Shown: positions 1 to 64,000 of the stretch, in pieces
Numbering within the stretch: the first letter of the stretch is position 1
How the letters are laid out: every line of letters starts with the position of its first letter
Assembly: GCA_963730155.1 (NCBI GenBank)
Contig: CAVSQV010000003.1
Location: 1,123,226 to 1,187,225, forward strand
Length of the DNA stretch: 64,000 nucleotides
Source: an uncultured Acidobacteriota bacterium
GTDB taxonomy: Bacteria; Acidobacteriota; Thermoanaerobaculia; Multivoradales; JBCCEF01
Direction: 5' to 3'
Translations under genes and position numbers: made by a program
The notes under the pieces: model-generated
Databases searched by the model: none
Told to the model about the DNA's origin: nothing
The model's input: the letters and a program-made list of their open reading frames with translations, nothing else

Positions 1-574
1 AGTGTTGGAGCAGCTCGGCGTCGGTCTTCTCGCGGACGGACTCCTTGATGCGGTCGGACGCACGCAGCGCAGCGCACAGGTTCCTACGCTTGGTCGCATC
101 GCAGCGAGCGCGCGGCACCTGAAGTGAAGTCATCGTCTCCCACGGGATCGACGGGCGCTCGGCTACCAGCCGGAGAACGTCGTCGCCCACCACCGGCCTG
201 CAATCGGCGCCGACCCGCAGAAAGTAGCGCCCGTCGCTGGTCGACGCGACGCCGACTGCGCGTGGGATCGTGAGTGCGATGTACTCGCCTCCGCTGACGC
301 CCGTCCGAACCTCGGCCGCCACGTCCACGTTGACCGTCAGCTCGCCGATGCGTTTGCGGACGCGGTCCAGGAGGATGGCCGGGATGCGCTGGTCGGACGG
401 CGGTTCGGTGGCGTCGTTCTCGATGCCGATCATGAGCTGGCCGCCGGAACTGTTGGCGAAGCAGACGCAGTCCTTCGCCATCTCGGGGAAGTCGGCGGTC
501 CTGCCGGTGACCGTCCGCAGGGACTTGCGATCGAGACGCTGCCCTTCGCCGTCGTGGCTCGGCCGGTCAGACAT
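1..574 (-). CDS. AlbA_2/Schlafen-type (divergent AAA) putative DNA-binding regulator, N-terminal part; gene runs off the left edge
   Basis: My own reverse-strand translation from the ATG at 574-572 reads [59 protein letters not shown]... The xFANxxGGxLxIG block is AlbA_2-like. The gene is missing from the ORF track because it is open at the window edge. Confidence 0.5.
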
Positions 575-958
575 CGGCTCTCCGGTAGCGGCGCGCAATC
601 AGCTTGGCCATGATCAAGCCGGCCTCGATGGTCTCTCGCAGGCCGACACTGTCCGCGAGGAGCAGGCGGGGAAGGCTCATCCGAACTGCACGCCTGGCAA
701 CGGCACATTCATTGTCGCTCCACCGGCCGAGTTCACAGCCCGTCTGGTTCGCGGCGCGACAGGCTTGCTAATACACCACCGAAGCCTCGGTTTGGTCGAG
801 ATCTGGAGGCTGGACGCTACCATCGTGGGCGGTTCGCTGCCGGTTCGACCTTGGCTGCCGCGGCGGGGTTGGACGACGTGAAGAACGCGCAGGCTGTTTA
901 CGCAAATCTTGACGCAGAGCGCGGGCGCTGATTACCCTCCGGCTCGGAGGACACGAGA

Positions 959-1234
959 ATGCAAAAGGCCGGCGTCCGCGATTTTCGCGCCCATCTCACC
1001 CGGTACGTCTCGGGCGATGAGCCGGTGCTCCTGACCCGCCACGGCAAGATCTCGGGCCTATACCTGCCGCTCGAGGATGCCTCGCGGGTGCCGGACGACC
1101 TGCGGCGGGATCTCGCTTCGGCGCTCGGAGCCCACCTGGCGCGCCTCCTCGAAGCCCGGGGTGTGAGCGAAGAGACCATCGAGGTCGACCGGCAGTCGGC
1201 GTTCGTGGCGATGCTCAAGACCGACGCGGGTTGA
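959..1234 (+). CDS. Phd/YefM-family type II antitoxin (no cognate toxin downstream)
   Basis: 91 aa starting MQKAGVRDFRAHLTRYVSGDEPVLLTRHGKISGLYLPLED, a typical Phd/YefM N-terminus. GGAGG lies 9 nt upstream of the ATG. Confidence 0.75.
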   Translation: MQKAGVRDFRAHLTRYVSGDEPVLLTRHGKISGLYLPLEDASRVPDDLRRDLASALGAHLARLLEARGVSEETIEVDRQSAFVAMLKTDAG

Positions 1235-1275
1235 GGACCGCGAAGACGAAGCCCTCGAGCGCCCGGGCGCGGTCC

Positions 1276-1707
1276 TCAGAGCCGTTCGATCTCGAACGCC
1301 CCGTAGATCTCGAAGTCTCGCCAATCGGTCGTCGCCAGGCGCCGCACCCCCGCGCGGTGGTAGGTGGCGGCCAGCAGGGTGTCGAGCAGGTGCTTGCGGC
1401 CGAGCCGGTGTTCGTGCATCCAGGAGAGGAGCAGGGAGCCGACCTCGGCGTCGACCTCGATCGGCCGGCATTCCTGGGCGTTCCACCACTGCGCGCACAG
1501 CTCCAGCGCCTCGACCATGGCGAGCGGCCGCTCGAAACGGCGATCGTCGGTCACGACGTGGCAGAACTCGGCGAGGACCTGCGCGGCGACCGCCATCGTC
1601 GCATGGCCGCCCAGGATCTGCGATTCGAAGAGCGCCCAGCACCGGTCGTGGGCGGCGTGCTCCCGGACCGCGAGGCCGACCAGGAAGCTCGTGTCGACCC
1701 CGATCAC
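1276..1707 (-). CDS. vapC: PIN-domain toxin VapC
   Basis: Starts VIGVDTSFLVGLAVREH... and ends ...LATTDWRDFEIYG, with the acidic PIN residues present. The GTG start overlaps the upstream antitoxin stop (GTGA), giving 143 aa. Confidence 0.85.
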   Translation of the reverse strand: MIGVDTSFLVGLAVREHAAHDRCWALFESQILGGHATMAVAAQVLAEFCHVVTDDRRFERPLAMVEALELCAQWWNAQECRPIEVDAEVGSLLLSWMHEHRLGRKHLLDTLLAATYHRAGVRRLATTDWRDFEIYGAFEIERL

Positions 1708-1943
1708 GCGCCGGATCCGATCATCTCGGTGAGGAGGTCCTCTTGCCGGGCCAGCGGCTTCAACACCTTGCCGAGCGAGCGCGGGCGCAGGCTCCTCAGA
1801 TCGCCTCGCGGGTGCAGCCACTCAGGGCGGTAGCTTTCGATCGCCTCCCGTATCAGCTCCGAGGTAGGGCGACCCTGACGCTTCGAGGCTCGCCGGAACT
1901 TCTCGTAGACCGGCTGGCTCACACGGATGGTGATGGTCTTCAT
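1704..1943 (-). CDS. vapB: Ribbon-helix-helix (CopG/VapB-type) antitoxin
   Basis: 79 aa starting MKTITIRVSQPVYEKFRRASKRQGRPTSELIREAIESY, an RHH motif. Translationally coupled to the PIN gene. Confidence 0.8.
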   Translation of the reverse strand: MKTITIRVSQPVYEKFRRASKRQGRPTSELIREAIESYRPEWLHPRGDLRSLRPRSLGKVLKPLARQEDLLTEMIGSGA

Positions 1944-1997
1944 ACTTTGAGTCCAGGCCGGCGACCGCGTCGACGACCGCAAGCTACCATCCCTTCC

Positions 1998-2675
1998 GTG
2001 CTCCCCGTCCTCCACCGCGACGACCGCCTGCTCGCCATCGACAAGCCCTCGGGCCTCCTGGTCCACCGCGGCTGGGGGAACGACCGGGTGACGGCGCTCG
2101 ACCTGGCGCGGCGGATCGCCGGGCGGCGGGTCTTCCCGGTGCACCGGCTCGACCGCGGCACCAGCGGCGTGCTGGTCTTCGCGCTCGATGCCGAGGCGGC
2201 GCGGCGGCTCGGAGCGGCGTTCGCCGCGGGCGCCCCGGAGGTGGTCAAGGTCTACCTCGCCCTGGTGCGCGGGCGGGCGCCCGAGGAGACCGTGGTCGAC
2301 CACCCGATCCCGCGCGACGCGGGCGGGCCGCGGGTGCCGGCGGTGACCGCGGTGCGCCGGCTGGCGGTCGCCGAGCTGGGGCCGCGGCGGGTCTACTCGC
2401 TGGTCGAGGCGCGGCCGGCGACCGGCCGGCTGCACCAGGTGCGGCGGCACTTGAAGCACCTGTCGCTGCCGGTGATCGGCGACGTCGAGTACGGCAAGGG
2501 GGAGCACAACCGCTTCTTCCGCGCCGAGTACGGCCTGGCGCGGCTGGCGCTCCACGCGCTCTCGCTCGAGATCCCCCATCCCGCCGGCGGCGAGCGGCTG
2601 CGGTTGAGGGCACCGGTCCCCGCCGACCTCGCCGGGCCGCTCGCTGCCCTGGGCCTGCCATCCGATTTAATATAA
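1998..2675 (+). CDS. RluA-family pseudouridine synthase (TruC-like)
   Basis: Contains LAIDKPSGLLVH and the catalytic HRLDRGTSGVLVFA motif. GTG start chosen at 1998, giving 225 aa. Confidence 0.85.
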   Translation: MLPVLHRDDRLLAIDKPSGLLVHRGWGNDRVTALDLARRIAGRRVFPVHRLDRGTSGVLVFALDAEAARRLGAAFAAGAPEVVKVYLALVRGRAPEETVVDHPIPRDAGGPRVPAVTAVRRLAVAELGPRRVYSLVEARPATGRLHQVRRHLKHLSLPVIGDVEYGKGEHNRFFRAEYGLARLALHALSLEIPHPAGGERLRLRAPVPADLAGPLAALGLPSDLI

Positions 2676-2842
2676 GCCTCTACGTATATTAGGGCGTCAC
2701 GACCTAGGGCGCTGGGCTCACTCCCTTTGTCAGGGAGCGCTTCGCATCCTGAACCGGCCTCGCCGGCATCGCGTTCCCCCAGGCCGGCGCGGCCTCACCG
2801 ACCGGAGGGCCCCCGCGGCTCTCCTGGAGGAAACCCTTTCCC

Positions 2843-3274
2843 ATGACCCGCAACACCCGCATCGTCCTCGCCGCTCTCGTCGCCGCCGGCGCGGCCGCCG
2901 CGCTCCTCCTGGTCCCGGCGCTGCGCTCCGGCGCCTCGCCCGGCGTCGGGCCGTTCGACCTCATCGCCAACCACTATCACTGCTACCGGATCATCGAGTG
3001 GGACAACTTCCAGCCCACCGACCACCGGTTGAAGGACCAGTTCGGCCTGACGGTGCCCGACGTGATCCGGCCGGCCCTGCTGTGCAACCCGACGAAGAAG
3101 GACACGACCGAGATCGTCGATCCCGACCTCCACTACGTCTGCTACGAGCTGCTGGTCCCCACCGATCCGATCGAGCGCAAGTCGGTGGTCTCGAACCAGT
3201 ACGGCGAGGCGACGGTGAAGACCTTCGAGTCCGAGCTGCTCTGCCTGCCGTCGAAGAAGCAGCACCTGGGGTAG
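2843..3274 (+). CDS. Secreted hypothetical protein with an internally duplicated 4-Cys module
   Basis: Signal peptide, then two copies of HYxCY...QFG/QYG...LLCxPxKK. GGAGG lies upstream of the ATG. Confidence 0.6.
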   Translation: MTRNTRIVLAALVAAGAAAALLLVPALRSGASPGVGPFDLIANHYHCYRIIEWDNFQPTDHRLKDQFGLTVPDVIRPALLCNPTKKDTTEIVDPDLHYVCYELLVPTDPIERKSVVSNQYGEATVKTFESELLCLPSKKQHLG

Positions 3275-3281
3275 CCCGCGC

Positions 3282-4214
3282 TCAGCCGGGGGCGGCGGTC
3301 CCGACCGGGACCGCCGCCTTCGTCATCAGCTCGCCATATTTGCGGTCGAGCAGCTCAAAAACCGCCGCGATCCGCTCCAGCCGCTCGTCGAGCAGCTCGC
3401 TCCAGTGGCCGCGGCGGGCGGTCTCGACCTTGAGGCCCGCGACCCGGTAGGAGAGGGCGTCGAAGCGGAACGACGCCTCGCCGGTCAGGAGCTTCGCCGA
3501 GAGCGGCTCGGCGCCGCGCTCGAGGTAGCGGTGGAGCTCGTTGAGCACCCCGCCGGTCAGCCCCACCTTGGCCTCCGCGGTCTGGAGGCGCACGCTCCCC
3601 GCCTCCGGCTCGACCATCAGCTCGCGGTCGCCGACCAGCTCGCGCAGGAAGCGGCAGCCGGCCGCCGACTGCCCCGGCTCGGTGATCTCGACCAGCGGGC
3701 TCTCGGCCTCCGGCTCGTCGCGCTCGATCCAGGGCGCGGTGTAGTCGGCGACCACCTCGACCCGGCGCAGGAGCTGGAGGACGGTGCCGATCCGGCCCTT
3801 GGCGGTGGTGCCGATCCACACCACGTCGCCGTCGAGCGCGCCTTCGACGATCGCGCTCCGCGGGCTGGTGCGGAGCGCCAGCTCGTCCTCGGCCAGGGCG
3901 CGGAGCTGGCGGCGCTTCTTGGGCCCGACGAAGTCGGCGCCGGTCGCCTCGCGCTCGGCGGCGGCGAGCTGGCGCACCCGCTCGCGCACGGCGGTCGGGT
4001 CAGGCCGCACCCGGTCGACGCGCAGGCGGAAGAACCAGCGGCTGTCGCCGACCCGGTAGGGCTCGCCGGGCTCGTAAGGGAGGAAGCCGACGCTCTCGCG
4101 CAGCTCCGAGCCGGGCTCGATCTCGCGGAAGCCGGCGCGGTCGAAGTCGGGCTCGTCCGGCCGCGAGACCAGGCGGAAGCGGGTGATGCTGGCGGCTCCG
4201 GAGATCAGTCCCAT
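3282..4214 (-). CDS. rdgC: Recombination-associated protein RdgC
   Basis: 310 aa from MGLISGAASITRFRL...; length and N-terminus are RdgC-like. The start is internal to ORF 3282..4505. Confidence 0.75.
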   Translation of the reverse strand: MGLISGAASITRFRLVSRPDEPDFDRAGFREIEPGSELRESVGFLPYEPGEPYRVGDSRWFFRLRVDRVRPDPTAVRERVRQLAAAEREATGADFVGPKKRRQLRALAEDELALRTSPRSAIVEGALDGDVVWIGTTAKGRIGTVLQLLRRVEVVADYTAPWIERDEPEAESPLVEITEPGQSAAGCRFLRELVGDRELMVEPEAGSVRLQTAEAKVGLTGGVLNELHRYLERGAEPLSAKLLTGEASFRFDALSYRVAGLKVETARRGHWSELLDERLERIAAVFELLDRKYGELMTKAAVPVGTAAPG

Positions 4215-4299
4215 GGGGGGCGGGATCTTACCGGATCGCACCGGAGTTAGACTGTCGCACGAACTCTTCGCGAGGTGCGACCCCGCCCGAGGTGCGACC

Positions 4300-5649
4300 A
4301 TGGACCGAACCGCCCGCCCGGAACGCCGTCCGAGCCTTCGCCACCGCTCCCCCGCCGTCCGCGTGACCGCGATCGTCACGCTGGCCCTCTTCACCGCCTC
4401 GTGCGCGTCCACCAACCTGCCGCCGATCTCGGCCGCCGGCGGCGCCTTCCAGCCGCTGCCCGACGAGCTGGCGCTCTGGGAGCAGTCGCGCGCCGAGGAG
4501 GACAAGCTCCTCGGCGAGGTGACGCTCTACGAGGACCCGCTGCTCGAGGACTACCTCACCGGGGTGGTGATGCGGCTCAACCCGCCGCAGATGGCGGCCA
4601 ACCCCTCGATCATCTACAAGGTGCGGGTGGTCGCCGACCCGACGCTCAACGCCTTCGCCTACCCGCACGGCAGCCTCTACGTCCACACCGGCCTGGTGGC
4701 GCGGATGGAGAGCGAGGACCACCTCGCCACCGTCCTCGGCCACGAGATGACCCACGTCGAGAACCGCCACATGCTGCGCTACCAGCGCGCCGCCCAGAAC
4801 CGCCAGATCGGGTTCGCGGTGGCGTCGGTGGCCGCGGCGGTCGTGCTAGCAGGCGAGCAGGGCGAGGCCTACGAGGCCGGCGACTGGAGCCGCGCCGCGA
4901 CGATCGGCGTCCTCGGCGACCTCCTGATCGGCCTCGGCCTGCAGCTCGCCTTCCTGGCCGCGGTCAACGGCTACGGCCGCGACCTCGAGCAGGAGGCCGA
5001 CTACGGCGGCTTCGCCAAGCTCGCCGCCGCCGGCTACGACCCGGCGGTCGGCCCCGAGGTCTACCAGGCGCTGCTCGAGGACCACGGCGAGCCGACCTCG
5101 GTCGAGGGCTTCTTCTTCGGCAGCCACCCGAAGCTCTCGGCGCGGGTCGAGAACGCCAAGATCTGGCTCGCCGAGCACCCCGAAACCGCCGCGGGCGGCG
5201 CCGAAGGAGAGCCCGCGGGCGAGGCCACGGACGAGTTCTCCCGCCGGATCCGCCCGGTGGTGCGCGACGACGCCGCCCTGAACCTCGAGGCCGGGCGTCT
5301 GATGATCGCCGAGGACCAGCTCGCCCGCGCCCTCGAGTGGATGCCCGAGGACCCGGAGAGCCACCTGCTGCTCGGCCAGTTGCGCCAGGCCCAGGCCGAG
5401 GTCGAGGCCGATCCGGCGCTCGCCGCCGAGCGGCTGGCCGAGGCCGAGACCGCCCTGCGCGAGGCGATCCGCCTCGACGCCGACCGCCCCGAGCCGCACC
5501 GCGAGCTGGGTCTCCTGCTCTATCGCGCCGGCGACCGCCCGGCGGCCTGCGTCTCATTCCGGCACTACCTCGAGCTGGCTCCGGACGGCGAGGACGCCGG
5601 CCGCTTCCGCGACTACGTCCTCGAGCTGGAGCGCGACGGCGACTGCTGA
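4300..5649 (+). CDS. M48-family zinc metalloprotease lipoprotein with C-terminal TPR region (BepA-like)
   Basis: Lipobox LFTASC, HEMTH (HExxH) motif, and TPR-like C-terminus. The start at MDRTARPE is internal to ORF 4183..5649. Confidence 0.85.
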   Translation: MDRTARPERRPSLRHRSPAVRVTAIVTLALFTASCASTNLPPISAAGGAFQPLPDELALWEQSRAEEDKLLGEVTLYEDPLLEDYLTGVVMRLNPPQMAANPSIIYKVRVVADPTLNAFAYPHGSLYVHTGLVARMESEDHLATVLGHEMTHVENRHMLRYQRAAQNRQIGFAVASVAAAVVLAGEQGEAYEAGDWSRAATIGVLGDLLIGLGLQLAFLAAVNGYGRDLEQEADYGGFAKLAAAGYDPAVGPEVYQALLEDHGEPTSVEGFFFGSHPKLSARVENAKIWLAEHPETAAGGAEGEPAGEATDEFSRRIRPVVRDDAALNLEAGRLMIAEDQLARALEWMPEDPESHLLLGQLRQAQAEVEADPALAAERLAEAETALREAIRLDADRPEPHRELGLLLYRAGDRPAACVSFRHYLELAPDGEDAGRFRDYVLELERDGDC

Positions 5650-5659
5650 GGAAGGGCGG

Positions 5660-6157
5660 CTACCCCGAGGTCCGCTCCCAGACCTCGAAGCGCAGCGGCA
5701 GCGGATTGGCGGCGTCGGCGGGGCGGTCCCGCGCCTCGACCCGGCGCCACTCCGCGGGGTCCCAGTCCGGGAAGCGGACGTCGCCCTCGACCGCCGCCAG
5801 CACGCGGGTGAGGTAGAGCCGGCCGGCGCGCGGCAGCGCCTCGCGGTAGAGCCCGGCGCCGCCGGCGACGAACGGCTCGGCGTCGCCCGCGGCCGCCGCG
5901 CTCGCGACCGCCTCCTCGAGGGTGCGGGCCGCGCGCACCCCCGCCGGCAGCTCGGCCCCGCCGCGCGTGACCACGATCATCGTCCGCCCGGGGAGCGGCC
6001 GGCCGATCGACTCCCAGGTGCGCCGCCCGATCAGCAGGTGATGGCCCATCGTCAGCTCCTGGAACCGCCGGAGGTCGGCGGGCAACCGCCACGGCAGGCC
6101 GCCGCCGCGGCCGATCACGCCGTTCTCCGCGACCGCCGCGATGATCGCGAGTCTCAT
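5660..6157 (-). CDS. folA: Dihydrofolate reductase
   Basis: Starts MRLAIIAAVAENGVIGRGGGLPWRLPADLRRFQELTMGHHLLIGRRTWESIG, the canonical DHFR N-terminus. 165 aa. Confidence 0.95.
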   Translation of the reverse strand: MRLAIIAAVAENGVIGRGGGLPWRLPADLRRFQELTMGHHLLIGRRTWESIGRPLPGRTMIVVTRGGAELPAGVRAARTLEEAVASAAAAGDAEPFVAGGAGLYREALPRAGRLYLTRVLAAVEGDVRFPDWDPAEWRRVEARDRPADAANPLPLRFEVWERTSG

Positions 6158-6170
6158 CTCGGCCGAACTC

Positions 6171-6965
6171 TCAGACGGCGATCGGCGCCGCGATGTGGGG
6201 ATGGGGGTCGTACCCCTCGACCGTGACGTGCCCGGCCTCGAACTCCTCGAGCCGGCGCACCGAGGGGTCGAGCCGCAGCGCCGGGAGCGGGCGCGGCGCG
6301 CGGCCGAGCTGCTCCTCGGCCTGCGCGAGGTGGTTTTTGTAGAGGTGGGCGTCGCCGAGGGTGTGTACCAGCTCGCCCGGGGGGAGGTCGCAGACCTGCG
6401 CCACCATCGCGGTCAGGAGCGCGTAGGAGGCGATGTTGAACGGCACGCCGAGGAAGACGTCGGCGCTGCGCTGGTAGAGCTGGCACGACAGCCGCCCGCC
6501 GCCGACCCAGAACTGGAACAGCAGGTGGCAGGGGGGGAGCCGCATCCGCGGCAGCTCGCCGACGTTCCAGGCGCTGACCACGTGGCGGCGCGAGTGGGGA
6601 TCGGTGCGGATCGACTCGACCACCCGCGCGAGCTGGTCGATCGGCTCCCCCTCCGGCCCGCGCCAGGCGCGCCACTGGGCGCCGTAGATCGGCCCCAGCT
6701 CGCCCTCCTCGTCCGCCCACTCGTTCCAGATCCGCACCCCGCGCTCCTGGAGCCAGCGGACGTTGGTCGAGCCGCGCAGGAACCAGAGCAACTCGACGAC
6801 CACCGAGTGGAGGTGCACCCGCTTGGTGGTGACCAGCGGGAAGCCCTCGGCGAGGTCGAAGCGCATCTGGTGGCCGAAGACCGAGAGCGTGCCGGTGCCG
6901 GTGCGGTCGGGCTTGTCGACCCCGTGGTCGAGGACGTGGCGGAGGAGGTCGAGGTACTGGCGCAC
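6171..6965 (-). CDS. thyA: Thymidylate synthase
   Basis: Contains [31 protein letters not shown] and ends AAPIAV. GTG start at 6965 gives 264 aa. Confidence 0.95.
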
Positions 6966-6973
6966 CGCGCTCC

Positions 6974-8037
6974 CTACCCCTCCCAGTCCCAGAAGTAGTC
7001 GGCGTTGGTGAGCTGCTCCTCCTGGTCCTGGGCGGTCGCGGCGGCCTCGGGGTCGACCTCGCGGCGGATCACCCGGAGCTGCTCCTCGAGGTCGACGGTC
7101 TCGCGCTCCCAGTAGCCCTCGCTCGCCGAACTGCGGCCAGGTGGCAGGGAAGATCGGGTCGTGCCAGCGCCGCGCGAGCCAGGCCGCGTAGTGGATCATG
7201 CGCAGCGCCGCGCAGCGGCTCGATCAGGCGCAGGGTCGAGCGGTCGAAGAGCGCGGAAGCGCTCGTAGCCCTCGAGGAAGCGCTCGCGCTGGCGGCGCGC
7301 CCAGGCGTCGCGGCCGGGGAGCGCCAGCCAGAGGTCCTGGACCGCCGGGCCGACCGTCATGTCGTCGAAGTCGAGGACGTTGAGGACGCCGTCGCGCAGG
7401 AGGAGGTTGCCGAGGTGGAGGTCGCCGTGGATGCGGTGGGTCGCGACGCCCGTCGAGCGAGCGCGTCGAGGCGCTCGGCGACGCTCGCGCGGCGGCGTCG
7501 GTCCAGCGCGGCCAGAGCCGCGGCGGCGACCGTCCGGTGCTCGTCGAGCCAGGCGAGGTCGTCGCGGACGAAGGCGTCGGCGGTCAACGCGCAGCCGGTG
7601 CGGCGCGTCGCGCCGGGCGCCGACCGTGTGGAGGCGCCCGACCAGCATGCCGAGCCGCTCGGCGGCGGCGTCGTCGAGCTCGTCGGGGGCGCGACCGCCG
7701 CGGCGCTCGGAGAGGCGTAGCAGATGCCGTCGTCTGCTCGCTGAGCGTCGCGCCGTCGGGGAAGCGGCGGACCGGGCAGACCGGGACCTCCTCGGCCTCG
7801 AGGTCGACGCAGGAACCGGTGCTCCTCGAGGATCTGCTCCTCGCTCCAGCGCCCCGGCCGGTAGAACTTGGCGACGATCCGCGAGCGGTCGACCAGCTCG
7901 ACCTCGTAGACCCGGTTCTCGAACGAGTTGAGCGGGTAGCAGACCGGGTTGGTCTCGAGCCCGGCCGCCTCGACGGCCGCGAGCACGCGGTCCGGGGTGA
8001 GCGAGAGGAAGAGGTCGCTGTGCTCGGGGGCGGGCAT
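6974..8037 (-). pseudogene. srkA: Stress-response Ser/Thr kinase SrkA (YihE), reading frame broken many times
   Basis: SrkA-like sequence is spread over all three minus frames. Pieces include [102 protein letters not shown] and a C-terminus [10 protein letters not shown]. Length is not a multiple of 3. Confidence 0.8.
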
Positions 8038-8125
8038 CGGGGGGTGGCGATCATATCGCTCGACGCCGCCGGCGGGCGCGAGCGGCTCCGCCTCGCGGTA
8101 TAACTCCGGTCCAGGAGGCCGGAGG

Positions 8126-8893
8126 ATGACCGCTGAGCCCGAGACCGATCTGCCAGCCCGATCCGAGCCGATGGGCGGCGCGATGGAGCGCCTGCCGCGC
8201 CGGCTCGACGAGATCGAGTGCCGGGTGCTCGGCGCGCTGCTCGAGAAGGAGCAGACGACGCCCGAGTACTACCCGCTGACCGTCAACGCCCTGGTCGCCG
8301 CGTGCAACCAGAGGACCAACCGCGACCCGGTGACCGACCTCGACGAGCGCGACGTCCACGCCGCGCTCGACCGGCTGCGCAAGAGCGTCCTGGCCTGGAA
8401 CACCGAGGGCGCCCGCACCGAGCGCTGGCGCCACGCCCTCGACCGCCGCTGGCGGCTCGAGCCGGCGACCAAGGCGCTGATCACCCTGCTGCTCTTGCGC
8501 GGGCCGCAGACCCCCGGGGAGCTGCGCGCGAGGAGCGAGCGGATGCACCGCTTCGGCTCCCCGGGCGAGGTCGAATCGGCCCTGCGCCGGCTCGCCGAAG
8601 GGCGCGAGCCGCTGGTGCGCGAGCTGCCGCGGGCGCCGGGGCAGAAGGAGAACCGGTGGGTCCACCTGGCAGGCGAGGAGCCGCGCGCCGGCGGCGCCGG
8701 GATCGCGGCGGCGGGGAGCCTCCGCGCGCCGGCACCCGAGCCGGTTCGCGACCGGCCGGCGGTCGCCGGCGCGCGGTCGGAAGCGCCCCGGGGGGGCGAG
8801 CCGGAGCCGGACGAGCTGACGGCGAGGATCGCCGCGCTCGAAGCACGGGTCGCCGCGCTCGAGCGGTGGCTCGGCGACGGCGGCCGAGAGTAG
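8126..8893 (+). CDS. yceH: YceH/DUF480 family protein
   Basis: ECRVLGALLEKEQTTPEYYPLTVNALVAACNQRTNRDPV matches the YceH signature. GGAGG precedes the ATG at 8126. Confidence 0.85.
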   Translation: MTAEPETDLPARSEPMGGAMERLPRRLDEIECRVLGALLEKEQTTPEYYPLTVNALVAACNQRTNRDPVTDLDERDVHAALDRLRKSVLAWNTEGARTERWRHALDRRWRLEPATKALITLLLLRGPQTPGELRARSERMHRFGSPGEVESALRRLAEGREPLVRELPRAPGQKENRWVHLAGEEPRAGGAGIAAAGSLRAPAPEPVRDRPAVAGARSEAPRGGEPEPDELTARIAALEARVAALERWLGDGGRE

Positions 8894-8933
8894 GCGCGGA
8901 GGCGGGGAGTCGGGAAGGGAGCGCACGGGCGGC

Positions 8934-8962
8934 GGTACGGTCCCGCCGCCCGTTCCTCGCGG
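8934..8962. terminator. Hairpin between convergent yceH and fkpA
   Basis: Perfect 11-bp GC-rich stem acgggcggcgg / ccgccgcccgt with a 7-nt loop. There is no clear U-tract. Confidence 0.45.
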
Positions 8963-8970
8963 AGGGATTC

Positions 8971-9726
8971 CTAGCTGTCGGCGCCGGGCGCCGCGGCGTC
9001 GCCCTGCGCCTCGATGCCCAGGAGCTCGATCTCGAACACCAGAGTCTCGCCGGGGCCGATGCGCGGCGGGCTGCCGCGCTCGCCGTAGGCGAGGTCGGGC
9101 GGGATGACGACCTTCCACTTCGAGCCCACCGGCATGAGCTGGAGGATCTCCTGCCAGCCCTGGACGACGCCGGTCACCGGGAAGGTCGCCGGCTGGCCGC
9201 GGTCGTAGGAGCTGTCGAACTGGGTGTCGTCGGTCAGGGTGCCCTTGTAGTGGACCGAAACCCGGTCGGCGGGGGTCGGCTTGGCGCCGGAGCCCTCCTG
9301 CATCACCTGGTAGAGGATGCCGCTGGCGGTCGACTGGACTCCCTCCTGGGCGGCAAACTGCTGGCGAAAGGCGTCGCCCTCGGCCTTGTTCTCGGTGAGC
9401 GCCTTCTCGGCGGCGGCCTGCTGCTTGGCCGCCATCGCGGTCTGGAACTCGGTCATGGTCGCCTGCATCTCCTCCTGCGTCATCGACCCCTCCTTACCGG
9501 CGAGGCCGTCGCGCAGGCCCTGGATCATGGCGTCGAGGTCGATGTCGACCTCCTGCTGCTTCATGTTGGTGCCGAAGTTGATGCCGATGGCGTAGCCGGC
9601 GCGCTGCGAGAGGGTCTCCGGCTTGGCGGGCGCCGCCTCCTCGGGGGCGGCGGCTTCGTCCTGGGCGCAGGCGATCGACGCCGCCCCCAGGCAGAGGAAC
9701 GCGGCGAGCAGGAATGCTTTCTTCAT
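8971..9726 (-). CDS. fkpA: FKBP-type peptidyl-prolyl isomerase, FkpA/Mip-like, secreted
   Basis: Signal peptide, a helical dimerisation region, then the FKBP core VHYKGTLTDDTQFDSSYDRGQPATFPV..VVQGWQE..PPDLAYGERG. Confidence 0.9.
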   Translation of the reverse strand: MKKAFLLAAFLCLGAASIACAQDEAAAPEEAAPAKPETLSQRAGYAIGINFGTNMKQQEVDIDLDAMIQGLRDGLAGKEGSMTQEEMQATMTEFQTAMAAKQQAAAEKALTENKAEGDAFRQQFAAQEGVQSTASGILYQVMQEGSGAKPTPADRVSVHYKGTLTDDTQFDSSYDRGQPATFPVTGVVQGWQEILQLMPVGSKWKVVIPPDLAYGERGSPPRIGPGETLVFEIELLGIEAQGDAAAPGADS

Positions 9727-9823
9727 CGGGTATCTCCTGACGGAATGGATTGCAGGTTGGGCGGAAGACCGGTCGAAGGGACGCCGATCCTACCACCGGC
9801 CCGGCGCGCGCAAGGCGGACGGG

Positions 9824-10276
9824 CTACTCCAGCGCGACCTGTTCGACCACCCAGGTGCCGGTGAGCCGGCCGCCGCGCGCGCGCACCTCGGCCTCCCACT
9901 CCCCCTCGGCCGCTCCCGCGCCCAGGCGGCCGCGCATGAAGCCGGTAAAGGGCACGCGGTAGAGCTCGGCACGGCCGGCGCCCTCGAAGGTGGCGTAGAA
10001 GTGATCGCCCTCGATGCGCCCCTCCATCTCGGCGGTGAACGGGGCGCCGTCGGCGGTCTCCCCCTCGATCGCGCCGGTCAGCTCGTCGCCCCGGGCGTCG
10101 ATCCGGAACTCGACCACGCCCGACAGGCTCCCGGCGAAGTCGCCGCGCCAGGTGCCGCGGTTGGGCGACGGCGCGCAGGCGGCGGAAGTCAGGGCGACGA
10201 GGGCGACGAGAGCCGCGGCGAACGGTCGGACGGATGGCCGACGGCCGAATCGTGGACGGGGCAGGGCGGCTTCCAT
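9824..10276 (-). CDS. Hypothetical lipoprotein
   Basis: Lipobox LTSAAC. Codon usage is consistent with neighbours. No family recognised. Confidence 0.55.
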   Translation of the reverse strand: MEAALPRPRFGRRPSVRPFAAALVALVALTSAACAPSPNRGTWRGDFAGSLSGVVEFRIDARGDELTGAIEGETADGAPFTAEMEGRIEGDHFYATFEGAGRAELYRVPFTGFMRGRLGAGAAEGEWEAEVRARGGRLTGTWVVEQVALE

Positions 10277-10292
10277 CGCTGGCGCTCCCTCC

Positions 10293-11387
10293 TCAGGCCA
10301 TCGCCGCGGCGCCGATCTCCGGGTGCGCGCGGGCGAAGGCGACCAGACGGTCGAAGTAGCTCGGCAGCGGCGGGCAGGCGATGCCGGTGCCGGCCAGGTC
10401 GCGCCGGGTGTGGTCGGTGGCGTAATCGGTCGGCTGCACGAAGTAGTCGACGGAGGCGGCGGGGATGCCCATCACCCGCTCGAGGAACGGCACATAGTCG
10501 AGCGCGCCCTTGGCCAGGCCGAGCGGCAGGGGGAGGCGCACGATCTTCCGTCCGGTCGCCCGCTCCGTCAGCTCGAGGATCTCGTCCACCGTCCGCGGCG
10601 CCGGGTCGGCGAGCTGGTAGACCACTCCCTTCGATCCGGCGAGCCCGCTCAGGTGCAGGGCGGCGGCGATCACGAAGTCGCTCGGGACGAAGTTGACCCG
10701 GTGCGCCGAGGTGTCGCCGACCACCGGCACCAGCGCCCGGCGCCCCTGGCGCAGCACCCAGCGGATCACGTAGTAGGGACCGTCGTACTTCTGGGTCTCG
10801 CCGGTGGCGCTGTCGCCGACCACGATCGCCGGCCGGTAGATCGTCACCGGCAGACCGCCGCGCATCCGCTCCTGGACCTCGACCTCGGCCAGGAACTTGG
10901 TCTCCTCGTAATAGTTGTTGAAGCGCTGGTCGACGTCGAGGTCGGTCTCGCGGTAGGTGCCCGGGTGGCAGCCGCTGACGAAGCAGGTCGAGACGTACTG
11001 GAAGCGCTCGAGCCCCGGGCAGGCGGCGGCGAGATCGAGGACGTTCCTGGTCCCCTCGAGGTTGACTCGGAGCGCCGGCTCGCGACGCACCGAGAGGTCG
11101 TAGATCGCCGCCAGGTGGTAGACCTCGACGGTCTCGGCCGCGAGCGCCGCCCGCTCCGCCGGCTCGAGGCCGAGCCCGGGCCGGGTGATGTCGCCTTCGA
11201 TCAGCCGGATGCGCCCGGCGAGGCCGGGGTGAGCGGCCTCCAACTCGCCGGCGCGCGCCCGCGCCAGCTCGGCGAACTTGCCCTGGACCAGGCAGACCGC
11301 CCGCGCGCCCTCGCGGCGCTGGACCACACCGGGGAGGAGGCGGGAGCCGAGGAAGCCGGGGAAGCCGGTGAAGAAGATGACGGCCAT
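10293..11387 (-). CDS. SDR-family NAD(P)-dependent reductase, thioester/acyl-CoA-reductase-like
   Basis: N-terminal FFTGFPGFLGSRLL Rossmann motif, then YxxxK (NNYYEETK). 364 aa. Confidence 0.8.
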   Translation of the reverse strand: MAVIFFTGFPGFLGSRLLPGVVQRREGARAVCLVQGKFAELARARAGELEAAHPGLAGRIRLIEGDITRPGLGLEPAERAALAAETVEVYHLAAIYDLSVRREPALRVNLEGTRNVLDLAAACPGLERFQYVSTCFVSGCHPGTYRETDLDVDQRFNNYYEETKFLAEVEVQERMRGGLPVTIYRPAIVVGDSATGETQKYDGPYYVIRWVLRQGRRALVPVVGDTSAHRVNFVPSDFVIAAALHLSGLAGSKGVVYQLADPAPRTVDEILELTERATGRKIVRLPLPLGLAKGALDYVPFLERVMGIPAASVDYFVQPTDYATDHTRRDLAGTGIACPPLPSYFDRLVAFARAHPEIGAAAMA

Positions 11388-11429
11388 GCGAGCCCTCCGA
11401 CGTCCGGCCTACCGGACGCCGACCGTCAT

Positions 11430-11459
11430 CTTATGGCGGGCGGGCTTATGGCGGGCGGA
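11430..11459. repeat. 15-nt tandem direct repeat (x2) between the operon terminator and the SDR gene
   Basis: cttatggcgggcggg followed by cttatggcgggcgga (29/30 identical). Confidence 0.6.
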
Positions 11460-11474
11460 CCCACCGCGTGCGAG

Positions 11475-11514
11475 GTCCCACCCGATGCCCCCGGCAGGGG
11501 CCTTCGGGTGGGAC
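11475..11514 (-). terminator. Long compound hairpin downstream of the 12554..11536 two-gene operon
   Basis: gtcccacccga ... tcgggtgggac forms an 11-bp outer stem that encloses gcccc/ggggc. Confidence 0.5.
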
Positions 11515-11535
11515 GTCGCCCTGACGGGTCGCGGA

Positions 11536-11988
11536 CTAGCGATCGGCGAGGCGGACGGAGAGCAGCCGGACCTCGAAGCCCGGCTCCTCGGCCCGCGCCA
11601 GCGCCGCGGCCGGCACGGCGATCTTCTCGCCGTGGGCGATCTCGCGGTCCTCGATCCACTCGCCGTTCTTGGCCTCGGCGGCACGGCTGGACTCGAGCCG
11701 GTAGAACGCCAGGCGCGTCGCATCGCCGCGGAGCGAGATCGCCTCCGCCGCGATCCCCACGGTGGTCCCGCGGGGCGACAGCCGTACCGTGCCCATCTCG
11801 CCTTCCCGGATCAGCAGTCTGCCGATGACCTGGTCGCCCTGGCTCACCTCGAGGGCGATCGCATCCAGGCCGCGCGTGTCGACGCCGGCGAAGGCGTCCG
11901 CTCCGCCGCCCGCGAGGGCGCCGAAGGCGAAGGGGGTGATCAGGCCAACGGCCAGCGCCGCCGCAAGCACGATTCTCTTCAGGCGCAT
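11536..11988 (-). CDS. Secreted hypothetical protein, paralog of the upstream gene without the Cys tail
   Basis: Starts MRLKRIVLAAALAVGL (signal peptide). AGGAGGAG lies upstream of the ATG at 11988. Start is internal to ORF 11536..12081. Confidence 0.6.
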   Translation of the reverse strand: MRLKRIVLAAALAVGLITPFAFGALAGGGADAFAGVDTRGLDAIALEVSQGDQVIGRLLIREGEMGTVRLSPRGTTVGIAAEAISLRGDATRLAFYRLESSRAAEAKNGEWIEDREIAHGEKIAVPAAALARAEEPGFEVRLLSVRLADR

Positions 11989-12002
11989 TTTTTTCTCTCC
12001 TC

Positions 12003-12554
12003 CTAGAACGAGCAGCATACCCCACACGACATGTGGACGCAGAACGCACAGATCTCGGCCTCGCCACATGTGATGCAGCACTGGATCGGTCGGAGTGGGG
12101 AATCGCTGCCGGTCAGCGGTGCGGGGATGGTGATCTCACGCAGCTCCACGGGCTCGATCTGGATCGTCCGCCCGAAGGTCGCCGCCGTCGCCGAGCCCTC
12201 GCCGACCGCCGGCAGGGGCACGACCTCGATCAGGTTCGCGAGATCCGCGCCTTCCGTCCGGATCCGCTCGTAGACCTCGATGGCGACCGGCCGCACACCC
12301 TCACCCGTGGCCGGAGCCAGCGTCGGCACGAGCTGGAGGACGCTTCCTGCCCGGGTACGCACCTGGGTCGGCTCGCCGACCAGCGCCGTGGCCTGGAACA
12401 TCTCGCCATCGACGCTCATGCGCAGCACGATCGCCTGACGGACCGTCTCGCCCCCGGCGCCGACCTTCTCGGTGGCCCCCGCCCCGGTGACCGCGACGAG
12501 GCTTAGCGCCAACGCCGCGGAGTGCGCGAGCAGGGATCTCCTGTTCTGTCGCAT
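12003..12554 (-). CDS. Secreted hypothetical protein with an 8-Cys C-terminal tail
   Basis: Starts MRQNRRSLLAHSAALALSLVAVTGAGA (signal peptide) and ends PIQCCITCGEAEICAFCVHMSCGVCCSF. GGAGGAGG lies upstream of the ATG at 12554. Confidence 0.65.
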   Translation of the reverse strand: MRQNRRSLLAHSAALALSLVAVTGAGATEKVGAGGETVRQAIVLRMSVDGEMFQATALVGEPTQVRTRAGSVLQLVPTLAPATGEGVRPVAIEVYERIRTEGADLANLIEVVPLPAVGEGSATAATFGRTIQIEPVELREITIPAPLTGSDSPLRPIQCCITCGEAEICAFCVHMSCGVCCSF

Positions 12555-12790
12555 GTACCTCCTCCCCTGTATTCTGAGGTTCTTGCTTTGGGATTCAACC
12601 AACACTACGCGAGATCTGTTCAGGAGTAAAGTGCGGATCGCTCACGGCTTGGGGACATCTCCGGACGCGCCGAGGCAGTGGCGAAGAGATCCCCGAATCT
12701 CTACAATGCGTCCCGGATCCGTGCGATCCGGGCGCACCCGAGCAGAGCCCGGACCGCCTCCCAAGGCCGACCGTCACAAGGAGGATCGCG

Positions 12791-13255
12791 ATGTCCGATT
12801 CGAGCTGGCCCGCTTCCCGCTTGCTGGTGCTCGCCCTGGCTTTCGCGCTGGGTTGCGGCGGGCGAGACGCACCGCCCGCCGAGCCAGCCGCAGCCGAGCC
12901 AGCCGACACGACGCCCGCGGCAGCGGCGCCCGAGGAGGTCCGGCGGTACGTGCTCGTCGTCACTTCCCAGGCCACCGACTTCAGCGCCGAGGGGACGATC
13001 GAGGAGGGGCAACTCTTTACGGTCGCCGAGGACGAGGGCGAGGGCCTCGGCTTCCGGCCGACCGGGATCGAGGAGAAGGAACCGGGCCAGCGGCTGGTCG
13101 CGCTCGACGTAGTGCTCCTCCACGGGGCGGGCACCGACGGCCGAATCGAGGAGCCCCTGACGAGCCTGCTGGTGGTCGAGGGCGGCACGGCCACCGTCGA
13201 CCCCGGCGACGACGAGGGGACCTTCACGGTCCAGGTCGCCACCGAGGGCACATAG
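12791..13255 (+). CDS. Hypothetical lipoprotein
   Basis: Lipobox LAFALGCGG. AAGGAGG lies upstream of the ATG. 154 aa. Confidence 0.6.
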   Translation: MSDSSWPASRLLVLALAFALGCGGRDAPPAEPAAAEPADTTPAAAAPEEVRRYVLVVTSQATDFSAEGTIEEGQLFTVAEDEGEGLGFRPTGIEEKEPGQRLVALDVVLLHGAGTDGRIEEPLTSLLVVEGGTATVDPGDDEGTFTVQVATEGT

Positions 13256-13280
13256 ACCCCCTGAGCGGGGGCGGCGGGCC

Positions 13281-14072
13281 TCAAGGCTCGCCCCCCGGGG
13301 TGCCGGCCGGTGGGGCGGCGGTCCCGGGACCGCCGCCCGCGAGGATGATCCTCGAGAGCTCGACCCGCAGGCTCCCGACGTCCGGCGGGCCTTCGACCTC
13401 ACCCACCTCGCCTTCGCGCAGATCGAGCGTGGCCGGCGGCCGCGAGCCCGCCATCGGGAGGAGGATCAGCCGAGCCCGCCGCTGCTCCGGGTCCGTGACC
13501 TCCGCCCACAGGCGGAGCGCCCCCGCTCCCGGCAGCCGCAGCACCGCGCTCTCGGTCTCCGAGATCCGGAGCGTCGCCGGCGCGTCGAGGCCGGGATGGG
13601 AGACCACGACCACCACCGCCGGCCCGACGACGACGTCGACGGGGTCCGTCCTCAGCGGGGTCGGGAAGACCGGCAGGCTCGACGGCTCATCCTCGATGCG
13701 CCTCCGGATCAGGCCGTCGGCATCGCGGATCACGCCGGCATCGAGGAAGAAGTCGAGCAGGTCCGCCATCGCGATCTTGCTCTCGGACCTCGCCGCCGCG
13801 ACGATCAGGTTCCCCTCCATCTCCATCTGCTGGAGGCGGCGGTTCTCGCAGCCCCCGAACCACTGCGTGGCGATCGCGACAAGGATCACCGCTCCCGCCG
13901 TGATGATCGCGTTCGTGGGCCACCGGCTCTCGCGCTCCTTCGCCTTGACCTCCAGCTCCCTAGCCTGGACCTCGCGCGAGCGCAGCTCGAGCTCGCGGCG
14001 GAGCAAGGCCGCCTCGGCCTCGAACTTCCTCTCCTCGAGGGAGGGTTCCGGCGGCGGCTCGTCGGCGCTCAT
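13281..14072 (-). CDS. Membrane-anchored hypothetical protein (coiled coil, one TM segment, extracytoplasmic domain)
   Basis: The charged heptad-like N-terminus (EERKFEAEAALLRRELELRSREVQARELEVKAKE) is followed by a hydrophobic segment, AIITAGAVILVAIATQWF. Confidence 0.6.
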   Translation of the reverse strand: MSADEPPPEPSLEERKFEAEAALLRRELELRSREVQARELEVKAKERESRWPTNAIITAGAVILVAIATQWFGGCENRRLQQMEMEGNLIVAAARSESKIAMADLLDFFLDAGVIRDADGLIRRRIEDEPSSLPVFPTPLRTDPVDVVVGPAVVVVVSHPGLDAPATLRISETESAVLRLPGAGALRLWAEVTDPEQRRARLILLPMAGSRPPATLDLREGEVGEVEGPPDVGSLRVELSRIILAGGGPGTAAPPAGTPGGEP

Positions 14073-14157
14073 CGATCGCGGGGGATTCGGTCGCGGGGTG
14101 GGTTGCGCATCGAGGATATGAAGGTCTCGACCTCTCGGTCAAGAGTATACGCGACCA

Positions 14158-16098
14158 CTATCGAGGAGGGGGACCATCCCCGATCGCCCTCCCCTCGAGC
14201 CGCACCTCGCTGCGGCCGCCGGAGCCATCGTGCCGCAGCACCAGGACCGCCCGGCGCCGGCCGGGGGCGGTGGGGGTGAAGCGGACGCCGACGGTGCAGT
14301 CGCCGCCCGGGGCGACGAAGCCGGCGCAGGAGCCGGGGACCAGCTGGAAGTCGCCGGTGTGCTCCCCCTCGATCGCGGTGCCGGCGAGCCGGAGGCGGCC
14401 GTCGCCGGCGTTGACCAGGGTGGCGTCGCGGATGCCGCTGCGGCCGCCGGTCCGCTGCTCGCCGAAGTCGAGCGCGGCCGGCTCGACGCGGGCGCGGGGG
14501 GCGGCCGGCGGCGGCGGCTCGATCGCCTCGCCGGCGAGCTGGACCTCGAGCCGGCCGGCGGCGGCGGGCTCGACCACCAGGCGGGCGAAGCGCTCCCCGC
14601 GCGCGGTCGGGACGAAGCGGACCGTGAGCAGACAGGAAGCTCCGGGCGCCAGCTCGGTCCCCTCGCGGCAGGCGCCCGCGGGCTGGAAGTCGCCGGCGTC
14701 GGCGCCCTCGACCGCGATCCGGCGCAGGGTCAGCGGCACGCGCACCGGGTTGCTGACGGTCAGCTCGCGCTCGGCGCCGGCGCCGGCGCGCACCCGCCCG
14801 AAGTCGAGCCGCGCCGGCTCGACCGCGAGCCGCACCCCCTCGCCGCCGCCCGCGAGCCGCAGCCACGGGCCGGGCCGGCCGCCGGCCAGCTCGACGCGGA
14901 GCGGCGTCTCGGCGGCGCCCGCCGCGCGCGGGGTGAAGGCGACGGCGACCGCGCACGAGCGCCCGGGCCCGAGCGCGGCGCCGCCGCAGCCGTCCTCGAC
15001 GACCCGGAAGCCGAGGTCGCGAGCCGCCGGCCGCACCGCCGAGATCTCGACCGGCGCCCCGCCGCGGTTGGTCACCGTCAGCCGGCGGGTCTGGGGATCG
15101 CCGCCCACCGCCAGGGTGCCGAAGTCGAGGCTCTCGGGCGAGAAGGCGAGCGCCGCCGCCTCGAGGACGCCGGTGCCCGCCAATCCGACCAGCGGCGCCG
15201 GCCCGGCGGCGTCGGTCAGCACCCGCGCGCTCGCCCGCCGCTCCCCCGCCGCCCGAGGCGTGAAGACCAGCGTCACGGCGCAGCTCTCTTCGGGCGCGAG
15301 CGTGCGCCCCGCGCAGCGGCCGCCGGCGGCGAAGTCGGCCGCCGCCGCCCCCTCGACCTCGACTGCGACGACCTCGAGCGGCGCCGTGCCCCGGTTCTCG
15401 ACCGTCACCGCTTCGGGCGGCGACGAGCTGCCGATCTCGCGCGCCTCGAACGCCACCTCGCCGCGCGAGACGGCCAGCCGGGCGGCCGCCCCGGCGCCGA
15501 GGAGCGGCACCGCGAGCGGCGCGTTGGCGGCGCGGGCGGCGACCTCGACTACTGCGCGGCGCGACCCCTCGGCGCCGGGCTCGAAGCCGATCGAGAGCGC
15601 GCACTCCTCGCCGGCGCCCAGCCGCGCGCCGGTGCAGCGGTCGTCGATCACCGCGAAGTCGGCGGCCTCGGCTCCGGACACCGTCACGCCGCCGATCGCC
15701 AGCTCGCGCCCGCCGCCGTTGGCGAGCCGCAGCTCGAGCGGCTCGGCGGCGCCGCCCAGACGCTCCGCGCCGAAGTCGAGCAGGCTCGCCGAGGCGCGCA
15801 CCAGCGGCGGTGCCGGGCGCAGCCACCAGCCGGCGGCGAGGGCGGCCGCGATCACCGCCGCGGCGAGCGCGATCCGGGGGACGGCGCTCCGGCGCCCCGC
15901 CGGCCGGCCCGCCGCCGGCCGGTCGGGCGCGGGAACGGGCTCGGCGGCACGCCGCCGCGGACGCTCGCGCGGCTGGACGGCGGGCAGCGGCTGATCGCCG
16001 TGGGCGTGGCCCAGGGGCAGGTCGACCGGCGAGTCTCCGCCGCCCGCACCGGGCTCCTCCGCCGGTCCCATCCGGATGCGTTCTCGATCGCGGTCCAA
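14158..16098 (-). CDS. Choice-of-anchor D / ASH-like repeat protein, N-terminal TM anchor, about five tandem modules
   Basis: The pattern L(D/A)FG...N.G...L.I..V...G..A.DF......C.G..L.PG.SC.V.V.F.P...G.R is repeated about five times. Confidence 0.75.
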   Translation of the reverse strand: MDRDRERIRMGPAEEPGAGGGDSPVDLPLGHAHGDQPLPAVQPRERPRRRAAEPVPAPDRPAAGRPAGRRSAVPRIALAAAVIAAALAAGWWLRPAPPLVRASASLLDFGAERLGGAAEPLELRLANGGGRELAIGGVTVSGAEAADFAVIDDRCTGARLGAGEECALSIGFEPGAEGSRRAVVEVAARAANAPLAVPLLGAGAAARLAVSRGEVAFEAREIGSSSPPEAVTVENRGTAPLEVVAVEVEGAAAADFAAGGRCAGRTLAPEESCAVTLVFTPRAAGERRASARVLTDAAGPAPLVGLAGTGVLEAAALAFSPESLDFGTLAVGGDPQTRRLTVTNRGGAPVEISAVRPAARDLGFRVVEDGCGGAALGPGRSCAVAVAFTPRAAGAAETPLRVELAGGRPGPWLRLAGGGEGVRLAVEPARLDFGRVRAGAGAERELTVSNPVRVPLTLRRIAVEGADAGDFQPAGACREGTELAPGASCLLTVRFVPTARGERFARLVVEPAAAGRLEVQLAGEAIEPPPPAAPRARVEPAALDFGEQRTGGRSGIRDATLVNAGDGRLRLAGTAIEGEHTGDFQLVPGSCAGFVAPGGDCTVGVRFTPTAPGRRRAVLVLRHDGSGGRSEVRLEGRAIGDGPPPR

Positions 16099-16163
16099 GG
16101 CTCTCCTTCGGCCGACCTGTCTATCACGCCCCTGGAAGTGTACGGCGCGGTTCCCCGGCCGTC

Positions 16164-17984
16164 TCAGTCCGCCGGCGGCCGGACCAGCACCCGGCCCGGG
16201 CGGTCGCGCAACTCGACGGTCATCTCGCCGAGGCCGGCCGGCGCACCCGGCGGCGCCGAGACGTCGACCGACAGCTCGTAGTGGCCGGCCAGAGTGCGGG
16301 CCAGGCGGCGGGTGACCTGGCCGGCGAAGGTGTGGGTCTTGTCGTAGGTGCCGCCGGTCTCCTCGGCGATCGCGCGCAGCCCCATTTCGAGGTCGTGGTA
16401 CTCGGCGTCGGTGACGTCGAGCACGAACACCGAGGCGCGCGCCGCCGCCAGCGCCGCCACCGCCTCGGCATGGCCCGGATTGCGGCGAACGACGCCGCGG
16501 TCGAGCCGGCCGAGCCCCCAGCCGAGCCAGATCACCGCCTTCTCGCCGGGCAGGGCGACCAGCGCCTCGGCGGTCATCTCGAGCCCGCGCTCGGCGGTCG
16601 CCACCGCCATCGCCACCCGCGGGTCCCAGCGCTCGCCGAGCCCCGGGCCGTCAGGGCGCCGGCCCGCCGGCCGGCCGCCGAAGTACGCGGCCCGTTCGAG
16701 CGCCTCGTACACGGCGTCGCGGTCGCCGGTGAAGTCCTGCCACAGCTTGAGGTGCGAGTCGAAGGAGACCACCGCCAGCCGGTCATCCGCCGGCAGCGCC
16801 TCGATCAGCTCGCGGGCGAACGGAAGCTGCTTGAACTGGCCGCGCAGGCGGATCGCCTGCGGGTCGGTCTGGACGAACAGCAGCACCAGCCGGCCCGCCG
16901 GCCCGGCGCCGCCGTCGGCTCCCTCGCCGCCCGGCCGCCGCGGCGCGCCCATACCGTTGCCGGCCTCGTCGTCCGCGGCACCGCCGGCGGCGACCCAGTC
17001 CACGGCCACCACCGGCAGCTCCCGCCGCCCGGCGCCGCGCCCGGCGTGGACGACGAAGTCGGCGGCGCCGAGACCGGGGATCGGGTCGCCCGAGCGGTCG
17101 AGCGCCCGCACCACCAGAGTGCGCAGCGCCACCTCGATGGACTCGCCGAAGCCGGCCTGGGGATCCGCGCCGCCGGACCCCTGCGCCGGCGCCGGCGCCG
17201 AAGGCTCCCAGCGCTCGACCCGGCGGCTGCCGGGCGGCGGCGCGTAGGCGACCTCGCCGGCGGCCGGCGGCGACCCCGGCCGGTGGCTGACCCGCCATCG
17301 GATCGCCGCGCCGCCCGAGAGCGTCGCCGCGCCCGGCGGACCCGGCGCCGGGAGCGCCGGCGCCAAGAGCTCGACCTCGGCCTCGAAGATCAGCAGCCGC
17401 TCGCGCTCGATCACGAGCCGGGAGCGGACCGCGCCGCCGTCGAACGCCAGCGTCAGCACCCAACACTCGGCGCCGTCGCCGCACGGCTCCGGGCCGTCGA
17501 CCGCCGCCGCCGAGGGGTCGGCGAGCGGCGCCGAGCTGCCCGCGAGGAGCGCCGGCACGGCGAGGGCGTCGAGCCCGCCGGAGCCGAGGCCGGCGGCCCC
17601 GGGCAGCCCCGCGACCGCCGCCGCCGCCGACCCGAAGGCGAGCCGCTGCCCGCGGGCGGGGTCGTAGATGCCGCCGTCACCGGCATCGCCCCAGAGCACC
17701 CGCTCGCCGCCGGCGGCATCGCGCAGGACGAGGCGGAGGGCGCCGCCGGCCGCCGCGGTCTCGAAGTGCCAACGACGGACCGTGGTCTCGCCGCCGGCGT
17801 TCTCGGTTCGCTCGATCTCGCCCTCGTCGCGGTAGGCCGGCAGGGCACGGTAGGCGCGCTCGACCGCCGCCCTCAGCTCCGCGGGCGAGGGGACCCGCTC
17901 CTCGGCGGGCGCCGCCGTCCCGGCCGCCGAGGTGGCGGCGAGCACGGCGAGGGTGGCGAGCACGGCGGCGGCGCGGGCGCTCAC
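16164..17984 (-). CDS. VWA-domain protein of the TIGR03436-like type, with a LolA-like N-terminal domain; start uncertain
   Basis: VLLFVQTD...DRLAVVSFDSHLKLWQDFT...VFVLDV...ETGGTY. A signal-peptide-like segment follows the GTG at 17984. The ATG given by the ORF track (18149) would overrun the divergent vapB promoter. Confidence 0.7.
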   Translation of the reverse strand: MSARAAAVLATLAVLAATSAAGTAAPAEERVPSPAELRAAVERAYRALPAYRDEGEIERTENAGGETTVRRWHFETAAAGGALRLVLRDAAGGERVLWGDAGDGGIYDPARGQRLAFGSAAAAVAGLPGAAGLGSGGLDALAVPALLAGSSAPLADPSAAAVDGPEPCGDGAECWVLTLAFDGGAVRSRLVIERERLLIFEAEVELLAPALPAPGPPGAATLSGGAAIRWRVSHRPGSPPAAGEVAYAPPPGSRRVERWEPSAPAPAQGSGGADPQAGFGESIEVALRTLVVRALDRSGDPIPGLGAADFVVHAGRGAGRRELPVVAVDWVAAGGAADDEAGNGMGAPRRPGGEGADGGAGPAGRLVLLFVQTDPQAIRLRGQFKQLPFARELIEALPADDRLAVVSFDSHLKLWQDFTGDRDAVYEALERAAYFGGRPAGRRPDGPGLGERWDPRVAMAVATAERGLEMTAEALVALPGEKAVIWLGWGLGRLDRGVVRRNPGHAEAVAALAAARASVFVLDVTDAEYHDLEMGLRAIAEETGGTYDKTHTFAGQVTRRLARTLAGHYELSVDVSAPPGAPAGLGEMTVELRDRPGRVLVRPPAD

Positions 17985-18096
17985 CGGCCGGTCCCGGTCC
18001 CGCTCGGGCAGCGCCCCTTCTCTGGGTCCGTTGCGCTCCACGCCCAGACTCTCTATCACGGTCCCCGATGCCGAGGGGCGCCGGCGTTGCAGCGTC

Positions 18097-18125
18097 TTGA
18101 CGGCTCCAGGCTCTACATACAGAAT
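18097..18125 (+). promoter_or_regulatory. Sigma70-like promoter for vapBC-2; implies a leaderless antitoxin mRNA
   Basis: TTGACG, a 17-nt spacer, then CAGAAT. The vapB ATG begins 8 nt after the -10 element and no SD sequence lies between them. Confidence 0.4.
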
Positions 18126-18132
18126 TGCATGC

Positions 18133-18384
18133 ATGAGCACCAAGACCATCGCCGTCGATTCGCAGGTCTACGAGCGCTTGGCACGGGTGAAGCGGGAGGG
18201 GGAGTCGTTCTCCAGGGCGATCGACCGGATCCTCGAGGAGGTCGGCGCCGTGCACACCGGGAGAGACGTCCTCCGGGCTCTCGAAGGCGTCGTTCCACTA
18301 CCGGAGGCGGATGCCGCGGTCATGCTGGCCATCGTGGAGGAGAACCGGGCCGACGAGGCCTGGGAGCGACGTGATCTGCGTTGA
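18133..18384 (+). CDS. vapB: VapB-type antitoxin (PF02697-like 'putative antitoxin')
   Basis: 83 aa starting MSTKTIAVDSQVYERLARVKREGESFSRAIDRILEE. Overlaps the PIN gene by 14 nt. Confidence 0.75.
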   Translation: MSTKTIAVDSQVYERLARVKREGESFSRAIDRILEEVGAVHTGRDVLRALEGVVPLPEADAAVMLAIVEENRADEAWERRDLR

Positions 18385-18772
18385 CACGACCTTCCTGGTC
18401 GATTTGTGGCGGGAGAAGGCGCTCGCGGCCTCGGCGCCCAGGAAGCTGCTGGCTGAGCACGCCGGCGAGGAGTTCGCGGTCCCGGCGCATGCGGCCGGCG
18501 AGTTCCTCGAGGGCGGAGCGGCGGTGTCGCCGCAGAGGCTCGCCGACTCGCTCGCGTTCCTACGGCTCTTCCGGGTCGGGGAGGTCGGCGTGGAGACCGC
18601 GCTGCGGTATGCCAGGATCGTGGCGCAACTGCGCGGAGCCACGGCGCTCACCGGTCGCTCGAAGCCCGATCTGTGGATCGCGGCCTGGGCCGCCGAGCAC
18701 TCGGCACCGCTCGCCACACGGAACGTGAAGCACTTCCAGGACATCCCGGATCTCCACCTGATCGCCTATTGA
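18371..18772 (+). CDS. vapC: PIN-domain toxin VapC
   Basis: Starts VICVDTTFLVDLWRE and ends ...PLATRNVKHFQDIPDL. 133 aa from a GTG start. Confidence 0.85.
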   Translation: MICVDTTFLVDLWREKALAASAPRKLLAEHAGEEFAVPAHAAGEFLEGGAAVSPQRLADSLAFLRLFRVGEVGVETALRYARIVAQLRGATALTGRSKPDLWIAAWAAEHSAPLATRNVKHFQDIPDLHLIAY

Positions 18773-18943
18773 TCCGGCCCGTGCCCGCCCGGGAGTCCCG
18801 CTCTCCCCGGTCCGGGTTCGCCTCGAATTTCCGCGTCCCGGGCTCTAGCGACCCTCCGTCTCCCCCACGGCGCACGCCGGTCACATCGCCTTCACACCCG
18901 GGCGCTAGGTTGACCGGCGCTACCGATGAGGAGGAGAGCCTCG

Positions 18944-20878
18944 ATGACGATTTCGATCCGGACGTGGACGAGAGTCCTGCCCGCTTCGATCGCGCTGGCC
19001 GCCGCGGCCGCCGCGGCCGCCCCCGCCGCCGCCCAGGTCACCGGCCTCGAGCGGATCGGCCGCTTCGACGGCGGCCTCGGCGAGACCGCCGCCGAGATCT
19101 CGGCCTTCGACCCGGTGTCGCGGCGCTTGTTCGTGGTCAACGCCGTCGCCGCCACGGTCGACGTGGTCGACCTGACCGACCCCGCCGCCCCGGCGGCGGT
19201 GACCTCGATCGACGTCACCGGCTTCGGCGCGGTCGCCAACTCGGTCGACGTCGCCAACGGCCTGGTCGCGGTGGCGATCCAGGCGGAGGTCAAGACCGAC
19301 CCCGGCGTGGTCGCCTTCTTCGACACCGCGGGCGCGCCGCTCGGCTCGGTGCCGGTGGGCGCGCTCCCGGACATGGTGACTTTCGCGCCGGGCGGCGTCC
19401 TCCTGGTGGTCGCCAACGAGGGCGAGCCCGCGGACGACTACCAGACCGACCCCGAGGGGACGGTCAGCATCGTCGACCTCACCGGCGGCGTCGGCGGCGC
19501 CATCGTCACCCACGTCCGCTTCGACGAGTTCGACCAGGGCGGGCCGCGCGCCGGCGAGCTGCCGGCCGAGGTGCGCGTCTTCGGCCCCGGCGCCTCGGTG
19601 GCGCAGGACCTCGAGCCCGAGTACGTCGCGGTCTCGCCCGACGGCACGACCGCCTGGGTGACGCTCCAGGAGAACAACGCGATCGCGGCGATCGACCTGG
19701 TCGCCGGCACGGTCGAGGCGATCTTCGCCCTCGGCTTCAAGGACCACTCGACGCCGGGCAACGCGCTCGACCCGAGCAACGAGGACGGCGGCGTCCAGAT
19801 CGCCAACCAGCCGGTGTGGGGGATGTACCTGCCCGACGCGATCGCCGCCGACGAGATCGACGGCACGGTCTACCTCTTCACCGCCAACGAGGGCGACGCC
19901 CGCGACTACGACGGCTTCTCCGAGGAGGAGCGGATGGGCGACCTCGAGCTCGACGCAACCGCCTTCCCGAACGCCGCGTTCCTCCAAGAGGACGAGAACC
20001 TCGGCCGCCTCAACTCGACCACCGCGCTCGGCGACACCGACGGCGACGGCGACGTCGACCGCCTGTTCGCCTACGGCGCGCGCTCGTTCACGATCTGGAA
20101 CGGCGAGACCGGGGCGCTGGTCTTCGACAGCGGCGACCAGTTCGAGCAGACGACGGCGGTCGAGGCACCGGCCCTCTTCAACTCGCAGGGCGACGCCGGC
20201 GGCTTCGACTCGCGCACCGACGACAAGGGCCCCGAGCCCGAGGCCATCGCGGTGGCGCCGATCGACGGCCGGGTCTACGCCTTCGTCGGCCTGGAGCGGA
20301 TCGGCGGCCTGTTCGTCTACGACGTCACCGACCCGGCGCACCCGTTCTTCGTCCTCTACGAGCCGTCGGGCCCGGGCGACCTCGCCCCCGAAGGGCTCGA
20401 GTTCGTCCCCGCGGCCTCCTCGCCCAACGGCGAGCCCCTCGTGGTGGTCTCGAACGAGGTCAGCGGCTCGGTGGCGATCTACGAGGTCCAGACCGGCGGC
20501 GGCGGGGGCGGCAGCGGCGAGGAGCGCTGCACCGAGAGTGAGACCGCGCTCTGCCTCCAGGACGGCCGCTTCCGGGTCGAGGCCGCCTGGCGCACCGGCG
20601 CCGGCGACGCCGCCCCGGCCGGCGCCGTGCGCCAGAACGACGGCTCGGGCTACTTCTGGTTCTTCAGCGAGGACAACACCGAGGTGACGGTCAAGGTCCT
20701 CGACGCCTGCAGCCCGGAGTTCGACCGCTTCTGGGTCTTCGCCGCCGGGATGACCAACGTCGACGTGCGCCTCCTGGTCACCGACACCGACGCCGGCGTC
20801 AGCAAGCCCTACCAGAACCCGCTCGGCACGCTGTTCCAGCCGATCGCCGACACCGACGCCTTCGCCACCTGCCCTTGA
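18944..20878 (+). CDS. Choice-of-anchor I family secreted protein (beta-propeller, phosphoesterase-associated) with an extra Cys-containing C-terminal domain
   Basis: Contains ANEGEP, DLEPEYVAVSPDGTTAWVTLQENNAIAAIDL, LFTANEGDARDY and DDKGPEPE. GAGGAGGAG lies upstream of the ATG at 18944. Confidence 0.75.
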   Translation: MTISIRTWTRVLPASIALAAAAAAAAPAAAQVTGLERIGRFDGGLGETAAEISAFDPVSRRLFVVNAVAATVDVVDLTDPAAPAAVTSIDVTGFGAVANSVDVANGLVAVAIQAEVKTDPGVVAFFDTAGAPLGSVPVGALPDMVTFAPGGVLLVVANEGEPADDYQTDPEGTVSIVDLTGGVGGAIVTHVRFDEFDQGGPRAGELPAEVRVFGPGASVAQDLEPEYVAVSPDGTTAWVTLQENNAIAAIDLVAGTVEAIFALGFKDHSTPGNALDPSNEDGGVQIANQPVWGMYLPDAIAADEIDGTVYLFTANEGDARDYDGFSEEERMGDLELDATAFPNAAFLQEDENLGRLNSTTALGDTDGDGDVDRLFAYGARSFTIWNGETGALVFDSGDQFEQTTAVEAPALFNSQGDAGGFDSRTDDKGPEPEAIAVAPIDGRVYAFVGLERIGGLFVYDVTDPAHPFFVLYEPSGPGDLAPEGLEFVPAASSPNGEPLVVVSNEVSGSVAIYEVQTGGGGGGSGEERCTESETALCLQDGRFRVEAAWRTGAGDAAPAGAVRQNDGSGYFWFFSEDNTEVTVKVLDACSPEFDRFWVFAAGMTNVDVRLLVTDTDAGVSKPYQNPLGTLFQPIADTDAFATCP

Positions 20879-20930
20879 CCGACGCTCGCAACCACTCCTT
20901 CCATCGCCGTTCCGCAACCGGAGCCCGACC

Positions 20931-22289
20931 ATGCGCCACCACCGACTCGCCCGTGGAACCCGCCGCCTGCTTGCCGCCTGCGCGCTCGGCGCGCTCGCCG
21001 TCGGCCTTCCGGCGGCGGCCGGCGCTCCGGCGGCCGGCGAGCGCCCGCGGGCGGTGGTCCTCCTCATCGGCGACGGGCTGGGCGTCTCCCAGATCACGCT
21101 CACCCGGCTCCTCGCCCGCGGCGAAGGCGAGCGGCTGGCGCTCGAGAGCCTGCCGGTCCTGGGACTGGTCTCGACCTGGTCGGCCTCGAATCCGGTCACC
21201 GACAGCGGCGCCGCGGCCACGGCGATGGCGAGCGGGATCAAGACCGGCAACCAGTTCGTGGGCATGGACGAGGCCGGCACGGCGGTCCGGAGCCTCACCG
21301 AGGAGGCCAAGGAGCGGGGCTGGCGGGTCGGCTACGTCACGACCACCACCCTCACCCATGCCACGCCCGCCGGGTTCTACGCTCACGTCCCGAACCGCTA
21401 CGCGGACGTGGCGCAGATCGCCGAGCAGCTCCTCGAGCACGGCCCGGACGTCGCGCTCGGCGGCGGCCTCGCCGACTTCCTGCCCGACTCCGAGGCCGGC
21501 ATCCGCCGCGACCGCCGCAACCTGGTCGAGGAGGCGAGAGCGGCCGGTTACACGGTGCTCACCCGCGGCGACCCGCGCCCGGCGGCCCCGCCCGCGCGTC
21601 TCCTCGGCCTCTTCGCCTGGGGCCACCTCGCCTACGCGCTCGACGACCGCAGGCTGCCGCCGGAGCGCCGCGACCCGGCGCTCGCCGACCTGACGGCGAT
21701 GGCGCTCGCGACCCTCGGCCGCGACGGCGCGCCGTTCTTCCTGATGGTCGAGGGCGGGCGCATCGATCACGCCGGCCACAGCTTCGACGCCGCCGGCGTG
21801 GTCGCCGAGACGGTCGAGTTCGACCGCGCGGTCGAAGCCGTCCTCGACTACCAGCGCCGGCACCCGGACGTCCTCGTGCTGCTCACCGCCGACCACGCCA
21901 CCGGCGGCCTCGCGATCAACGACTTCGTGGACTGGGAGGCGCTGCGGCGGCAGCGAGCCTCGGTCGACTGGATGACGGCCCAGATCCGCAACGCCGGCGC
22001 GGGCGCGGAGCTGGTGGCCGAGATGACCGGCTTCACAGACATCGCCGACGCCGATCTCGACCCCATCCGCACCGACTTCGACAGCTACGAGGCCGCCCGC
22101 CGTCTCGGCCGCCTGCTCGCCGACCGCCACGGCGTGACCTGGATACCCCGCGTCGATGCGACCGATACCAAGGGCCACACCGGCGAGGACGTGCCGCTCT
22201 ATGCCGGCGGCCCCGGCGCCGGGCGCTTCGCCGGGGTGCTCGACAACGCGGAGATCCCGGGGCGGCTGCGCGAAGTGCTCGGCTGGTAG
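20931..22289 (+). CDS. phoA: Alkaline phosphatase (PhoA family)
   Basis: Contains IGDGLG, the active-site DSGAAATA, EGGRIDHAGH, TADHATGG and GHTGEDVPLYA. Confidence 0.9.
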   Translation: MRHHRLARGTRRLLAACALGALAVGLPAAAGAPAAGERPRAVVLLIGDGLGVSQITLTRLLARGEGERLALESLPVLGLVSTWSASNPVTDSGAAATAMASGIKTGNQFVGMDEAGTAVRSLTEEAKERGWRVGYVTTTTLTHATPAGFYAHVPNRYADVAQIAEQLLEHGPDVALGGGLADFLPDSEAGIRRDRRNLVEEARAAGYTVLTRGDPRPAAPPARLLGLFAWGHLAYALDDRRLPPERRDPALADLTAMALATLGRDGAPFFLMVEGGRIDHAGHSFDAAGVVAETVEFDRAVEAVLDYQRRHPDVLVLLTADHATGGLAINDFVDWEALRRQRASVDWMTAQIRNAGAGAELVAEMTGFTDIADADLDPIRTDFDSYEAARRLGRLLADRHGVTWIPRVDATDTKGHTGEDVPLYAGGPGAGRFAGVLDNAEIPGRLREVLGW

Positions 22290-22321
22290 GAGCTGCTCCT
22301 CGGGCCCGCCGCTCATTGCGG

Positions 22322-22870
22322 TCACCACTTCAGGACCGGGAGCGGGTTCGACGGATGCCGGCGCAACCATCCGCCCGCGATCCGCACCAGGCGCCCGTGA
22401 AACCCCGCGTTGGGGAAGCGGTGCCTGACCGCTCGGACCGAGCCCCTGGCCAGGCCGAACCTCACCAGACCCAGGGAGAGATCCACCAGGTCGCCCTTGC
22501 GGAACACCTCGACCAGCGGAGAGCCCTCGTCCCGGACTCTCCGGAGCTTGTGGTGCAGGTCGATCATCCGCTCGATCTCGGGCATCCAGCCGTCGAGGCC
22601 CCTCGCGCTCAGGTACTCCTTCGCCAGGGCGATCGACGGCGAGAGGTAGTCGAACGTGCCGCGCGCCCAGATCCCGAGGTCGTGGAAGCAGCCCGCGATG
22701 AGGACCTTCTCCCGCGCCTCCGCATCGCAGTCGTGCAACGCGAAGCAGAAGTGGACCATGCGATAGACGTGGTTGCGGTAGCCGAGGTGGTCGTCCGCCA
22801 GCTCCCGGGCCCATCGGTCGAGGATCTCTTCGAGCAGCGGGATGCGATCTTCGATGACCACGACGGTCAC
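22322..22870 (-). CDS. HD-domain protein
   Basis: Contains HVYRMVHFC and CFHDLG (H..HD pattern). The GTG start overlaps the upstream stop (GTGA). Confidence 0.65.
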   Translation of the reverse strand: MTVVVIEDRIPLLEEILDRWARELADDHLGYRNHVYRMVHFCFALHDCDAEAREKVLIAGCFHDLGIWARGTFDYLSPSIALAKEYLSARGLDGWMPEIERMIDLHHKLRRVRDEGSPLVEVFRKGDLVDLSLGLVRFGLARGSVRAVRHRFPNAGFHGRLVRIAGGWLRRHPSNPLPVLKW

Positions 22871-23688
22871 TCCCGCGCGGTGCCGTTCGCGGCGGCGCGC
22901 GCGCTCTGGACCGCCCACTCGAGCGCGTAGTCGGCGACCTCCTCCCAGCCGTCGCCGGCGATCACCGAGTAGTGCGCACGCCCCGGGAACTCCTTGAACG
23001 CGGTGACCGAGGGGCCTTCGAGGTAGCGCCGGTAGTTCCGCCGGTTCAACGACGCCGGCATGATGTGGTCCTTCTCACCGGCGATCATCAGCAGCGGAGC
23101 GCGCCGGCGCCTGAAGTCGATGCGCGCCGCACTCGACAGGCCGCCGCGCGCGAGCGGCCGCGACTCGGGCACGATGTCGGCATCGTAGCCGGCCCGCTGC
23201 TCGGCGAGCGGAAGGTCGTTGCCGAAGGCGTACTGGAACTGCGGGAACGTCATGAAGTACGGCCGCGAGCCGGCGAGCGGGTTGACGACCGGCGTCAGCG
23301 AGCGGGCGAACGACCAGGCGAGCGTGATCACCCCCTGCGGCGGCACCGAGTCGATCGCGACGGCGGCGGCCCCGAGGCCGCGCTGGAGCATGAGCTGGGT
23401 GAGCAGGCCGCCGAAGGAGTGGCCGACGATGATCGGCTTCTCGGGGAGCGCCGCGAGCGCGGAGGCGAGGTGCCCGATCACGTCCTGGATCGTCAGTGTG
23501 CGCAGGAACGGGTCGTTCGGGTTCGCCTTCAGCTCGGCGACCGTCTTGTCGCGGCCGGGATAGGCGAGGGCGACGCAGGTGTACCCGCGCGCCTCGTAGC
23601 GGGCGACCCAGCGGTCCCAGCAGAGCCGGGTGACGAAGCAGCCGTGGATGAACGCGACGGTCTTCGGAGCGGCCACGGTCAGAGACAT
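22867..23688 (-). CDS. Alpha/beta hydrolase
   Basis: Nucleophile elbow GHSFGG. About 273 aa from MSLTVAAPKTVAFIHG. Confidence 0.8.
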   Translation of the reverse strand: MSLTVAAPKTVAFIHGCFVTRLCWDRWVARYEARGYTCVALAYPGRDKTVAELKANPNDPFLRTLTIQDVIGHLASALAALPEKPIIVGHSFGGLLTQLMLQRGLGAAAVAIDSVPPQGVITLAWSFARSLTPVVNPLAGSRPYFMTFPQFQYAFGNDLPLAEQRAGYDADIVPESRPLARGGLSSAARIDFRRRRAPLLMIAGEKDHIMPASLNRRNYRRYLEGPSVTAFKEFPGRAHYSVIAGDGWEEVADYALEWAVQSARAAANGTARE

Positions 23689-23801
23689 TGCGGACCTCCT
23701 CTGTCGATGGGTTCGTGGTTGCGGCACTCTATGGCCGGGGGCGTCCGGCCCGCATCCCGAATCTCGCGCACCGGCGCGGCTCCGGGTATCCTCCCGTGAC
23801 C

Positions 23802-24230
23802 ATGGCGGCGGTGGAGATCGAGGGCGGCCCGGCGATCCCGGAGGAGGAGCTGGTCTTCACCACCGGGCCGAGCTCGGGGCCCGGAGGGCAGCACGTCAAT
23901 CGGGCGCACACGCGGGCGACTCTCTCCTTCGACGTCACCGGCTCCCCCAGCCTGAGCGAAGAGCAGCGGCAGCGCATCGCCGAGCGACTCGGATCGCGCC
24001 TGACCCGGCGCGGCCTCCTGCGGGTCACCTCGCAGCGCCACCGGTCCCAGGCCGCGAACCGCAAGGCGGCGCTCGAGCGCTTCACCGAGCTGTTGGCCGA
24101 CGCGCTGTCCGAGGACCCGGAACGGCGGCCGACCCGGGTGCCGAAAGCGGTCCGGCGGCGCCGCCTCGAATCCAAGCGCAGGCAGTCCCTGATCAAGCGA
24201 GAGCGCCGGTCGCCGGCGCCCGAGGATTGA
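23802..24230 (+). CDS. arfB: Alternative ribosome-rescue factor ArfB (peptidyl-tRNA hydrolase, GGQ)
   Basis: Contains SSGPGGQHVNRAHTRA and a basic C-terminal tail. 142 aa. Confidence 0.9.
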   Translation: MAAVEIEGGPAIPEEELVFTTGPSSGPGGQHVNRAHTRATLSFDVTGSPSLSEEQRQRIAERLGSRLTRRGLLRVTSQRHRSQAANRKAALERFTELLADALSEDPERRPTRVPKAVRRRRLESKRRQSLIKRERRSPAPED

Positions 24231-24238
24231 CGCCCCCC

Positions 24239-24592
24239 TCAGGCCGGCATCGACGCCAGCAGGGCGTAGAGCACGGCCTCGGTGCGCGACAGCAGCCAGC
24301 CCTCGACGCGCTCGGTGCGGCCGGCGGCGAGGTCGGCCCAGTGCCGGCGGTGGAGGTGGCCGGCGAAGGCGTCGAGGGCTCTGGGGGCGCCGTCGGAGAG
24401 CTCCTTCGCCAGCGCGTCCGCGGACGGCCGCGGGGAGGCGGCGGCGAGCCACGCTTCGCCCACCAGGCGGGCGTCGGCCAGGTGGCGGCGGGCGGGGAGG
24501 ACGTGGGGGTCGAGCGGGGCCCGCCGCACTCCGCACGCCGTCGCGGCCAGCGAGGCGAGGCCCAGCCACAGCAGCTCGCGCCGGTCGATCAC
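24239..24592 (-). CDS. Small Tat-signal subunit of the GMC dehydrogenase (gluconate-2-dehydrogenase subunit-3-like)
   Basis: Starts VIDRRELLWLGLASLAATAC (twin-arginine type). The GTG start overlaps the GMC stop (GTGA). 117 aa. Confidence 0.6.
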   Translation of the reverse strand: MIDRRELLWLGLASLAATACGVRRAPLDPHVLPARRHLADARLVGEAWLAAASPRPSADALAKELSDGAPRALDAFAGHLHRRHWADLAAGRTERVEGWLLSRTEAVLYALLASMPA

Positions 24593-26094
24593 GCCGTCAG
24601 CTCCCGCCGGAGTCGCGCCGCTTGGCGCAGCGCCAGGGCGACCAGGGTCAGCGTCGGGTTGGCGCAGCCGCAGGTCGGGAAGAGCGCGCTGCCGGCGATC
24701 GAGAGATCGGGCAGGCCGTGGACCCGGCCGTGGCCGTCGGTGACCCCCCGGCGCGGGTCGTCGCTCATGCGGGCGGTGCCGATGTGGTGGCGCCCGCCGA
24801 TCGTGTGCTCGGGGAACCCCGGCTTCGACTCCGCCAGCAGCCGGACGCGGGCCAGGCCGCTCGCCGCCAGCGCCTCGGCGAAGATCTCCTGGGTGCGCAC
24901 GAGGCTCTCGAAGTCCTGATCGCCGAGGCGCCAGTCGAGGACCACCCGGGGCATTCCGAGGCGGTCCCGCTCGCTGCCCAGCCGGACCCGGCTGTCCGGG
25001 TTCGGGGCCTGCTCGCTCGGATTGCCGACGAAGTAGATCCTCGGCTTTTCGGGCATCGGCAGGTCGGGCGCGTCGGTGTCGGCGAGGGTGCGCCAGATCG
25101 CCCGCTCGAAGTCGCCGAACTCGCCGCCGTAGGGCAGGAAGACCATCGCCGCGTTGAGCAGCCGCGCCTCGGCGCGCGCGGCGCCGGTGAGCTGGAAGTG
25201 CCCCCAGAAGAGCTGGTCGTGCCGGCGCGGGCGGGCGTAGAAGTGGAGCAGCGGGGCCCGGGGCGAGGCCAGGATCACCGCCTCGCCGTCGGTGTGGGGG
25301 TGATCCATGAAGAAGCGGCCGACCAGGTCGTGCCCGTTGCCGACCCCCGCCGGGTGGACATCGTTCGAGGCCAAGAGCAGCCGCGGGGTCTCGATGCCGC
25401 CGCAGGCGATCACGTAGCGGCGGGCGCCGACGGTGAAGCCGCCGCCGCCGTGGCTGCGCAGGACGTCCAGCCGCTCGACGCGCCCGCCGTCCGGCGCCAG
25501 CCCGATCCGGGTCGCGCTCGCGCCGAGCACGACCTCGACGTTGGCCGAGCGTTCGAGCCGCTCCCGGTAGGCGGTGGCGAAGCGCGTCGGCGGGCTCAAC
25601 TTGAAGAACGCCGGACGGACCCGCGGGTCGGTCACCGGCCACGGCACCAGCTCGGGCTCCTCCGCCGTCGCCGCGGTCCAGGAGGGATCGTCCCAGGCCG
25701 GGCCGCGCAGCTCGAGCAGCGTCTCGGCCTCGCGGTACCAGGGATCGAGCTCGCGGCGCGGGAACGGCCAGCCGCTGTGGGGCACCCACGGGCGCGCCTC
25801 GAAGTCCTCGGCGTCGAGCGGGCGGCAGAGCCCGTTCCAGCAGTTGCTCGAGCCGCCGAAGAAGCGCTGCCGGCACTCGTCGAGATCGAAGTACTCCCGG
25901 CCGACGCTGTCGCCGCGGTAGAGCTCCTGGACCTCCGGCTCGCGCTCGGAGCCGCCGCTCTCGAGCACCAGCACCCGCGCCGGCGCGCCGTCCAGGGCCA
26001 GCGCGATCGCCAGGCCGGCCGGCCCGCTGCCGACGATGCAGAGGTCGGCCTCGAGCCTCGCGCCGTCCTCGATCTCCGTCGCCGATCCGATCAT
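24589..26094 (-). CDS. GMC-family FAD-dependent oxidoreductase
   Basis: The N-terminus DLCIVGSGPAGLAIALAL is a Rossmann FAD motif. The C-terminus HHIGTARM..GSALFPT is GMC-like. Confidence 0.85.
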   Translation of the reverse strand: MIGSATEIEDGARLEADLCIVGSGPAGLAIALALDGAPARVLVLESGGSEREPEVQELYRGDSVGREYFDLDECRQRFFGGSSNCWNGLCRPLDAEDFEARPWVPHSGWPFPRRELDPWYREAETLLELRGPAWDDPSWTAATAEEPELVPWPVTDPRVRPAFFKLSPPTRFATAYRERLERSANVEVVLGASATRIGLAPDGGRVERLDVLRSHGGGGFTVGARRYVIACGGIETPRLLLASNDVHPAGVGNGHDLVGRFFMDHPHTDGEAVILASPRAPLLHFYARPRRHDQLFWGHFQLTGAARAEARLLNAAMVFLPYGGEFGDFERAIWRTLADTDAPDLPMPEKPRIYFVGNPSEQAPNPDSRVRLGSERDRLGMPRVVLDWRLGDQDFESLVRTQEIFAEALAASGLARVRLLAESKPGFPEHTIGGRHHIGTARMSDDPRRGVTDGHGRVHGLPDLSIAGSALFPTCGCANPTLTLVALALRQAARLRRELTA

Positions 26095-29000
26095 GGTGAG
26101 CGCCGGATCGTAGCACCGGAGGCGGCGGACGCACCGCATCTCGCCCGGCGTCCTCGCCGACCGGGAGCTGGCGCCGGCGCCACAGCAGGTAGATCGCCGG
26201 GTAGACCAGCAGCTCCATCAGGAAGGAGGTCGAGAGGCCGCCGATCATCGGCGCCGCGATGCGCTGCATGACGTCGGCGCCCGTGCCGGTCGCCCAGAGG
26301 ATCGGCACGAGGGCGAGAAAAGTCGTGGCGACCGTCATCACCTTGGGGCGCACCCGCTGCACCGCGCCGTGGTGCACCGCCTCCTTCAAGTCCTGCTCGC
26401 CGCGCATGCGGCCGCGCCCCTTGGCGTCCTCGTAGGCGAGGTCGAGGTAGAGGAGCATGAAGATGCCGGTCTCGGCGTCGAGGCCAAGGAGGGCGATCAG
26501 TCCCACCCAGACGCCGATCGACAGGTTGTAGCCGAGCGCGTAGAGCAGCCAGACGGCGCCGATGGCCGAGAACGGCACGGCGAGCAGCACGATCGCGGTC
26601 TTCGGTAGCGACCTGGTATTGAGGTAGATGAGGAAGGAGATGACGAAGAGGGTGACCGGCAGGACCACCTTCATCTTCTCGCGCACCCGCGCCATGGCCT
26701 CGTACTGGCCGCTCCAGGCGAGCAGGTAGCCGGGCTCGAGCTTCAACTGGGAGGCGACGGCCAGCTTGGCCTCCTCGACATAGCCGCCGATGTCGCGCTG
26801 CTCGGTGTCGACGTCGACGTAGACGTAGCCCGACAGGCGGCCGTTCTCGTTGCGGATCATGGCCGGGCCTTCGACCAGTTCGATCCTGGCGAGCTGGCCG
26901 AGCGGCACCTGGGCCCCGCCCATGGTCGGCACCAGCGTGCGCGCCAGCTCGTCGAGGTCGTCGCGCAGCTCGCGCGGGTAGCGGATGTTGATCGGGTAGC
27001 GCTCGCGCCCCTCGATCGTGGTCGAGACGTTCTCGCCGCCGATGGCGGTCATGATCACGGTCTGCACGTCTTCGATCGTCAGGCCGTAGCGCGAGATCTG
27101 GTCGCGATCGAGGTCGAAGTCGACGAAGTAGCCGCCCGCCGTACGCTCGCCGTAGACGCTGCGGGTGCCGGGCACGCCCTGGAGGATCCCCTCCAGGTGC
27201 GCCCCGATCTCCTCGATCTTCTCGAGGTCGGAGCCGAAGATCTTGATGCCGACCGGCGTGCGGACGCCCGTGGTCAGCATGTCGATCCGGTTCTTGATCG
27301 GCATCGTCCAGGCGTTCGTCTGCCCGGGCAGGGTGAGCCGCTCGTTCATCTCGTTGACCAGCTCTTCCCAGGTGATCGTCTCCGGCCACAGCGGGCGGAG
27401 CGCGGGCTTGACGAGGTCGGGCCAATCCGAGTACCAGCGCTCCCGCGTCCGCCACTCCGACCTGGGCTTGAGGACGACGACGGTCTCCATCATCGCGAAC
27501 GGCGCCGGATCGGTGGAAGTCTCGGCGCGCCCGGCCTTGCCGAAGACCCGCTCGACCTCGGGGAACTGCTTGAGGAGCTGGTCTTGCCGTTGCAGCAGCG
27601 CCCCCGCCTGGGTCACCGAGATGCCGGGCAGGGTCGTCGGCATGTAGAGGATGTCGCCCTCGTTGAGCGGCGGCATGAACTCGCTGCCGAGCCTGCGGTA
27701 GGCGGGGATGGTGGCGATCACGAGCAGGACGGCGATCGTCACCACCAGGCGCGGCCGCCGCAGCACGAGGTCGACGGCCGGCGTGTAGGCGCGATGGAGG
27801 ACGCGCGAGATCGGGTGCCGCTCCTCGGAATGGACGGTCCCGACCAGGACCGCATTCGCGGCGCGGGAGAGCCAGCGCGGCCTGAGGTCGAGCTTCTTGA
27901 CGCGGACGAAGAGCATCATCAGCGCCGGGGCCAGCGTGATCGCCAGCACCGCGGCGACCGCCATCGAGAAGTTCTTGGTGAAGGCCAGCGGCTTGAACAG
28001 GCGCCCTTCCTGCGCCTCGAGGGCGAAGATCGGCATGAACGACAGCGCGATCACGAGCAGCGAGAAGAAGCTCGGCCGCCCCACCTCCTGGACCGCCTGG
28101 ATGAGCACTTCCTTGTAGTCGCCCTTGGACCCCTCCGACTGCCAGCGCTCGAGCTTCTTGTGCGCGTTCTCGACGACCACGATCGAGGCGTCGACGAGCG
28201 CGCCGATGGCCACCGCGATGCCGCCGAGCGACATGATGTTGGCGTTGATGCCGAGGAAGTGCATCGGAATGAACGACAGGACCACCGCCGCCGGGAGGGT
28301 GATGATCGGGATCATCGCGCTCGGCATGTGCCAGAGGAAGACGAGGATGATCAGCGCGACGATGAGCATCTCGAGGACGAGCTCGTGGCGTAGCGTGCCG
28401 ATCGACTCCTCGATCAGGCGCGAGCGGTCGTAGGTGGTGACGATCTCCACGCCCTCGGGGAGGGTCTTCTCGATCTCGGCGAGCCTCTCTTTCACCCGCT
28501 CGATCACCGCCAGCGCGTTCTCACCGTGGCGCATGACGATCGTCCCGGAAGCCACCTCTCCTTCGCCGTCGAGGTCGGCGATGCCCCGGCGGATCTCGGG
28601 GCCGAGCTGGACCGACGCCACGTCGCGCAGGCGCACCGGCGTGCCGCGGGCGTCGGCGACGAGGACGATGCCCTCGAGGTCCTCGAGCGACTCGACGTAG
28701 CCCCGCGCCCGCACCATGTACTCGACGCCGCTCCACTCGACGAGCCGGCCGCCGACCTCGTTGTTCGACGCGCGCACCGCCTCCATGACCCTCATCAGCG
28801 GGATGCCGTAGGCCGCCAGCCGGTTGGGATCGACGGTGATCTGGTACTGGCGGACGAAACCTCCCAGCGAGGCCACCTCGGCGACGCCCGGCACCGACTG
28901 CAGCTCGTAGCGGATCGTCCAGTCCTGGAGCGAGCGGAGGTCGGCGAGCGAGTGCCTGCCGCTCTTGTCCACCAGCGCGTACTGGAAGACCCACCCGACG

Positions 29001-29401
29001 CCGGTGGCATCGGGGCCGAGCTGCGTCCTCACGCCGTCGGGGAGCTGGTCCTGGATCTTCGAGAGGTACTCGAGGACGCGGCTGCGCGCCCAGTAGAGGT
29101 CCGTGCCGTCCTCGAAGATGACGTAGACGTAGGAGAAGCCGAAGTCTGAGAAGCCCCGGATGGTCTTCACCTTCGGCGCGCCGAGGAGCGCGGTGACGAG
29201 CGGGTAGGTGACCTGGTCCTCGATGATGTCGGGGCTGCGATCCCAGCGCGAGTAGACGATCACCTGGGTGTCGGAGAGGTCCGGCAGCGCGTCCACGGCG
29301 ATCCGCTGGATGCTGAAGACGCCGAGCACCACGAGCGCTCCGGTGAGGGTGAGGACCACGAACTTGTTCGTGGCGCAGGCACGGATCAGTCTCTCGATCA
29401 T
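26091..29401 (-). CDS. cusA: Heavy-metal (Cu/Ag-type) RND efflux pump CusA; 3' end uncertain because there is no in-frame stop
   Basis: MIERLIRACATNKFVV...DALPDLSDTQVIVYS...YVYVIFEDGTDLYWARSRVLEYL is near-colinear with CusA/CzcA. The frame stays open to 24239. The end at 26091 assumes a 1-nt frame correction. Confidence 0.85.
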
Positions 29402-29425
29402 GGTCGTTCTCCTCGCCTGCGCCGG

Positions 29426-30703
29426 TTACCGGCCGTGCTGGTGGCCGGCGCCCGACATCTCCGCGAGGGCGGCCTTCAGGCGCGACTCGGAGTCGATGAG
29501 GAAGTTCGCCTGCGTCGCGACCGCCTCGCCCGGCTCGACGCCGCTACGGACCTCGATCCAGCGGTCGCTCTTGACGCCCGTTTCCACCTCGCGGGGTTCC
29601 AGCGTCCCGTCCTCGTGGACGACGAACAGCACCGAGCGCTTGCCGGTCGCCAGCACGGCGGACTCGGGGACGACCGTGACGCTCCGCTGCCGCTCCTCGA
29701 TCACCACGTCCGCGAACATGTCCGGCTTGAGCGAGCGGTCGCGGTTGTCGACCTCGATGCGGACCGTCGCCGTGCGGGTCATCGGGTCGACCGTGGGAGT
29801 GATGAACGTCAGCTTGCCGGTGAAGGTGCGGCCCTCCAGGTACGGGAGGGTGACGGTGGCCGGCGTGCCGAGCGCCACCATGGCGAGCTCGGACTCGTAG
29901 ACGTCGGCGAGCACCCAGACTCGATCGAGGTTGGCGATCTCGAACATCGGCTCGCCGGGGCTGACGCGCACCCCCTCGATCGCCCTCTTGCCGAGGACGA
30001 AGCCCGAGGTCGGCGAGGCGATGGTGAGGCTCTTGCGCGCTTCACCGGTGCGCTGGAGCTGCTCGATGTCGCTGTCGCTGACGTCCCAGAGCTGCAGGCG
30101 CCGGCGGGCCGCCTCGAGGAGCAGCGGCGACTGCTTGACGGCGCGCAGCGCGAGCAGGTACTCCTGCTGGGTCGCCAGGAGCTCCGGGCTGTAGACCGAG
30201 AACAGCGGCTGGCCGCGGCGCACCTCTTTGCCGGTGTAGTCGACGTACAGCCGCTCGATGTAGCCGTCGAACTTGGTCGTCACCGTGTGGAGCCGGGTCT
30301 CGTCGACCGCCACGCGGCCGACGGCACGCACGGTGCGGCCGATCGAGCGCGTCTCGGCCGTGCCGGTCTGCACCCCGATGAGCTGCTGGCGCTGCGTCGA
30401 CATCGTGACGGTGGAGTAACCCTCGACGGCGGAAGCCGCACCCTCCTCGCCCTCGTAGACCGGTACGAGCTCCATGCCGCAGTCCGGAGCCGTCCCGGGT
30501 TCGTCGGCCTTGTAGGCGGGGTGCATCGGATCGACCCAGTAGAGGATCTTCCTCTCGGCCTCGGCATCGTGCGCGGCGTGCTCGCCGGCGGCAGCCCGCG
30601 TCGTCTCGGGCTCCGGTGCGTTGCGCTCGAGCGCCATCGCCACCAGCGCGACGGCGAGCAGCGCAGTGAGAATCCAGGGAATCGTGGTTTTCACGTCGTT
30701 CAC
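29426..30703 (-). CDS. cusB: RND periplasmic adaptor CusB with N-terminal heavy-metal-binding domain
   Basis: Contains YWVDPMHPAYKADEPGTAPDCGMELVPV followed by an MFP barrel/lipoyl region. The GTG start overlaps the cusC stop (GTGA). Confidence 0.9.
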   Translation of the reverse strand: MNDVKTTIPWILTALLAVALVAMALERNAPEPETTRAAAGEHAAHDAEAERKILYWVDPMHPAYKADEPGTAPDCGMELVPVYEGEEGAASAVEGYSTVTMSTQRQQLIGVQTGTAETRSIGRTVRAVGRVAVDETRLHTVTTKFDGYIERLYVDYTGKEVRRGQPLFSVYSPELLATQQEYLLALRAVKQSPLLLEAARRRLQLWDVSDSDIEQLQRTGEARKSLTIASPTSGFVLGKRAIEGVRVSPGEPMFEIANLDRVWVLADVYESELAMVALGTPATVTLPYLEGRTFTGKLTFITPTVDPMTRTATVRIEVDNRDRSLKPDMFADVVIEERQRSVTVVPESAVLATGKRSVLFVVHEDGTLEPREVETGVKSDRWIEVRSGVEPGEAVATQANFLIDSESRLKAALAEMSGAGHQHGR

Positions 30704-32190
30704 CTCATCGAGGACATCGGGGCATCGGAGCCGGAGGAAGGAGCGCTCGTCGTCGCGCCGGCAGCCATCCCGCCGGGCGAGCCCGTGCCGCCCGCCATGG
30801 CGGGGCCGGCCATCGCCGTGGGCACGAGGCCGGCCTCGTCGATCGCCACGCGCCATTTCGCGGCCTCGGCGAGTCTGCCGGCGTAGAGCGTGCGGTCGTC
30901 GTAGACCGCGTCGAGCGCGTCGAGCACGGTGATGAAGGGGACGCCGCCCGCCTGGTAGCTGGTGAGCGCCGACTCGAGCGACAGCTCGTCGAGCGGCAGG
31001 ATCCGATCGCGATAGAGCCTCGCCACGCGCAACGCCGCCCCCAGCCGGGCTAGGCGCTCGCGGGTACGCAGCTCGAGCTCGCGGGCCACCGCCTCGGCGT
31101 CGGCCGTACTGGCCTCGACCCGCACCCGCGCCTCCTCGAGCTGGTTGCGTTGGCGGCGATCCACCCACAGCGGCACCGAGACGCCGACCCCCACCTGCCA
31201 CATCGGGCCCATCTCGAGGCCCGGGCGGAGCATCGGCCCGCCGCTGACGACGAAGTCCGGGAGGAAGTCCTTGCGCGCCAGGTCGGCGCGCAGGTTCCCG
31301 GTCTCGATCCCCTGGCGCACCGCCGCAAGCTCGGGGCTGCGCGCGGCTGCCGCGGCGATCAGCTCGCCCGTCCCGGGAACGGCGTCGCTCTCGGGCAGGC
31401 CGGCGGCCGATTCGACTTCCGCGTCCTGGGGGCGACCCAGGAGCCGGTTGAGCTCGGCGGATCGCGCGGTGATGAGGGCCGCCTGCTCCGCCTCGAGCTC
31501 TTCGATGCGGGCCAGCTCGACCTGGGCGCGCAGCACGTCCTGCTGCACGGCCAGCCCGGCGGCGTAGCGCTCGCGTACCGCCGCCTCGATCTGGGTCGCC
31601 GCCTCGCGGCGATCCTCGATGATGCGGTCGATGGCGCGGGCGAGCGCGAGGTCATACCAGGCGTTGCGGACGCGCGCCTCGATCGCGAGCTGCGTGCGAA
31701 CGACCAGCCCGGCTTCGAGCTCGCGCGCCTCGCTCTCGGCGGTTCTGCCGGCCAGCGAGAGCTTGCCCGGCCAGGGCAGCGGCTGGCTCACCATCAGCCC
31801 CACGAAGCTGTCCTCGCTCTCGCCGAGGGAGAGATCGTTGCCGTCGTTCTGGTACGTCGTACCCAGGAACGGGTCCGGCAACGTCGCCGCCGGCGTGATC
31901 CGGCGCCGGGCGGCCTCGACGGCGGCGCGGGCGGAAGCGATCTCCGGCGTGCTCGCCAGCGCTTCGGCGACCAGACCATCGAGCACGGGATCGGGGAGCG
32001 TGGCGCGAGTCGGCTGTGCAACCGCCACGCCGGCGGCGAGCGCCAGCGGCGCCACCGCAGAAAGGACACGGGTGAAAAGGCCCAAGGTCAGTCTCCTCGC
32101 CCGCAGCGCCGAGCCCTGGGGCTCGGGTGGCGGGCAGTCCTCGTCCGTCGGAATGCGCCTCACCGGGCAACGCGCCCGGGGGAGCGTCAC
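30700..32190 (-). CDS. cusC: TolC-family outer-membrane factor (CusC-like) with a Met-rich C-terminal tail
   Basis: Two TolC repeat halves, then the tail ...TAMAGPAMAGGTGSPGGMAAGATTSAPSSGSDAPMSSMR. The N-terminal start is uncertain. Confidence 0.8.
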   Translation of the reverse strand: MTLPRARCPVRRIPTDEDCPPPEPQGSALRARRLTLGLFTRVLSAVAPLALAAGVAVAQPTRATLPDPVLDGLVAEALASTPEIASARAAVEAARRRITPAATLPDPFLGTTYQNDGNDLSLGESEDSFVGLMVSQPLPWPGKLSLAGRTAESEARELEAGLVVRTQLAIEARVRNAWYDLALARAIDRIIEDRREAATQIEAAVRERYAAGLAVQQDVLRAQVELARIEELEAEQAALITARSAELNRLLGRPQDAEVESAAGLPESDAVPGTGELIAAAAARSPELAAVRQGIETGNLRADLARKDFLPDFVVSGGPMLRPGLEMGPMWQVGVGVSVPLWVDRRQRNQLEEARVRVEASTADAEAVARELELRTRERLARLGAALRVARLYRDRILPLDELSLESALTSYQAGGVPFITVLDALDAVYDDRTLYAGRLAEAAKWRVAIDEAGLVPTAMAGPAMAGGTGSPGGMAAGATTSAPSSGSDAPMSSMR

Positions 32191-32205
32191 CTCGACCGGC
32201 GAGGA

Positions 32206-32622
32206 TCAGACGAGGAGAGACTGGTGAAGGGAAAGCAGCGCGCGGCCCGACGGCCGGGAAGGTCGGGGAACCGGCGCGGGCGCGGCAGGGCGGGTGAGCG
32301 GAGAAGCCAACGCGACGACCGCTGGGGGCGGCGCCGTATCGAGGCCAGGTCCCACACGGAGCCTCTCCGCTGCCGTGGTGGGCAGCGGCTGGGCAGCCGT
32401 CATCCCGCAGGAGCCATCGCCCGCCTCGACGCTCGGCGGCACACAGTGGCGTTCGACACAGTGGCGCTCGGTTCCCGAGGGCTCGTGGCAGGTTTCCCCC
32501 GGCAGCGCCATGCCGGGGCAGTCGGGCATGGCGCCGCAGAGCGCGACCGGAGCGCCCGCTGCCGTGAAGAGGATAGCCAGGAGGGCAAGAGCGAACCGGC
32601 CGAGGCAGTGGGGAGGCTTCAT
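32206..32622 (-). CDS. Small exported or membrane Cys/His/Met-rich protein leading the cus operon
   Basis: Starts MKPPHCLGRFALALLAILFTAAGAPVALCGAMPDCPGMALPGETCHEPSGTERHCVERHCV. Ends 13 nt before cusC. This is the C-terminal part of ORF 32206..35820. Confidence 0.55.
   Translation of the reverse strand: MKPPHCLGRFALALLAILFTAAGAPVALCGAMPDCPGMALPGETCHEPSGTERHCVERHCVPPSVEAGDGSCGMTAAQPLPTTAAERLRVGPGLDTAPPPAVVALASPLTRPAAPAPVPRPSRPSGRALLSLHQSLLV
32441..32470. repeat. 15-nt tandem duplication inside the small Cys/His-rich gene
   Basis: acacagtggcgttcg followed by acacagtggcgctcg. It encodes ERHCV-ERHCV on the minus strand. Confidence 0.7.
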
Positions 32623-32802
32623 GGCGTCTTCAGTATACGCGCGTCCAGGCTGCGCGGTTGAAACGTATTCTCGTGCGCGGGCCGCGCGGGTGCAACACCC
32701 CCCGGGGGCGGACCTGGTCCCACCCATTCGGGCGGCACGGACCACTCCGAGCGAGCCCGCGGAACGCGGATTCCGAATATCGGCGCCGCGGGCGCGGTTA
32801 GG

Positions 32803-34695
<1,893 letters not shown>

Positions 34696-34704
34696 GCTCG
34701 GCGC

Positions 34705-35274
34705 ATGAGCTCGCCGACCCGGACCGCCCGCGCCCTGACCTTTGCCGCCCTCGCCCTGCTGCCGCTCGGAGCCCGCGCCACCGCCCAGCCCGCCGCCGAG
34801 CCCGCTCTCGCGCCGCCGCCCGAGGCCGCCTTCGACTGGACCCAGGGCGCCTGGGAGGGAGTGCGGCGGGACGGCGCCGACGGCTCGGAGGCGCCGATGC
34901 GGCTCTGGGTGAACCTGATCCTCGACGGCGCCGGTCAGACCCGCGAGCTGCGGGTGATCGACGGCGAGAACACCTACCGCGGCTTCTCGGTCGTCATGCT
35001 CGAGCGCGAGACCGGCCGCTGGGTCGAGCAGTACGTCAACGACGTCCACGGCCGCTTCGTGCGCCTCGAAGCCGAGATCGAGGTCAGCGGACCGGCGGGC
35101 GCGGAGAAGAGCGTCTGGCGCCCGGTCGACCCCGGCCGCGAGCGCGAGTCGAAGCTCCTCTCCGAGCGGCTCGGCACCGACGGCTGGCGGCGCACGATGT
35201 CGGTCTCCGACGACGGCGGCGCCACCTGGCGGGTGCTCTGGACCGACGAGCTGAAGCGCAGGCGGGGGTTGTGA
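34705..35274 (+). CDS. Secreted hypothetical protein
   Basis: Signal peptide ending ARATAQ. No family recognised. Confidence 0.5.
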   Translation: MSSPTRTARALTFAALALLPLGARATAQPAAEPALAPPPEAAFDWTQGAWEGVRRDGADGSEAPMRLWVNLILDGAGQTRELRVIDGENTYRGFSVVMLERETGRWVEQYVNDVHGRFVRLEAEIEVSGPAGAEKSVWRPVDPGRERESKLLSERLGTDGWRRTMSVSDDGGATWRVLWTDELKRRRGL

Positions 35275-35319
35275 CCGCGGAGCGATCCGAGTGATCGATT
35301 CGAAATCGCTTCGAGGGGG

Positions 35320-35348
35320 TTGACAGCGTTTTCGCCCCGTGCGATAGT
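35320..35348 (+). promoter_or_regulatory. Strong sigma70-like promoter
   Basis: TTGACA (35320-35325), a 17-nt spacer, then TGc-GATAGT (extended -10, 35340-35348). Confidence 0.5.
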
Positions 35349-35354
35349 CCGCGC

Positions 35355-35569
35355 CCTTCGCCCCGAGGACCGTGAGCGACATGACGAAGAGCAGACAACC
35401 GAACCGGTCCGGACACTCGTTCCGGCCCGTCCAGCGCCCCGGCGCCGAGCGCCCGGCCTGCACCGATTCCATTCGGCGGGCCGGTGGGTTCGCGGCGCGC
35501 GGCGGACGGCGCCCGGATGCGGGAAGGGGCAACTTCTGAGCTAGGTCGAGCACCACGAGCGCTCCACCG
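35355..35569 (+). other. Short transcription unit of unknown nature: a 52-aa Arg-rich ORF (35381..35539) or a small RNA
   Basis: Bounded by the promoter above and the terminator below. My translation of the ORF is MTKSRQPNRSGHSFRPVQRPGAERPACTDSIRRAGGFAARGGRRPDAGRGNF. GAGGA lies 11 nt upstream of the ATG. Confidence 0.3.
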
Positions 35570-35607
35570 AGGCCTTCCGGGGTTGCCACCCCGGAAGGCC
35601 TTTTGCG
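35570..35607 (+). terminator. Rho-independent terminator
   Basis: aggccttccgggg / ccccggaaggcct forms a 13-bp perfect stem with a 6-nt loop (ttgcca), followed by TTTT. Confidence 0.7.
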
Positions 35608-35747
35608 TTCTGGAGGAAAAAGCGAGAAGAGATTCGAAACGACCCAGCGACGACACCCGCTCCGGCGGCGTGCCGGCCTCCCCGCGAGGGGATCGGTGGC
35701 GGTGCGTTCCGCGAACGGGTTCTGAAGGGGGTGTGGTCGAACCGAAC

Positions 35748-35822
35748 GAACGGTTAGCTCAATGGGTAGAGCACCGAACTGATAATTCGGGTGTAGCGGG
35801 TTCGAATCCCGCACCGTCACCA
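35748..35822 (+). tRNA. tRNA-Ile (anticodon GAU) with a mismatched top of the acceptor stem
   Basis: Hand-folded cloverleaf. D arm gctc/gagc. Anticodon arm ccgaa-CUGAUAA-uucgg. 5-nt variable loop. T arm gcggg-uucgaau-cccgc. 3' end is CCA if A72 is read as the discriminator. Pairs 1-72 (G.A) and 2-71 (A.C) are mismatched. Confidence 0.65.
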
Positions 35823-36266
35823 GGCGCTGAAAACGCCTTCGGTACTACCGGCTCCCCGGGGGGACGGCCCGCGCCGCCGCCCGCCGCCCGCCCGCTCCTC
35901 CGCGCGGCCTCGGCCGCCGGGGGCAGCGAGCGACGCGGCAGCGCGACGAGGCGCCCTGCGGACCGCCGATCCCGCCGCCGTCCACCGCCCGAGCCGCCGC
36001 TCCCGGCGATCCGGCGCTCCCCCGCCCCGCGGCGGAGGGGCAGCCGGCGCCCGGCGCGGCGCGCGGAGGCGGACGGACCGCGGCGGACGGCGGTCCCCGC
36101 GCCGAGCGCGCGGCGCGCGGCACGTGCGCCGTCCCTCCGGAAGCCACTTCGGGCCGCCCCCGATACGGCCTCCGCCGGTCCCGAAACCCGGCGGTTGGAG
36201 CCCGACCGGCCCGCGAGGGTTCGCGCGCGGAGCGCGAGGTCGGGTGATCGAGAGAGGAGGTATGCG

Positions 36267-37386
36267 ATGTCGATGCTGTTCATCCGCTGGACCCGCGTGC
36301 GCGAGCACGAGGTGGGCCTGGTCTTCCGGGCCGGCGTCTTCCGGCGCCTGCTCGACCCGGGCCGCCACCTGGTGGTCGACCCGCTGCTCGAGACCCGGAT
36401 CCAGAAGGTCTCGGTGCGCGAGCCCTGGCTCGACCACCCGGACCTCGAGGTGATCGTCCGCTCCGGCGCGCTCGCCGGGCGCGCCCGGGTGCTCGACCTC
36501 GGCGACCACGAGCGCGCGCTGGTCTGGATCGACGGCCGCCTGCGAGGCGGTCCGCGGCTCGGGCCTGCACGCCCTGTGGACGGTGTTCCACGAGGTGCGC
36601 GTCGAGGTGATCGACACGCGGACGGTGCGCTTCGAGCACCCGGAGCTGCCGGTGATCCTGCGGGCGACGGGCGCCGCGGTCGCACCTGCGAGACCGCCGT
36701 GGTCGCGCCGGGCTGGGTCGGCCTGCTGTTCCAGGACGGCCGGCTACGTGGCGACGCTGCGAGCCGGGCGTGCACGCGTTCTGGCGCGGCGAGGGCGACG
36801 TGCGGGTGATGCACGATCGACCTGCGCGAGCAGGCGCTCGACGTCGGCGGCCAGGAGATCATGACCGCCGACAAGGTCACCCTGCGGCTCAACGCCTGGT
36901 CACGTACCGGGTGGCCGATCCGGTGCGGCGGCGACCGAGGTCGAGGACGCACGCGCAGGCGCTCTACCGCCAGGCGCAGCTCGCGCTGCGGGCGTGGTCG
37001 GCACCCGCGAGCTCGACGCCCTGCTGCCGACAAGGACGGCGTCGCCGCGCGAGCTCGACGGCGACGCTGCGGGCGCGCGCCGAGCGGCTTCGGCCTCGAG
37101 GTGCGCGGCCGTCGGCATCCGCGACGTCATCCTGCCGGGTGAGATGAAGGAGATCCTGAACCGGGTGACCGAGGCGCGGAAGGCCGCCGAGGCCGCGCTG
37201 GTGACCCGGCGCGAGGAGACCGCGGCGATCCGCTCGCAGGCCAACACCGCCCGCATCTTCGAGTCGAACCCGACGCTGATGCGGCTGCGCGAGCTGGAGG
37301 TCCTGGAGAAGGTCGCCGAGAAGGCCAACCTCACCGTCGTCCTCGGCGACGGCGGCCTCGCCGACCGGGTGGTCAAGCTGCTGTGA
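36267..37386 (+). pseudogene. SPFH/band-7 (slipin-type) protein, reading frame broken many times
   Basis: SPFH-like sequence switches among all three plus frames. Pieces include MSMLFIRWTRVREHEVGLVFR.., FHEVRVEVIDTRTVRFEHPELPVIL, ETAVVAPGWVGLLFQDGR, MTADKVTLRLNA, VTYRVADPV and, intact from about 37110, IRDVILPGEMKEILNRVTEARKAAEAA...VVKLL. Confidence 0.8.
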
Positions 37387-38122
37387 TCTGTTTCTCTTCT
37401 GCGCCGTCCCCGACCGGGGGCGGCGTTTCTTCATTGGGCGGGGCGCCCTCCGCGGCGGGCGCCGGCGGGTGGGCGTCGAGCCAGGCCTCGACCTCCTCGG
37501 GAAGGAAGCCGAACGGGCCCGGCTTGCCCTTGTAGGCGATGCGGCCGTCGCCGCCGACGACGTAGAGCCGCTCCGGCCAGCCCGAGTAGAGGTGCATGAC
37601 GTCGTTGCCGGCGCCGTCGATCAGGAGCGGAATCCCGTAGTCGAAGCGATCGACGAAGTCGCGCGCGATGGCCAGCCGCTCCTCGAGGTTCCTGGGCTGC
37701 CGGTAGCAGACCCCCTGCTCCTCGTTGCTTTCCATCTGCCACTCGTCCTCCGGGTGCGCCTCCTTGATGTAGACGGTGCGGAAGACGGCGCGGTCGGCGT
37801 ACCGCTCGGCCATCCCTTCGAGGCGTTCGACCGAACGCCGGAAGGGGGGTCACGTGAAGCTGCCGAAGACGAGCACCAGCGCCTTGCCGTCGCGGTCCGC
37901 CAGGAGCGGAACGCCGGACGTGCCGTCGAGGGCGGTGAGCTCGGCGTCCGGAGCGGGGTCTCCGACCTGGAGCTTCCCCTCCTCGCGCTGGTCGTAGAGC
38001 AGCATGCCGATCAGGTTGCGGGGGCCGCCGACCATGTAGGTGAAGCCGGCGAGGGCGACGAGCGCGAGGACGACGACGCCGAGCGCGGTGCGTCGGAGGA
38101 TGCGGGCGGTGCGTGGGGTCAT
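37373..38122 (-). CDS. Iodothyronine-deiodinase-like thioredoxin-fold selenoprotein (in-frame UGA = Sec), N-terminal TM anchor
   Basis: ORFs 37850..38122 and 37373..37813 share one frame and are joined by a TGA plus 12 sense codons. Joined sequence: ...ALVLVFGSFT-U-PPFRRSVERLEGMAERY..YIKEAHPEDEW..PERLYVV..GPFG. This matches the deiodinase FGSxT(U/C)PPF motif. Confidence 0.8.
37814..37846 (-). promoter_or_regulatory. Candidate bacterial SECIS element
   Basis: Hairpin CCUUC-C-GGCGUUC-[GGUC]-GAACGCC-UC-GAAGG. The 7-bp upper stem starts 10 nt after the UGA. The GGUC apical loop matches the E. coli fdhF SECIS. Confidence 0.7.
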
Positions 38123-38288
38123 GGCGTCGGGCCCTCGATCGGCGGTCGGTTCGTGCGGATTCTAACGCAGACCGCGGCGCGCGAAGCTCATCCGCTCGCC
38201 GCTCCAGCTCCTGCGCCCGCACCGGCGGCCGTGCTACGCTTCAGCAGATAGCTGAGTCTCGATCGATCGGCCCTGCGGAGGTGCCCCG

Positions 38289-41200
38289 GTGAAGTCGCTC
38301 CTCTCGCGCGCGCTCCTTGTCCCCGCCGCCGTCCTTACCCTCGCCGCCGCGGTCAAGGCGCAGCCCGTCGCCTACGACATCGTCTACGTGCGCCAGCCGC
38401 GCTTCGGCGACCACGACAACACGACCTGGCCCGAGGTGTTCCATCCGGCGCGCGCTCGATCCGGGCGCCGACCTCGATGCTGCTCCATCCCGACGGCAGC
38501 GAGGAGGTGCTGGTCGCCGGCGGCAACGGCGCGGTCACCGATCCGTTCGTCTCGTTCGACGCGCAGTGGGTCTACTACGCGCTACTTCCCCGACGTGCGC
38601 GCCGGAGCCGATCAACTAGCAGCGCGACCTGCCCTACGACGGCGCCGACATCTACCGCATCCACCTCGCGACGCCGCGCAGGTCGAGCAGCTCACCTTCG
38701 GCGAGTTCACGCCGAACACCGGCGCCGGCAACTGGGACGAGTCCAACCCGCTCGACCCGCCGGCGCGGCTTCAACCGGCTCGGCTACGGCATCCTGAACC
38801 TCGGCCCGTGCCCGCTCGCCGGCGGCAAGATCGCGTTCACCAGCAACCGCAACGGCTTCGTGCCGCCGAAGGGCTTCACCAACCCGACGCTGCAGCTCTT
38901 CGTGATGGACGAGGACGGCGCGAACGTGACGCCGATCGCGCCGATGAACATCGGCAGCGCGCTCCACCCGACGCCGCTGCGCGACGGGCGCCTGATGTTC
39001 ACCTCGCTACGAGAGCCAGGGCCTGCGCGACCGGCGCCTGTGGGGCATCTGGACGATCTAGCCCGACGGCCGGCAGCTGGGAGCCGGTGGTCAGCGCGTT
39101 CCGCGAGCGCGCAGGCGTTCCACTTCATGACCCAGCTCGGCGACGGCGACCTCGTCGTCGTCGACTACTACAACCTGAACAACAACGGCTTCGGCGCGCT
39201 CTACCGCTTGCCGGCTGCAGCCGCCGCCCGGCGAGCCGCGCGTTCCACTCCGCGTTCCTCGAGCGAGAACCCGCCGATCGACCAGACGATCGGCGACGGG
39301 CTTCTCGCTACCCGTTCCGCATGCCGTTCACGCCGCGCGGCATGTACTCGATCACGCCGTTCACGCACGGCGACGACGAGGCGGCGCCGGTCGGCGCCGG
39401 CGGCGTGCGCGTCGGCAAGTTCACGCACCCGTCGGCGGCGCCGAACAACGACCTGCTCGTCGTGTGGACGCCGGGGCCGGCGAACGACCTCGACCGGCCG
39501 ACGACCGCTGCCGTACTACGACGCCGGCCTCTACCTCATCCCGGGCGGCGACGTCGGTCGACGCGCCCGCCGAGCTGGTGCTGATCAAGAACGACCCGGC
39601 CTACAACGAGGCGTGGCCGCGCGCGGTCGTGCCGTACGCGGCCGTGCACGGCGTCGCCGAGCCGGCGACGCTGCCGTGGCTGCCCGAACGACGGCACGCG
39701 TGCACGCCGAGCTGCCCGCCGGCACGCCGTACGGCCTGGTCGGCACGTCAGCAGCTTCTACAAGCGCGAGAGCTTCCCCGGCTGCGTGCACGCCGTGGGC
39801 CGACACCTTCGACGGGCTCGACGCCTTCAACACCTGCGAGAACGGCCAGAGCAGCAACTGGGACACGCAGGGCGCCGACGCCGGCAAGTACGCCGAACGC
39901 CGACATCTGGGCGGTGCGCATCGCTCGCGATGGAGCCGAACACGCACCGCAGCTACGGCCCGAACGAGCGGCGCGGCAGCTCTTCGCGAGCCACGCGAAC
40001 GAGCGCCTGCGCATCCTCGGCGAGATCCCGCTGCGCAAGCTCGACGGCCGGCGGCAGCCCGATCCTCGACCCCGAGGGCAATCCCGACACCAGCTTCCTG
40101 GCGAAGATCCCGGCCGACACGCCGTTCACGTTCCAGACGCTCGACCGCAACGGCATGGTGCTCAACATGGCGCAGACCTGGCACCAGGTGCGGCCGGGCG
40201 AGGTGCGCGACGACTGCGGCGGCTGCCACGCGCACAGCCAGCAGCCGCTCGCCTTCGAGCCGACCGCCGCCGGCGCAGCCCGGCTACCCGGTCGCCGACC
40301 TCGTCGCAGGCGACGCCGCTGCTCACGCACGACGCCGGCGGCCAGCCCGACGCTCGCGGCGGTCGAGCGCGCCGCGTCGTCGACGTCGAGTTCTACCGCG
40401 ACATCCGGCCGATCCTGCAGCGCAGCTGCGTCGCGCCTGCCACACCAGTCGGCCCGACGCCGCCGCGGCAACCTCGTGCTCGACGACCTCGCGCGTCTAC
40501 GGCGGCCTGCCCGGCGACTACACGCGCCTCGCGCGACGACGACCGAGGCGCAGTGGGGCCATCCGCCGGTGATCGGCAACGGCACCTGGCGGCAGACCAA
40601 CGCGAGCCGCTACGTGCGCGCGTTCCAGAGCCGGCGCAGCCTGCTCGTCTGGAAGATCTTCGGCCAGCGCCTCGACGGCTGGACCAACGCCGACCATCCG
40701 ACCGAGATCGGTGCCCGGCAACGCCGAGCACGCTGCCGCCCGGCGCCGACGCCGAACGAAGCCGACCTCGACTACACCGGCACGATCATGCCGCCGCCCG
40801 GCAGCGGCTGCCGCTGACCATCGACGAGAAGATGACGATCGCGCGCTGGATCGACCTCGGCTGCCCGATCGACACCGCGCGACGTCGGCAGCCACGGCTA
40901 CGGCTGGTTCCTCGACGACCTGCAGGCCGACGCTCGCACGTCAGCGTCGCCGCGCCCCGGCTTCAACCCCGACCCGGTGCTCGCGCTCCGCGTCGGCGTC
41001 GCCGACGCGCAACTCCGGCATCGACCTCGGGTCGCTCTCGGTCACCGCCGACTTCCCGGTCGCGGGCCGCCCGCCCGGCGCCGAGCTCGCCGACCTCGCG
41101 GTCGAGCAGGCGCCGGGGGTCTACGCGATCCTGCTCGCGCAGCCGCTGCCCGAGCTGACCGCCGCCACCCTCTCTGCCGAGGTCGCCGATCACCAGGGCA

Positions 41201-41304
41201 ACGTGACCCGGGTGGCGCGGCGCTTCTCGACCGTCGAGGCGCTGATCTTTGCCGACGGGTTCATAAGCGGCGACACTACGGCGTGGTCGTCGACCACGCC
41301 GTAG
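38289..41304 (+). pseudogene. Large secreted beta-propeller (PD40-like) protein with CxxCH haem-c motifs (tentatively 'HzsA-related' type), reading frame broken many times
   Basis: Signal peptide MKSLLSRALLVPAAVLTLAAAVKAQ. Protein-like segments alternate among all three frames (YDIVYVRQPRFGD, LLHPDGSEEVLVAGGNGAVTDPFVSFDAQWVYYA, GFTNPTLQLFVMDEDGANVTPIAPMNIGSALHPTPLRDGRLMFTS, AFHFMTQLGDGDLVVVDYYNLNNNGFGALYRLP, DDCGGCHAHS). Intact C-terminus ...FADGFISGDTTAWSSTTP. Confidence 0.7.
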
Positions 41305-41358
41305 CGCCCGCGCTCATGGGGCGTTCGACCTGCGCCATGCGGCGCAGGTCTCGGCTGC

Positions 41359-42672
41359 ATGAGCGGGGGCGTCGGGGCGATGCGCCGGAGCCGGGCGGAC
41401 GGCGCCCTTCCGGGCGCGGGCGGGCGGGGAATGCGTCCCGCGGCCGGGGCGTTGCCACGCTCGATGCCCGGCGCCGCGCCCTCCGCAGTCCGCCCGGCCC
41501 ACCGCCGAACCGCCGCGGCGACCCTGCTCGCCGCGGCGACGCTCGTGCCTGCGGCATGGGCCGAACCCGTGCCGCCGCCCGCCTCGATCCTCGACGACGC
41601 CGTCTTCACCGCCCGCCTCGGGCCGGCGCTCGATCTCCTCTACGATCTCGACCTCGAGGCCGCCGAGCGCGAGTTGGGGGCGCTCGCGGCGCGCCACCCC
41701 GGCCATCCCGCCGGTCCGCTCCTGGGCGCGCTCGCCGACTGGTGGCGGGTGCAGCTCGACCCCGCCGACGAGTCGCGGGACGCCGCGCTCGAGGCGCGCA
41801 TCGACGAGGTGCTGCGGCTCTCCGAGGCACGCCTCGACGCCGACCCTGACGATCCCGACGGGCTGTTTTTTCAAGCCGCGGCGCTCGCCCTGCGCGGCCG
41901 GCTGGCGTCGCAGCGCGACCGGCTGATCCCGGCCGCCTGGGACGGCAAGCGGGCGCTCGCGCTGGTCCGCCGCCTGGCCGAGCTGCAACCCGACAACCGC
42001 GATCTCCTGTTCGGGCTCGGCGCCTACGACTATTGCGCCGACGTCGTCCCCGACCGCTACCCGCTGTTCAAGCCGCTGGTGCCGTTCTTCCCGCGCGGCG
42101 ACCGCGAGCGCGGGCTGGCCCAGCTCGAGGCGGTCAAGAGCGGCGGCCGCTTCGCCCGGGCCGAGGCGGCGTGGCTCCTGGCGCAGCTCCACTACCAGTT
42201 CGAGGAGGACCGCGCGGCGAGCCTCGAGCAGGTGCGCTGGCTGCGCGGCCGCTACCCCGGCAACGCGCTCTTCCACGCCTTCGAGGGGCGGATCCACGCG
42301 CGCTGGCAGGACTGCGGGCGCGCCGAGCCGGTCTACCGCTCGGTGCTCGACCGCGCCGCCGCCGGCCGCACCGGCTACAACCGGACGCGCGAGATCGAGG
42401 CCCACTACGGGATCGGCCGCTGCGCGGTCGAGAGCGGACGCTACGAGGCGGCACCGCGGCACCTCGTGGCGGCCGAGCGGCTGGCCGCCGCCGGGCAGCC
42501 CGATTCCCCCTATCGCTCGCTCGCCCGCCTGCGCCTGGGCCAGGCCGCCGACGGCCGCGGTGAGCGCGCCGCGGCGGTCCGCCACTACAAGGCCGCCCTC
42601 GCGCTCCCCGACGCCTCCGGCGCTCACCGCCGGGCGCGGCGTCACCTTCGTCAGCCGTATGAGGGTTCTTGA
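41359..42672 (+). CDS. Secreted TPR-like / helical-repeat hypothetical protein; start uncertain
   Basis: Signal-like AATLLAAATLVPAAWA, then helical repeats. The C-terminus is TPR-like (AAVRHYKAAL). Confidence 0.5.
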   Translation: MSGGVGAMRRSRADGALPGAGGRGMRPAAGALPRSMPGAAPSAVRPAHRRTAAATLLAAATLVPAAWAEPVPPPASILDDAVFTARLGPALDLLYDLDLEAAERELGALAARHPGHPAGPLLGALADWWRVQLDPADESRDAALEARIDEVLRLSEARLDADPDDPDGLFFQAAALALRGRLASQRDRLIPAAWDGKRALALVRRLAELQPDNRDLLFGLGAYDYCADVVPDRYPLFKPLVPFFPRGDRERGLAQLEAVKSGGRFARAEAAWLLAQLHYQFEEDRAASLEQVRWLRGRYPGNALFHAFEGRIHARWQDCGRAEPVYRSVLDRAAAGRTGYNRTREIEAHYGIGRCAVESGRYEAAPRHLVAAERLAAAGQPDSPYRSLARLRLGQAADGRGERAAAVRHYKAALALPDASGAHRRARRHLRQPYEGS

Positions 42673-42694
42673 GGGGGGCTGTTCCAGCCTGTCC

Positions 42695-43825
42695 TCACGG
42701 CCGCCGGGCACGCCCTCCCTCGCCGCCGGATCGCCCAAGAGGGGATCTCCGCGCCGGGGCCTCGAGGCCGGCGGCGAAGTCGCGCAGCGCGAACCACGCC
42801 GGCTTGCGCGTCAGGTCGGGGCGCAGCAGGCCGAAGCGCGGCGCGTCGCCGGGGCCGTCGTGGATCTCGTAGATGAAGATCTTGTGCAGCCAGCCGCGGC
42901 CCGGGCGGCCGCCGAGCCAGTCGGCGAGCAGGCCGCGTAGCTCCCGCGCCTGCCACGACTCGCTCGGGTGGCGGGCGATGCCGCCGGCGACCGTCGGCCA
43001 GCCGGTCTCGGTGATCCAGAACGGCCGCCCGAGCCAGCCGGCCAGCTCCAGCACCTCGTGCACCGAGGGCGGCCAGAGGTCCCAGAGCAGCGGCGTCGCG
43101 GGCGACGAGGTCGAGCGCTCGAGCCGGCGGGTGACGTCGCGATGGCCGTCGAAGTCGTAGATGTGGTGGGTGGCGAAGTCGAGCCGGTCGCCGGCGCGCA
43201 CCAGGACCTCGTAGAGCCAGCGGTGCCAGTCGACGTCCCCCTCGACGCGGTGGCTCAGCGCCGGGCCGCCGACCCACGCCTCGGGGTCGGCGGCGTGGAG
43301 GGCGTCGGCGGCGGGGATCAGGATGCGCTCGATGTAGTCGTCGCGGTCGCCGGCGAAGAAGCGCGGCAGGTTGGGCTCGTTCCAGACCTCCCAGTGGCCG
43401 ATCCGGCCGCGGTAGCGGTCGGCGGCGGCGAAGCAGAAGAGCTGCCAGCGGTGGACGTCGCGCGGCACGCCGGTGCCCGCCGGGCCGTCGGTGGCCCAGG
43501 CCGGGGTGGTCTGGAGCAGGCCGAGGATCGACAGGCCGCGCGCCCGCGCGCCGGTGACCAGCTCGTCGTAGACCCGCCAGGTGAAGACCCCCGGCTCGCG
43601 CTCGACGTCGGCCCAGACGAAGTCGACCCGCACCCAGCCGGCGCCGGCCGCGGCCGTGGCGTCGAGGAGGTGCGCGCCGTGCTCGCCCCGCGGCGCGTGG
43701 ACGTTGAGGCCGAGCGGCGAGCCCGGGTCGGCGGCCGCCGGGGCCGGCGCGAGGGCGGCCGCGGCGAGGAGCAGGGCGAGCGCCCCGGCTCCGGCCCCGC
43801 CTCCGACCCGGTGCTCGCCTGCCAT
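42695..43825 (-). CDS. Secreted glycoside hydrolase, clan GH-A (GH5/GH39-like)
   Basis: Signal peptide. HWEVWNEPN is an acid/base motif and FWITETGW is a nucleophile motif. Confidence 0.7.
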   Translation of the reverse strand: MAGEHRVGGGAGAGALALLLAAAALAPAPAAADPGSPLGLNVHAPRGEHGAHLLDATAAAGAGWVRVDFVWADVEREPGVFTWRVYDELVTGARARGLSILGLLQTTPAWATDGPAGTGVPRDVHRWQLFCFAAADRYRGRIGHWEVWNEPNLPRFFAGDRDDYIERILIPAADALHAADPEAWVGGPALSHRVEGDVDWHRWLYEVLVRAGDRLDFATHHIYDFDGHRDVTRRLERSTSSPATPLLWDLWPPSVHEVLELAGWLGRPFWITETGWPTVAGGIARHPSESWQARELRGLLADWLGGRPGRGWLHKIFIYEIHDGPGDAPRFGLLRPDLTRKPAWFALRDFAAGLEAPARRSPLGRSGGEGGRARRP

Positions 43826-43900
43826 GCCGCCACCCCCCGCTCTGCTTGTACGATGCGACCTCCGGGCGCGCGCCGTAAACCATCCCCGAGGGTCCGCTCC

Positions 43901-46309
43901 ATGCTATACCGCCATCGCCGCGCCGCCGCCCTCGCCCTCTTTCTCGCCGCGGCCGCTCCCGCCGCCGCCCAGGACGACTTCGATCCGGCGGCCGAGGCCG
44001 CGCCGCCGGCGGCGCCGGCCGCCGCGATCGAGCGGGTGACGCTCTACTTCGACCCCGCGCTGTCGACCCCGACCGGGCTCCAGGACGCCGCTCTGGCGCT
44101 CGCCCGCCGCGCGCGCGAGCTGACCGCGCTGGGGCCGGTCGAGGTGGTGCTCGCCGATCCCGAGCCGGAGCCGCTCCTCGCCGCCACCCGCGACCCCGAC
44201 GCGCTCGCCGCGACCCTCGGCATGGTCGCCGACGAAGGGGGCTCGGCCGGCGCCCTGGCCGAGATCCGCTACGAGCTGATCGACCTGCTCGACGCCGGCG
44301 CCGCGGACGAGGGGGACGACCTGCGCCGCCTGTACGCCGACGAGACCGCGCTCCTGGCGCGCGCCTGGGGACGGCTCGCCGGCTGGCTGGCGCTCCGCGG
44401 CTCGCCGGGCGGCGCGCTCCTGGTCCTGGCCAGCGACGGCTTCGACGCCGATCCCGCCGAGTTCTATCGCGCCCGGGCCGGCGGCGTGCCGGCGGACGCG
44501 GGGGCCGCGCCGCCGGACTGGAGCGGGGTCGGCCGGGCCGCCGCCGCGGGACGCTGGATCGCCGTGCCGCTCGCCCTCGGCGACCCGGCCGGCGCCTTCG
44601 CCGCGCCGCACGCCCCGCTCGCCGCCCTCGCCGCCGCCACCGGCGGCGAACTGGTGACCAGCGACGCCGGCCTCTCCGGCGCCCTCGTCCGCTTGCGCAG
44701 CGGCGCGGCCGCGGCGGTGGCGGCGGGCGCGGAGGCCGGGGGAGAAGCAGCGCCGGCGGGCGAGGAGATCGCCGCGGCGGAGGCCGGCGGCGCCCCGGCG
44801 CCGGAGCCGGGCGGCGGCATCCCGGCCGGCGGCATCCCGCCCGGCGCCGGGCGGGCACCCGCCGGCACCCCGCCTTCCCCGCCGCCGGGCCGCAGCGATC
44901 GCCCGCCGGCCGCCGCCGCCGCGGGCGGCCGCGCCCTCGTGCTGCTGCCGCCGCGCCGCCCCGGGATCGGCCGGGTCGGCGGCGCGATCGAGGGAGCGGT
45001 CAGCGGCCGGGTCCGCTTCGACACCCTGACCACCCGCGACGACATCGCCCGGGTGGACTTCTCGCTCGACGGCGCCGAGGCCGCCACCGACGACGACCCG
45101 CCGTTCTCGGCGGTGATCGACCTCGGCGCCGAGCCGCGGCCGCGCAAGGTCCGCGCGGTCGCCTACTCGTCCGGCGGCCGCGAGCTGGGGGCGAGCGAGA
45201 TCGAGGTCAACCCCGCGGTCGAGACGCCGTTCGGGGTCCGCATCGCCGCCGTCGAGGGGGAGCCGGAGAGCGGCGCGGTCGAGGTCGAGGCGGCGGTGTC
45301 GGTCCCGTCCGACCGCCGCCTCGAACGGGTCGAGTGGTACTTCAACGACACCCTGGCGGCGAGCCGCGCCGAGCCGCCGTTCCGCGCCCGGGTGGCGACC
45401 CCGACCGCCCGCCCCGAGGACTTCCTGCGCGTGGTCGCCCTCCTCGCCGACGGCTCGGCGGCCGACGACGCGGTGCTGCTCGCCGCGCGCGGCGAGATCG
45501 AGCGCCTCGAGGTCAATGTCGTCGAGGTCTTCGCCATGGTCTCCGACCGCGACGGCGAGCCGGTGCGCGGCCTCGGCGCCGAGGACTTCACGGTCAAGGT
45601 CGGCGGCCGCGAGCTGCCGGTCGAGAGCTTCCGGATCGCCGACGAGGTGCCGCTCCTCCTCGGCCTCCTGGTCGACACCTCGACCAGCATGTGGCCGCTG
45701 ATGCCCGACACCAAGCGCGCGGCGGCGAGCTTCCTCGCCGACACCCTGCGCCCCGGGGACTCCGCGTTCCTGGTCTCGTTCGACGACCGGCCGCGGCTGG
45801 TCCACCCGCCGACCGGCGAGCTGGTCGAGCTGCTCGCGGCGTTCGGCGGCCTGCGTGCCGCCGGCCGCACCGCGCTCTACGACGCCATCGTCTTCTCCCT
45901 CACCCAGATGGAGGGGGACGCCGGACGCCGCGCGCTGGTGCTCCTCACCGACGGCCAGGACTGGGGGAGCCAGTACGGCCCGGGCCGCGCGATCGAGCTG
46001 GGGCGGGCGCTCGGCGTGCCGGTCTACATCCTGGTCTTCGGCGACCTCTACGGCGACCGCCGTGCGCTCACCCAGCCCGACCTCGACGGGGTGACCGCGA
46101 GGACCGGCGGCCGCCTCTTCTACATCGACCAGCTCGAACAGCTCGACCGCGTCTACGCCTCGATCTCCGAGGAGCTGCGCAGCCAGTACGTGCTCGCGGT
46201 CTCGACCGAGCGGCCGCTCTCGGCCGAGGAGCTGGGCCGGGTCGAGGTCGAGGCCGGCAAGGGCCGACGGGTGCGTGCCGCGGTCGGCGGCAGCAGCGGG
46301 TTGCGATAG
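43901..46309 (+). CDS. Large secreted VWA-domain protein (TIGR03436-like) with an Ala/Pro/Gly low-complexity linker
   Basis: Starts MLYRHRRAAALALFLAAAAPAAAQ. The C-terminal part reads LLLGLLVDTSTSM...SAFLVSFDD...GRTALYDAI...ALVLLTDGQD...VYILVFGD. Confidence 0.8.
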   Translation: MLYRHRRAAALALFLAAAAPAAAQDDFDPAAEAAPPAAPAAAIERVTLYFDPALSTPTGLQDAALALARRARELTALGPVEVVLADPEPEPLLAATRDPDALAATLGMVADEGGSAGALAEIRYELIDLLDAGAADEGDDLRRLYADETALLARAWGRLAGWLALRGSPGGALLVLASDGFDADPAEFYRARAGGVPADAGAAPPDWSGVGRAAAAGRWIAVPLALGDPAGAFAAPHAPLAALAAATGGELVTSDAGLSGALVRLRSGAAAAVAAGAEAGGEAAPAGEEIAAAEAGGAPAPEPGGGIPAGGIPPGAGRAPAGTPPSPPPGRSDRPPAAAAAGGRALVLLPPRRPGIGRVGGAIEGAVSGRVRFDTLTTRDDIARVDFSLDGAEAATDDDPPFSAVIDLGAEPRPRKVRAVAYSSGGRELGASEIEVNPAVETPFGVRIAAVEGEPESGAVEVEAAVSVPSDRRLERVEWYFNDTLAASRAEPPFRARVATPTARPEDFLRVVALLADGSAADDAVLLAARGEIERLEVNVVEVFAMVSDRDGEPVRGLGAEDFTVKVGGRELPVESFRIADEVPLLLGLLVDTSTSMWPLMPDTKRAAASFLADTLRPGDSAFLVSFDDRPRLVHPPTGELVELLAAFGGLRAAGRTALYDAIVFSLTQMEGDAGRRALVLLTDGQDWGSQYGPGRAIELGRALGVPVYILVFGDLYGDRRALTQPDLDGVTARTGGRLFYIDQLEQLDRVYASISEELRSQYVLAVSTERPLSAEELGRVEVEAGKGRRVRAAVGGSSGLR

Positions 46310-46332
46310 CCGGCGGGTTAGACTCCGCCGCC

Positions 46333-47415
46333 ATGATCGACGAGTCCTCCCCCGAGAGCGATCCCGGCCGCGGGCACCTGCTCGCGGTCTCCGCGGAGCC
46401 CTTCAACGCCGAGACGCCGATGGCCGCGCTGGCCGAGGCGCGGACCCCGACCGACCGCTTCTATGTCCGCAACCACTTCCCGGTGCCGCGCTTCGACGGC
46501 GGCTTCGGGCTGGCGGTGACCGGCGAGGTCGAGCGGCCGCTCGCGCTCGGTCTCGACGACCTGCTTGCGCTGCCGCGGCGCACCCTGGCGGCGACCCTCG
46601 AGTGCGCCGGCAACGGCCGCTCGCGGATGGAGCCCAGGCCGCCGGGGGTGATCTGGCGCTTCGGCGCCGCCGCCACCGCGGAGTTCACCGGCACGCCGCT
46701 CGCCGCGGTGCTCGAGCGGGCGGCACCGCGGCCCGCGGGAGCCGTGGTGGTGCTGGTCGGCGCCGACTCGGGGCGGGTCGAGACCGGGTCTTCCGACAAC
46801 CACCGCGTGGAGCCGTTCGCGCGCTGTCTCTCCGCGGCCGACGCGCGCGACCCGGATGTCTTGCTGGCCTGGGAGATGAACGGCGAGCCGCTGACCCCCG
46901 ACCACGGTCGTCCGCTGCGCGCCGTGGTGCCCGGGCGCTACGCGGTCGACTCGGTCAAGTGGCTGGTCGAGATCCGCCTCCAGCGCGAGCCGTTCCGCGG
47001 CTTCTTCCAGGAGGAGCACTACCGCTACCGCGGCGAGGCCGGCACCCCGGAGGGCGCGGTGGTCGGCCGCCTGCGGGTGCGCTCGGTGATCGCGCGCCCG
47101 GCCGAGGGCACGGAGCACGGCGCGGGCCCGGTCGAGATCGCCGGCGGCGCCTGGTCGGGCGGCGGCGCGATCACCGCGGTCGACGTCTCGACCGACGGCG
47201 GCGCGAGCTGGCGCCCGGCCGAGCTGGGCACACCGCTGTCCTCCTACGCGGCCACCCCGTGGCGCTTCGAGTGGCAGCCGCCTGGGCCGGGGAGCTACGA
47301 GCTGGTCTCCCGCGCCCGCGACGAAGCCGGCGCGGTCCAGCCGACCGCGCCGCGCTGGAACGCCTTGGGGTATGGCAATAACGAGGCGCACAGGGTGCGC
47401 CTCGTTATCCGCTGA
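46333..47415 (+). CDS. Sulfite-oxidase-family molybdopterin oxidoreductase (no signal peptide)
   Basis: Contains FYVRNHFPVP, LECAGNGR, LLAWEMNGEPL..HG.PLR.VVPG and a C-terminal Ig-like dimerisation domain. Confidence 0.85.
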   Translation: MIDESSPESDPGRGHLLAVSAEPFNAETPMAALAEARTPTDRFYVRNHFPVPRFDGGFGLAVTGEVERPLALGLDDLLALPRRTLAATLECAGNGRSRMEPRPPGVIWRFGAAATAEFTGTPLAAVLERAAPRPAGAVVVLVGADSGRVETGSSDNHRVEPFARCLSAADARDPDVLLAWEMNGEPLTPDHGRPLRAVVPGRYAVDSVKWLVEIRLQREPFRGFFQEEHYRYRGEAGTPEGAVVGRLRVRSVIARPAEGTEHGAGPVEIAGGAWSGGGAITAVDVSTDGGASWRPAELGTPLSSYAATPWRFEWQPPGPGSYELVSRARDEAGAVQPTAPRWNALGYGNNEAHRVRLVIR

Positions 47416-47519
47416 CGCCGTCCGCGGCACGGCCTTTGCTTGACCTTCCTTCGGCTGCGGCGGTAGACCCGTCGGCCTACCCGCCCGCGGCCCTTTGACC
47501 TTCGAGAGGGGGAACGACC

Positions 47520-48479
47520 ATGAACCGACGCACTCCAGCCATTCCGGCTTTCCTGCTCGCCGCCCTGGCGGCGACCGTTTCGCCGTGGGCCGCGCCCGAC
47601 GCCGCCGCCCAGTCGATCGGCGAGGTCCGCATCTACGCCAAGGACCTCACGACCGGCGCCGACCACGCCTGGGTCAACCCCGGCGGCACGCTCGTGCTGC
47701 CGCCGCGCGTCGAGGTGCGCCTGCGCCTCGAGGCGGTCCCGCGCAGCGGCGGGCCGCGCTACCCGAGCGGCCGCTTCGAGGACGCCACGATGCACGCCGC
47801 GGCGCAGGACGCGCGGCGCCGCGGCATCACCGGCTTCCCGACCGGCGACGACGGCCACCGTTTCGCCGGGATCGAGGACGCCAACCCCGAGATGGGCTCG
47901 GCGGTGCTCCAGACCTACGGTCGCGAAGGGGTTTCGGCGATCCGCTACACCATCCTCGACGATGGCCTGACCATGCCCTCCACCCTGCGCACCGGCACCT
48001 TCTTCGTGCGCGTCGACGCCGACGCGAGGCTCACCACCGCGCTGCCCGAGACCGCGCCGCCGATCACCGCCGAGCCGGGCCCGGTCGCCCCGGACGCCGC
48101 GCGCGAGCTGGTCACCGAGATCTACCACGGCATCCTGATGCGCGAGCCGGAGGCCCAGGGGCTCGACGACTGGAGCGATCGGATCGCGGGCCGCGGCTAC
48201 CCGGAGGCGATCTCGGTGGCGATGGAGATCGCCGCGAGCGAGGAGAGCCGCGTCCGGATCTACCAGGACGGCACGACCTACGAGGAGCGCTTGGCCGCGC
48301 TCTACGAGCACCTGCTCGGCATCGAGCCGCGCACGGTCGACCCCGACCGCTGGCGCACCGACCTCGAGCGGCTGCGCGACGGCGAGATCGATCAGGTGGT
48401 CGGCGAGATGGTGCGCAGCGCGGAGTTCCGCCAGCGCTTCGATTTCGCCGACGCCCGCGCGGTCCGCACCCGCGGCTGA
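47520..48479 (+). CDS. Secreted protein with C-terminal DUF4214-like repeats
   Basis: Signal peptide. LVTEIYHGILMREPEAQGLDDWSDRI and LYEHLLGIEPRTVDPDRW...SAEFRQRF fit the DUF4214 pattern. Confidence 0.6.
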   Translation: MNRRTPAIPAFLLAALAATVSPWAAPDAAAQSIGEVRIYAKDLTTGADHAWVNPGGTLVLPPRVEVRLRLEAVPRSGGPRYPSGRFEDATMHAAAQDARRRGITGFPTGDDGHRFAGIEDANPEMGSAVLQTYGREGVSAIRYTILDDGLTMPSTLRTGTFFVRVDADARLTTALPETAPPITAEPGPVAPDAARELVTEIYHGILMREPEAQGLDDWSDRIAGRGYPEAISVAMEIAASEESRVRIYQDGTTYEERLAALYEHLLGIEPRTVDPDRWRTDLERLRDGEIDQVVGEMVRSAEFRQRFDFADARAVRTRG

Positions 48480-48491
48480 GTTTTTGGCCAT

Positions 48492-49697
48492 TCAGCCGAA
48501 CGCGGCGTCGAACGCCTCGGCGGCCGCCTCCGAGTCGGCGGCGCAGCCGCTCGCGGCGAGGCCGCGCGCGACCGCCTCGACCGTCCGCCGCAGCAGCTCG
48601 GGGCGGGTCACCGTCCAGCCCATGTGGCCGACGCGCAGGTAGGCACCGTCGACGTCCGGGTGGAGCCCGCCGGCGACCTCGGCGCCGTGGCCGGCGATCC
48701 GCCCGAGGAGCGCGCCGAGGTCGACCCCCGGCGGCAGCCGGAGCGCGCTCAAGGTGTCGGCGGCGAGCTCCGGGCGGACCGGCAGCGGAGCGAGGCCGAG
48801 GCGGCTCCAGGCCGCGTGCAGCGCCCGCGCCGCCCGCCGGTGGCGCTCGACCCGGACCTCGATCCCCTCGGCCGCGATCTCGCCCAGGCCGGCCTCGAGC
48901 GCCAGCACCAGGTTGGTGGCCGGAGTCGAGAAGTAGCTCGGCCGGCGCTCCTCGTAGGCCGACAGGATCGGCAGCCAGGCCTGCCAGTCGTAGTAGAGCG
49001 GCGGCGGCGCCGGCAGCGCCGCGCGCGCGGCGAGCGCGGTCGGGCTGGCCACCAGCAGCGCCAGCCCGGGCGGCAACCCGAGCGCCTTCTGCGACGCGGT
49101 CAGGAAGACGTCGACGCCCCACTCCGCCATCCGCATCTCCTCGCCGCCGGCCGAGCAGACGCCGTCGAAGACCGCGAGCGCCCCGTGCTCGCGGGCCAGC
49201 GCCGCGAGCGGCCGGGGATCGATCCGGACGCCGGTCGAGGTATCGACGTGGGTGACGAAGAGCGCCTTGATCCGGCCGCCGCGGGCGGCCCGCTCGAGCG
49301 CCTCGGCGACCCGCTCGACCGGCGGCGCGTCGCCGGGAGGGGCGGCGACGACCGTCACCTCGGCGCCGGCGCGCCGGAGCATCTCGGCCATCCGGCGCGA
49401 GAAGATCCCGGTCTCGACCACCACCGTCCGCTCCCCGGCCGCCACCAGGTTGAGCGCCGCCATCTCCATCGCCGCGGTGCCGCCGCCGGCGAGGACGAAC
49501 GGTTGGTGGCCGTCGCCCGCCAGCCAGACCCGGCGCATCAGCCCGAGCGCGGTGCCGAACGACTCGATCAGCCCGCGCCCCCGGTGGCTCGGCGGCGGCA
49601 CCGAGAAGGCCGCGAGCACGGCCGGCGACACCTCCACCGGGCCGGGGATCATCAGCAGCGGGCGCTCGTCGGCGTTTCGATCGACCATCGCGGGCAT
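48492..49697 (-). CDS. Class-V aminotransferase (serine-pyruvate / alanine-glyoxylate type)
   Basis: Contains LMIPGPVEV and SQKALGLPPG (PLP lysine). Start taken at MPAMVDRN, though ORF 48492..49748 also allows 49748. Confidence 0.85.
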   Translation of the reverse strand: MPAMVDRNADERPLLMIPGPVEVSPAVLAAFSVPPPSHRGRGLIESFGTALGLMRRVWLAGDGHQPFVLAGGGTAAMEMAALNLVAAGERTVVVETGIFSRRMAEMLRRAGAEVTVVAAPPGDAPPVERVAEALERAARGGRIKALFVTHVDTSTGVRIDPRPLAALAREHGALAVFDGVCSAGGEEMRMAEWGVDVFLTASQKALGLPPGLALLVASPTALAARAALPAPPPLYYDWQAWLPILSAYEERRPSYFSTPATNLVLALEAGLGEIAAEGIEVRVERHRRAARALHAAWSRLGLAPLPVRPELAADTLSALRLPPGVDLGALLGRIAGHGAEVAGGLHPDVDGAYLRVGHMGWTVTRPELLRRTVEAVARGLAASGCAADSEAAAEAFDAAFG

Positions 49698-49845
49698 CTC
49701 GCCCTCCCGGGCGGGCTTCTCCGGCCGCCGATGATACCGACTCGCCAACCGCCGCCCATGGTCTGAAGTTATGGGCTAGACTTGCGCGATTGCTATGTCG
49801 TTCTTGTGTTGCTCGGGGTAAACCGACGTCAGGGAGACCCTCGTC

Positions 49846-51810
49846 ATGCCTTCAAGCCCGATCCGTAGTGCGCACGCATTCCTCGCCGCACTCGCCGCTC
49901 TCTCCGTCCTCGCCGTAACCGCGCCGCCGGCGCGCGGCGCCGGCTTCCCGCCGATAACCGACGCCGATCGCGCGGTGACCGGCATCCCCGGCGAGCCGAA
50001 TCCGCCCGCGGTGGTGATCTTCCGGCGCGGACGCCTGAAGCTGCTCGAGTACCCGCGGGACGTCTACTCACAGCTCGACGTCGAGGTCCGGATCAAGGTC
50101 CTCGACGACCGCGGCAAGGAGATGTTCGGGGAGGTCGAGATTCCGCACAGCCGCTTCTACCGCCTGTCCGGTTTCCAGGGGCGCACCGTGCTCCCCGACG
50201 GGCGCGAGGTGCCGGTGGGCGAGGACTCGATCTTCGTCGACACCACGTCGCGGTCGCGGAAGCGATACGTCACCAAGGCGGCGTTTCCGGCCCTCGAGCC
50301 GGGCGCCATCCTCGACTACCGATACACCCTGCGCTGGGACAGCTTCCTCACCTTCGAGCCCTGGTACTTCGCCGACTGGGTGCCGACTTTGCGCTCCGAG
50401 ATCACCTACGTGGTGCCGGGCAACATGGCCGCCAAGCCGTGGGCCCGCGAGATCGGCGGCGCCGAGCTCCACGCCGAGAGCGGCCAGGACGTCCAGGGCC
50501 GGCTGGTCAAGGTCTGGGCCGACAACGTCCTGTCGATCCCCGATGAGCCCTGGTCGTTCCCGTTCGAGGACCTCTCCAGCCGCTTCCTGCTGGTGCCGAC
50601 CGAGGTCGCCACCGGCGACGGCGCGCTGGCGCTGCTGAGGTCGTGGGCGGACACCCGCGAGATCGCCGAGTACAACTACAACGAGGCGCGCAAGGGCAAG
50701 GGTGACGCGCGGCAACTGGCCAAGGACCTGACCGCGGGTGCCGTCACCCCGCGCGCCCGCGCCGAGGCGATCTACCGGTTCAGCCGCGACGAGATCCAGC
50801 ACGACGGCTTCATCGGCGTCTTCACCGGCGAGGGCTCGACCATCGGCCGGGTGCTCAAGGATCGCCGCGGCGGCGCTGCCGAGCAGGCCCTGGTGCTCGA
50901 AGAGATGCTCGACGCCGCCGGCCTCGTGCCCCGGCTGGTGTGGGCGGGGGACCGCCTCGACGGCCGCATCGATACCGAGATCGCCAACCCGGCGTGGTTC
51001 GAGCGCGTGCTCGCGATGATCGAGCTGGACGGCGAGCGGGTGTTCCTCGATCCGCTCGACCGCAACCTCGGCTTCGGTCAGCTCGCCCCGGGCTTCGAGG
51101 GCATGCCCGCCCTGCTCTACCAGCGCAAGCCCGAGGTGATCGAGCTGCCCTCCGCCGCAGCCGCCACCAACGTCCGCCGCGCCGAGCTGACGCTGGCGGT
51201 CGGCGCCGACGGCGGTGTCACCGGCGACGGCGCCCTGGCCTTGACCGGGCACCACGCGTGGCTCGCGCGCACGCAGACGGCGATCGACGGCGATCGCGAG
51301 CCGGCGGACTACTGGCGGCAGAGCCTCGAGAAATCGTTCCCGGACTACGAGGTCGACGGCGTGGAGGTCGCGGACGACGTCGACGGCCGCCGGATCACGG
51401 TGACCTGGAAGCTCGCCCTGCGCGAGGAGGAGCTGCTGGAGGACGAGGTGACGATCTGGCCGAGCCGCCCGATCGGCCCCGCCGTCCAGCAGTTCGCGCT
51501 CTCCCCGGAGACGCGCCTGACGCCGGTGCAGCTGTTGTTCGCCGACGTCGACGAGGTGGCGCTCACCGTCGCCTGGCCAGAGGGCTGGGCGGTCGAGCTG
51601 CGGCCCGACGATCTGACCCTGAGCAACGCCACCGGCGCGGCCGAGCAGCGGGTCGAGATCGACGAGGCGGACCGGAAGCTGCGCTACAGCCGGCGCCTCG
51701 AGATCACCCACGCCGAGATCCCGTCCGGGCCGCAGTACGCCGCGCTGCGCAACCTCACCGCCGCCGCCGAGAAGGCCGATGCCCAGCCGCTGGTGCTGTC
51801 GGCTCGCTGA
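49846..51810 (+). CDS. DUF3857 / transglutaminase-like secreted protein, apparently lacking the catalytic Cys and His
   Basis: Signal peptide. Colinear with the next gene, but GGAAEQALVLEEMLDAAG replaces GDCKDKALLLIDLLAEVG. Confidence 0.65.
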   Translation: MPSSPIRSAHAFLAALAALSVLAVTAPPARGAGFPPITDADRAVTGIPGEPNPPAVVIFRRGRLKLLEYPRDVYSQLDVEVRIKVLDDRGKEMFGEVEIPHSRFYRLSGFQGRTVLPDGREVPVGEDSIFVDTTSRSRKRYVTKAAFPALEPGAILDYRYTLRWDSFLTFEPWYFADWVPTLRSEITYVVPGNMAAKPWAREIGGAELHAESGQDVQGRLVKVWADNVLSIPDEPWSFPFEDLSSRFLLVPTEVATGDGALALLRSWADTREIAEYNYNEARKGKGDARQLAKDLTAGAVTPRARAEAIYRFSRDEIQHDGFIGVFTGEGSTIGRVLKDRRGGAAEQALVLEEMLDAAGLVPRLVWAGDRLDGRIDTEIANPAWFERVLAMIELDGERVFLDPLDRNLGFGQLAPGFEGMPALLYQRKPEVIELPSAAAATNVRRAELTLAVGADGGVTGDGALALTGHHAWLARTQTAIDGDREPADYWRQSLEKSFPDYEVDGVEVADDVDGRRITVTWKLALREEELLEDEVTIWPSRPIGPAVQQFALSPETRLTPVQLLFADVDEVALTVAWPEGWAVELRPDDLTLSNATGAAEQRVEIDEADRKLRYSRRLEITHAEIPSGPQYAALRNLTAAAEKADAQPLVLSAR

Positions 51811-53701
51811 GCGCGGGCGGGCGGCGGCGGTCGCTGCGTCGGCCGCGGCGGCGCTCGCCGCCGGCCCGTTCGCCGCCGGGCCGCTCACCCGGCCCGCCGC
51901 GGCGGCCACCGTGCTCGACCAGCGGGTCACCCTCGAGATCGCCGGCGAGCGGGTGCGCGAGCACACGGTTCTCTCGGTGCGGCTCGACGGCCCCGCCGAC
52001 GTCGAGGCGTGGTCGAGCTATCCGGTCTACGTCGACGAGCACCGCACCCTGGTCGACGCGGCGGGCGCGGTGACCCACCCCGGCGGCGAGCGTCAGAGGG
52101 TCAAACGCCGCCATCGCGACGAGGTCGCCGCGTCGGGCGACGGCATCTTCCACGACTCGTCGCGCTTCCACCTGCTGCAGCTCCCCGGCCTGCGGCCGGG
52201 CTCGGTGGTCGAGATCGAGACCACCGTCGATGTCGCGCCCTACTACCCGGCCGGCGCCCTGCGCCTGGTCGGCGGCGACCGCATCGAGCGGCTGCGGGTC
52301 GAGGTGCGCGGCGCCGGCGCCGGCTGGCGCTGGCGGATCGACGGCCCGGCCGCGGGGCTGACCGCCGAGGAGACCGCCGGCGGCGTGGTCGTCACCGGCG
52401 CCGGGATCGAGCCGCCCGACCCGCCCGAGGCGAGCCCCGGCGGCGCGGCGATCCGGCCGGTCCTGCGCTACGGCTGGGGCGGCGACGGCACCTGGGCCGG
52501 CGTCGGCCGCTGGTACGCCGGCCTGCTCGAGACGCTGCCGCGCGCCGAGCCGGCGGTGCGCGAGCGCGCCCGGGCGCTGGCGGTCGAGGACCGCCGCGAG
52601 ACCCTCGAAGCGCTCACCGCCATGGTCCAGCGCGAGGTGCGCTACGTCGCGGTCGAGGTCGGCATCGGCGGCTACCGGCCGTCGCCCCCCGCGGAGACCT
52701 TCGAGCGCCGCTGGGGCGACTGCAAGGACAAGGCGCTGCTCCTGATCGACCTCCTGGCCGAGGTCGGCATCCCGGCCCACCCGGCGCTGGTGATGCTCGC
52801 CGACGGCGACCGCGTCGACGCCGAGTTCCCGGCGCCCGGGCAGTTCAACCACCTGATCGTGGCGGTGCCGGCGGCCGCGGTCGCGGCGAGCCCGACCGAC
52901 GCGGTGGCCGGCGGCTACCTCTTCGTCGACCCAACGCAGTCGGCCGGCGGCGCGCGCTGGCTCGGCCCGGGGGTCCAGGGCCACCACGCGCTGGTGGTAG
53001 TCCCCGGCGGCGGCGAGCTGGTGCGCCTGCCGGTGATCGCCGGCGGCGAGGGGACCGACCTGGTGGTCAACCTCCACGTCGACTCCGACGGCGGCGCGCG
53101 CGGCGGCGCCGGGCTCCACGTCCGCGGCCTCCTGGCCCAGGCCCTGATCGACCATAACTCGCGCGGCGAATCCCAGAGCGAGGGGGCGCTGCGCTCGATC
53201 TTCTCCGGCCTCGTGCCGGGCGCCGACCTCGCCGACGTCGGCTGGAACGCCGGCGACGGCCCGGTGCCCACGGTCGACCTCGCCGCCGCGGTCACGGTCC
53301 CGCGCCTCCTCCAGGGCGAGGGCGACCGGGCGTCGCTGATGCTGCCGGCGACGCGCTCGGGGCCCGACCCGCGGCTGGTCGGCGACCGCACCGAACCGCT
53401 GGTGACCGACGCCGGCGTCTACACGGTAACTTGGCACGTGGCGCTGCCGGAGGGATGCACCGCGCCGGAGGACGACGCCGTCGAATTCGCCAACGCCGCC
53501 GGCAGCTTCCGCCAGACGGTGACCCGCCGCGGCGAGGCCGGCTTCACCCTCGAGCGCGCCGTCGAGATCCACCACCGCTGGTACGGCCCGGAGCTCCTCC
53601 CCGCCCTCGGCGAGCTGAGCCTCGCGGAGAACCGCGCCCTCCGCAGGCGCCTCCGCTTCGCCTGCCCGCCGGGCCGAACCGACCCCGCGGCGGCGCCGTA
53701 A
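51779..53701 (+). CDS. DUF3857 / transglutaminase-like secreted protein with an intact Cys-His-Asp core; start uncertain
   Basis: The pieces WGDCKDKALLLIDLL, QFNHLIV and FVDP fit a transglutaminase-core triad. Confidence 0.7.
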   Translation: MPSRWCCRLAERGRAAAVAASAAAALAAGPFAAGPLTRPAAAATVLDQRVTLEIAGERVREHTVLSVRLDGPADVEAWSSYPVYVDEHRTLVDAAGAVTHPGGERQRVKRRHRDEVAASGDGIFHDSSRFHLLQLPGLRPGSVVEIETTVDVAPYYPAGALRLVGGDRIERLRVEVRGAGAGWRWRIDGPAAGLTAEETAGGVVVTGAGIEPPDPPEASPGGAAIRPVLRYGWGGDGTWAGVGRWYAGLLETLPRAEPAVRERARALAVEDRRETLEALTAMVQREVRYVAVEVGIGGYRPSPPAETFERRWGDCKDKALLLIDLLAEVGIPAHPALVMLADGDRVDAEFPAPGQFNHLIVAVPAAAVAASPTDAVAGGYLFVDPTQSAGGARWLGPGVQGHHALVVVPGGGELVRLPVIAGGEGTDLVVNLHVDSDGGARGGAGLHVRGLLAQALIDHNSRGESQSEGALRSIFSGLVPGADLADVGWNAGDGPVPTVDLAAAVTVPRLLQGEGDRASLMLPATRSGPDPRLVGDRTEPLVTDAGVYTVTWHVALPEGCTAPEDDAVEFANAAGSFRQTVTRRGEAGFTLERAVEIHHRWYGPELLPALGELSLAENRALRRRLRFACPPGRTDPAAAP

Positions 53702-53709
53702 CAGCGGTC

Positions 53710-53805
53710 ATGACCGCACGAAGGCTGCTCTACGGCGGGCTCACCGCGCTGATCGCACTGTCGTTCCTGGCCCAGATGCTGAGGGGGGAGTGCCCGGTGC
53801 CGTGA
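53710..53805 (+). CDS. Possible 31-aa single-TM peptide
   Basis: MTARRLLYGGLTALIALSFLAQMLRGECPVP begins 9 nt after the preceding stop. Too short to verify. Confidence 0.25.
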   Translation: MTARRLLYGGLTALIALSFLAQMLRGECPVP

Positions 53806-53812
53806 GGCTCGA

Positions 53813-54631
53813 ATGATCCGGGTGATTGACGGGTACGAGCGCACCAGGTATCATTCCGTCTGGATCGTGCGAGAACGAGACCTTCCGATGAGCGACCTCC
53901 TAGCCGACCGCCTGACGATCGTCGAGCTCTCGAGCGACGAGCGACGCCTCTTGGCGCGCAGCCATCCGGAGATCGAGCCCGGCGCGCCGGCGGTGGTGAT
54001 CTCGGGCCGCCGGAGCCTCGCCGTCTTCTCCGAGGCGACGGAGCGGGACGCCGGCCCGGCGGGATGGGACGTCGCCTATCCGGCGGCCGAGGAGACGGCG
54101 AGCGAGGTGCGCGAGCCGGCGCTCGCGGCCCTGGCCTTCGGCGGTGCCGAGCCGCCGCTCCCGGGCGCCGTCCTGCTCGGCGACCTGGTCGACGTGCTCA
54201 CCCCCGATCTGCGGGTGGCGAGCACAGCGGCGGTCGCCCAGGCCCGGCGCAACGCGCTCGCCCGCGCCGAGCTGGCGCGGGAGTTCGGGCTCCTGACCAG
54301 CATCGACGTGGCCGGCCTCGCCGGTTCCAGGGCGCGCAACCGCGCCGCCCTGGCCAACCGCTGGAAACAGGAGGGGCGGCTGTTCGCCGTCCCGCACGGA
54401 GGCCAGCAGCTCTGGCCCGGCTTCCAGCTCGACGAAGAGGGGCAGCCGCGGCCCGCGATCGCCGAGGTGCTCGAGATCCTCGGCCCCGAGTTGCCGCCGT
54501 GGCAGATCGCGCTCTGGTTCACGAGCCGAAGCGGGTGGCTCGACGGGGAGCGGCCGGTGGACCTGCTGGCGAGCGAGCCCGTGCGAGTCGTCGAGGCCGC
54601 CCGGCGAGACGGCGAGCCGCCCGCCTTCTGA
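53813..54631 (+). CDS. Xre/ParS/MbcA-type antitoxin (C-terminal DUF2384-like toxin-binding domain) with an unusually long N-terminal extension
   Basis: The C-terminus WQIALWFTSRSGWLDGERPVDLLASEPVRVVEAARR is DUF2384-like. It lies immediately upstream of the RES gene. An alternative start is possible at 53888. Confidence 0.65.
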   Translation: MIRVIDGYERTRYHSVWIVRERDLPMSDLLADRLTIVELSSDERRLLARSHPEIEPGAPAVVISGRRSLAVFSEATERDAGPAGWDVAYPAAEETASEVREPALAALAFGGAEPPLPGAVLLGDLVDVLTPDLRVASTAAVAQARRNALARAELAREFGLLTSIDVAGLAGSRARNRAALANRWKQEGRLFAVPHGGQQLWPGFQLDEEGQPRPAIAEVLEILGPELPPWQIALWFTSRSGWLDGERPVDLLASEPVRVVEAARRDGEPPAF

Positions 54632-54633
54632 CG

Positions 54634-55269
54634 ATGTTCCCGCCGGCTCCGCCCGAGCCGTGGGCGCTCGACCCGCTGGTCTCGGTCTGGAGCGCCGGCA
54701 AGCCGCTGGTGCGCGTCCACGACCGCCGGTTCGGCCCGGCTTCGTTCAACCCCGGCGGCGGGCGCGGGCGCTTCCATCCCTTCACCCGCGAGGACGGCGC
54801 CCCGGTGCCGACGCTCTACGCGGCCGACACCGTGGACGGCGCCCTCTCGGAGACAGCCTTCCGCGCCGTGCCGGTCCGCGGGCCGGCCCGCCGTCTCGCC
54901 GCCACCCGCCTCGGTCCCCTGCGCCTCTCGGTGCTGATGCCCGGCCGCGACCTGCGGCTCGCCGCCCTCCACGGCCATGGGCTGCGCCGGCTGGGCCTCG
55001 ACCGCCGCGAGCTGATCGATACCGAGGCCTCCGCCTACGAGCGGACCATCCCCTGGGCCGCCGCCCTGCACGCCGCCCCGATCGGCCTCGACGGCCTGGA
55101 ATGGGTGTCGCGCCAGCACGACACCAGCCGGGCCGTCCTGCTGTTCGGCGACCGGATCGCGCCGGGCATCCTCTCGGTGAGGTCGGGACCGATCGCGCTG
55201 GATCGCGGGCCGGGCTGGGACCTGGTGCTGCAGGCGGCCGAAGAGGCCGGGATCCTGATCGTGCTGTGA
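54634..55269 (+). CDS. RES-domain toxin (NAD+-degrading family)
   Basis: Contains GRGRFHP, LYAADTVDGALSETAF and WVSRQ (R/E/S pattern). The ATG lies 2 nt after the antitoxin stop. Confidence 0.8.
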   Translation: MFPPAPPEPWALDPLVSVWSAGKPLVRVHDRRFGPASFNPGGGRGRFHPFTREDGAPVPTLYAADTVDGALSETAFRAVPVRGPARRLAATRLGPLRLSVLMPGRDLRLAALHGHGLRRLGLDRRELIDTEASAYERTIPWAAALHAAPIGLDGLEWVSRQHDTSRAVLLFGDRIAPGILSVRSGPIALDRGPGWDLVLQAAEEAGILIVL

Positions 55270-55381
55270 CTACCGAAGACCTGACTATCCGAAGATCTCG
55301 TCCAACGGCACCCGCAGGCCCGGGAAGGCGAGGCTGGTCAGCTCCTCGCCCGCCCTCCGGCCACTACCGCCGCTCCCCCCC

Positions 55382-55783
55382 TCACCGCCCTCGGCCGATC
55401 ACCGGGAGCTGGCCGCGGTGCAGCCAGAGGACCACGAGGCTCGCCGCCAGTACGATCACCGCCAGCCCGAACAGCAGCCCGCCGTCGCCCTGGACCTCGA
55501 CGCCGAGGAACGCCAGGTGGCTGACGACGGCGCCGGCGACCAGGCCGGCCGCGAGCAGCGCGCCCCAGGCCGCGGTCCGCGGCCAGAGCAGGAGCGCCGC
55601 GGCGACCAGCTCGAAGACGCCGGTGGCGATCCGCCCCCAGGGCTCGACCCCCAGAGTGCCGAAGATGTAGACCGACTCCGGCGCCCCGTTGAACTTGAAC
55701 CAGAGCGTCTGGAGCAGGATCCCGGCGGCGACCAGCCGCGCGATCCAGCTCACGACCGTAGCGGCGCGAGACGACTCGACCAT
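55382..55783 (-). CDS. DoxX-family membrane protein
   Basis: Four hydrophobic segments and the motif LLQTLWFKFNGAPESVYIF. Confidence 0.7.
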   Translation of the reverse strand: MVESSRAATVVSWIARLVAAGILLQTLWFKFNGAPESVYIFGTLGVEPWGRIATGVFELVAAALLLWPRTAAWGALLAAGLVAGAVVSHLAFLGVEVQGDGGLLFGLAVIVLAASLVVLWLHRGQLPVIGRGR

Positions 55784-56013
55784 GGCGTTTCCTCCCGCTT
55801 CCGAACCCTATCCGAATGCCGGCGGCGGGCGGATTCGTCAGCCGGGACCGCGTGTTAGTGTCCGTGCCGGCACCTCGCATCCACAGGCCGGCCCCCCGGA
55901 CCGCGGCCCGGAGCGCGCGCCGGAGGGACCCGGGCAGAACCGCGCACGGACCGGACCCGTAGAGCGCCCGTATAGAGGACACGAGCGGCGCGTCCGGCGG
56001 CCGCGCCGGCGAG

Positions 56014-56655
56014 ATGCGTGAAGCCATGGTGAGTTCGACGGAGGAGGGACCGGATCTGACCACGATCACCGCGAACGAACGGCCAAGGACCGGAGCCGAC
56101 TCCGGGGTGGCCGCCGCGAACCTGCACCTGATCGCCCAGGGAATCGAGCTGCTGGCGAGGATCGACCCCGGGGTCTACAACGCGCCGCCTCCGGTGCCGA
56201 TGGGGACGATCGGCGGCCACTTCCGGCACTGCCTGGAGTTCTTCGAGCGCTTCCTCGCCGGGTTCGAGAGCGGGCGGGTCGACTACGACGCCCGCGAGCG
56301 CGATCCGCGGGTCGAGGTCGATCCGCTCCACGCCCGCGACCGGCTGGCGGCGGTCGCCGTGCGGCTGCGCGCGCTGCCGGAGGGCGCGGCCGACCGGGCG
56401 CTCGACGCGGTCCACGACCGCGACGGCGACGGCTCCTCGCTCGACGAGGCGCCGGCCGGCCGCTCCTCGGTGCGCCGGGAGCTCGACTTCCTGGCCAGCC
56501 ACACCACCCACCACTATGCCCTGATCGGCGCCCAGATGCGGCTCCACGGCGCCGAGCCGGGAGCCGACTTCGGCGTCGCCGCGTCGACCCTCGCGCATCG
56601 ACGCCGCGGTCTTGTAGGAGGGGGGCTGTTCCAGCCCCCCTCCCCGCGCGAGTGA
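56014..56655 (+). CDS. DinB-superfamily protein
   Basis: His-rich helical bundle cues: GGHFRHCLEF and SHTTHHYALI. Confidence 0.5.
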   Translation: MREAMVSSTEEGPDLTTITANERPRTGADSGVAAANLHLIAQGIELLARIDPGVYNAPPPVPMGTIGGHFRHCLEFFERFLAGFESGRVDYDARERDPRVEVDPLHARDRLAAVAVRLRALPEGAADRALDAVHDRDGDGSSLDEAPAGRSSVRRELDFLASHTTHHYALIGAQMRLHGAEPGADFGVAASTLAHRRRGLVGGGLFQPPSPRE

Positions 56656-59414
56656 CGGTCCTGTTCGGAGGGGGCGCGGGGCCCCTCCCCCGAGCCAGCG
56701 GCCTGCCCCACCGTTGGCGGCTCGCCCTCCTGGTCTACCTGGCGCTGCTCGCGGCCAGCCACCTGGTCCGGCTGCTCGCGCCCGCGGCCGCACCCGGGCC
56801 GCCGCCCGGAGTCCGCACCGCCCAGCTCCCCGAAACCGGCCGCGGCGCCGATCCCGGCCGGCGGGTGCGGGTGGCCTGGCAGGAGTGGGGTGAGGGCGAG
56901 CGACGCGCGGGCGAGTCGGCGCCGCTCCTCCTCCTCCACGGCAGCCCGGGGAGCCGCCACGACTTCGACGGCCTGGCCCCCCAGCTCGCCGCCGGCCGGC
57001 GGGTGATCGCGCCCGATCTGCCGGGCTTCGGCGACTCCGAGCACGCGGTCGCCGACTACTCGATCCTCGCCCACGCCGGGTACGCCCGGGCGCTGCTCGA
57101 CCACCTCGGCGTCGGCCGCGTCCACGTCCTCGGCTTCAGCATGGGGGGCGGCGTCGCGCTCCACCTGGCCGAGCAGGCTCCCGAGCGGGTCGCCTCGGTG
57201 ACGCTCCTCGCCGCCACCGGGGTGCAGGAGCTGGAACTGCTCGGCAGCCAGCCGCTCAACCACGCGGTCCACGGCCTCCAGCTCGCCGCGATCGTCCTCG
57301 CCCAGGAGGCGCTCCCCCACTTCGGCGCCCTCGACGGCGGGATGCTCGACCGACCCTATGCCCGCAACTTCTTCGACAGCGACCAGCGGCCGCTGCGCGG
57401 GATCCTCGGCCGGCTCGAACCGCCGGCGCTGATCGTCCACGGCGTCGACGACCCGCTGGTGCCGGTGGCGGCGGCGCACGAGCACCACCGCCTCCTGCCG
57501 CAGAGCGAGCTGGTGCTGCTCGCGACCGACCACTTCTTCCTCTTCCGCGACGGCGGCGCCGAGGCGGCGCCGGCGATCGAGCGCTTCCTCGCCGCCGCCG
57601 ACGCCGGCCTCGCGCCGTCCCGCTCCGAGGCGCCGGCCGACCGCCGCGCGGCCGCCGCGGCGCCATTCGATCCTGCCGCCCTGCCGCCGCTTGAGGGCCT
57701 CGGCGCCATGGTCACGCTGCTGCTCCTGGCCGCCGGCACGCTGGTCAGCGAGGACCTGACCGCGATCACCGCGGGACTGCTCGCGGCCCAGGGGCGGATC
57801 GCCTTCTGGCCCGCCACGGCCGCCTGCGCCGCCGGCATCTTCGCCGGCGACCTGCTGCTCTATCTGGCCGGACGCGCGCTCGGCCGGCCGGCGTTGCGGC
57901 TGCCGCCGCTCCGCTGGTGGCTCGACGAGCGGGCGGTCGACGGCGCCTCGGAGTGGTTCCGGCGCCGCGGGATGGCGGCGATCTTCGCCAGCCGCCTCCT
58001 TCCCGGCGCGCGCCTGCCGACCTACTTCGCCGCCGGCGTGCTGCGCACCGGCTTCTGGCGCTTCGCCGCCTACTTCGCGGTCGCGGTGGCGTTCTGGACG
58101 CCGCTCCTGGTCGGCGCCGCGATGCTCGCCGGCGAGGGGGCGCTGCATCTGCTCGGCCGGGCGCGGCTGGGGCTCGTGGCGCTCCTCGCCGCGGCGGTGC
58201 TCTTCGCCCTGCTCCTGCGCCTGGTGCTGATCCCGCTCCTGACCCGGCGCGGGCGGCGCCTCCTGGCCGGCCGCTGGCAGCGCTGGCGGCACTGGGAGTT
58301 CTGGCCGCCGTGGCTGTTCTACCCGCCGGTGGTGGCGCACATCCTCTGGCTCGGGCTGCGCCACCGCGGGCCGACCGTCTTCACCGCCGCCAACCCGGGC
58401 CTGCCCGCGGGCGGCGTCATCGGCGAGCCCAAGCGCGACATCCTGCGCCGGCTCGAGGCGGCCGGCGCGCCGCTGCCGCGCTGGGAGTTCCTGCCCGCCG
58501 AGCGCTCCGCGGCCGAGCGGCTGGCGGCGGTCGAGGTCTTCCGCGCCCGCCACGGCCTCGGCTGGCCGCTGGTGCTCAAGCCGGACGCCGGCCAGCGCGG
58601 CTCGGGCGTCGCGGTGGTGCGGAGCGCGGCGGAGGCCGAGCGCTACCTCGCCGCCTGCCGGGTCGACGCCCTGGTCCAGGAGCACGTGCCGGGGGAGGAG
58701 CTGGGCGTCTTCTACGCCCGGCGGCCGGGCGACGAGCGCGGCCGCGTGCTCTCGGTCACCGAGAAGGCGATGCCCGAGGTGACCGGCGACGGCCGGCGCA
58801 CGGTCGAGGAGCTGGTCCTCGCCGACCCGCGCGCGGTGGCGCTCGCCGGGCTCTACTTGGCCGGCCTCGGCGCCGGCGCGGCGCGGGTGCCGGCGGCCGG
58901 CGAGCGGGTGCGGCTGGTCGAGGTCGGCACCCACTGCCGCGGCGCGATCTTCCGCGACGGCCGGCGCTTCCTCACCCCGGAGCTGGAAGCGGCCGTCGAC
59001 CGGATCAGCCGCGCCTGCGACGGCTTCTACTTCGGCCGCTACGACCTCCGCGGCGAGAGCCACAAGGCGATCGCCGCCGGGCGCTTCTCGGTCATCGAGC
59101 TCAACGGCGTGACCTCGGAGATGACCCACGTCTACGACCGGCGGATCTCGCTCCTCGAGGCGTGGCGGACGCTCGCCGGCCAGTGGCGGCTGGCGTTCGA
59201 GATCGGCGCCGAGAACCGCCGCCGTGGGGTCCGCCCGGCCCCGGCGACGGCGCTCCTGCGCGCCGCCCTGCGCTACCGGCGCGAGGCACGCGGCCAGGGC
59301 CCGGCCGCCGGGGCCCCTCCCACCGAGGCCCCGCCCGCCGGGGCCCTGGCCGCCGGGACCCTGGCCGCCGGGACCGGGATCACCGGGCCACCCGCCGTCG
59401 CGCCCGAGGACTAG
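56652..59414 (+). CDS. Tri-domain fusion: alpha/beta hydrolase + DedA/VTT membrane domain + ATP-grasp ligase
   Basis: LLLLHGSPGSRHDF..GFSMGGG (hydrolase). TAITAGLLAAQG..IFAGDLLLYLAGR..AIFASRLLPGARLPTYFAAG (DedA/SNARE-associated). WPLVLKPDAGQRGSGV..VQEHVPGEELGVFY..IELNG (ATP-grasp). Confidence 0.75.
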   Translation: MTVLFGGGAGPLPRASGLPHRWRLALLVYLALLAASHLVRLLAPAAAPGPPPGVRTAQLPETGRGADPGRRVRVAWQEWGEGERRAGESAPLLLLHGSPGSRHDFDGLAPQLAAGRRVIAPDLPGFGDSEHAVADYSILAHAGYARALLDHLGVGRVHVLGFSMGGGVALHLAEQAPERVASVTLLAATGVQELELLGSQPLNHAVHGLQLAAIVLAQEALPHFGALDGGMLDRPYARNFFDSDQRPLRGILGRLEPPALIVHGVDDPLVPVAAAHEHHRLLPQSELVLLATDHFFLFRDGGAEAAPAIERFLAAADAGLAPSRSEAPADRRAAAAAPFDPAALPPLEGLGAMVTLLLLAAGTLVSEDLTAITAGLLAAQGRIAFWPATAACAAGIFAGDLLLYLAGRALGRPALRLPPLRWWLDERAVDGASEWFRRRGMAAIFASRLLPGARLPTYFAAGVLRTGFWRFAAYFAVAVAFWTPLLVGAAMLAGEGALHLLGRARLGLVALLAAAVLFALLLRLVLIPLLTRRGRRLLAGRWQRWRHWEFWPPWLFYPPVVAHILWLGLRHRGPTVFTAANPGLPAGGVIGEPKRDILRRLEAAGAPLPRWEFLPAERSAAERLAAVEVFRARHGLGWPLVLKPDAGQRGSGVAVVRSAAEAERYLAACRVDALVQEHVPGEELGVFYARRPGDERGRVLSVTEKAMPEVTGDGRRTVEELVLADPRAVALAGLYLAGLGAGAARVPAAGERVRLVEVGTHCRGAIFRDGRRFLTPELEAAVDRISRACDGFYFGRYDLRGESHKAIAAGRFSVIELNGVTSEMTHVYDRRISLLEAWRTLAGQWRLAFEIGAENRRRGVRPAPATALLRAALRYRREARGQGPAAGAPPTEAPPAGALAAGTLAAGTGITGPPAVAPED

Positions 59415-59560
59415 CCCGTGGACGAGCCCACCGTCGCAGGATCGTCGAGCCGCCGCTCCACCGGGGCCACAGCTCGAGCGCATAATGTCGCGATCATCCA
59501 ATCCGATCCGGCCGCCGGCCGACCGGCCCGGCGGCCGCGGGCAACCGGGGGGTACCGCTG

Positions 59561-60400
59561 ATGAGCACCGTCGCCGCTCCGCGCCTGACGCCGCCGCCCG
59601 GAGGCTACCCGCCGTTCCCCGAGCTGCTGCCGGCCGGGGTGATCGAGCACGGCCGCTACCGGGTCCGTTTCGCCCACCGCGCCGACGAGCTGGACGCCGT
59701 GCTGCGCCTGCGCTACCGGGTGTTCAACCTCGAGCTGGGCGAGGGGCTCGCCGCCTCCGCCGCCACCGGCCGGGACGAGGACGCCTTCGACGCCGCGTGC
59801 CATCATCTGTTGGTCGAGGACGTGCCGGCAGGCGCGGTGATCGGCACCTACCGGATGCAGACCGCGGCGATGGCCGCCGCCGGGCGCGGTTTCTACTCGG
59901 CCGGCGAGTTCGACCTCTCCAGCCTGCCACCCCAAGTGGTCGCGAGTGCGATGGAGGTCGGCCGCGCCTGCATTGCCCGCGAGCACCGCAACCGCCAGGT
60001 GCTGTTCCTGCTCTGGAAGGGGCTGGCGCGCTACCTCACCGCCACCGGCGCGCGCTACCTCTTCGGCTGCTGCTCGCTGACCAGCCAGGACGCGGCCGAG
60101 GGCCGGCGGGTGATGGCCCACCTCGCGGGCCGAGGGCTGCTCCATCCGGCCCTGCGAGTCGATCCCCTGCCCGGGCTCGGGTGCGCCGGAGGCGAGGCCG
60201 GCGCCCCGGCCACGGCCGAAGCCGAACCCGCCGCAATCGAGCTGCCCTCGCTCTTCCGCACCTACCTGCGCTACGGCGCCCTGGTCTGCGGGCCGCCGGC
60301 GATCGACCGCGAGTTCAAGACCATCGATTTCCTGGTCCTGCTCGACACCGCCGGCCTGGATCCGCGCAGCCGGGCGCTGTTCTTCGATTCCGACCGCTGA
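59561..60400 (+). CDS. GNAT-family N-acyltransferase of the OlsB / N-acyl-amino-acid-synthase (hemolysin-like) type
   Basis: Contains LRLRYRVFNLELGEG, DAFDAACHHLLVED, GTYRM, FDLS, VGRACI..EHR and PSLFRTYLRYGA. Confidence 0.8.
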   Translation: MSTVAAPRLTPPPGGYPPFPELLPAGVIEHGRYRVRFAHRADELDAVLRLRYRVFNLELGEGLAASAATGRDEDAFDAACHHLLVEDVPAGAVIGTYRMQTAAMAAAGRGFYSAGEFDLSSLPPQVVASAMEVGRACIAREHRNRQVLFLLWKGLARYLTATGARYLFGCCSLTSQDAAEGRRVMAHLAGRGLLHPALRVDPLPGLGCAGGEAGAPATAEAEPAAIELPSLFRTYLRYGALVCGPPAIDREFKTIDFLVLLDTAGLDPRSRALFFDSDR

Positions 60401-60583
60401 CCCGGGGAGCGTCGAAGCAAAGACGGCGCCGGTGAGGTTAGCAGCCCGCCGGGCCGGGGGCCGTGCATGCCGCCGCCGGCGGGCCGCCGTCCCCCCCGCG
60501 GTGAGAGTCACGAACCGCGGGACCCGGCGCCGTCGGGGGATTGGACACCGCGGAGCGGCGGCGGGTTCGCGGCGGAGCCGAGA

Positions 60584-61129
60584 TCAGCCGCCGAGCAGCC
60601 ACTCCGGCCCGCCGGCAACGCGGACGCCAGGCGTGCCTTCGAAGCGCGCGGCGATCGCCGCCAGCGTCCGGCCGTCGAGCGGGTGCACCTCGGCCGGCGC
60701 CAGATCGGCTAGCGGCAGCGCGAGATGAGCGCAGGCGACGATCTCCGGATCCGGCAGATCGATCCCGGCCGCCGGGTCGCGCAGCACGAGCCCCGGGCAG
60801 AACGCGACGTCGAGGTCGATCGGCCGCGGCGCGTTGCGGTCGGCGCCGCGCACCCGCCCCAGCTCGGCCTCGAGCGGCCGCAGCACCCGGTGCTTGAGCT
60901 CCGCGAGCGGCAGCGCGGTCTCGATCGCCACCGCCGCGTTCAGGAACGGCGGCGCGTCCGGCGCGCCGACCGCCGCCGTGGCGTAGACCCGCGACGCCGC
61001 GAGCCCCGGGAACCGCTCGGCGAGCCGCCGCACCGCGCGCGGGAGGTTGGTCTCGGGATCGACGTTCGAGCCGAGGGCGATGAGGACGAGCCTTCCCGGC
61101 CCACCCTCACTCGAAGTCGGCGCGCTCAC
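60584..61129 (-). CDS. folK: HPPK (2-amino-4-hydroxy-6-hydroxymethyldihydropteridine diphosphokinase)
   Basis: Contains LIALGSNV, PFLNAAV, RPIDLDV and HPL. Confidence 0.9.
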   Translation of the reverse strand: MSAPTSSEGGPGRLVLIALGSNVDPETNLPRAVRRLAERFPGLAASRVYATAAVGAPDAPPFLNAAVAIETALPLAELKHRVLRPLEAELGRVRGADRNAPRPIDLDVAFCPGLVLRDPAAGIDLPDPEIVACAHLALPLADLAPAEVHPLDGRTLAAIAARFEGTPGVRVAGGPEWLLGG

Positions 61130-61487
61130 GCTCGATCTCCACCCCCACCGAGGCGGCGAAGCGGAGCGCCCCCGGCTTCTCGACCCGCACCCGCACCCGC
61201 TCCGCGCCGTGCTCGACCGCGATCCGCGCCACCGCCTCGGCGAGCGCCTCGACCAGGTAGGGGCGCGACGACTCGACGTGGTCGATCACCGCCTTGGCCA
61301 GCGTCCGATAGTTGAGCGTGTCGGCGACGTCGTCCGAGCGCCCGGCGGCCCGGGTGTCGGCGTGGACCTCGACGTTGAGCAGGATGTCCTGCTCGCTGTC
61401 GCGCTCCCAGTCGTTGATCCCGACGATCCCGCGCAGGAGCAGGTCCTTGATGACGATGCGGTCGCGGAGAGGAAGGGTGCGGGTCAC
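61107..61487 (-). CDS. folB: Dihydroneopterin aldolase
   Basis: Contains IVIKDLLLRGIVGINDWERDSEQDILLNVEV and YRTLAKAV. Overlaps folK by 23 nt. Confidence 0.9.
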   Translation of the reverse strand: MTRTLPLRDRIVIKDLLLRGIVGINDWERDSEQDILLNVEVHADTRAAGRSDDVADTLNYRTLAKAVIDHVESSRPYLVEALAEAVARIAVEHGAERVRVRVEKPGALRFAASVGVEIERERADFE

Positions 61488-61703
61488 GGTGTGTAGGTCT
61501 CCGGGGGCGATGATCGGCGCTCGCGGCGGCGGGTGTCAACCGGACGGCAGGATCGATCTTGCCGGCTCGCGGTCGCGTCCCGCTGGAAGTGCCGATTCGC
61601 GTCCGCTTTACGCAGCTTTTCTCTTGACTTCGCCTACGACATATAGAAGAATCTACACTTCGGCACACGGCGGCCGCCCAAACTCTTCGATCCAAGAAAG
61701 CGA

Positions 61704-64000
61704 GTGAATTCAATGAGTTCACGAACGGTAGTGGTGTGCGCGCTCGTCTGCCTGACCCTGACCGGCTCCGCCGCGGCGGCGAGGCCGTCCGATCAGAGCG
61801 CGGTCGATGTCGCGCGCGACCACCTGCAACGCCACGCAACGAAGCTCGGTCTCACCGCCTCGGACGTCGGCGAGATCGCCGTCAGCAGCGTCGTCCCCAG
61901 CCGCCACAACGGCGTCACTCACGTCTACTTCCTCCAGCTCCACCAGGGCATCGAGGTCCACGGCGGCGTCGCCAACGTCAACGTCGGTCCGCGCGGCCAG
62001 GTGCTCAGCGCCGGCGACCGCTTCGTCGCCGGGCTGGCGGAGGCCGCGGTCCAGCCGGCCGTGCGCCGCAGCGCGCCCGAGGCCCTGGCGGCAGCCGCAG
62101 GCCGGCTCGGGCTCGCCGCGGCCGGGAGCTTCGAGGTGATCGGCCGCGAGGGCGGCCCCGCCCAGCGCACCACGCTGGCGCCCGCCGGCATCGCCGCCCG
62201 GCCGATCGAGGCCCGGCTGGTCTGGGTGCCGGCCGGCCGCGCGGTGCGGCTCGCCTGGCGCCTCGAGATCGAGGAGGTCTCCGGCGACCACTGGTGGATC
62301 AGCCTGATCGACGCCGAGACCCTGGCGCCGCTCGGCGAGGACGACCTGGTCGTCCACGACTCGGCGCAGGCGATCGCCGAGGCGATCGCCCGCCCCCGCC
62401 CGGTCACCCCGGTCCCGCTGCCCGGCTTCGCGCCCACCGACGGCGCCCAGTACCGGGTCTTCCCGCTGCCGTTCGAGAGCCCGAGCGACGGCGCCCGCGA
62501 GTTCGTGATCGACGCCGCCGACCCCGACGCCTCGCCGTTCGGCTGGCACGACACCAACGGCGTCGCCGGGCCGGAGTTCACCGTCACCCGCGGCAACAAC
62601 GTCCACGCCTACACCGACATCGACGCCAACAACGTCGCCGACCCCGGGAGCGACCCCGACGGCGGCGCCGAGCCTCGTCGTTCGACTTCCCGCTCGACCT
62701 GACCCTGAACCCGCCGACCTACCGCGCCGGCGGCGGTGACCAACCTGTTCTACTGGAACAACGTCGTCCACGACGTCATCCACGGCTACGGCTTCGACGA
62801 GGCGGCGGGCAACTTCCAGGTCAACAACTACGGCAACGGCGGCGTCGGCGGCGACGACGTGCGCGCCGAGGCGCAGGACGGCAGCGGCACCAACAACGCC
62901 AACTTCGGCACCGGCGTCGACGGCGTCCGGCCGCGGATGCAGATGTTCGTCTGGACCCACCCGTTCCCGAACCTGGTCCGGCGTCAACTCGCCGGCGCCG
63001 ATCGCCGGCGACTACGCGGCGACCGGCGCGGCGTTCGGCCCGACGCCTGACGGCCACCGGGCCGATCAGCGGCAACGTGACGGTGGTCAACGACGGCGCT
63101 GGGCGCCACCGCCGACGCCTGCGAGCCGCTGGTCGGCTTCCCGGCCGGCGACATCGCGCTCCTCGACCGCGGCATCTGCACCTTCGTGATCAAGGTCAAG
63201 AACGCCCAGAACGCGGGCGCCGTCGCGGTGATCGTCGCCAACAACGTCGCCGGCAACCCGATCACCCTCGGCGGCGCCGACCCGACGATCGTCATCCCCT
63301 CGGGGATGGTCAGCCTCGCCGACGGCGACCTCTTCCGGGCCAACCTGCCGGTCCACGCGACGCTGCGGGCGAACCCGCTGACCTCGCCCAACCGCGACTC
63401 GCGACCTCGACGCCGGCGTCATCGCCCACGAGTACGGCCACGGCATCTCGAACCGCCTGACCGGCGGCCCGCGGTCGTCAACTGCCTGGGCAACGTCGGC
63501 GGCAACTCCGAGCAGATGGGCGAGGGCTGGAGCGACTGGTTCGCGCTGACCCTGACCACCCACCCGTCCGACACCGCGACCACGGCGCGCGGCGTCGGCA
63601 GCTACGTGGTCTTCCGAGCCGCCGGACGGCCCGGGCATCCGGCCGACCCCGTACACCACCGACATGGCCGTCAACCCGTCGACCTACGCCTCGGTCGCGA
63701 ACGTCGCCGGCATCAGCCAGCCGCACGGCATCGGCTACGTCTGGAACACGATGCTGTGGGAGGTCTACTGGAACCTGGTCGACCGCTACGGCTACAACGC
63801 CGACGTCTACGGCGACTGGACCACCGGCGGCAACAACCTGGCGCTCCAGCTCGTGATGGACGGGATGAAGTTCCAGCCCTGCCAGCCCGGCTTCGTCGAC
63901 GGCCGCAACGCGATCCTGACCGCCGACGTCGCGCTCACCGGCGGCGCCAACCAGTGCGAGATCTGGCGCGGCTTCGCCAAGCGCGGCCTCGGTTTCAGCG
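61704..64000 (+). pseudogene. M36 (fungalysin-type) secreted metallopeptidase with propeptide and PA-domain insert; frame broken repeatedly between about 62650 and 63660; runs off the right edge
   Basis: Signal peptide and FTP-like propeptide are intact to about 62650. After that the pieces [63 protein letters not shown] and HEYGHGISNRLTGG lie in different frames. One frame holds from about 63660 to the end. Confidence 0.8.

Follow-up and report, generated by a model that had tools for sequence, protein, structure and literature searches.

The locus analyzed here raises the question of what kind of module closes a small exported protein with eight Cys in 25 residues, and whether the genes around it belong with it. 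An earlier note, made from the letters of the sequence, had listed three options for this tail (a metal or Fe-S-like site, a disulfide knot, or a sorting or processing signal) without choosing among them. Acidobacteriota, the phylum of the uncultured host bacterium, rank with the most abundant bacteria in soil, and a large part of the proteome that they export has no annotation.

Gene layout and expression signals

The genes lie in a window of 64,000 nucleotides, by which we mean the whole stretch of DNA that was analyzed. Four open reading frames (ORFs) previously reported here were recovered at the same coordinates in the ORF list and the translations. Their GC content is 0.88 to 0.93 at codon position 3 (GC3; 0.88 for the tail gene) versus 0.51 to 0.53 at codon position 2, which is a coding signature in a genome of 73% GC. 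The features are as follows.

12003..12554, minus strand: Cys-tail protein gene (P0001, 183 aa) with signal peptide, β domain, linker and Cys-rich tail; stop codon at 12003-12005; from the ORF and its translation
12558..12567, minus strand: Shine-Dalgarno sequence GGGGAGGAGG of the tail gene, ending 3 nt before the ATG at 12554; read from the sequence
11536..11988, minus strand: tail-less partner gene (P0005, 150 aa) with signal peptide and the same type of β domain, no Cys
11997..12004, minus strand: Shine-Dalgarno sequence AGGAGGAG for the partner gene, 8 nt upstream of its ATG at 11988 and overlapping the TAG stop codon of the tail gene
11475..11514, minus strand: core of a GC-rich hairpin 3′ of the partner gene, in a wider structure at ~11455-11532; no U-tract; from RNA folding
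12791..13255, plus strand: lipoprotein gene (P0003, 154 aa), divergently transcribed, with a lipobox-like ALGC; the C-terminal ~105 aa are the same β domain
13281..14072, minus strand: membrane-anchored paralog gene (P0004, 263 aa) with a charged coiled-coil N-terminus, one transmembrane (TM) helix, a periplasmic helical region and the β domain at ~residues 140-245

The two minus-strand genes of the operon each carry a Shine-Dalgarno sequence at the start, as had been described. Because the one belonging to the partner gene overlaps the stop codon of the tail gene, translational coupling of the partner gene to the tail gene is likely. The hairpin after the second gene, previously taken for the operon's own long terminator, is indeed long and stable (minimum free energy of -57.8 kcal/mol, z of -3.1), but a scan for the intrinsic-terminator consensus made no call on it because the U-tract is absent. 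The lipoprotein and coiled-coil/TM genes had both been called divergent; this is correct for the lipoprotein gene, whereas the membrane-anchored paralog gene is on the same strand as the operon and convergent with the lipoprotein gene. Neighbors in the window encode thymidylate synthase, a DUF480 protein, FKBP, an SDR protein, a HYDIN-type Ig protein, a choice-of-anchor I protein and alkaline phosphatase.

A β domain shared by the four proteins

The Cys-tail protein consists of three main parts, joined by a linker ahead of the tail.

12474..12554, minus strand: predicted Sec signal peptide (codons 1-27) with a basic n-region, a hydrophobic core and GAGA before the likely cleavage site; from sequence features
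12126..12446, minus strand: eight-stranded β domain (codons 37-143); AF2 strands at pLDDT 90-97
12006..12092, minus strand: RP followed by the eight-Cys module CC-x2-C-x5-C-x2-C-x4-CG-x-CC (codons 155-183); from the alignment and AF2

In the AF2 model (pLDDT 87.5, pTM 0.77), residues 7-20 form a helix of low pLDDT, the strands of the β domain span residues 37-48, 51-58, 63-67, 72-79, 90-100, 103-114, 122-126 and 129-143, and the linker is at pLDDT 77-78. Aligned relatives all begin with the same kind of signal-peptide-like N-terminus. The signal peptides that the earlier note had assigned to both operon proteins were likewise judged from sequence features.

Pairwise BLASTP among the four window proteins returned nothing significant (E values of 0.095 to 54), and profiles were therefore needed to examine their relationship. 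In a search within the genome, the tail-family profile matched the partner protein at an E value of 5.7e-7. Comparison of the mature domains by hhalign gave a P value of 1.8e-4 for the tail protein versus the partner, 1.1e-5 (probability 82%) for the tail-protein domain versus the membrane-anchored type and 7.6e-8 (probability 94.5%) for the lipoprotein type versus the membrane-anchored type; controls with reversed sequences gave 0.003 to 0.89. In the AF2 models, the tail protein and the partner both show eight strands that agree in order and are similar in length. The paralogy once suggested for the operon pair thus stands at the level of profiles and predicted fold, although not by BLASTP significance, and the similar flavor seen in the C-termini of the lipoprotein and the TM protein is, by hhalign, the same β domain. 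The four proteins are extracytoplasmic paralogs built on one unclassified eight-stranded β domain of ~105 aa, which occurs here in secreted tail-bearing, secreted tail-less, lipoprotein and membrane-anchored forms.

In Pfam and NCBIfam searches with the four proteins, nothing scored better than an E value of 0.036, and no curated family in these collections covers any of them, consistent with the earlier note, which had recognized none. Foldseek searches with the models of the tail protein and the partner against the PDB, and with the tail-protein model against BFVD, gave nothing below an E value of 0.027; the best PDB match of the tail protein had an E value of 0.03, with a TM score of at most 0.25. 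Judged from the predicted models, the β domain appears to be without a PDB counterpart. The NAD-kinase C-domain is among the weak Foldseek PDB matches of both models. CsgC, a small periplasmic β protein, was the best match of the domain in a PDB sequence-profile search, but at an E value of 0.08 this match is not significant, and Foldseek gives no support for a likeness to CsgC or to Ig-like β-sandwiches of the DsbD-N type. Complex prediction for the tail protein with its partner lent no support to binding (ipSAE of 0.01), a score that, according to the tool, is no evidence against binding either.

A large family defined by the tail

Among the four window proteins, the translations place the eight-Cys tail only in the first protein of the operon, as previously stated. 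The tail is not unique to this sequence, since a profile search returned hundreds of clusters: 676 cluster representatives (clusters at the 50% identity level) matched the tail-family profile at E values of ≤1e-3 and 225 at ≤1e-10, and the window protein is the top match of profile A5 (1.2e-50). The core spacing CC-x2-C-x5-C-x7-CG-x-C is exact in 142/151 inspected representatives, and within these 142 tails G follows C6 in 141 and V occupies position 14 in 134. An alignment of the 18-sequence subfamily shows R155, P156, C159, C160, C163, C169, C172, C177, G178, C180 and C181 to be invariant. The family is defined by a C-terminal module of 23-30 aa with this fixed spacing plus variable extra Cys; the module is always located at or near the extreme C-terminus, is joined almost exclusively to one domain type and, in every member examined, belongs to a protein with a signal peptide or TM anchor at its N-terminus. 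In the window protein, the core Cys spacing is found at the C-terminus, after the β domain and the export signal.

Several architectures depart from that of the window protein. Some members (P0118 and P0146) combine a weak HTH_17-like domain, a TM segment, the β domain and the tail, the HTH_17-like matches being below Pfam thresholds (E values of 7e-4 to 0.06). A second gene in the same genome encodes a leader and tail alone, and one subfamily continues with another, distal Cys and a short basic end. A word-based protein search turned up a single close homolog of the tail protein and a single one of the partner, the partner profile gave 7 matches, the type A tail alignment retrieved three related loci, and a narrow-alignment search for related loci found none. 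Pfam and NCBIfam searches with 120 family members gave single-member matches only, all but four of them (best, 2.7e-4) weaker than an E value of 0.003, and searches with the motif and related terms gave no relevant literature match. The tail therefore marks a large unannotated protein family, which had gone unnoticed in the earlier reading of this DNA.

A conserved module of paralogous genes

The conserved unit at these loci is a tail-bearing gene paired with a tail-less paralog. Co-occurrence of the two genes, which the earlier note had put forward as a point to check, extends well beyond the window: tail-bearing and tail-less neighbors recur in G004, G007 (three loci), L018, L019, L020 and L040, in Acidobacteriota as well as in a Marinimicrobia MAG, and the L040 pair is 53% identical (E value of 8e-64). 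A homolog of the lipoprotein gene has the same divergent position in L018. In G004 and G007, homologs of the membrane-anchored paralog gene immediately precede the tail gene, and membrane-anchored paralogs adjoin in G000, G004 and G007. The membrane-anchored paralogs are part of the same module, and some of them have a cytoplasmic domain that is HTH-like. Neither the paired unit nor the membership of these paralogs had been recognized before. A link to TIGR03436 VWA (VWFA) proteins was rejected: these are present in 26 to 28 copies per genome yet in none of the positions beside the G004 and G007 modules, and the instances adjacent to the tail module in the window and L042 are coincidental.

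The membrane-bound one-component regulators ToxR/ToxS, TcpP/TcpH and CadC have periplasmic sensor domains controlled by disulfides. As a comparison of possible modes of action, family members such as P0118 and P0146 resemble them in having a weak HTH_17-like cytoplasmic N-terminus, one TM segment and a periplasmic β domain with Cys, with a small periplasmic partner gene alongside. However, neither sequence nor fold matches, the window proteins are without a DNA-binding domain, and the Cys module contains 6-13 Cys instead of one pair.

What began as a single odd tail is now a definable family of at least 676 clusters at 50% identity, with a rigid Cys framework, a β domain for which the PDB searches gave no counterpart, and a gene module of several paralogs that is conserved. 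On this basis, family models can be built and deposited, and targets can be picked for structure determination and for redox or metal chemistry.

Candidate structures and roles of the tail

Among the three options originally listed for the tail, we favor the disulfide knot, keep the metal site and disfavor the sorting or processing signal. With moderate confidence, we infer that the tail is a knob formed by a double β-hairpin stapled by disulfides. AF2 predicts four short strands at pLDDT 96-97, arranged as two hairpins with 2-residue turns (159-163/166-170 and 172-175/178-181), and in the predicted registers C160 faces C169 and C172 faces C181. The protein ends 2 residues past the last CC, with no helix.

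Across the family, Cys are gained and lost in pairs. The commonest form of the tail has two more Cys than the window protein, for a total of 10; C13 occurs only together with C22 (19/19), and the 8 sequences of the 6-Cys variant have neither. In two sequences that lack both C12 and C13, C22 is retained and a single additional Cys lies downstream of it. Because C172 and C181, which are opposed in the predicted hairpin, are exactly the pair lost together, this pattern supports the disulfide reading, and it amounts to a concrete, testable disulfide map. The parity of the mature Cys counts (105 even versus 46 odd, with one subfamily at a conserved count of 13) was counted against disulfides but is indecisive.

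For a disulfide-bonded mini-domain, then, both export and paired Cys change are seen, and the oxidizing machinery is found in part. G007 encodes an exported DsbA-like oxidoreductase with a CPFC site, and all of the tested carriers, G000 among them, have Thioredoxin_4 matches; heme-copper oxidases in the carriers indicate aerobic life. Searches for DsbB and VKOR detected neither in G000 (79% complete), G004 (99%), G007 (95%) or G008 (99%), so the usual disulfide-generating machinery is incomplete, as far as the models used can see.

On the favored reading, Sec would export the module unfolded, and oxidation after export would then yield a compact double β-hairpin with three to five disulfides. 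In the window protein, C160-C169 and C172-C181 would form within the hairpins, and C159, C163, C177 and C180 would bridge them. The resulting rigid, protease-resistant knob may offer a binding or sensing surface and could form an envelope module together with the tail-less and the membrane-anchored paralogs. The predicted short hairpins, the CC doublets and the very high Cys density recall the stacked β-hairpins of granulins and knottins, a likeness at the level of predicted secondary structure only; the Cys framework and the length differ, and Foldseek gives no PDB match. With this family, one can ask whether bacteria produce knottin-like modules that are exported by Sec and serve in envelope sensing or in interactions between bacteria.

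The main rival, which we consider possible but rather unlikely, is a metal-thiolate site: either a Cys4 Zn/Fe knuckle pair (C160/C163 plus C177/C180), with the remaining Cys forming one or two disulfides, or a metallothionein-like thiolate cluster, with a role in periplasmic metal buffering, delivery or sensing. The tail is 32-40% Cys and has three CxxC motifs, the first of which is a CxxCG knuckle that we take to resemble rubredoxin-type sites, but no Pfam metallothionein or rubredoxin model matches. CC and CxC motifs are also compatible with metal-thiolate sites, as are the variants that contain runs of CCC and CxC and have an odd total of Cys, in many cases 13. However, the spacing and the non-Cys residues V, T, G, V and G are rigid, and a defined β structure is predicted, unlike in typical metallothioneins. 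Cys change two at a time, although the correlated loss of C5 and C8 could also mean loss of an accessory site. The proteins are Sec exported in aerobes that encode DsbA-like proteins; on the other side, the closest carrier genomes, two of them 99% complete, are those in which DsbB and VKOR were not found. Metal-handling genes are not consistently adjacent.

It is improbable, in our estimate, that the protein is a pre-pro-protein from which a Cys-knot of ~25 aa is cut off after export, here after the conserved L-R-P, to act as a diffusible signal or antimicrobial peptide. The β domain would then be a pro-domain or chaperone, the tail-less paralog an immunity or decoy protein and the membrane-anchored paralog a receptor. 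Heat-stable enterotoxins of the STa type are exported by Sec with a signal peptide, a pro-region and a C-terminal peptide that starts with CC-x2-C and acquires several periplasmic disulfides. The window protein has the same order of parts and the same start, but a folded N-terminal domain of ~105 aa in place of a short pro-peptide, and no Pfam match to the enterotoxin family. The R-P just ahead of the first CC is invariant in the subfamily of the window protein, whereas most of the family does not conserve such a cleavage site (positions -6 to -1). Pairing with a tail-less paralog is conserved and the second gene of the genome encodes only leader and tail, as this reading would have it; on the other hand, the tail is also found at the C-terminus of membrane-anchored proteins whose N-termini are weakly HTH_17-like, for which release is less plausible, neither a protease nor an exporter gene is a consistent neighbor, and AF2 gives a single well-defined model with a fairly confident linker. 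We are similarly doubtful of the wider system that could be built on it, a new Sec-dependent, maturase-free system of peptide signaling or antagonism in Acidobacteriota and other environmental bacteria, in which a folded pro-domain would serve to deliver a knot peptide with four disulfides, and tail-less and membrane-anchored paralogs of the same domain, some wired directly to a cytoplasmic HTH, would sense or neutralize it.

A C-terminal sorting or anchoring signal for a dedicated processing enzyme (PEP-CTERM, MYXO-CTERM or GlyGly-CTERM type) is very unlikely and was rejected on architecture and context. Its terminal position, and the subfamily with the distal Cys and short basic end, would suit such a signal, but the tail is without the TM helix and basic cluster that characterize known C-terminal sorting domains, accompanies a single domain type in nearly all cases instead of varied cargo, matches no NCBIfam sorting-domain model and is predicted to fold compactly. 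Least credible is a RiPP of the SCIFF/ranthipeptide, sactipeptide or lanthipeptide kind, with the tail as a core peptide whose Cys are enzymatically modified (thioether or sactionine type) behind a leader domain: despite the Cys-dense C-terminus and a radical-SAM target repeat family listed at a low score (0.63) by a language-model look-alike search, it is disfavored by Sec signal peptides or TM anchors on all members examined where a cytoplasmic precursor is expected, by the lack of any maturase (radical SAM/SPASM, cyclodehydratase, lanthionine enzyme such as LanM, YcaO or similar) within ~10 kb here or at any related locus examined, as had already made this reading look weak, and by the lack of an NCBIfam RiPP precursor match beyond one isolated, chance-level match. 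Another low-score look-alike hint was the methylamine dehydrogenase light chain, and the look-alikes in the protein atlas were exclusively unnamed clusters from Acidobacteriota and Spirochaetota.

Genes of the cysteine-tail locus

The four open reading frames named in the earlier note are present in the window (73% GC) and resemble coding sequence, with a GC content of 0.88 to 0.93 at third codon positions versus 0.51 to 0.53 at second positions.

Genes of the locus (window coordinates)
11536-11988, minus strand: P0005, the tail-less partner; 150 aa, signal peptide, cysteine free
12003-12554, minus strand: P0001, the cysteine-tail protein; 183 aa, signal-peptide-like N terminus, C-terminal tail
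12791-13255, plus strand: P0003, a lipoprotein; divergent from the minus-strand pair
13281-14072, minus strand: P0004, a membrane-anchored protein; convergent with the lipoprotein gene

The eight cysteines reported within 25 residues were found at the C terminus of P0001 and are absent from P0005, and a strong GGAGG-type ribosome-binding site lies upstream of both genes, as had been claimed. The membrane protein gene had been described as divergent alongside the lipoprotein gene, a reading corrected by its location on the minus strand. The genes for P0001 and P0005 are separated by 14 nt, and the Shine-Dalgarno sequence of the second overlaps the TAG stop codon of the first (11997-12005), which suggests that the pair is translationally coupled. 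The long terminator hairpin proposed for the pair held up in part: a GC-rich hairpin follows the genes (-57.8 kcal/mol; z, -3.1), but it lacks a U-tract, and a consensus terminator scan was therefore silent. Elsewhere in the window, a 150-aa protein with a lipoprotein-like N terminus and no Pfam match is encoded between the FKBP and SDR genes (9824-10276, minus).

A widespread family of cysteine-rich tails

The tail family is confirmed as real, widespread, and uncurated, and it is accompanied by a conserved module of paralogs. None of the four window proteins matches Pfam or NCBIfam, in agreement with the earlier failure to recognize a family, and no family was found when 120 relatives were scanned singly against both. 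The top match in a PDB sequence profile search was CsgC, at an E value of only 0.08; comparison of the AlphaFold2 (AF2) models of P0001 and P0005 with PDB structures (Foldseek) returned nothing below 0.03, and a BFVD search with the P0001 model returned nothing below 0.027. Literature searches by motif and keyword gave no relevant match.

When relatives were searched in six frames, further tail genes of this kind turned up in G000, the genome of the window itself, in the related carrier genomes G004 and G007 (five matches in the latter), and in two genomes belonging to the same order. The question of whether the tail is conserved beyond this sequence was answered by a profile of 11 family sequences, which, scored against 1.84 billion cluster representatives, matched 676 at E values of ≤1e-3, 225 at ≤1e-10, and 9 at ≤1e-30. 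The exact core, CC-x2-C-x5-C-x7-C-x2-C, occurs in 142/151 inspected sequences; among these 142, the sixth cysteine is followed by glycine in 141, and position 14 is valine in 134. An R-P preceding the first CC is invariant within the window's subfamily but not in the wider family. Since the profile matches only 14/401 sampled genomes of the window's phylum and 2/151 genomes in the phylum of a Marinimicrobia metagenome-assembled genome (MAG), the family is patchy among genomes; it is diverse in metagenomes.

Tail types, which differ by cysteine pairs (151 sequences inspected)
6 cysteines: core only
8 cysteines (the window's type): core plus C13 and C22; ends two residues past the final CC
10 cysteines: C12 and a further CC; the commonest type, 67 sequences
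12 to 13 cysteines

C13 and C22 co-occur in 19/19 sequences and are jointly missing in eight. A subfamily that includes P0070, P0071, P0089, and P0124 has a conserved 13-cysteine layout (PCxxCC...CCCPxxCxC), with an extra single cysteine 10 to 25 residues downstream and, in many members, a short basic C-terminal stretch; the distal cysteine and basic end may serve separately in processing or anchoring. In P0112 (135 aa), the cysteine module is present in two tandem copies and the ∼105-aa, eight-stranded beta domain that generally precedes the tail is absent, which shows that the module can occur by itself and in repeats.

G000 carries a second tail gene outside the window (contig 3, about 2060779-2061189; 3777-4187, minus, in locus L010), the product of which has a leader or transmembrane segment, a ∼70-aa linker, and an 8-cysteine tail, without the beta domain. 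Downstream of it are genes for a transmembrane protein and for a lipoprotein paralogous to P0003. This gene, like the tail gene of an Acidobacteriota MAG locus (L021), directly follows genes identified by eye as those of succinate dehydrogenase.

Predicted structure and candidate roles of the tail

The AF2 model of P0001 shows the tail as a pair of tight hairpins built from four short strands (159-163/166-170 and 172-175/178-181; pLDDT, 96 to 97). With turns of two residues, these registers would set C160 across from C169 and C172 across from C181; this second pair is the one that is jointly gained or lost across the family. Because of these predicted registers, the export of the protein, and the variation of cysteine number two at a time, a disulfide-stapled hairpin knob is the best-supported reading, to which we give an even chance. 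Its certainty is reduced by the mature cysteine count, which is even in just 105/151 sequences, and by whole-genome searches of G000, G004, G007, and G008 (two 99%-complete genomes included), in which neither DsbB nor VKOR was found. Thioredoxin_4 (DsbA-like) matches are present in G000 and every carrier tested, with an exported CPFC protein read out in G007, and all four genomes encode heme-copper oxidases, a sign that these bacteria are aerobes. The failure to find DsbB and VKOR leaves room for a serious, if less probable, rival, a metal site, as the CxxC/CxxCG pattern would also fit a Cys4 site. Release of the tail as a cysteine-knot peptide is a slim possibility, and the tail is unlikely to be a RiPP core or a sorting signal.

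Paralogy and the gene module

BLASTP detects no similarity among the four window proteins, but the resemblance noted between the two operon proteins is recovered by profile methods: a 120-row family profile finds the P0005 gene in G000 at an E value of 5.7e-7, and hhalign aligns the mature domains of the P0001 and P0005 types over 91 columns (P = 1.8e-4). The tail protein and membrane-anchored types align over 96 columns (P = 1.1e-5), and the lipoprotein and membrane-anchored types, whose C-terminal regions had seemed of similar flavor, over 98 (P = 7.6e-8), versus 0.003 to 0.89 for reversed-alignment controls. The partner and anchored types are linked weakly (P = 0.004 to 0.08). The AF2 models of P0001 (pLDDT, 87.5; pTM, 0.77) and P0005 (about 90 for the mature part) each contain eight strands of identical order and comparable lengths and agree on a shared predicted fold. 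A complex prediction for the two proteins (ipSAE, 0.01) was uninformative either way on binding.

Co-occurrence of the pair, raised as a check, was observed: in G004, at three loci of G007, and at the locus of a metagenomic relative (L018), the tail gene and a homolog of the partner gene are immediate neighbors. A tail-less gene of this type also lies beside a tail gene in two MAGs, one from Acidobacteriota and one from Marinimicrobia, and on a JGI metagenome contig; the tail-less and tail-bearing proteins encoded on this contig share 53% identity over 161 residues (E = 8e-64). Where one lineage has a tail protein with two domains, a tail-less protein encoded nearby also appears, by eye, to have two. 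Relatives of the membrane-anchored or lipoprotein type are encoded immediately upstream of the pair, or divergently from it, in G000, G004, G007, and L018. No enzyme, transporter, or regulator was consistently next to the module at the loci examined. Linkage to the acidobacterial VWFA family TIGR03436, which has 28 matches in G000, was rejected as coincidental adjacency. A 661-aa protein of the window (16164-18149, minus) has no Pfam match at E ≤0.001 and a below-cutoff match to TIGR03436 (58.5 bits).

Two metagenomic proteins, P0118 and P0146, combine in single polypeptides an HTH_17-like cytoplasmic N terminus, recognized by eye and weak in Pfam (E = 0.057 for P0118, none for P0146), with a transmembrane helix, the beta domain, and a 6-cysteine tail. 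At locus L042, the tail gene's neighbor (1444-2157, minus) encodes a tail-less, HTH_17-like (E = 7e-4) transmembrane protein with a beta-rich periplasmic part. These architectures and this neighbor point to a putative binding or sensing role in the envelope rather than catalysis.

Follow-up and report, generated by a model that had tools for sequence, protein, structure and literature searches.

The window, by which the whole 64-kb stretch of DNA analysed here is meant, carries two minus-strand open reading frames (37850..38122 and 37373..37813) that raise the question of whether they are separate genes or a single gene with an in-frame UGA decoded as selenocysteine (Sec). Direct reading of the sequence revealed that both ORFs lie in one frame and that the TGA at 37852-37850 is the sole interruption between them, followed by 12 sense codons (PPFRRSVERLEG) up to the next ATG; this is what the initial annotation had described. 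The joined product reads ...KALVLVFGSFT*PPFRRSVERL...YIKEAHPEDEW...PERLYVVGGDG...GPFG, and GC3 amounts to 0.95 upstream and 0.93 downstream of the in-frame TGA. Based on the comparative evidence given below, we consider it very probable that the locus is one gene for a 249-residue, membrane-anchored enzyme of the deiodinase family, in which the UGA at codon 91 is decoded as Sec. The features of the gene are compiled in Table 1.

Table 1. Features of the predicted selenoprotein gene and of its RNA hairpin (positions in the window).
Feature	Position	Strand	Details and basis
Complete deiodinase-like gene, predicted selenoprotein, 249 codons	37373..38122	minus	ATG 38122-38120, Sec codon 91, terminal TGA 37375-37373; sequence and translation
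In-frame UGA, predicted to be read as Sec, residue 91, FGSFT-U-PPF	37850..37852	minus	TGA conserved, Cys in full-length homologues, aligns with Dio3 Sec170
Predicted N-terminal transmembrane or signal-anchor helix, residues 13-31	38030..38086	minus	Kyte-Doolittle; homologue model
Thioredoxin-fold deiodinase catalytic domain, residues 46-216	37475..37987	minus	Pfam, Dio3/Dio2 alignment, homologue model
E121-A122-H123, matching the proton-relay residues Glu200 and His202 of Dio3	37754..37762	minus	Alignment
Cys139 (V-C-Y motif), located in the insertion loop specific to deiodinases; candidate for the resolving Cys of a selenenylsulfide	37706..37708	minus	Conservation
Upper SECIS-like stem-loop, GGCGUUC-GGUC-GAACGCC	37822..37839	minus	Fold, comparison
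Family-conserved 6-bp core helix, starting 11 nt after the UGA	37838..37823	minus	Comparison
GGUC loop	37832..37829	minus	Fold, comparison
Whole hairpin including lower stem (37846..37841 with 37819..37814)	37814..37846	minus	Fold; lower stem in the window and closest relatives only

Scanning of the translated product for a membrane anchor showed the best 19-residue Kyte-Doolittle window to begin at residue 13, with a mean of 2.38. The helix is preceded by four arginines (R4, R7, R10 and R11), and following the positive-inside rule, the catalytic domain probably resides outside the cytoplasm. A promoter scan upstream of the deiodinase-like gene revealed no sigma-70-like site. The sole terminator-like site near the gene, at 37401-37426 on the plus strand, belongs to the convergent Band_7 gene.

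Conservation of the In-Frame TGA

The conservation of the in-frame TGA was assessed in 89 related loci, comprising the window, eight metagenome contigs and the best 80 GTDB species representatives, mostly from Thermoanaerobaculia and some from Planctomycetota. TGA was found at the Sec codon in all 89 loci, and thus in 80/80 of the best GTDB species representatives, with the protein sequence conserved on both sides; the continuous frame across the TGA is kept in the eight related contigs. Alignment with Cys-containing bacterial homologues, which the initial annotation had proposed as a check, revealed Cys at the TGA position of the full-length forms. In the nearest Cys form, the codon is TGC, a single base away from TGA.

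The closeness of TGC and TGA would fit a sequencing error or a nonsense mutation, with the locus being either a pseudogene or a gene with a miscalled TGC/TGT cysteine codon. Both neighbouring genes match intact orthologues only via several frame switches, as the caveat of indel-dense flanks had implied, and because of these frameshifts, the assembly quality has to be regarded as poor, which is a further point for this explanation. However, the flanking genes suffer from indel errors rather than from substitutions, and the deiodinase-like gene lying between them is intact. The independent Logan assembly of run ERR12035939 contains both ORFs at identical lengths (90 aa and 146 aa) with the 36-nt gap, and the 146-aa product is matched exactly. 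Considering the presence of TGA at every one of the 89 loci, across independent assemblies and many species, and the conserved protein with GC3 above 0.9 on both sides, an error or a pseudogene is effectively refuted by the comparative data, and we assign it next to no probability.

The current annotations suggest two separate genes instead, one for a 90-residue membrane peptide and one for a 146-residue protein starting from Met104. Most database entries are called in this way, and an ATG is indeed present 12 codons after the TGA. The 146-residue product would, however, be devoid of the first beta-strands and of the active-site motif of the thioredoxin fold, and the Cys-form homologues are continuous single proteins. 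The 12 gap codons after the TGA encode the most conserved peptide of the family, and the methionine is not kept as a start in sampled relatives, where it is either found three codons earlier (contig L003) or is aligned with Ile (contig L008). An arrangement as two genes is, in our view, hardly conceivable, and the continuous reading of one gene across the UGA is preferred.

A genome-wide reassignment of UGA was considered and rejected, as TGA terminates 25 of the 33 coding-like segments in the window; the deiodinase-like gene itself also ends with TGA. Because the same gene and most of its neighbours use UGA as a true stop, recoding of the internal UGA would depend on local context. When both strands of the 64-kb window were scanned for TGA codons flanked by coding-like sequence, 37852-37850 was the only site obtained besides a weak, unconvincing candidate at 7196-7198.

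The effect of the internal TGA on gene calling, which the initial annotation had anticipated, is evident from the databases. Among the 120 closest homologue clusters listed, 78 are truncated at a Met after the TGA and 4 carry Trp at the TGA codon; for one of the latter, a check showed that translation under table 11 fails. The gene is very common in the soil Thermoanaerobaculia lineage and is routinely split or truncated by annotation. With corrected calls, the selenoproteomes of Thermoanaerobaculia and Planctomycetota would gain a widespread member, and these abundant soil lineages would be identified as users of Sec.

Deiodinase Fold and Active-Site Residues

Assignment to the deiodinase family, as initially proposed, is borne out by the Pfam T4_deiodinase profile (PF00837), which scored 118.6 bits against a cut-off of 27 bits (E = 3.5e-34), with residues 46-216 corresponding to positions 68-234 of the 237 profile positions. 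Peroxiredoxin profiles stayed below the Pfam gathering thresholds (AhpC-TSA 24.2 bits, cut-off 26; Redoxin 19.1 bits, cut-off 26.6). The protein was aligned with mouse Dio3 (4TR3, crystallised as the Cys form; E = 5.5e-23) and with Dio2 (9H48; E = 1.4e-18). In this alignment, the TGA at 37852-37850 falls on the catalytic Sec170 of Dio3 and on the equivalent residue of Dio2, the motif FGSFT-U-PPF being matched by FGSCT-C(U170)-PPF in Dio3 and FGSAT-C-PPF in Dio2. The TGA is, thus, located at the catalytic Sec/Cys of the pattern FGSxT[U/C]PPF, where the initial annotation had placed it.

For structural comparison, we used an AlphaFold model (pLDDT 92.2) of P0002, the full-length Cys homologue closest to the window protein (60% identical); in this model, an N-terminal helix is seen at residues 2-24. 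Its best Foldseek matches are Dio2 9H48 (TM 0.82) and Dio3 4TR3 (TM 0.80), the latter with an rmsd of 1.9 Å at 34% identity. The E-values for deiodinases are approximately 1e6-fold better than those for ResA-type thioredoxins.

In Dio3, a proton relay is formed by Ser167, Thr169, Tyr197, Glu200, His202 and His219, while Arg275 and Phe258 serve as the clamp and the gate, respectively (PMC11592359). In the window protein, the relay residues Ser88, Thr90, Tyr118, Glu121 and His123 are kept along with Trp128, and Dio3 His219 is replaced by the nearly invariant Pro143, so that six of seven residues are retained; E121-A122-H123 is invariant in the homologue comparisons. The thyronine-binding residues were not found in the alignment, where Pro201 takes the place of Dio3 Arg275 and the invariant Pro183 that of Phe258. 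Because His219, Phe258 and Arg275 of Dio3 are represented by the conserved Pro143, Pro183 and Pro201, the thyronine-binding clamp is absent. As judged from sequence, the substrate is not expected to be thyroid hormone, and the family membership is unaffected by the loss of the thyronine-binding residues.

A second cysteine-related feature of the clade is Cys139, which is Cys in 89/89 TGA-containing loci. Among database homologues, Cys was found at this position in 74 of the 78 truncated (Sec-type) sequences versus 2 of approximately 25 Cys-type sequences. Cys139 is a candidate resolving cysteine and is predicted to lie near Sec91.

RNA Hairpin Downstream of the UGA

In the window sequence, a 7-bp stem (GGCGUUC/GAACGCC) capped by GGUC starts 10 nt after the UGA and is extended by a 6-bp lower stem (CCCUUC/GAAGGG) to 37814..37846, exactly in the geometry initially reported. 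The 81-nt fold, compared to shuffled sequences, gave no significant result for the window sequence alone (z = -1.13), and the same peptide recoded with family codon usage reached the observed energy in 12% of trials (p = 0.12). Since the hairpin is not significant in the window sequence alone, comparative evidence was relied on.

Comparison of the distinct sequences of the family revealed the GGUC loop in 80 of 83 and the inner pairs of the upper helix to be 96-99% paired, while the lower-stem pairs are merely 12-88% paired (83-84 distinct sequences). The upper helix and its loop, thus, stand as initially described; the lower stem is lineage-specific and not conserved. The pair connecting two wobble positions is C-G in 69 sequences, G-C in 9, U-A in 2 and unpaired in 3; as the hairpin sequences are related, independent events are fewer than these counts suggest, and many of the compensatory changes may go back to a small number of events among related lineages. 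In total, three pairs of the upper helix change on both sides. The covariation observed for the upper helix was reached by none of 500 shuffles, and 71% of the cells were paired compared to 36-54% in the control with slid partners.

The hairpin might also be a mere by-product of the conserved peptide RRSVER being encoded by GC-rich codons, with the recoding signal located elsewhere or unneeded. The equally stable fold in 12% of the recodings would agree with this, C-G at the wobble pair is also favoured by codon bias alone, and Rfam contributed no matching SECIS model. However, the codons in the loop region are frozen (Ser UCG in 77/78, Val GUC in 83/85), far beyond the other codons of the gene, where the remaining Val codons vary by 0.7-1.3 bits. 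Amino-acid replacements are paired, Ser/Glu becoming Ala/Ala and the change of Glu to Asp being accompanied by CGC to CGG. On contig L008, the peptide is different (RRQIGD), yet an 8-bp hairpin with a GG-starting loop is formed, displaced by 4 nt. Three distant Cys forms have another peptide in this region and have lost the hairpin along with it; the nearest Cys form keeps a relic hairpin. We, therefore, regard the by-product explanation as highly unlikely. Covariation, synonymous constraint and the disappearance of the hairpin from the distant Cys forms indicate that the RNA structure is under selection.

The initial annotation had suggested a search with SECIS models. Neither a scan of the whole window at the gathering threshold nor a permissive scan of 37700-37950 (E up to 10) with Rfam returned a SECIS model, the only hit being a chance miRNA match. 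Since the coverage of SECIS elements by Rfam is limited to eukaryotic ones and a few narrow bacterial types, the missing match says little. Bacterial SECIS elements are recognised by a stem-loop just downstream of the UGA with a small, G-containing apical loop at an appropriate distance (PMC1088965). The hairpin of the deiodinase-like gene conforms with this description, as it follows directly after the UGA and presents a small apical loop containing G at a fitting distance.

Selenocysteine Machinery and Gene Neighbourhood

A tblastn search with E. coli SelA, SelB and SelD together with ARAGORN revealed no selA, selB, selD or tRNA-Sec in the 64-kb window or in approximately 1.4 Mb of relatives' flanks. 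The window itself contains a tRNA-Ile as the sole tRNA detected by ARAGORN and Rfam, and a 27% match to SelB on contig L070 was taken as another translational GTPase and discarded. Acidobacteria are recorded as Sec users (PMC1794560). On contig L008, the Sec-form gene is adjoined by a second TGA-containing redox gene, which encodes a glutaredoxin with the motif G-U-V-F-C.

If the UGA were read without SelB and Sec, residue 91 would be Cys, Ser or Trp, depending on whether a tRNA-Cys(UCA) mimicking tRNA-Sec, an acidobacterial allo-tRNA acting as opal suppressor or near-cognate Trp/Cys decoding were responsible. Unusual tRNAs of the suppressor type have been described from Acidobacteria, and tRNA-Cys(UCA) of the SelC* type from other phyla (PMC5389517). 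Furthermore, some pipelines translate the codon as Trp, and the search for Sec machinery in the window and the relatives' flanks was negative. On the other hand, the phyla for which selC* has been reported are Firmicutes, Thermodesulfobacteria, Nitrospirae and Proteobacteria, Acidobacteria not being among them (PMC5389517), and TGA is the predominant true stop in the window. In this family, the position is that of the catalytic Sec, where Trp would be implausible as the nucleophile, and in both loop sequence and spacing the conserved hairpin corresponds to a SECIS of the SelB-binding kind. Overall, decoding without SelB is given only a very small probability, and insertion of Sec is the favoured reading.

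Clustering of the ORFs within 4 kb on either side of approximately 83 loci revealed no general conserved partner genes. The clusters obtained consist of shadow ORFs, abundant paralogues (Ser/Thr kinase with beta-propeller, SLH-domain proteins) and synteny among close relatives. A PAP2/VCPO-like gene abutting one Cys-form homologue was followed as a haloperoxidase lead; it was not detected by tblastn at any other locus and was dropped as family-wide evidence.

Proposed Mechanism

In the proposed mechanism, SelB carrying Sec-tRNA(Sec) would bind the hairpin within the coding sequence and, competing with release factor 2, deliver Sec to the UGA. Because the motif S-x-T-U-P-P-F is present along with Ser88, Thr90, Tyr118, Glu121, His123 and Trp128, Sec91 would be expected to act as a nucleophilic selenolate, as Sec does in the deiodinase half-reaction. 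It would abstract an electrophilic atom, which could be either the halogen of a halogenated aromatic or the oxygen of a peroxide. The oxidised selenium would then be resolved by the Sec-linked Cys139 under formation of a selenenylsulfide, with a thiol partner such as glutaredoxin or thioredoxin accomplishing re-reduction.

A more far-reaching idea, which we consider rather improbable, is that the Thermoanaerobaculia/Planctomycetota clade constitutes a distinct, undescribed subfamily, characterised by the animal-type T-U-P-P-F active site, an obligatory Sec with the distal Cys139 and an N-terminal anchor that keeps the domain extracytoplasmic, and that it would perform selenium-dependent reductive dehalogenation of natural organohalogens (iodo-, bromo- and chlorophenolics) in soils and sediments. 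Such a subfamily would have escaped surveys owing to the mis-annotation of nearly all its copies. If the idea were true, animal deiodinase chemistry would have its closest bacterial counterpart, and possibly its evolutionary origin, in this clade.

Testable hypotheses derived from the analysis are a redox pair of Sec91 and Cys139, glutaredoxin as the reductant, and halogenated aromatics or peroxides as substrates.

Comparison with Known Systems

The hairpin shares with the SECIS of E. coli fdhF the GGUC apical loop, a mini-helix starting 11 nt after the UGA and the location inside the coding sequence, as revealed by direct sequence comparison. The resemblance to fdhF noted in the initial annotation is, thus, confirmed for loop and spacer; the bulged U in the 5' arm of fdhF is missing from the window element, which has a perfect helix of 6-7 bp. 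Because the window helix has no bulged U, the loop is situated 17 nt after the UGA compared to 18 nt in fdhF. The lower-stem sequences of the two elements are unrelated, and that of the window is not conserved. Since loop and spacing are those of fdhF, expression in E. coli might work and would provide a tractable entry to the function of the bacterial family.

With animal Dio1/2/3, the predicted protein has in common the FGS-x-T-U-P-P-F motif, the relay residues Ser, Thr, Tyr, Glu, His and Trp apart from His219 of Dio3, a single N-terminal membrane helix and, according to the homologue model, the fold including the deiodinase-specific insertion. In contrast to the 3'-UTR kink-turn SECIS of animals, the hairpin is of the bacterial type and lies within the coding sequence. 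Cys239 of Dio3 is not conserved in the window protein, where Cys139 is conserved instead, and unlike for Dio3, thyroid hormone is not expected to be the substrate.

Peroxiredoxins and TlpA-ResA oxidoreductases were second-tier structural matches, with which the protein shares the thioredoxin fold, the N-terminal anchor, a single nucleophilic Cys/Sec and possibly a distal resolving Cys. The window protein has no CxxC motif, and the Foldseek E-values of these matches are approximately 1e6-fold worse than those of the deiodinases.

Bacterial deiodinase-like selenoproteins with a bacterial SECIS were described from the Sargasso Sea in 2005 by Zhang, Fomenko and Gladyshev (PMC1088965) and are also included in current reviews, where a UxxC redox motif is tabulated for the published prokaryotic family; its function is given as 'probably redox, not thyroid hormone'. 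When the literature was searched for functional work on bacterial homologues, the only papers obtained dealt with the unrelated flavin-dependent iodotyrosine deiodinases, and none in the library searched links Thermoanaerobaculia with selenocysteine. The window gene agrees with the family of Zhang et al. in being a bacterial PF00837 member with an active-site UGA, Cys homologues and a bacterial SECIS with a small, G-containing apical loop just downstream. Going by the published descriptions, the clades are set apart in that the published sequences, among them MBO99264.1 and MFL2763324.1, are marine and the redox motif listed for them is UxxC, whereas the window clade, originating from soil-type Thermoanaerobaculia and Planctomycetota MAGs, has U-P-P-F in 89/89 loci, no Cys at +3 and a conserved distal Cys.

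We conclude that the gene belongs to the published bacterial family, with the animal-type T-U-P-P-F motif, the Sec-linked distal Cys and the extent of mis-annotation being minor new points. It is not a new kind of system and leaves the knowledge of recoding unchanged; it is a clean and well-supported example of a selenoprotein gene that is broken by standard annotation.

Reading frame and conservation of the in-frame TGA

Direct reading and translation of the minus strand bore out the initial annotation in that two ORFs share one frame, with nothing between them but a TGA and 12 sense codons (feature table). The joined translation reads MTPRTARILRRTALGVVVLALVALAGFTYMV...KALVLVFGSFT*PPFRRSVERLEGMAERY...YIKEAHPEDEWQM...GVCYRQP...GWPERLYVVGGDGRIAYKGKPGPFGF..., and run ERR12035939, assembled independently in Logan, contained the identical 146-aa product, with a 90-aa ORF upstream at the same 36-nt gap.

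Coordinates of the features in the window and in related loci
Feature	Position	Strand	Remark
90-codon ORF	38122..37850	-	upstream half, same frame as downstream half
146-codon ORF	37813..37373	-	downstream half, same frame as upstream half
In-frame TGA (codon 91)	37852-37850	-
Lower stem CCCUUC/GAAGGG	37846-37841 with 37819-37814	-
Cys139 codon	37706..37708	-	V/I-C-Y motif
Terminal TGA of the selenoprotein gene	37375-37373	-
Weak TGA candidate	7196..7198	-
Terminator-like stem-loop	37401..37426	+	11 pairs, then TTCTTCATTG
Band_7 gene	36282..37386	+	frameshifted versus intact L009 orthologue: frames 3, 2, 1
HZS_alpha-like gene	38277..41301	+	frameshifted versus intact L009 orthologue: frames 3, 1, 2, 3, 1
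Glutaredoxin gene	L008:101-370
Glutaredoxin TGA	L008:173-175
Closest Cys form (P0002)	L091:29-664
Cys-form gene	L094:3001-3750		same strand as PAP2 gene
PAP2 gene, 514 aa	L094:1446-2990
Bac_globin (truncated-haemoglobin) gene	L001:3089-3556; L009:2716-3183; L002:3-128

As a site, this TGA is unusual in the window. Both strands of the 64 kb were scanned for TGA codons, requiring, on either side, 60 stop-free codons with a GC3/GC2 signature like that of coding sequence, which returned the selenoprotein-gene site and one weak candidate. No further TGA in the window lies between two stretches of coding-like composition, and the translation around this candidate resembles an off-frame or frameshift artefact, not a selenoprotein. 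Since 25 of the 33 coding-like segments in the window, the selenoprotein gene included, terminate in TGA, this codon is not reassigned in the source genome and the use of UGA is context-dependent.

A search over 5.8 billion proteins yielded 127 homologues, of which 120 were listed. Among these listed matches, 78 are approximately 136-160 residues long and have their start at the Met that follows the TGA or close to it, i.e., they are truncated calls, as had been foreseen for standard gene callers. About 25 listed matches are full length and read FGSFT-C-PPFRR, aligning the U with the Cys of homologues, and four read FGSFT-W-PPFRR. For one Trp entry, P0015, the table 11 translation of its DNA differs from the database sequence, showing that an alternative-code call had translated the TGA as Trp.

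At the DNA level, eight metagenome contigs and the best 80 GTDB species representatives were compared, the latter being mainly MAGs labelled Thermoanaerobaculia or Acidobacteriota, with several Planctomycetota; the closest is an uncultured Thermoanaerobaculia MAG (82% identity). The active-site codon is TGA in 89/89 loci, counting the window, and in the related loci the frame runs through this codon unbroken, with conservation on either side. This recurrence and the two-sided conservation exclude that the TGA is a sequencing error or the gene a pseudogene. A reading as two separate genes conflicts with the Cys-form homologues, which are unbroken, and with the need of the fold for the N-terminal part.

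Protein family, fold and active site

The 249-residue product, with U replaced by C, matched Pfam T4_deiodinase with 118.6 bits (E = 3.5e-34; cut-off 27), while the scores for AhpC-TSA, Redoxin and Thioredoxin_8 were all under their cut-offs. The best PDB-sequence matches were the mouse Dio3 catalytic core (4TR3, E = 5.5e-23) and Dio2 (9H48, E = 1.4e-18). The TGA aligns to Dio3 Sec170 (Cys in the crystallised protein), so that, together with the Cys of the full-length homologues, its assignment to the catalytic Sec/Cys position of the deiodinase family held. For P0002, the full-length homologue closest to the product (60% identical), the AlphaFold model (pLDDT 92.2) best matched Dio3 and Dio2 (TM-scores 0.80/0.82, rmsd 1.9-2.5 Å, E about 1e-14), followed by ResA/TlpA-type thioredoxins and 1-Cys peroxiredoxins (E about 1e-8).

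With residue roles taken from PMC11592359, Dio3 Ser167, Thr169, Sec170, Tyr197, Glu200, His202 and Trp207 are kept as Ser88, Thr90, U91, Tyr118, Glu121, His123 and Trp128, respectively; His219, Phe258 (gate) and Arg275 (carboxylate clamp) are lost, the corresponding residues being Pro143, Pro183 and Pro201. The gene is, hence, a member of the family with UGA on the catalytic residue and most relay residues conserved, and, going by the kept and lost residues, its catalytic centre is deiodinase-like but its thyronine-recognition elements are not. A strongly hydrophobic helix spans residues 13-31 (mean Kyte-Doolittle 2.38) and follows four arginines; under the positive-inside rule, this arrangement points to a signal anchor and an extracytoplasmic catalytic domain.

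The hairpin downstream of the UGA

RNA folding reproduced exactly the hairpin geometry proposed initially, with the lower stem, then one bulged C, and an upper stem GGCGUUC/GAACGCC starting 10 nt after the UGA and closed by a GGUC loop. The window fold alone is not statistically unusual for a 74% GC sequence (z = -1.13), recoding of the same peptide with family codon usage matched or bettered its energy in 12% of trials, and no Rfam model matched the hairpin.

In an alignment of 83-84 distinct sequences, the GGUC loop was present in 80; the five inner pairs of the upper helix were 96-99% paired, the sixth 78%, the seventh (outermost) 34% and the lower-stem pairs 12-88%. From these shares, the conserved element is a 6-bp helix starting 11 nt after the UGA plus a 4-nt loop, so that the upper helix and loop of the initial annotation stood, whereas its 6-bp lower stem is only lineage-specific. 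The covariation score was 0.142 versus 0.074 ± 0.006 in shuffles (reached by 0/500), and 71% of cells were paired versus 36-54% when the 3' partners were shifted by 1-3 columns. Both sides have changed in three pairs of the upper helix. Most telling is the pair between the wobble positions of the second Arg codon and of the Glu/Asp codon (C-G 69, G-C 9 as CGG with GAC, U-A 2 as CGU with GAA in the window's clade, U-G 1), which is unpaired in only three sequences.

That the hairpin is a by-product of the peptide and codon bias is contradicted on four counts. Synonymous sites of the loop codons are frozen (Ser UCG 77/78, 0.10 bits; Val GUC 83/85, 0.18 bits), other Val columns of the same alignment having 0.74-1.30 bits. 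Amino acids are replaced in pairs, Ser/Glu to Ala/Ala as UCG/GAG to GCG/GCG. The related locus L008 encodes a different peptide, RRQIGD, and still forms an 8-bp hairpin with a GG-starting loop, 4 nt further downstream. Three distant Cys forms (TGC) with another peptide (RRNTSD and similar) are devoid of the hairpin, their MFE over 22 nt being -0.4 to -7.5 kcal/mol, whereas Sec forms average -11.4 ± 2.0. P0002, the closest Cys form (TGC), still has the RRSVER peptide and, with it, a perfect hairpin capped by GGUC; it appears to be a recent Sec-to-Cys switch with a relic SECIS.

The conserved hairpin has SECIS geometry. Readthrough of the UGA by a non-Sec suppressor tRNA is conceivable in that acidobacterial allo-tRNAs and SelC*-type tRNA-Cys have been described (PMC5389517), but is unlikely given a hairpin of the SelB type. 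Overall, the initial observation was confirmed and its interpretation as a selenoprotein gene is supported.

Genomic neighbourhood

No conserved operon partner was found across the related loci examined; in the window, the neighbours are an OEP/ABC-transporter pair, tRNA-Ile, the convergent Band_7 gene and the divergent HZS_alpha-like gene. As initially described, the gene lies between indel-dense blocks, both flanking genes carrying several frameshifts relative to the closest MAG (L009) and enclosing a selenoprotein gene of 750 nt that is intact. As the source contig exceeds 1 Mb, these frameshifts are probably long-read indel errors rather than marks of pseudogenes. The Band_7 and selenoprotein genes overlap by 14 nt (37373-37386), and a terminator-like stem-loop for Band_7 lies within the selenoprotein 3' coding tail.

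In the closest relatives, a Bac_globin gene is located within 0.2-5 kb upstream of the selenoprotein gene; tblastn found no copy in the window. At L092:1622-2827, in an Acidobacteria MAG, a Cys-form homologue adjoins two CMD/AhpD-like genes. Known selenoproteins occur in the CMD/AhpD family as well, and this setting hints at a peroxide/redox context for the Cys-form clade. In locus L094, a PAP2 gene with a weak match to vanadium chloroperoxidase (VCPO_2nd) precedes the start of the Cys-form gene by 10 nt, an adjacency that could tie the deiodinase-like family to halogen metabolism; this PAP2 gene occurs in none of the other loci compared.

Selenocysteine machinery and proposed mechanism

The window and ~1.4 Mb of flanking sequence from relatives yielded no selA, selB, selD or tRNA-Sec. 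The Sec trait is recorded in Acidobacteria (PMC1794560), and our literature search found no paper connecting Thermoanaerobaculia with selenocysteine. In L008, a glutaredoxin gene lies directly upstream of the Sec-form deiodinase-like gene, and a TGA replaces the first Cys of its CxxC motif (G-U-V-F-C), with a strong hairpin just downstream. Because of this TGA and hairpin, the organism appears to have two or more adjacent selenoprotein genes, the glutaredoxin being a possible second selenoprotein and reductant partner.

SelB with Sec-tRNA(Sec) would recognise the hairpin for insertion of Sec91, whose selenolate would attack an electrophilic substrate atom, as in the deiodinase half-reaction (PMC11592359); the oxidised selenium would then be resolved by Cys139 and, subsequently, an external thiol. 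Cys139 is situated in the deiodinase-specific insertion loop bordering the active site and occurs in 89/89 TGA loci and, among the matches listed, in 74/78 truncated Sec-type entries and 2 of about 25 Cys-type homologues, one being P0002 with its relic hairpin; nearly all Cys-form homologues have V, I or L there. By this distribution, it may be either the resolving Cys or a mere clade marker. As substrates, peroxides or other redox compounds are tentatively placed first, halogenated aromatic compounds are possible though somewhat doubtful, and another class is rather unlikely.

Comparison with known systems

Bacterial deiodinase-like proteins (PF00837) in Sec and Cys forms, with bacterial SECIS elements, were already reported by Zhang, Fomenko and Gladyshev in 2005, who suggested a redox role unrelated to thyroid hormone (PMC1088965), and reviews of 2022 and 2026 list the family with the tabulated motif UxxC. 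Both the protein family and the kind of element are, thus, established, and the window gene adds one more member. In Thermoanaerobaculia and Planctomycetota MAGs, its clade occurs very commonly and is almost always mis-annotated; the finding is of value for mending these annotations and because it opens a testable way to what the family does in bacteria. Unlike the UxxC of the reviews, the clade has an animal-type U-P-P-F and a distal Cys, and, while published bacterial members are marine, it derives from soil-type Thermoanaerobaculia/Planctomycetota MAGs.

Worth recording is that the SECIS of the clade mirrors that of E. coli fdhF in loop sequence and spacing, a resemblance first proposed from the sequence and upheld by direct comparison with the real fdhF sequence, where codon 140 is UGA and the mini-helix likewise starts 11 nt after it and carries a GGUC loop. 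The two differ in a bulged U in the 5' arm of fdhF and in the position of the loop, at 18 nt after the UGA in fdhF and 17 nt in the window.

Follow-up and report, generated by a model that had tools for sequence, protein, structure and literature searches.

A 920-residue membrane protein that joins, in order, an N-terminal transmembrane helix, an alpha/beta-hydrolase, a DedA/VTT domain and an ATP-grasp ligase most probably modifies and transports amino-acid lipids, because its relatives are encoded beside aminolipid genes in hundreds of species. The representative described here lies in a 64,000-nucleotide stretch of DNA (the window) from an uncultured Acidobacteriota bacterium. More than 1800 homologues were identified by word-sharing, and the fusion is carried by at least 523 species genomes, mostly of Acidobacteriota and Planctomycetota. 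Conservation extends to all three modules, and among the aligned homologues catalytic residues are invariant in each of them. We found no literature on this hydrolase-DedA-ATP-grasp family.

The stop codon of the DinB_2 gene and the GTG start of the three-domain open reading frame overlap by 4 nt, whereas 146 nt separate the latter from the GNAT gene, in agreement with the roughly 150 nt and shared orientation given in an initial annotation of this DNA. No terminator-like site was found in this 146-nt gap. The window has a GC content of 74%, and the three-domain frame shows a GC3 of ∼0.89, as expected for coding sequence there. The DinB_2 and DoxX_2 neighbours had not appeared in the initial annotation.

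Table 1. Features of the locus in window coordinates; residue numbers refer to the three-domain protein.
Feature	Position	Strand	Remarks
DoxX_2-family small membrane protein	55382..55783	-	divergent from operon; Pfam DoxX_2 E 8.4e-6
DinB_2 superfamily protein, operon gene 1	56014..56655	+	Pfam DinB_2 E 2e-9
Three-domain membrane protein, 920 aa	56652..59414	+	GTG to stop
N-terminal transmembrane helix, residues 20-42	56709..56777	+	hydropathy peak 23-46; pLDDT >90
Alpha/beta-hydrolase domain, residues 54-320	56811..57611	+	Pfam Abhydrolase_1 E 1.8e-34
DedA/VTT membrane domain, residues 346-530	57687..58241	+	Pfam VTT_dom E 1.9e-16
Basic linker and aromatic interfacial helix (RRGRR...WEFWPPWLFYPP), residues 532-570	58245..58361	+	precedes ATP-grasp core
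ATP-grasp carboxylate-amine ligase domain, residues 571-880, predicted cytoplasmic	58362..59291	+	
Ala/Gly/Pro-rich C-terminal tail, residues 885-920	59304..59411	+	predicted disordered; pLDDT <50; unconserved
OlsB-family N-acyltransferase (GNAT, Acetyltransf_5), 279 aa, final operon gene	59561..60400	+	Pfam E 4.7e-30

The four domain assignments made earlier (hydrolase, DedA, ATP-grasp and OlsB-like GNAT) hold, by Pfam or, for the ATP-grasp domain, by profile and fold searches of the PDB. Abhydrolase_1 and Abhydrolase_6 both match residues 92-298, and the triad of Ser163 (within GFSMGGG), Asp267 and His294 is invariant among 24 homologues. By both sequence and fold, the PDB matches of this domain are esterases, lipases and the transmembrane-anchored phospholipase A PlaF (6i8w). 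A full-length AlphaFold2 model has a pLDDT of 81.8 and a pTM of 0.62, and homologues of the protein stop at about residue 880, ahead of the tail.

The ATP-grasp domain scores under the Pfam ATP-grasp_3 cutoff (16.5 versus 23.2 bits, E 0.0096). When a profile of residues 540-885 built from 14 sequences was compared with the PDB, ATP-grasp enzymes were the sole matches, including 7ta5 (E 5e-7), Ddl (3r23, 5e-6) and cyanophycin synthetase (8e-6). Likewise, the best Foldseek match of the AlphaFold2 model of this domain (pLDDT 86, pTM 0.83) is the G domain of cyanophycin synthetase 1 (E 4.7e-11, TM 0.53), followed by GshAB and Ddl; VanA and glutathione synthetase-type ligases are also among the fold neighbours. 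Residues K643 (in VLKPD) and E816 and N818 (in ELNG) are invariant, and a GDG motif occupies positions 712-714. In the model, the usual N-terminal Rossmann-like subdomain is missing and membrane-interfacial helices precede the core instead, an exchange that fits a membrane-borne acceptor. The linker and interfacial helix, with invariant W548, E549, F550, W551, Y557 and P559, also begin the stand-alone ATP-grasp homologues, which are matched from profile position 1.

Within the DedA domain, the VTT_dom match spans residues 371-489, and the NCBIfam UptA model scores 53.5 bits, far below its cutoff of 250. The AlphaFold2 model contains a first re-entrant hairpin (349-379, with E367 and D368 invariant), a transmembrane helix (385-410), an Arg-rich and predicted cytoplasmic segment (412-447), a second re-entrant hairpin (454 to ∼475; R448 and R454 invariant) and two final transmembrane helices, one reaching residue 503 and the other at 507-530. 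The charged residues of both hairpins are kept in the fusion. In YqjA, whose topology has been mapped experimentally, both termini are inside the cell, hairpin 1 enters from the periplasm and hairpin 2 from the cytoplasm. The fusion keeps this order of elements, with the hydrolase inserted between hairpin 1 and the equivalent of TM1, a role for which the N-terminal helix of the fusion, with a predicted in-to-out orientation, would stand in. The mean net charge across 24 homologues is +3.2 for the tail preceding this helix and -0.9 after it, and the cytoplasmic loop and the linker following the DedA domain carry +5.3 and +5.5. Topology prediction, a check proposed in the initial annotation, rests on the YqjA map, the helix order of the model and the positive-inside charge pattern, and it assigns a periplasmic location to the hydrolase and a cytoplasmic one to the ATP-grasp domain. 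A hydrolase on that side of the membrane would be separated from acyl-ACP and acyl-CoA, which speaks against its being a biosynthetic O-acyltransferase.

Linkage between the fusion and the OlsB-like GNAT in other genomes had been set beforehand as a test of their association. Of 48 species-level genome loci whose flanks were adequate, 42 have an orthologous GNAT within a few kilobases of the fusion, and 41 of the 48 have an OlsA-like PlsC between the two; both genes also occur at 10 of the 11 metagenome loci that had adequate flanks. By simple arithmetic, a single-copy gene in a 5 Mb genome would be expected to fall by chance into the 10 kb on either side of the fusion in ∼0.4% of cases. In a set of 80 genome loci, 57 have a GNAT orthologue of 50-64% identity linked to the fusion. 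The dominant arrangement, on one strand, is GNAT, PlsC, optionally DinB, optionally TANGO2, and then the fusion. At 31 of the 48 genome loci the gene directly preceding the fusion is a DinB orthologue. A DoxX homologue adjoins the fusion in many related loci and is present in 6 of these 48. The linkage is very tight, with a shared strand and frequent gene overlaps, and is kept through rearrangements across phyla; that to the GNAT survives changes of gene order in the window and at loci L081, L082, L079 and L126/L145. Gene linkage of this kind is evidence of a shared process, not of a shared substrate.

The two best NCBIfam models for the GNAT are OlsB equivalogs that match over its full length (143 and 127 bits versus cutoffs of 350 and 320), and the best match of the cluster-linked PlsC proteins is the lyso-ornithine lipid O-acyltransferase model, below the OlsA cutoff. 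Since both fall short of these cutoffs, a lipid other than ornithine lipid may be involved. No OlsA/PlsC-type gene was found in the 64-kb window by tblastn (best E 0.15) or with an HMM of 74 PlsC sequences taken from the clusters (best E 2.7), and PlsC is likewise absent at the loci of the closest relatives, L081 and L082. The earlier statement that such a gene is missing is thus correct for the window and its close relatives and incorrect for the cluster in general. Given the frequency of in-cluster PlsC, the fusion normally adds to a canonical OlsB-OlsA pair, and the proposal of a non-canonical pathway in which the hydrolase replaces a missing OlsA is not supported.

Several architectural variants were observed. 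A DedA-ATP-grasp protein without the hydrolase accounts for 60 of the best 150 representatives, and its diversity about equals that of the three-domain form. Among seven such loci with full flanks, DinB precedes the two-domain gene in six and a GNAT is present in two. Linked GNATs occur at the two-domain loci L094, L105 and L146, and none is found near the two-domain gene at L085. Because these genes keep DinB and often have no GNAT nearby, the function of the core may not need an aminolipid. At 50% identity, 1621 clusters match the ATP-grasp profile with E-values below 1e-30, and no GNAT/PlsC-type linkage was seen for the stand-alone members. One protein (P0268) has TANGO2 fused ahead of the three domains; for the human TANGO2 protein, activity as a Cys-Ntn hydrolase of fatty-acid derivatives has been proposed (PMC13044924).

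We tentatively regard the DinB-fusion-GNAT operon (56014-60400) as a trimmed form of a widespread cluster for making and processing an amino-acid lipid of the acyloxyacyl or N-acyl type. The full cluster comprises an OlsB-like GNAT, an OlsA-like PlsC, DinB, sometimes TANGO2, a DedA-ATP-grasp protein with or without the hydrolase and often DoxX. We infer the topology, substrates and order of steps as follows. Judging from its family membership, the GNAT would attach a 3-hydroxyacyl chain to the nitrogen of an amino acid, and PlsC, where present, would supply the second acyl chain. Its absence from the window implies that it is encoded elsewhere or that the lyso form is the substrate. The ATP-grasp domain, tethered to the membrane on its cytoplasmic side, could then convert a carboxylate, most probably the alpha-carboxylate left free in the N-acylated amino acid, into an acyl phosphate and couple it to an amine, so that the head group would be of dipeptide type or extended in some other way. 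The DedA domain might give the lipid access to the ligase and afterwards move it to the outer leaflet, where the periplasmic Ser-Asp-His hydrolase may deacylate or trim the exported lipid for remodelling or turnover. Head-group extension by the ATP-grasp domain and DedA-assisted translocation, both part of the initial annotation, are plausible. The roles of DinB and DoxX are left unexplained by this model.

It is unlikely, if not greatly so, that the fusion acts on some other membrane substrate and is merely co-regulated with OlsBA in a membrane-remodelling or stress regulon. Candidates would be a glycerophospholipid head group, through ATP-dependent aminoacylation or amidation, or a polyprenyl-phosphate-linked intermediate. 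The frequent absence of OlsB near two-domain and stand-alone forms agrees with this possibility, as does the presence among the fold neighbours of Ddl and VanA, enzymes of cell-wall chemistry for which ester formation is possible. Moreover, the layout of the fusion mirrors that of MprF with AcvB/PA0919, which combine a cytoplasmic synthase, a flippase-like domain and a periplasmic hydrolase. However, the same-strand, rearrangement-proof linkage exceeds what co-regulation usually gives, genes for cell-wall or phospholipid synthesis do not recur in the fusion neighbourhoods examined, and the UptA score lies far below its cutoff. Somewhat more doubtful is the idea that, in the lineage of the window, the hydrolase is an O-acyltransferase standing in for OlsA, so that the fusion O-acylates the lipid, extends its head group and flips it. 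The lack of OlsA/PlsC in the window and its closest relatives favours this idea, and experiments have shown that OlsI, an alpha/beta-hydrolase from Singulisphaera, O-acylates lyso-ornithine lipid (PMC12493201). OlsB/OlsA adjacency is also found in 88% of three-domain loci versus 2 of 7 two-domain loci. Yet in the 41 genomes that pair the three-domain protein with an in-cluster PlsC the hydrolase is no substitute, its nearest relatives by sequence and fold are esterases and lipases, including PlaF, its predicted compartment would hold no acyl-ACP or acyl-CoA, the core also occurs without it, and an OlsA gene may sit beyond the window. With the OlsI precedent and a lineage devoid of in-cluster OlsA, these points weaken the earlier proposal rather than dispose of it.

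Two further explanations appear improbable. The fusion could be an independent ATP-dependent aminolipid synthase resembling OlsH and OlsI, its ATP-grasp domain N-acylating an amino acid from free fatty acid and its hydrolase O-acylating the product, and so yield a second lipid species alongside OlsBA. Ornithine-lipid synthesis offers a precedent for ATP-dependent N-acylation combined with an alpha/beta-hydrolase O-acyltransferase, and the ATP-grasp domain is indeed tethered to the membrane, but its closest relatives activate the alpha-carboxylates of amino acids or peptides rather than fatty acids, the membrane is predicted to separate the two catalytic domains, and the near-obligatory OlsB/OlsA pairing would be redundant. 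Hardly more credible, and if anything less so, is a DedA-ATP-grasp core that, with DinB and DoxX, makes or recycles a small, peptide-like and possibly thiol-related metabolite at the membrane, the aminolipid genes being a lineage-specific addition. Among the neighbours of the two-domain core DinB is the most constant, enzymes with the DinB fold are frequently transferases that depend on thiols, DoxX has been tied to thiol homeostasis in mycobacteria, and glutathione synthetase-type ligases are fold neighbours. Against this, the clusters contain no cysteine ligase or other thiol-pathway gene, DinB gave no informative PDB or NCBIfam match, and the DedA domain, the hydrolase and the OlsBA linkage would be left unexplained.

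We know of no enzyme identified for adding the second residue of dipeptide-type aminolipids, and of no dipeptide aminolipid reported from Acidobacteriota or Planctomycetota. Such lipids do occur in nature, as serine-glycine and ornithine-taurine forms. The cyanophycin synthetase G domain, GshAB and Ddl all ligate an amino acid to an N-substituted one at the alpha-carboxylate of the latter, and the acceptor proposed for the fusion would be chemically of the same type.

The gene for the fusion, a 920-amino-acid protein that joins a transmembrane helix (TM0), an alpha/beta-hydrolase, a DedA/VTT domain and an ATP-grasp domain, lies in a window of ~74% GC and has GC3 values of the coding type; its GTG start at 56652 is predicted and represents the longest option. 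The coordinates and domain calls of the initial annotation proved correct; for the ATP-grasp domain, sub-threshold in Pfam, the support came from profile and fold searches. An assembly or frameshift artefact is ruled out by hundreds of independent full-length homologues with the same architecture. The C-terminus of the protein (residues 885-920, window 59304-59411) is an unconserved, Ala/Gly/Pro-rich low-complexity tail that is predicted to be disordered (pLDDT <50). Far from the cluster, positions 14001-18000 of the window have an unusually high GC content of 0.79-0.80, and a 667-amino-acid ORF there, which extends to 18167 (16164-18167, minus strand), gave no Pfam match.

Features of the gene cluster (window nucleotides) and of the fusion protein (residues)
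Feature	Coordinates	Strand	Source and remarks
DoxX_2	55382-55783	-	Pfam; divergent membrane protein
DinB_2	56014-56655	+	Pfam; 4-nt overlap with fusion start
Fusion	56652-59414	+	920 aa
GNAT	59561-60400	+	Acetyltransf_5, Pfam E 4.7e-30; begins 146 nt downstream of fusion
HPPK gene	about 60584-61129		inferred by synteny with relative L081
folB	61107-61487		convergent, downstream of GNAT
TM helix (TM0)	residues 20-42		AF2 model
Hydrolase	residues 54-320		AF2 model
Abhydrolase_1 and Abhydrolase_6	residues 92-298		Pfam, Abhydrolase_1 E 1.8e-34
Hairpin 1	residues 349-379		AF2 model
VTT_dom/DedA	residues 371-489		Pfam E 1.9e-16, 61.1 bits against a gathering score of 33.9
TM helix	residues 385-410		AF2 model
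Extramembrane helices	residues 412-447		AF2 model
Hairpin and TM helix	residues 454-503		AF2 model
TM helix	residues 507-530		AF2 model
Two interfacial helices (RRGRR...WEFWPPW)	residues 532-570		AF2 model
ATP-grasp core without the usual N-terminal subdomain	C-terminal to the interfacial helices		AF2 model
ATP-grasp_3			Pfam E 0.0096, sub-threshold

All three domains carry invariant residues in an alignment of 24 full-length homologues (A1; 49-92% identity, end to end): S163 (in GFSMGGG), D267 and H294 in the hydrolase, E367/D368, D400 and R448/R454 in DedA, and K643, the GDG at 712-714 and E816/N818 in the ATP-grasp domain. The hydrolase thus has the Ser-Asp-His triad, the G-x-S-x-G elbow and the fold by which alpha/beta-hydrolases are recognized. 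Its Foldseek matches are esterases (TM(target) ~0.7), and its neighbours by both sequence and fold are generic esterases and lipases, among them ABHD6 and PlaF (6i8w), the TM-anchored phospholipase A1 of Pseudomonas aeruginosa.

Because hydrolase matches dominated Foldseek searches with the full-length protein, the ATP-grasp domain was modelled alone (AF2; pLDDT 86, pTM 0.83). The best match of this model is the G domain of CphA1 (E 4.7e-11, TM 0.53), followed by GshAB and many Ddl structures. A 14-sequence profile of fusion residues 540-885 (A2), searched against the PDB, matched only ATP-grasp enzymes, led by cyanophycin synthetase 2 (7ta5, 5e-7) and including Ddl (5e-6), CphA1 (8e-6), a RimK-domain protein (4e-5) and GshAB; the Pfam RimK cutoff is exceeded by some homologues. 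The alignment to CphA1 is confined to the G-domain-like region, and a Pfam scan of the fusion found no Mur-ligase domain. K643, E816 and N818 are unchanged across the 24 full-length and 14 domain sequences, and by motif analogy K643 is the ATP-binding Lys and E816/N818 the E-x-N Mg site. The fusion ATP-grasp domain forms a family of its own, of more than 1600 clusters at 50% identity.

A word-index search returned 1810 homologues of the fusion, the best 120 of which are nearly all 825-992 amino acids long at 50-92% identity and, where named in databases, carry no label beyond “alpha/beta fold hydrolase” or “DedA”. The nearest matches come from Logan assemblies (92% and 84% identity), and the closest named relatives, which are Acidobacteriota, reach up to 56%. 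With each GTDB species represented by one genome, a scan revealed at least 523 fusion-encoding loci, mostly in Acidobacteriota (Blastocatellia, Thermoanaerobaculia, Polarisedimenticolaceae, “Multivorans”) and Planctomycetota but also in KSB1 and Verrucomicrobiota MAGs, with MAG taxon labels taken as deposited. Of the carriers, Engelhardtia mirabilis Pla133 (cluster around 839,937-862,513 of NZ_CP036287) and Acidobacteria bacterium Mor1 (around 2.93-2.95 Mb of CP011806) are in culture. Exhaustive HMM searching with the ATP-grasp profile recovered 4445 representatives with E<1e-3, of which 1621 have E<1e-30. Among the top 150, 68 have the hydrolase-DedA-ATP-grasp architecture, 60 are DedA-ATP-grasp proteins lacking the hydrolase (the two-domain form) and 20 consist of ATP-grasp only, some of these being fragments; five lack DedA by blastp. 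One representative, P0268 (1121 aa), has TANGO2 fused N-terminally to the hydrolase-DedA-ATP-grasp array.

Neighbours of the fusion were detected by tblastn (E<=1e-4, one or two queries per family, so that divergent genes may escape). Many loci are truncated contigs; the counts are for those with at least 4 kb upstream and at least 2.5 kb downstream. The OlsB-family GNAT gene accompanies the three-domain fusion in 42 of 48 genome loci and 10 of 11 metagenome loci, and an OlsA-like acyltransferase gene (PlsC) in 41 and 10, respectively; the corresponding counts are 31/48 and 6/11 for DinB, 14/48 and 3/11 for TANGO2, and 6/48 and 1/11 for DoxX. By simple arithmetic, chance would place a single-copy gene of a 5 Mb genome within +/-10 kb of the fusion in ~0.4% of cases. 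The linkage of fusion and GNAT proposed initially holds across genomes and ranks with the strongest features that the locus has. A cell-wall ligase with unrelated neighbours, raised there as a possible reassignment, is rejected, since the neighbours are consistently OlsB/OlsA-like.

Among 80 genome loci examined by tblastn, the dominant order, tightly packed on one strand, is GNAT, PlsC, optional DinB, optional TANGO2 and fusion, and Pfam confirms the identities of the cluster genes in a Blastocatellia exemplar (L032). In many clusters DinB and the fusion are separated by a gene for a TANGO2 (PF05742) homologue (L032 9219-9956 and ~50 other related loci). DoxX occurs beside the fusion in either orientation in many unrelated loci (for example L001, L011, L022, L027, L079, L126, L145). 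Directly upstream of the GNAT gene, Thermoanaerobaculia-type loci carry a Ferric_reduct/Rieske protein and a 259-amino-acid ORF without a Pfam match (L082 1704-3553, L024, L022, L070, L075, L011, L065, L056, L059, L080); tblastn matched this ORF in 13 other loci, and the window has no homologue.

Two-domain genes also reside in this cluster, as found in a metagenome scan seeded with two-domain forms (L094, L105, L146, L166), and the arrangement DinB-TANGO2-[DedA-ATP-grasp]-DoxX(-)-GNAT(-) is present in L126, L145, L131, L161, L149 and L116. Their most constant neighbour among the seven countable loci is DinB (6/7), ahead of TANGO2 and DoxX (3/7 each), GNAT (2/7) and PlsC (1/7). The locus of a stand-alone ATP-grasp gene had neither GNAT nor DinB nearby.

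In the window, the DinB and DoxX genes neighbouring the fusion had gone unmentioned in the initial annotation. The DinB protein gave no informative match in the PDB or NCBIfam, and no terminator or promoter sites emerged from 55300-61300, where the scan is uninformative at 74% GC. The order DoxX(-), DinB, fusion, GNAT without PlsC recurs in a 92%-identical relative (L081), and a 64% relative (L082) has GNAT-DinB-fusion, again with PlsC missing. Upstream, tandem, slightly overlapping paralogues with DUF3857 and transglutaminase-like/DUF3858 domains (49846-51810 and 51779-53701, plus strand) are likewise kept in L081. In the interval corresponding to 53813-55670 of the window, L081 (6526-8476) encodes a RES-domain protein and a Uma2 endonuclease along with a 247-amino-acid ORF, which together resemble a toxin-antitoxin insert; the window ORFs in this interval (53813-54631 and 54660-55670, plus strand) have no Pfam match at 1e-3, so its content may differ between the two genomes. 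L081 also carries a 1018-amino-acid DUF676/PGAP1-like (lipase-like) gene between GNAT and folK-folB (13522-16578, minus strand); the window lacks it, so an indel immediately follows the cluster. Another lipid-related gene of the window (10293-11408, minus strand), 45 kb from the cluster and with no evident link to it, encodes a protein of the NAD_binding_4 (“male sterility”) type that resembles fatty-acyl reductases (E 7e-46).

In NCBIfam the GNAT protein scores best with two OlsB equivalogs, which it matches from end to end at 143.1 bits (cutoff 350) and 127.1 bits (cutoff 320); for NF052554, GNAT residues 31-274 align to positions 6-253 of 256. On these profile matches the GNAT is an OlsB-family member, though with scores below cutoff its amino acid may differ from that of OlsB. 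The PlsC of L032 best matches models of OlsA, the lyso-ornithine lipid O-acyltransferase, at 145 bits (cutoff 300). Both proteins fall far under the curated cutoffs. Searches of the 64-kb window by tblastn and with HMMs derived from 74 and 51 sequences linked to the cluster detected neither OlsA/PlsC nor TANGO2. The initial premise of a non-canonical pathway without OlsA is limited to the lineage of the window; in most other loci an OlsB-OlsA pair accompanies the fusion, and this canonical pair plus the fusion represents the ancestral or dominant arrangement.

The full-length AF2 model (pLDDT 81.8, pTM 0.62) yields an order of helices that can be compared with a published cysteine-accessibility map of E. 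coli YqjA. In that map both termini are cytoplasmic, hairpin 1 enters from the periplasm and hairpin 2 (R130/R136) from the cytoplasm (bioRxiv 10.1101/2021.10.18.464800). Mapped onto YqjA, the fusion would have a cytoplasmic ATP-grasp domain, as its activity demands, and a periplasmic hydrolase, the latter being inserted after the TM1 equivalent and ahead of the periplasmic hairpin. Mean net charges in the 24 homologues (+3.2 for the N-terminal tail, -0.9 after TM0, +5.3 for loop 408-447 and +5.5 for the post-DedA linker) agree with this placement. Helix order, charge balance and the YqjA map together predict that the hydrolase is periplasmic. Two-domain relatives lack TM1 entirely, as only 10-38 uncharged or acidic residues precede their S-E-D motif.

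In our preferred model, drawn from sequence and gene context, the fusion would act as an accessory enzyme that processes and exports an OlsB(A)-type aminolipid. The nearest relatives of its ATP-grasp domain (CphA1, GshB and Ddl) all activate an N-substituted amino acid at the alpha-carboxylate, as an acyl phosphate, and then add an amino acid. The ATP-grasp domain of the fusion, in which membrane-interfacial helices stand in place of the acceptor-binding N-subdomain, could similarly acyl-phosphorylate the alpha-carboxylate presented by an N-acyl amino-acid lipid and add an amino acid to it. The DedA domain, whose critical charged residues are kept, would translocate the ligated lipid, and the hydrolase would then trim it at the outer leaflet. 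We put this model at somewhat less than even odds; linkage is not proof of a shared substrate, and the two-domain core tracks DinB more closely than OlsB.

The hydrolase had been read initially as a biosynthetic O-acyltransferase standing in for OlsA, for which OlsI, an alpha/beta-hydrolase with this activity, is a genuine precedent (PMC12493201). That role is weakened by the co-occurrence of the fusion with OlsA in 41 of 48 genomes, by the predicted periplasmic site and by the existence of DedA-ATP-grasp forms that have no hydrolase at all. The accessory model assigns the domain a trimming role instead. A bolder version, which we consider improbable, would make the fusion a self-contained machine that synthesizes, flips and trims a lipid, with tRNA-free head-group addition by ATP-grasp, hand-over to DedA and periplasmic editing. 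If true, no DedA protein before it would have had a defined lipid cargo together with a covalently coupled enzyme; the fusion would supply the missing enzyme type for dipeptide-type aminolipids, and it would open a bacterial route into the biochemistry of TANGO2, a human disease gene, in the metabolism of N-acyl-amide lipids.

Aminolipids, which are major membrane lipids without phosphorus, have diverse head groups (serine-glycine, ornithine-taurine and others) that known enzymes account for only in part, and the substrates of DedA proteins are a long-standing open question. The fusion family, widespread in at least 523 species of abundant soil and sediment phyla and tightly coupled to OlsB/OlsA genes, offers a concrete candidate, open to testing, for a new step in the modification and export of aminolipids, in which the fused enzymatic partner constrains what the DedA domain carries. 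It also gives bacterial TANGO2 homologues a place within a defined lipid operon, a context that links them to N-acyl amino-acid lipids. The function of human TANGO2 is disputed; a recent proposal is that it acts on fatty-acid derivatives as a Cys-Ntn hydrolase (PMC13044924).

Compared with the OlsB/OlsA pathway, the GNAT fits OlsB models over their full length and the adjacent PlsC of relatives fits OlsA models, although OlsA is missing from the window. The operon includes extra genes, as do those of the known ornithine-lipid modifiers (OlsC, OlsD, OlsE, OlsG and taurine transfer), but none of ATP-grasp, DedA, alpha/beta-hydrolase, DinB, TANGO2 or DoxX belongs to a known modifier family. OlsBA has been listed mainly for Proteobacteria and some Actinobacteria, a list that does not include Acidobacteriota and Planctomycetota (PMC12493201). 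The aminolipid pathway of Singulisphaera acidiphila likewise combines an ATP-dependent enzyme that forms the amide, OlsH, with an alpha/beta-hydrolase, OlsI (Sinac_1601), which serves as lyso-ornithine-lipid O-acyltransferase (PMC12493201). However, OlsH is a GH3 adenylating enzyme whereas the fusion ligase is ATP-grasp, OlsH/OlsI take the place of OlsBA whereas the fusion accompanies it, and the fusion hydrolase is predicted to be periplasmic. Our literature searches found no paper linking DedA or aminolipids with ATP-grasp, no DedA-enzyme fusion of this kind and no description of the fusion family or its gene cluster; such a system is mentioned neither in an aminolipid review of 2024 nor in the OlsH/OlsI paper of 2025 (PMC12493201).

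The layout predicted for the fusion, with two re-entrant hairpins and TM helices, acidic residues in hairpin 1 and two arginines six apart in hairpin 2 (as for YqjA R130/R136), resembles that of the DedA/VTT family (YqjA, UptA, TMEM41B/VMP1). The helix pattern of the AF2 model and the invariant E367/D368, D400 and R448/R454 would fit YqjA E39, D51, R130 and R136 as candidate equivalents, and the fusion scores 53.5 bits with the UptA equivalog model (NCBIfam cutoff 250). Unlike these proteins, the fusion has its DedA domain covalently joined to a cytoplasmic ligase and a 270-amino-acid hydrolase insertion before hairpin 1; two-domain forms lack the canonical TM1. The ligase shares the ATP-binding Lys, the E-x-N Mg site and GDG with the CphA G domain, GshAB, Ddl and RimK, but it is membrane-tethered, joined to DedA and only ~20% identical to them, and it has neither the N-terminal Rossmann-like subdomain nor the M or N domains of CphA. 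PlaF and the fusion both begin with a TM helix followed by an alpha/beta-hydrolase and align over 331 columns including the helix, among the top matches; PlaF is stand-alone, and the identity of only ~23% is no better than for many soluble esterases.

The predicted sequence of ligation, translocation and trimming resembles the logic of MprF with AcvB/VirJ/PA0919, in which a cytoplasmic head-group synthase, a membrane translocator and a periplasmic alpha/beta-fold hydrolase cooperate. The likeness is one of function and not of homology, as Pfam and NCBIfam scans of the fusion found no LPG-synthase C-terminal or MprF flippase domain. The fusion would use ATP where MprF uses aminoacyl-tRNA, and it holds its parts in one polypeptide. 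Its components all come from known superfamilies and its gene cluster clearly stays within the aminolipid theme, so the system is not categorically new.
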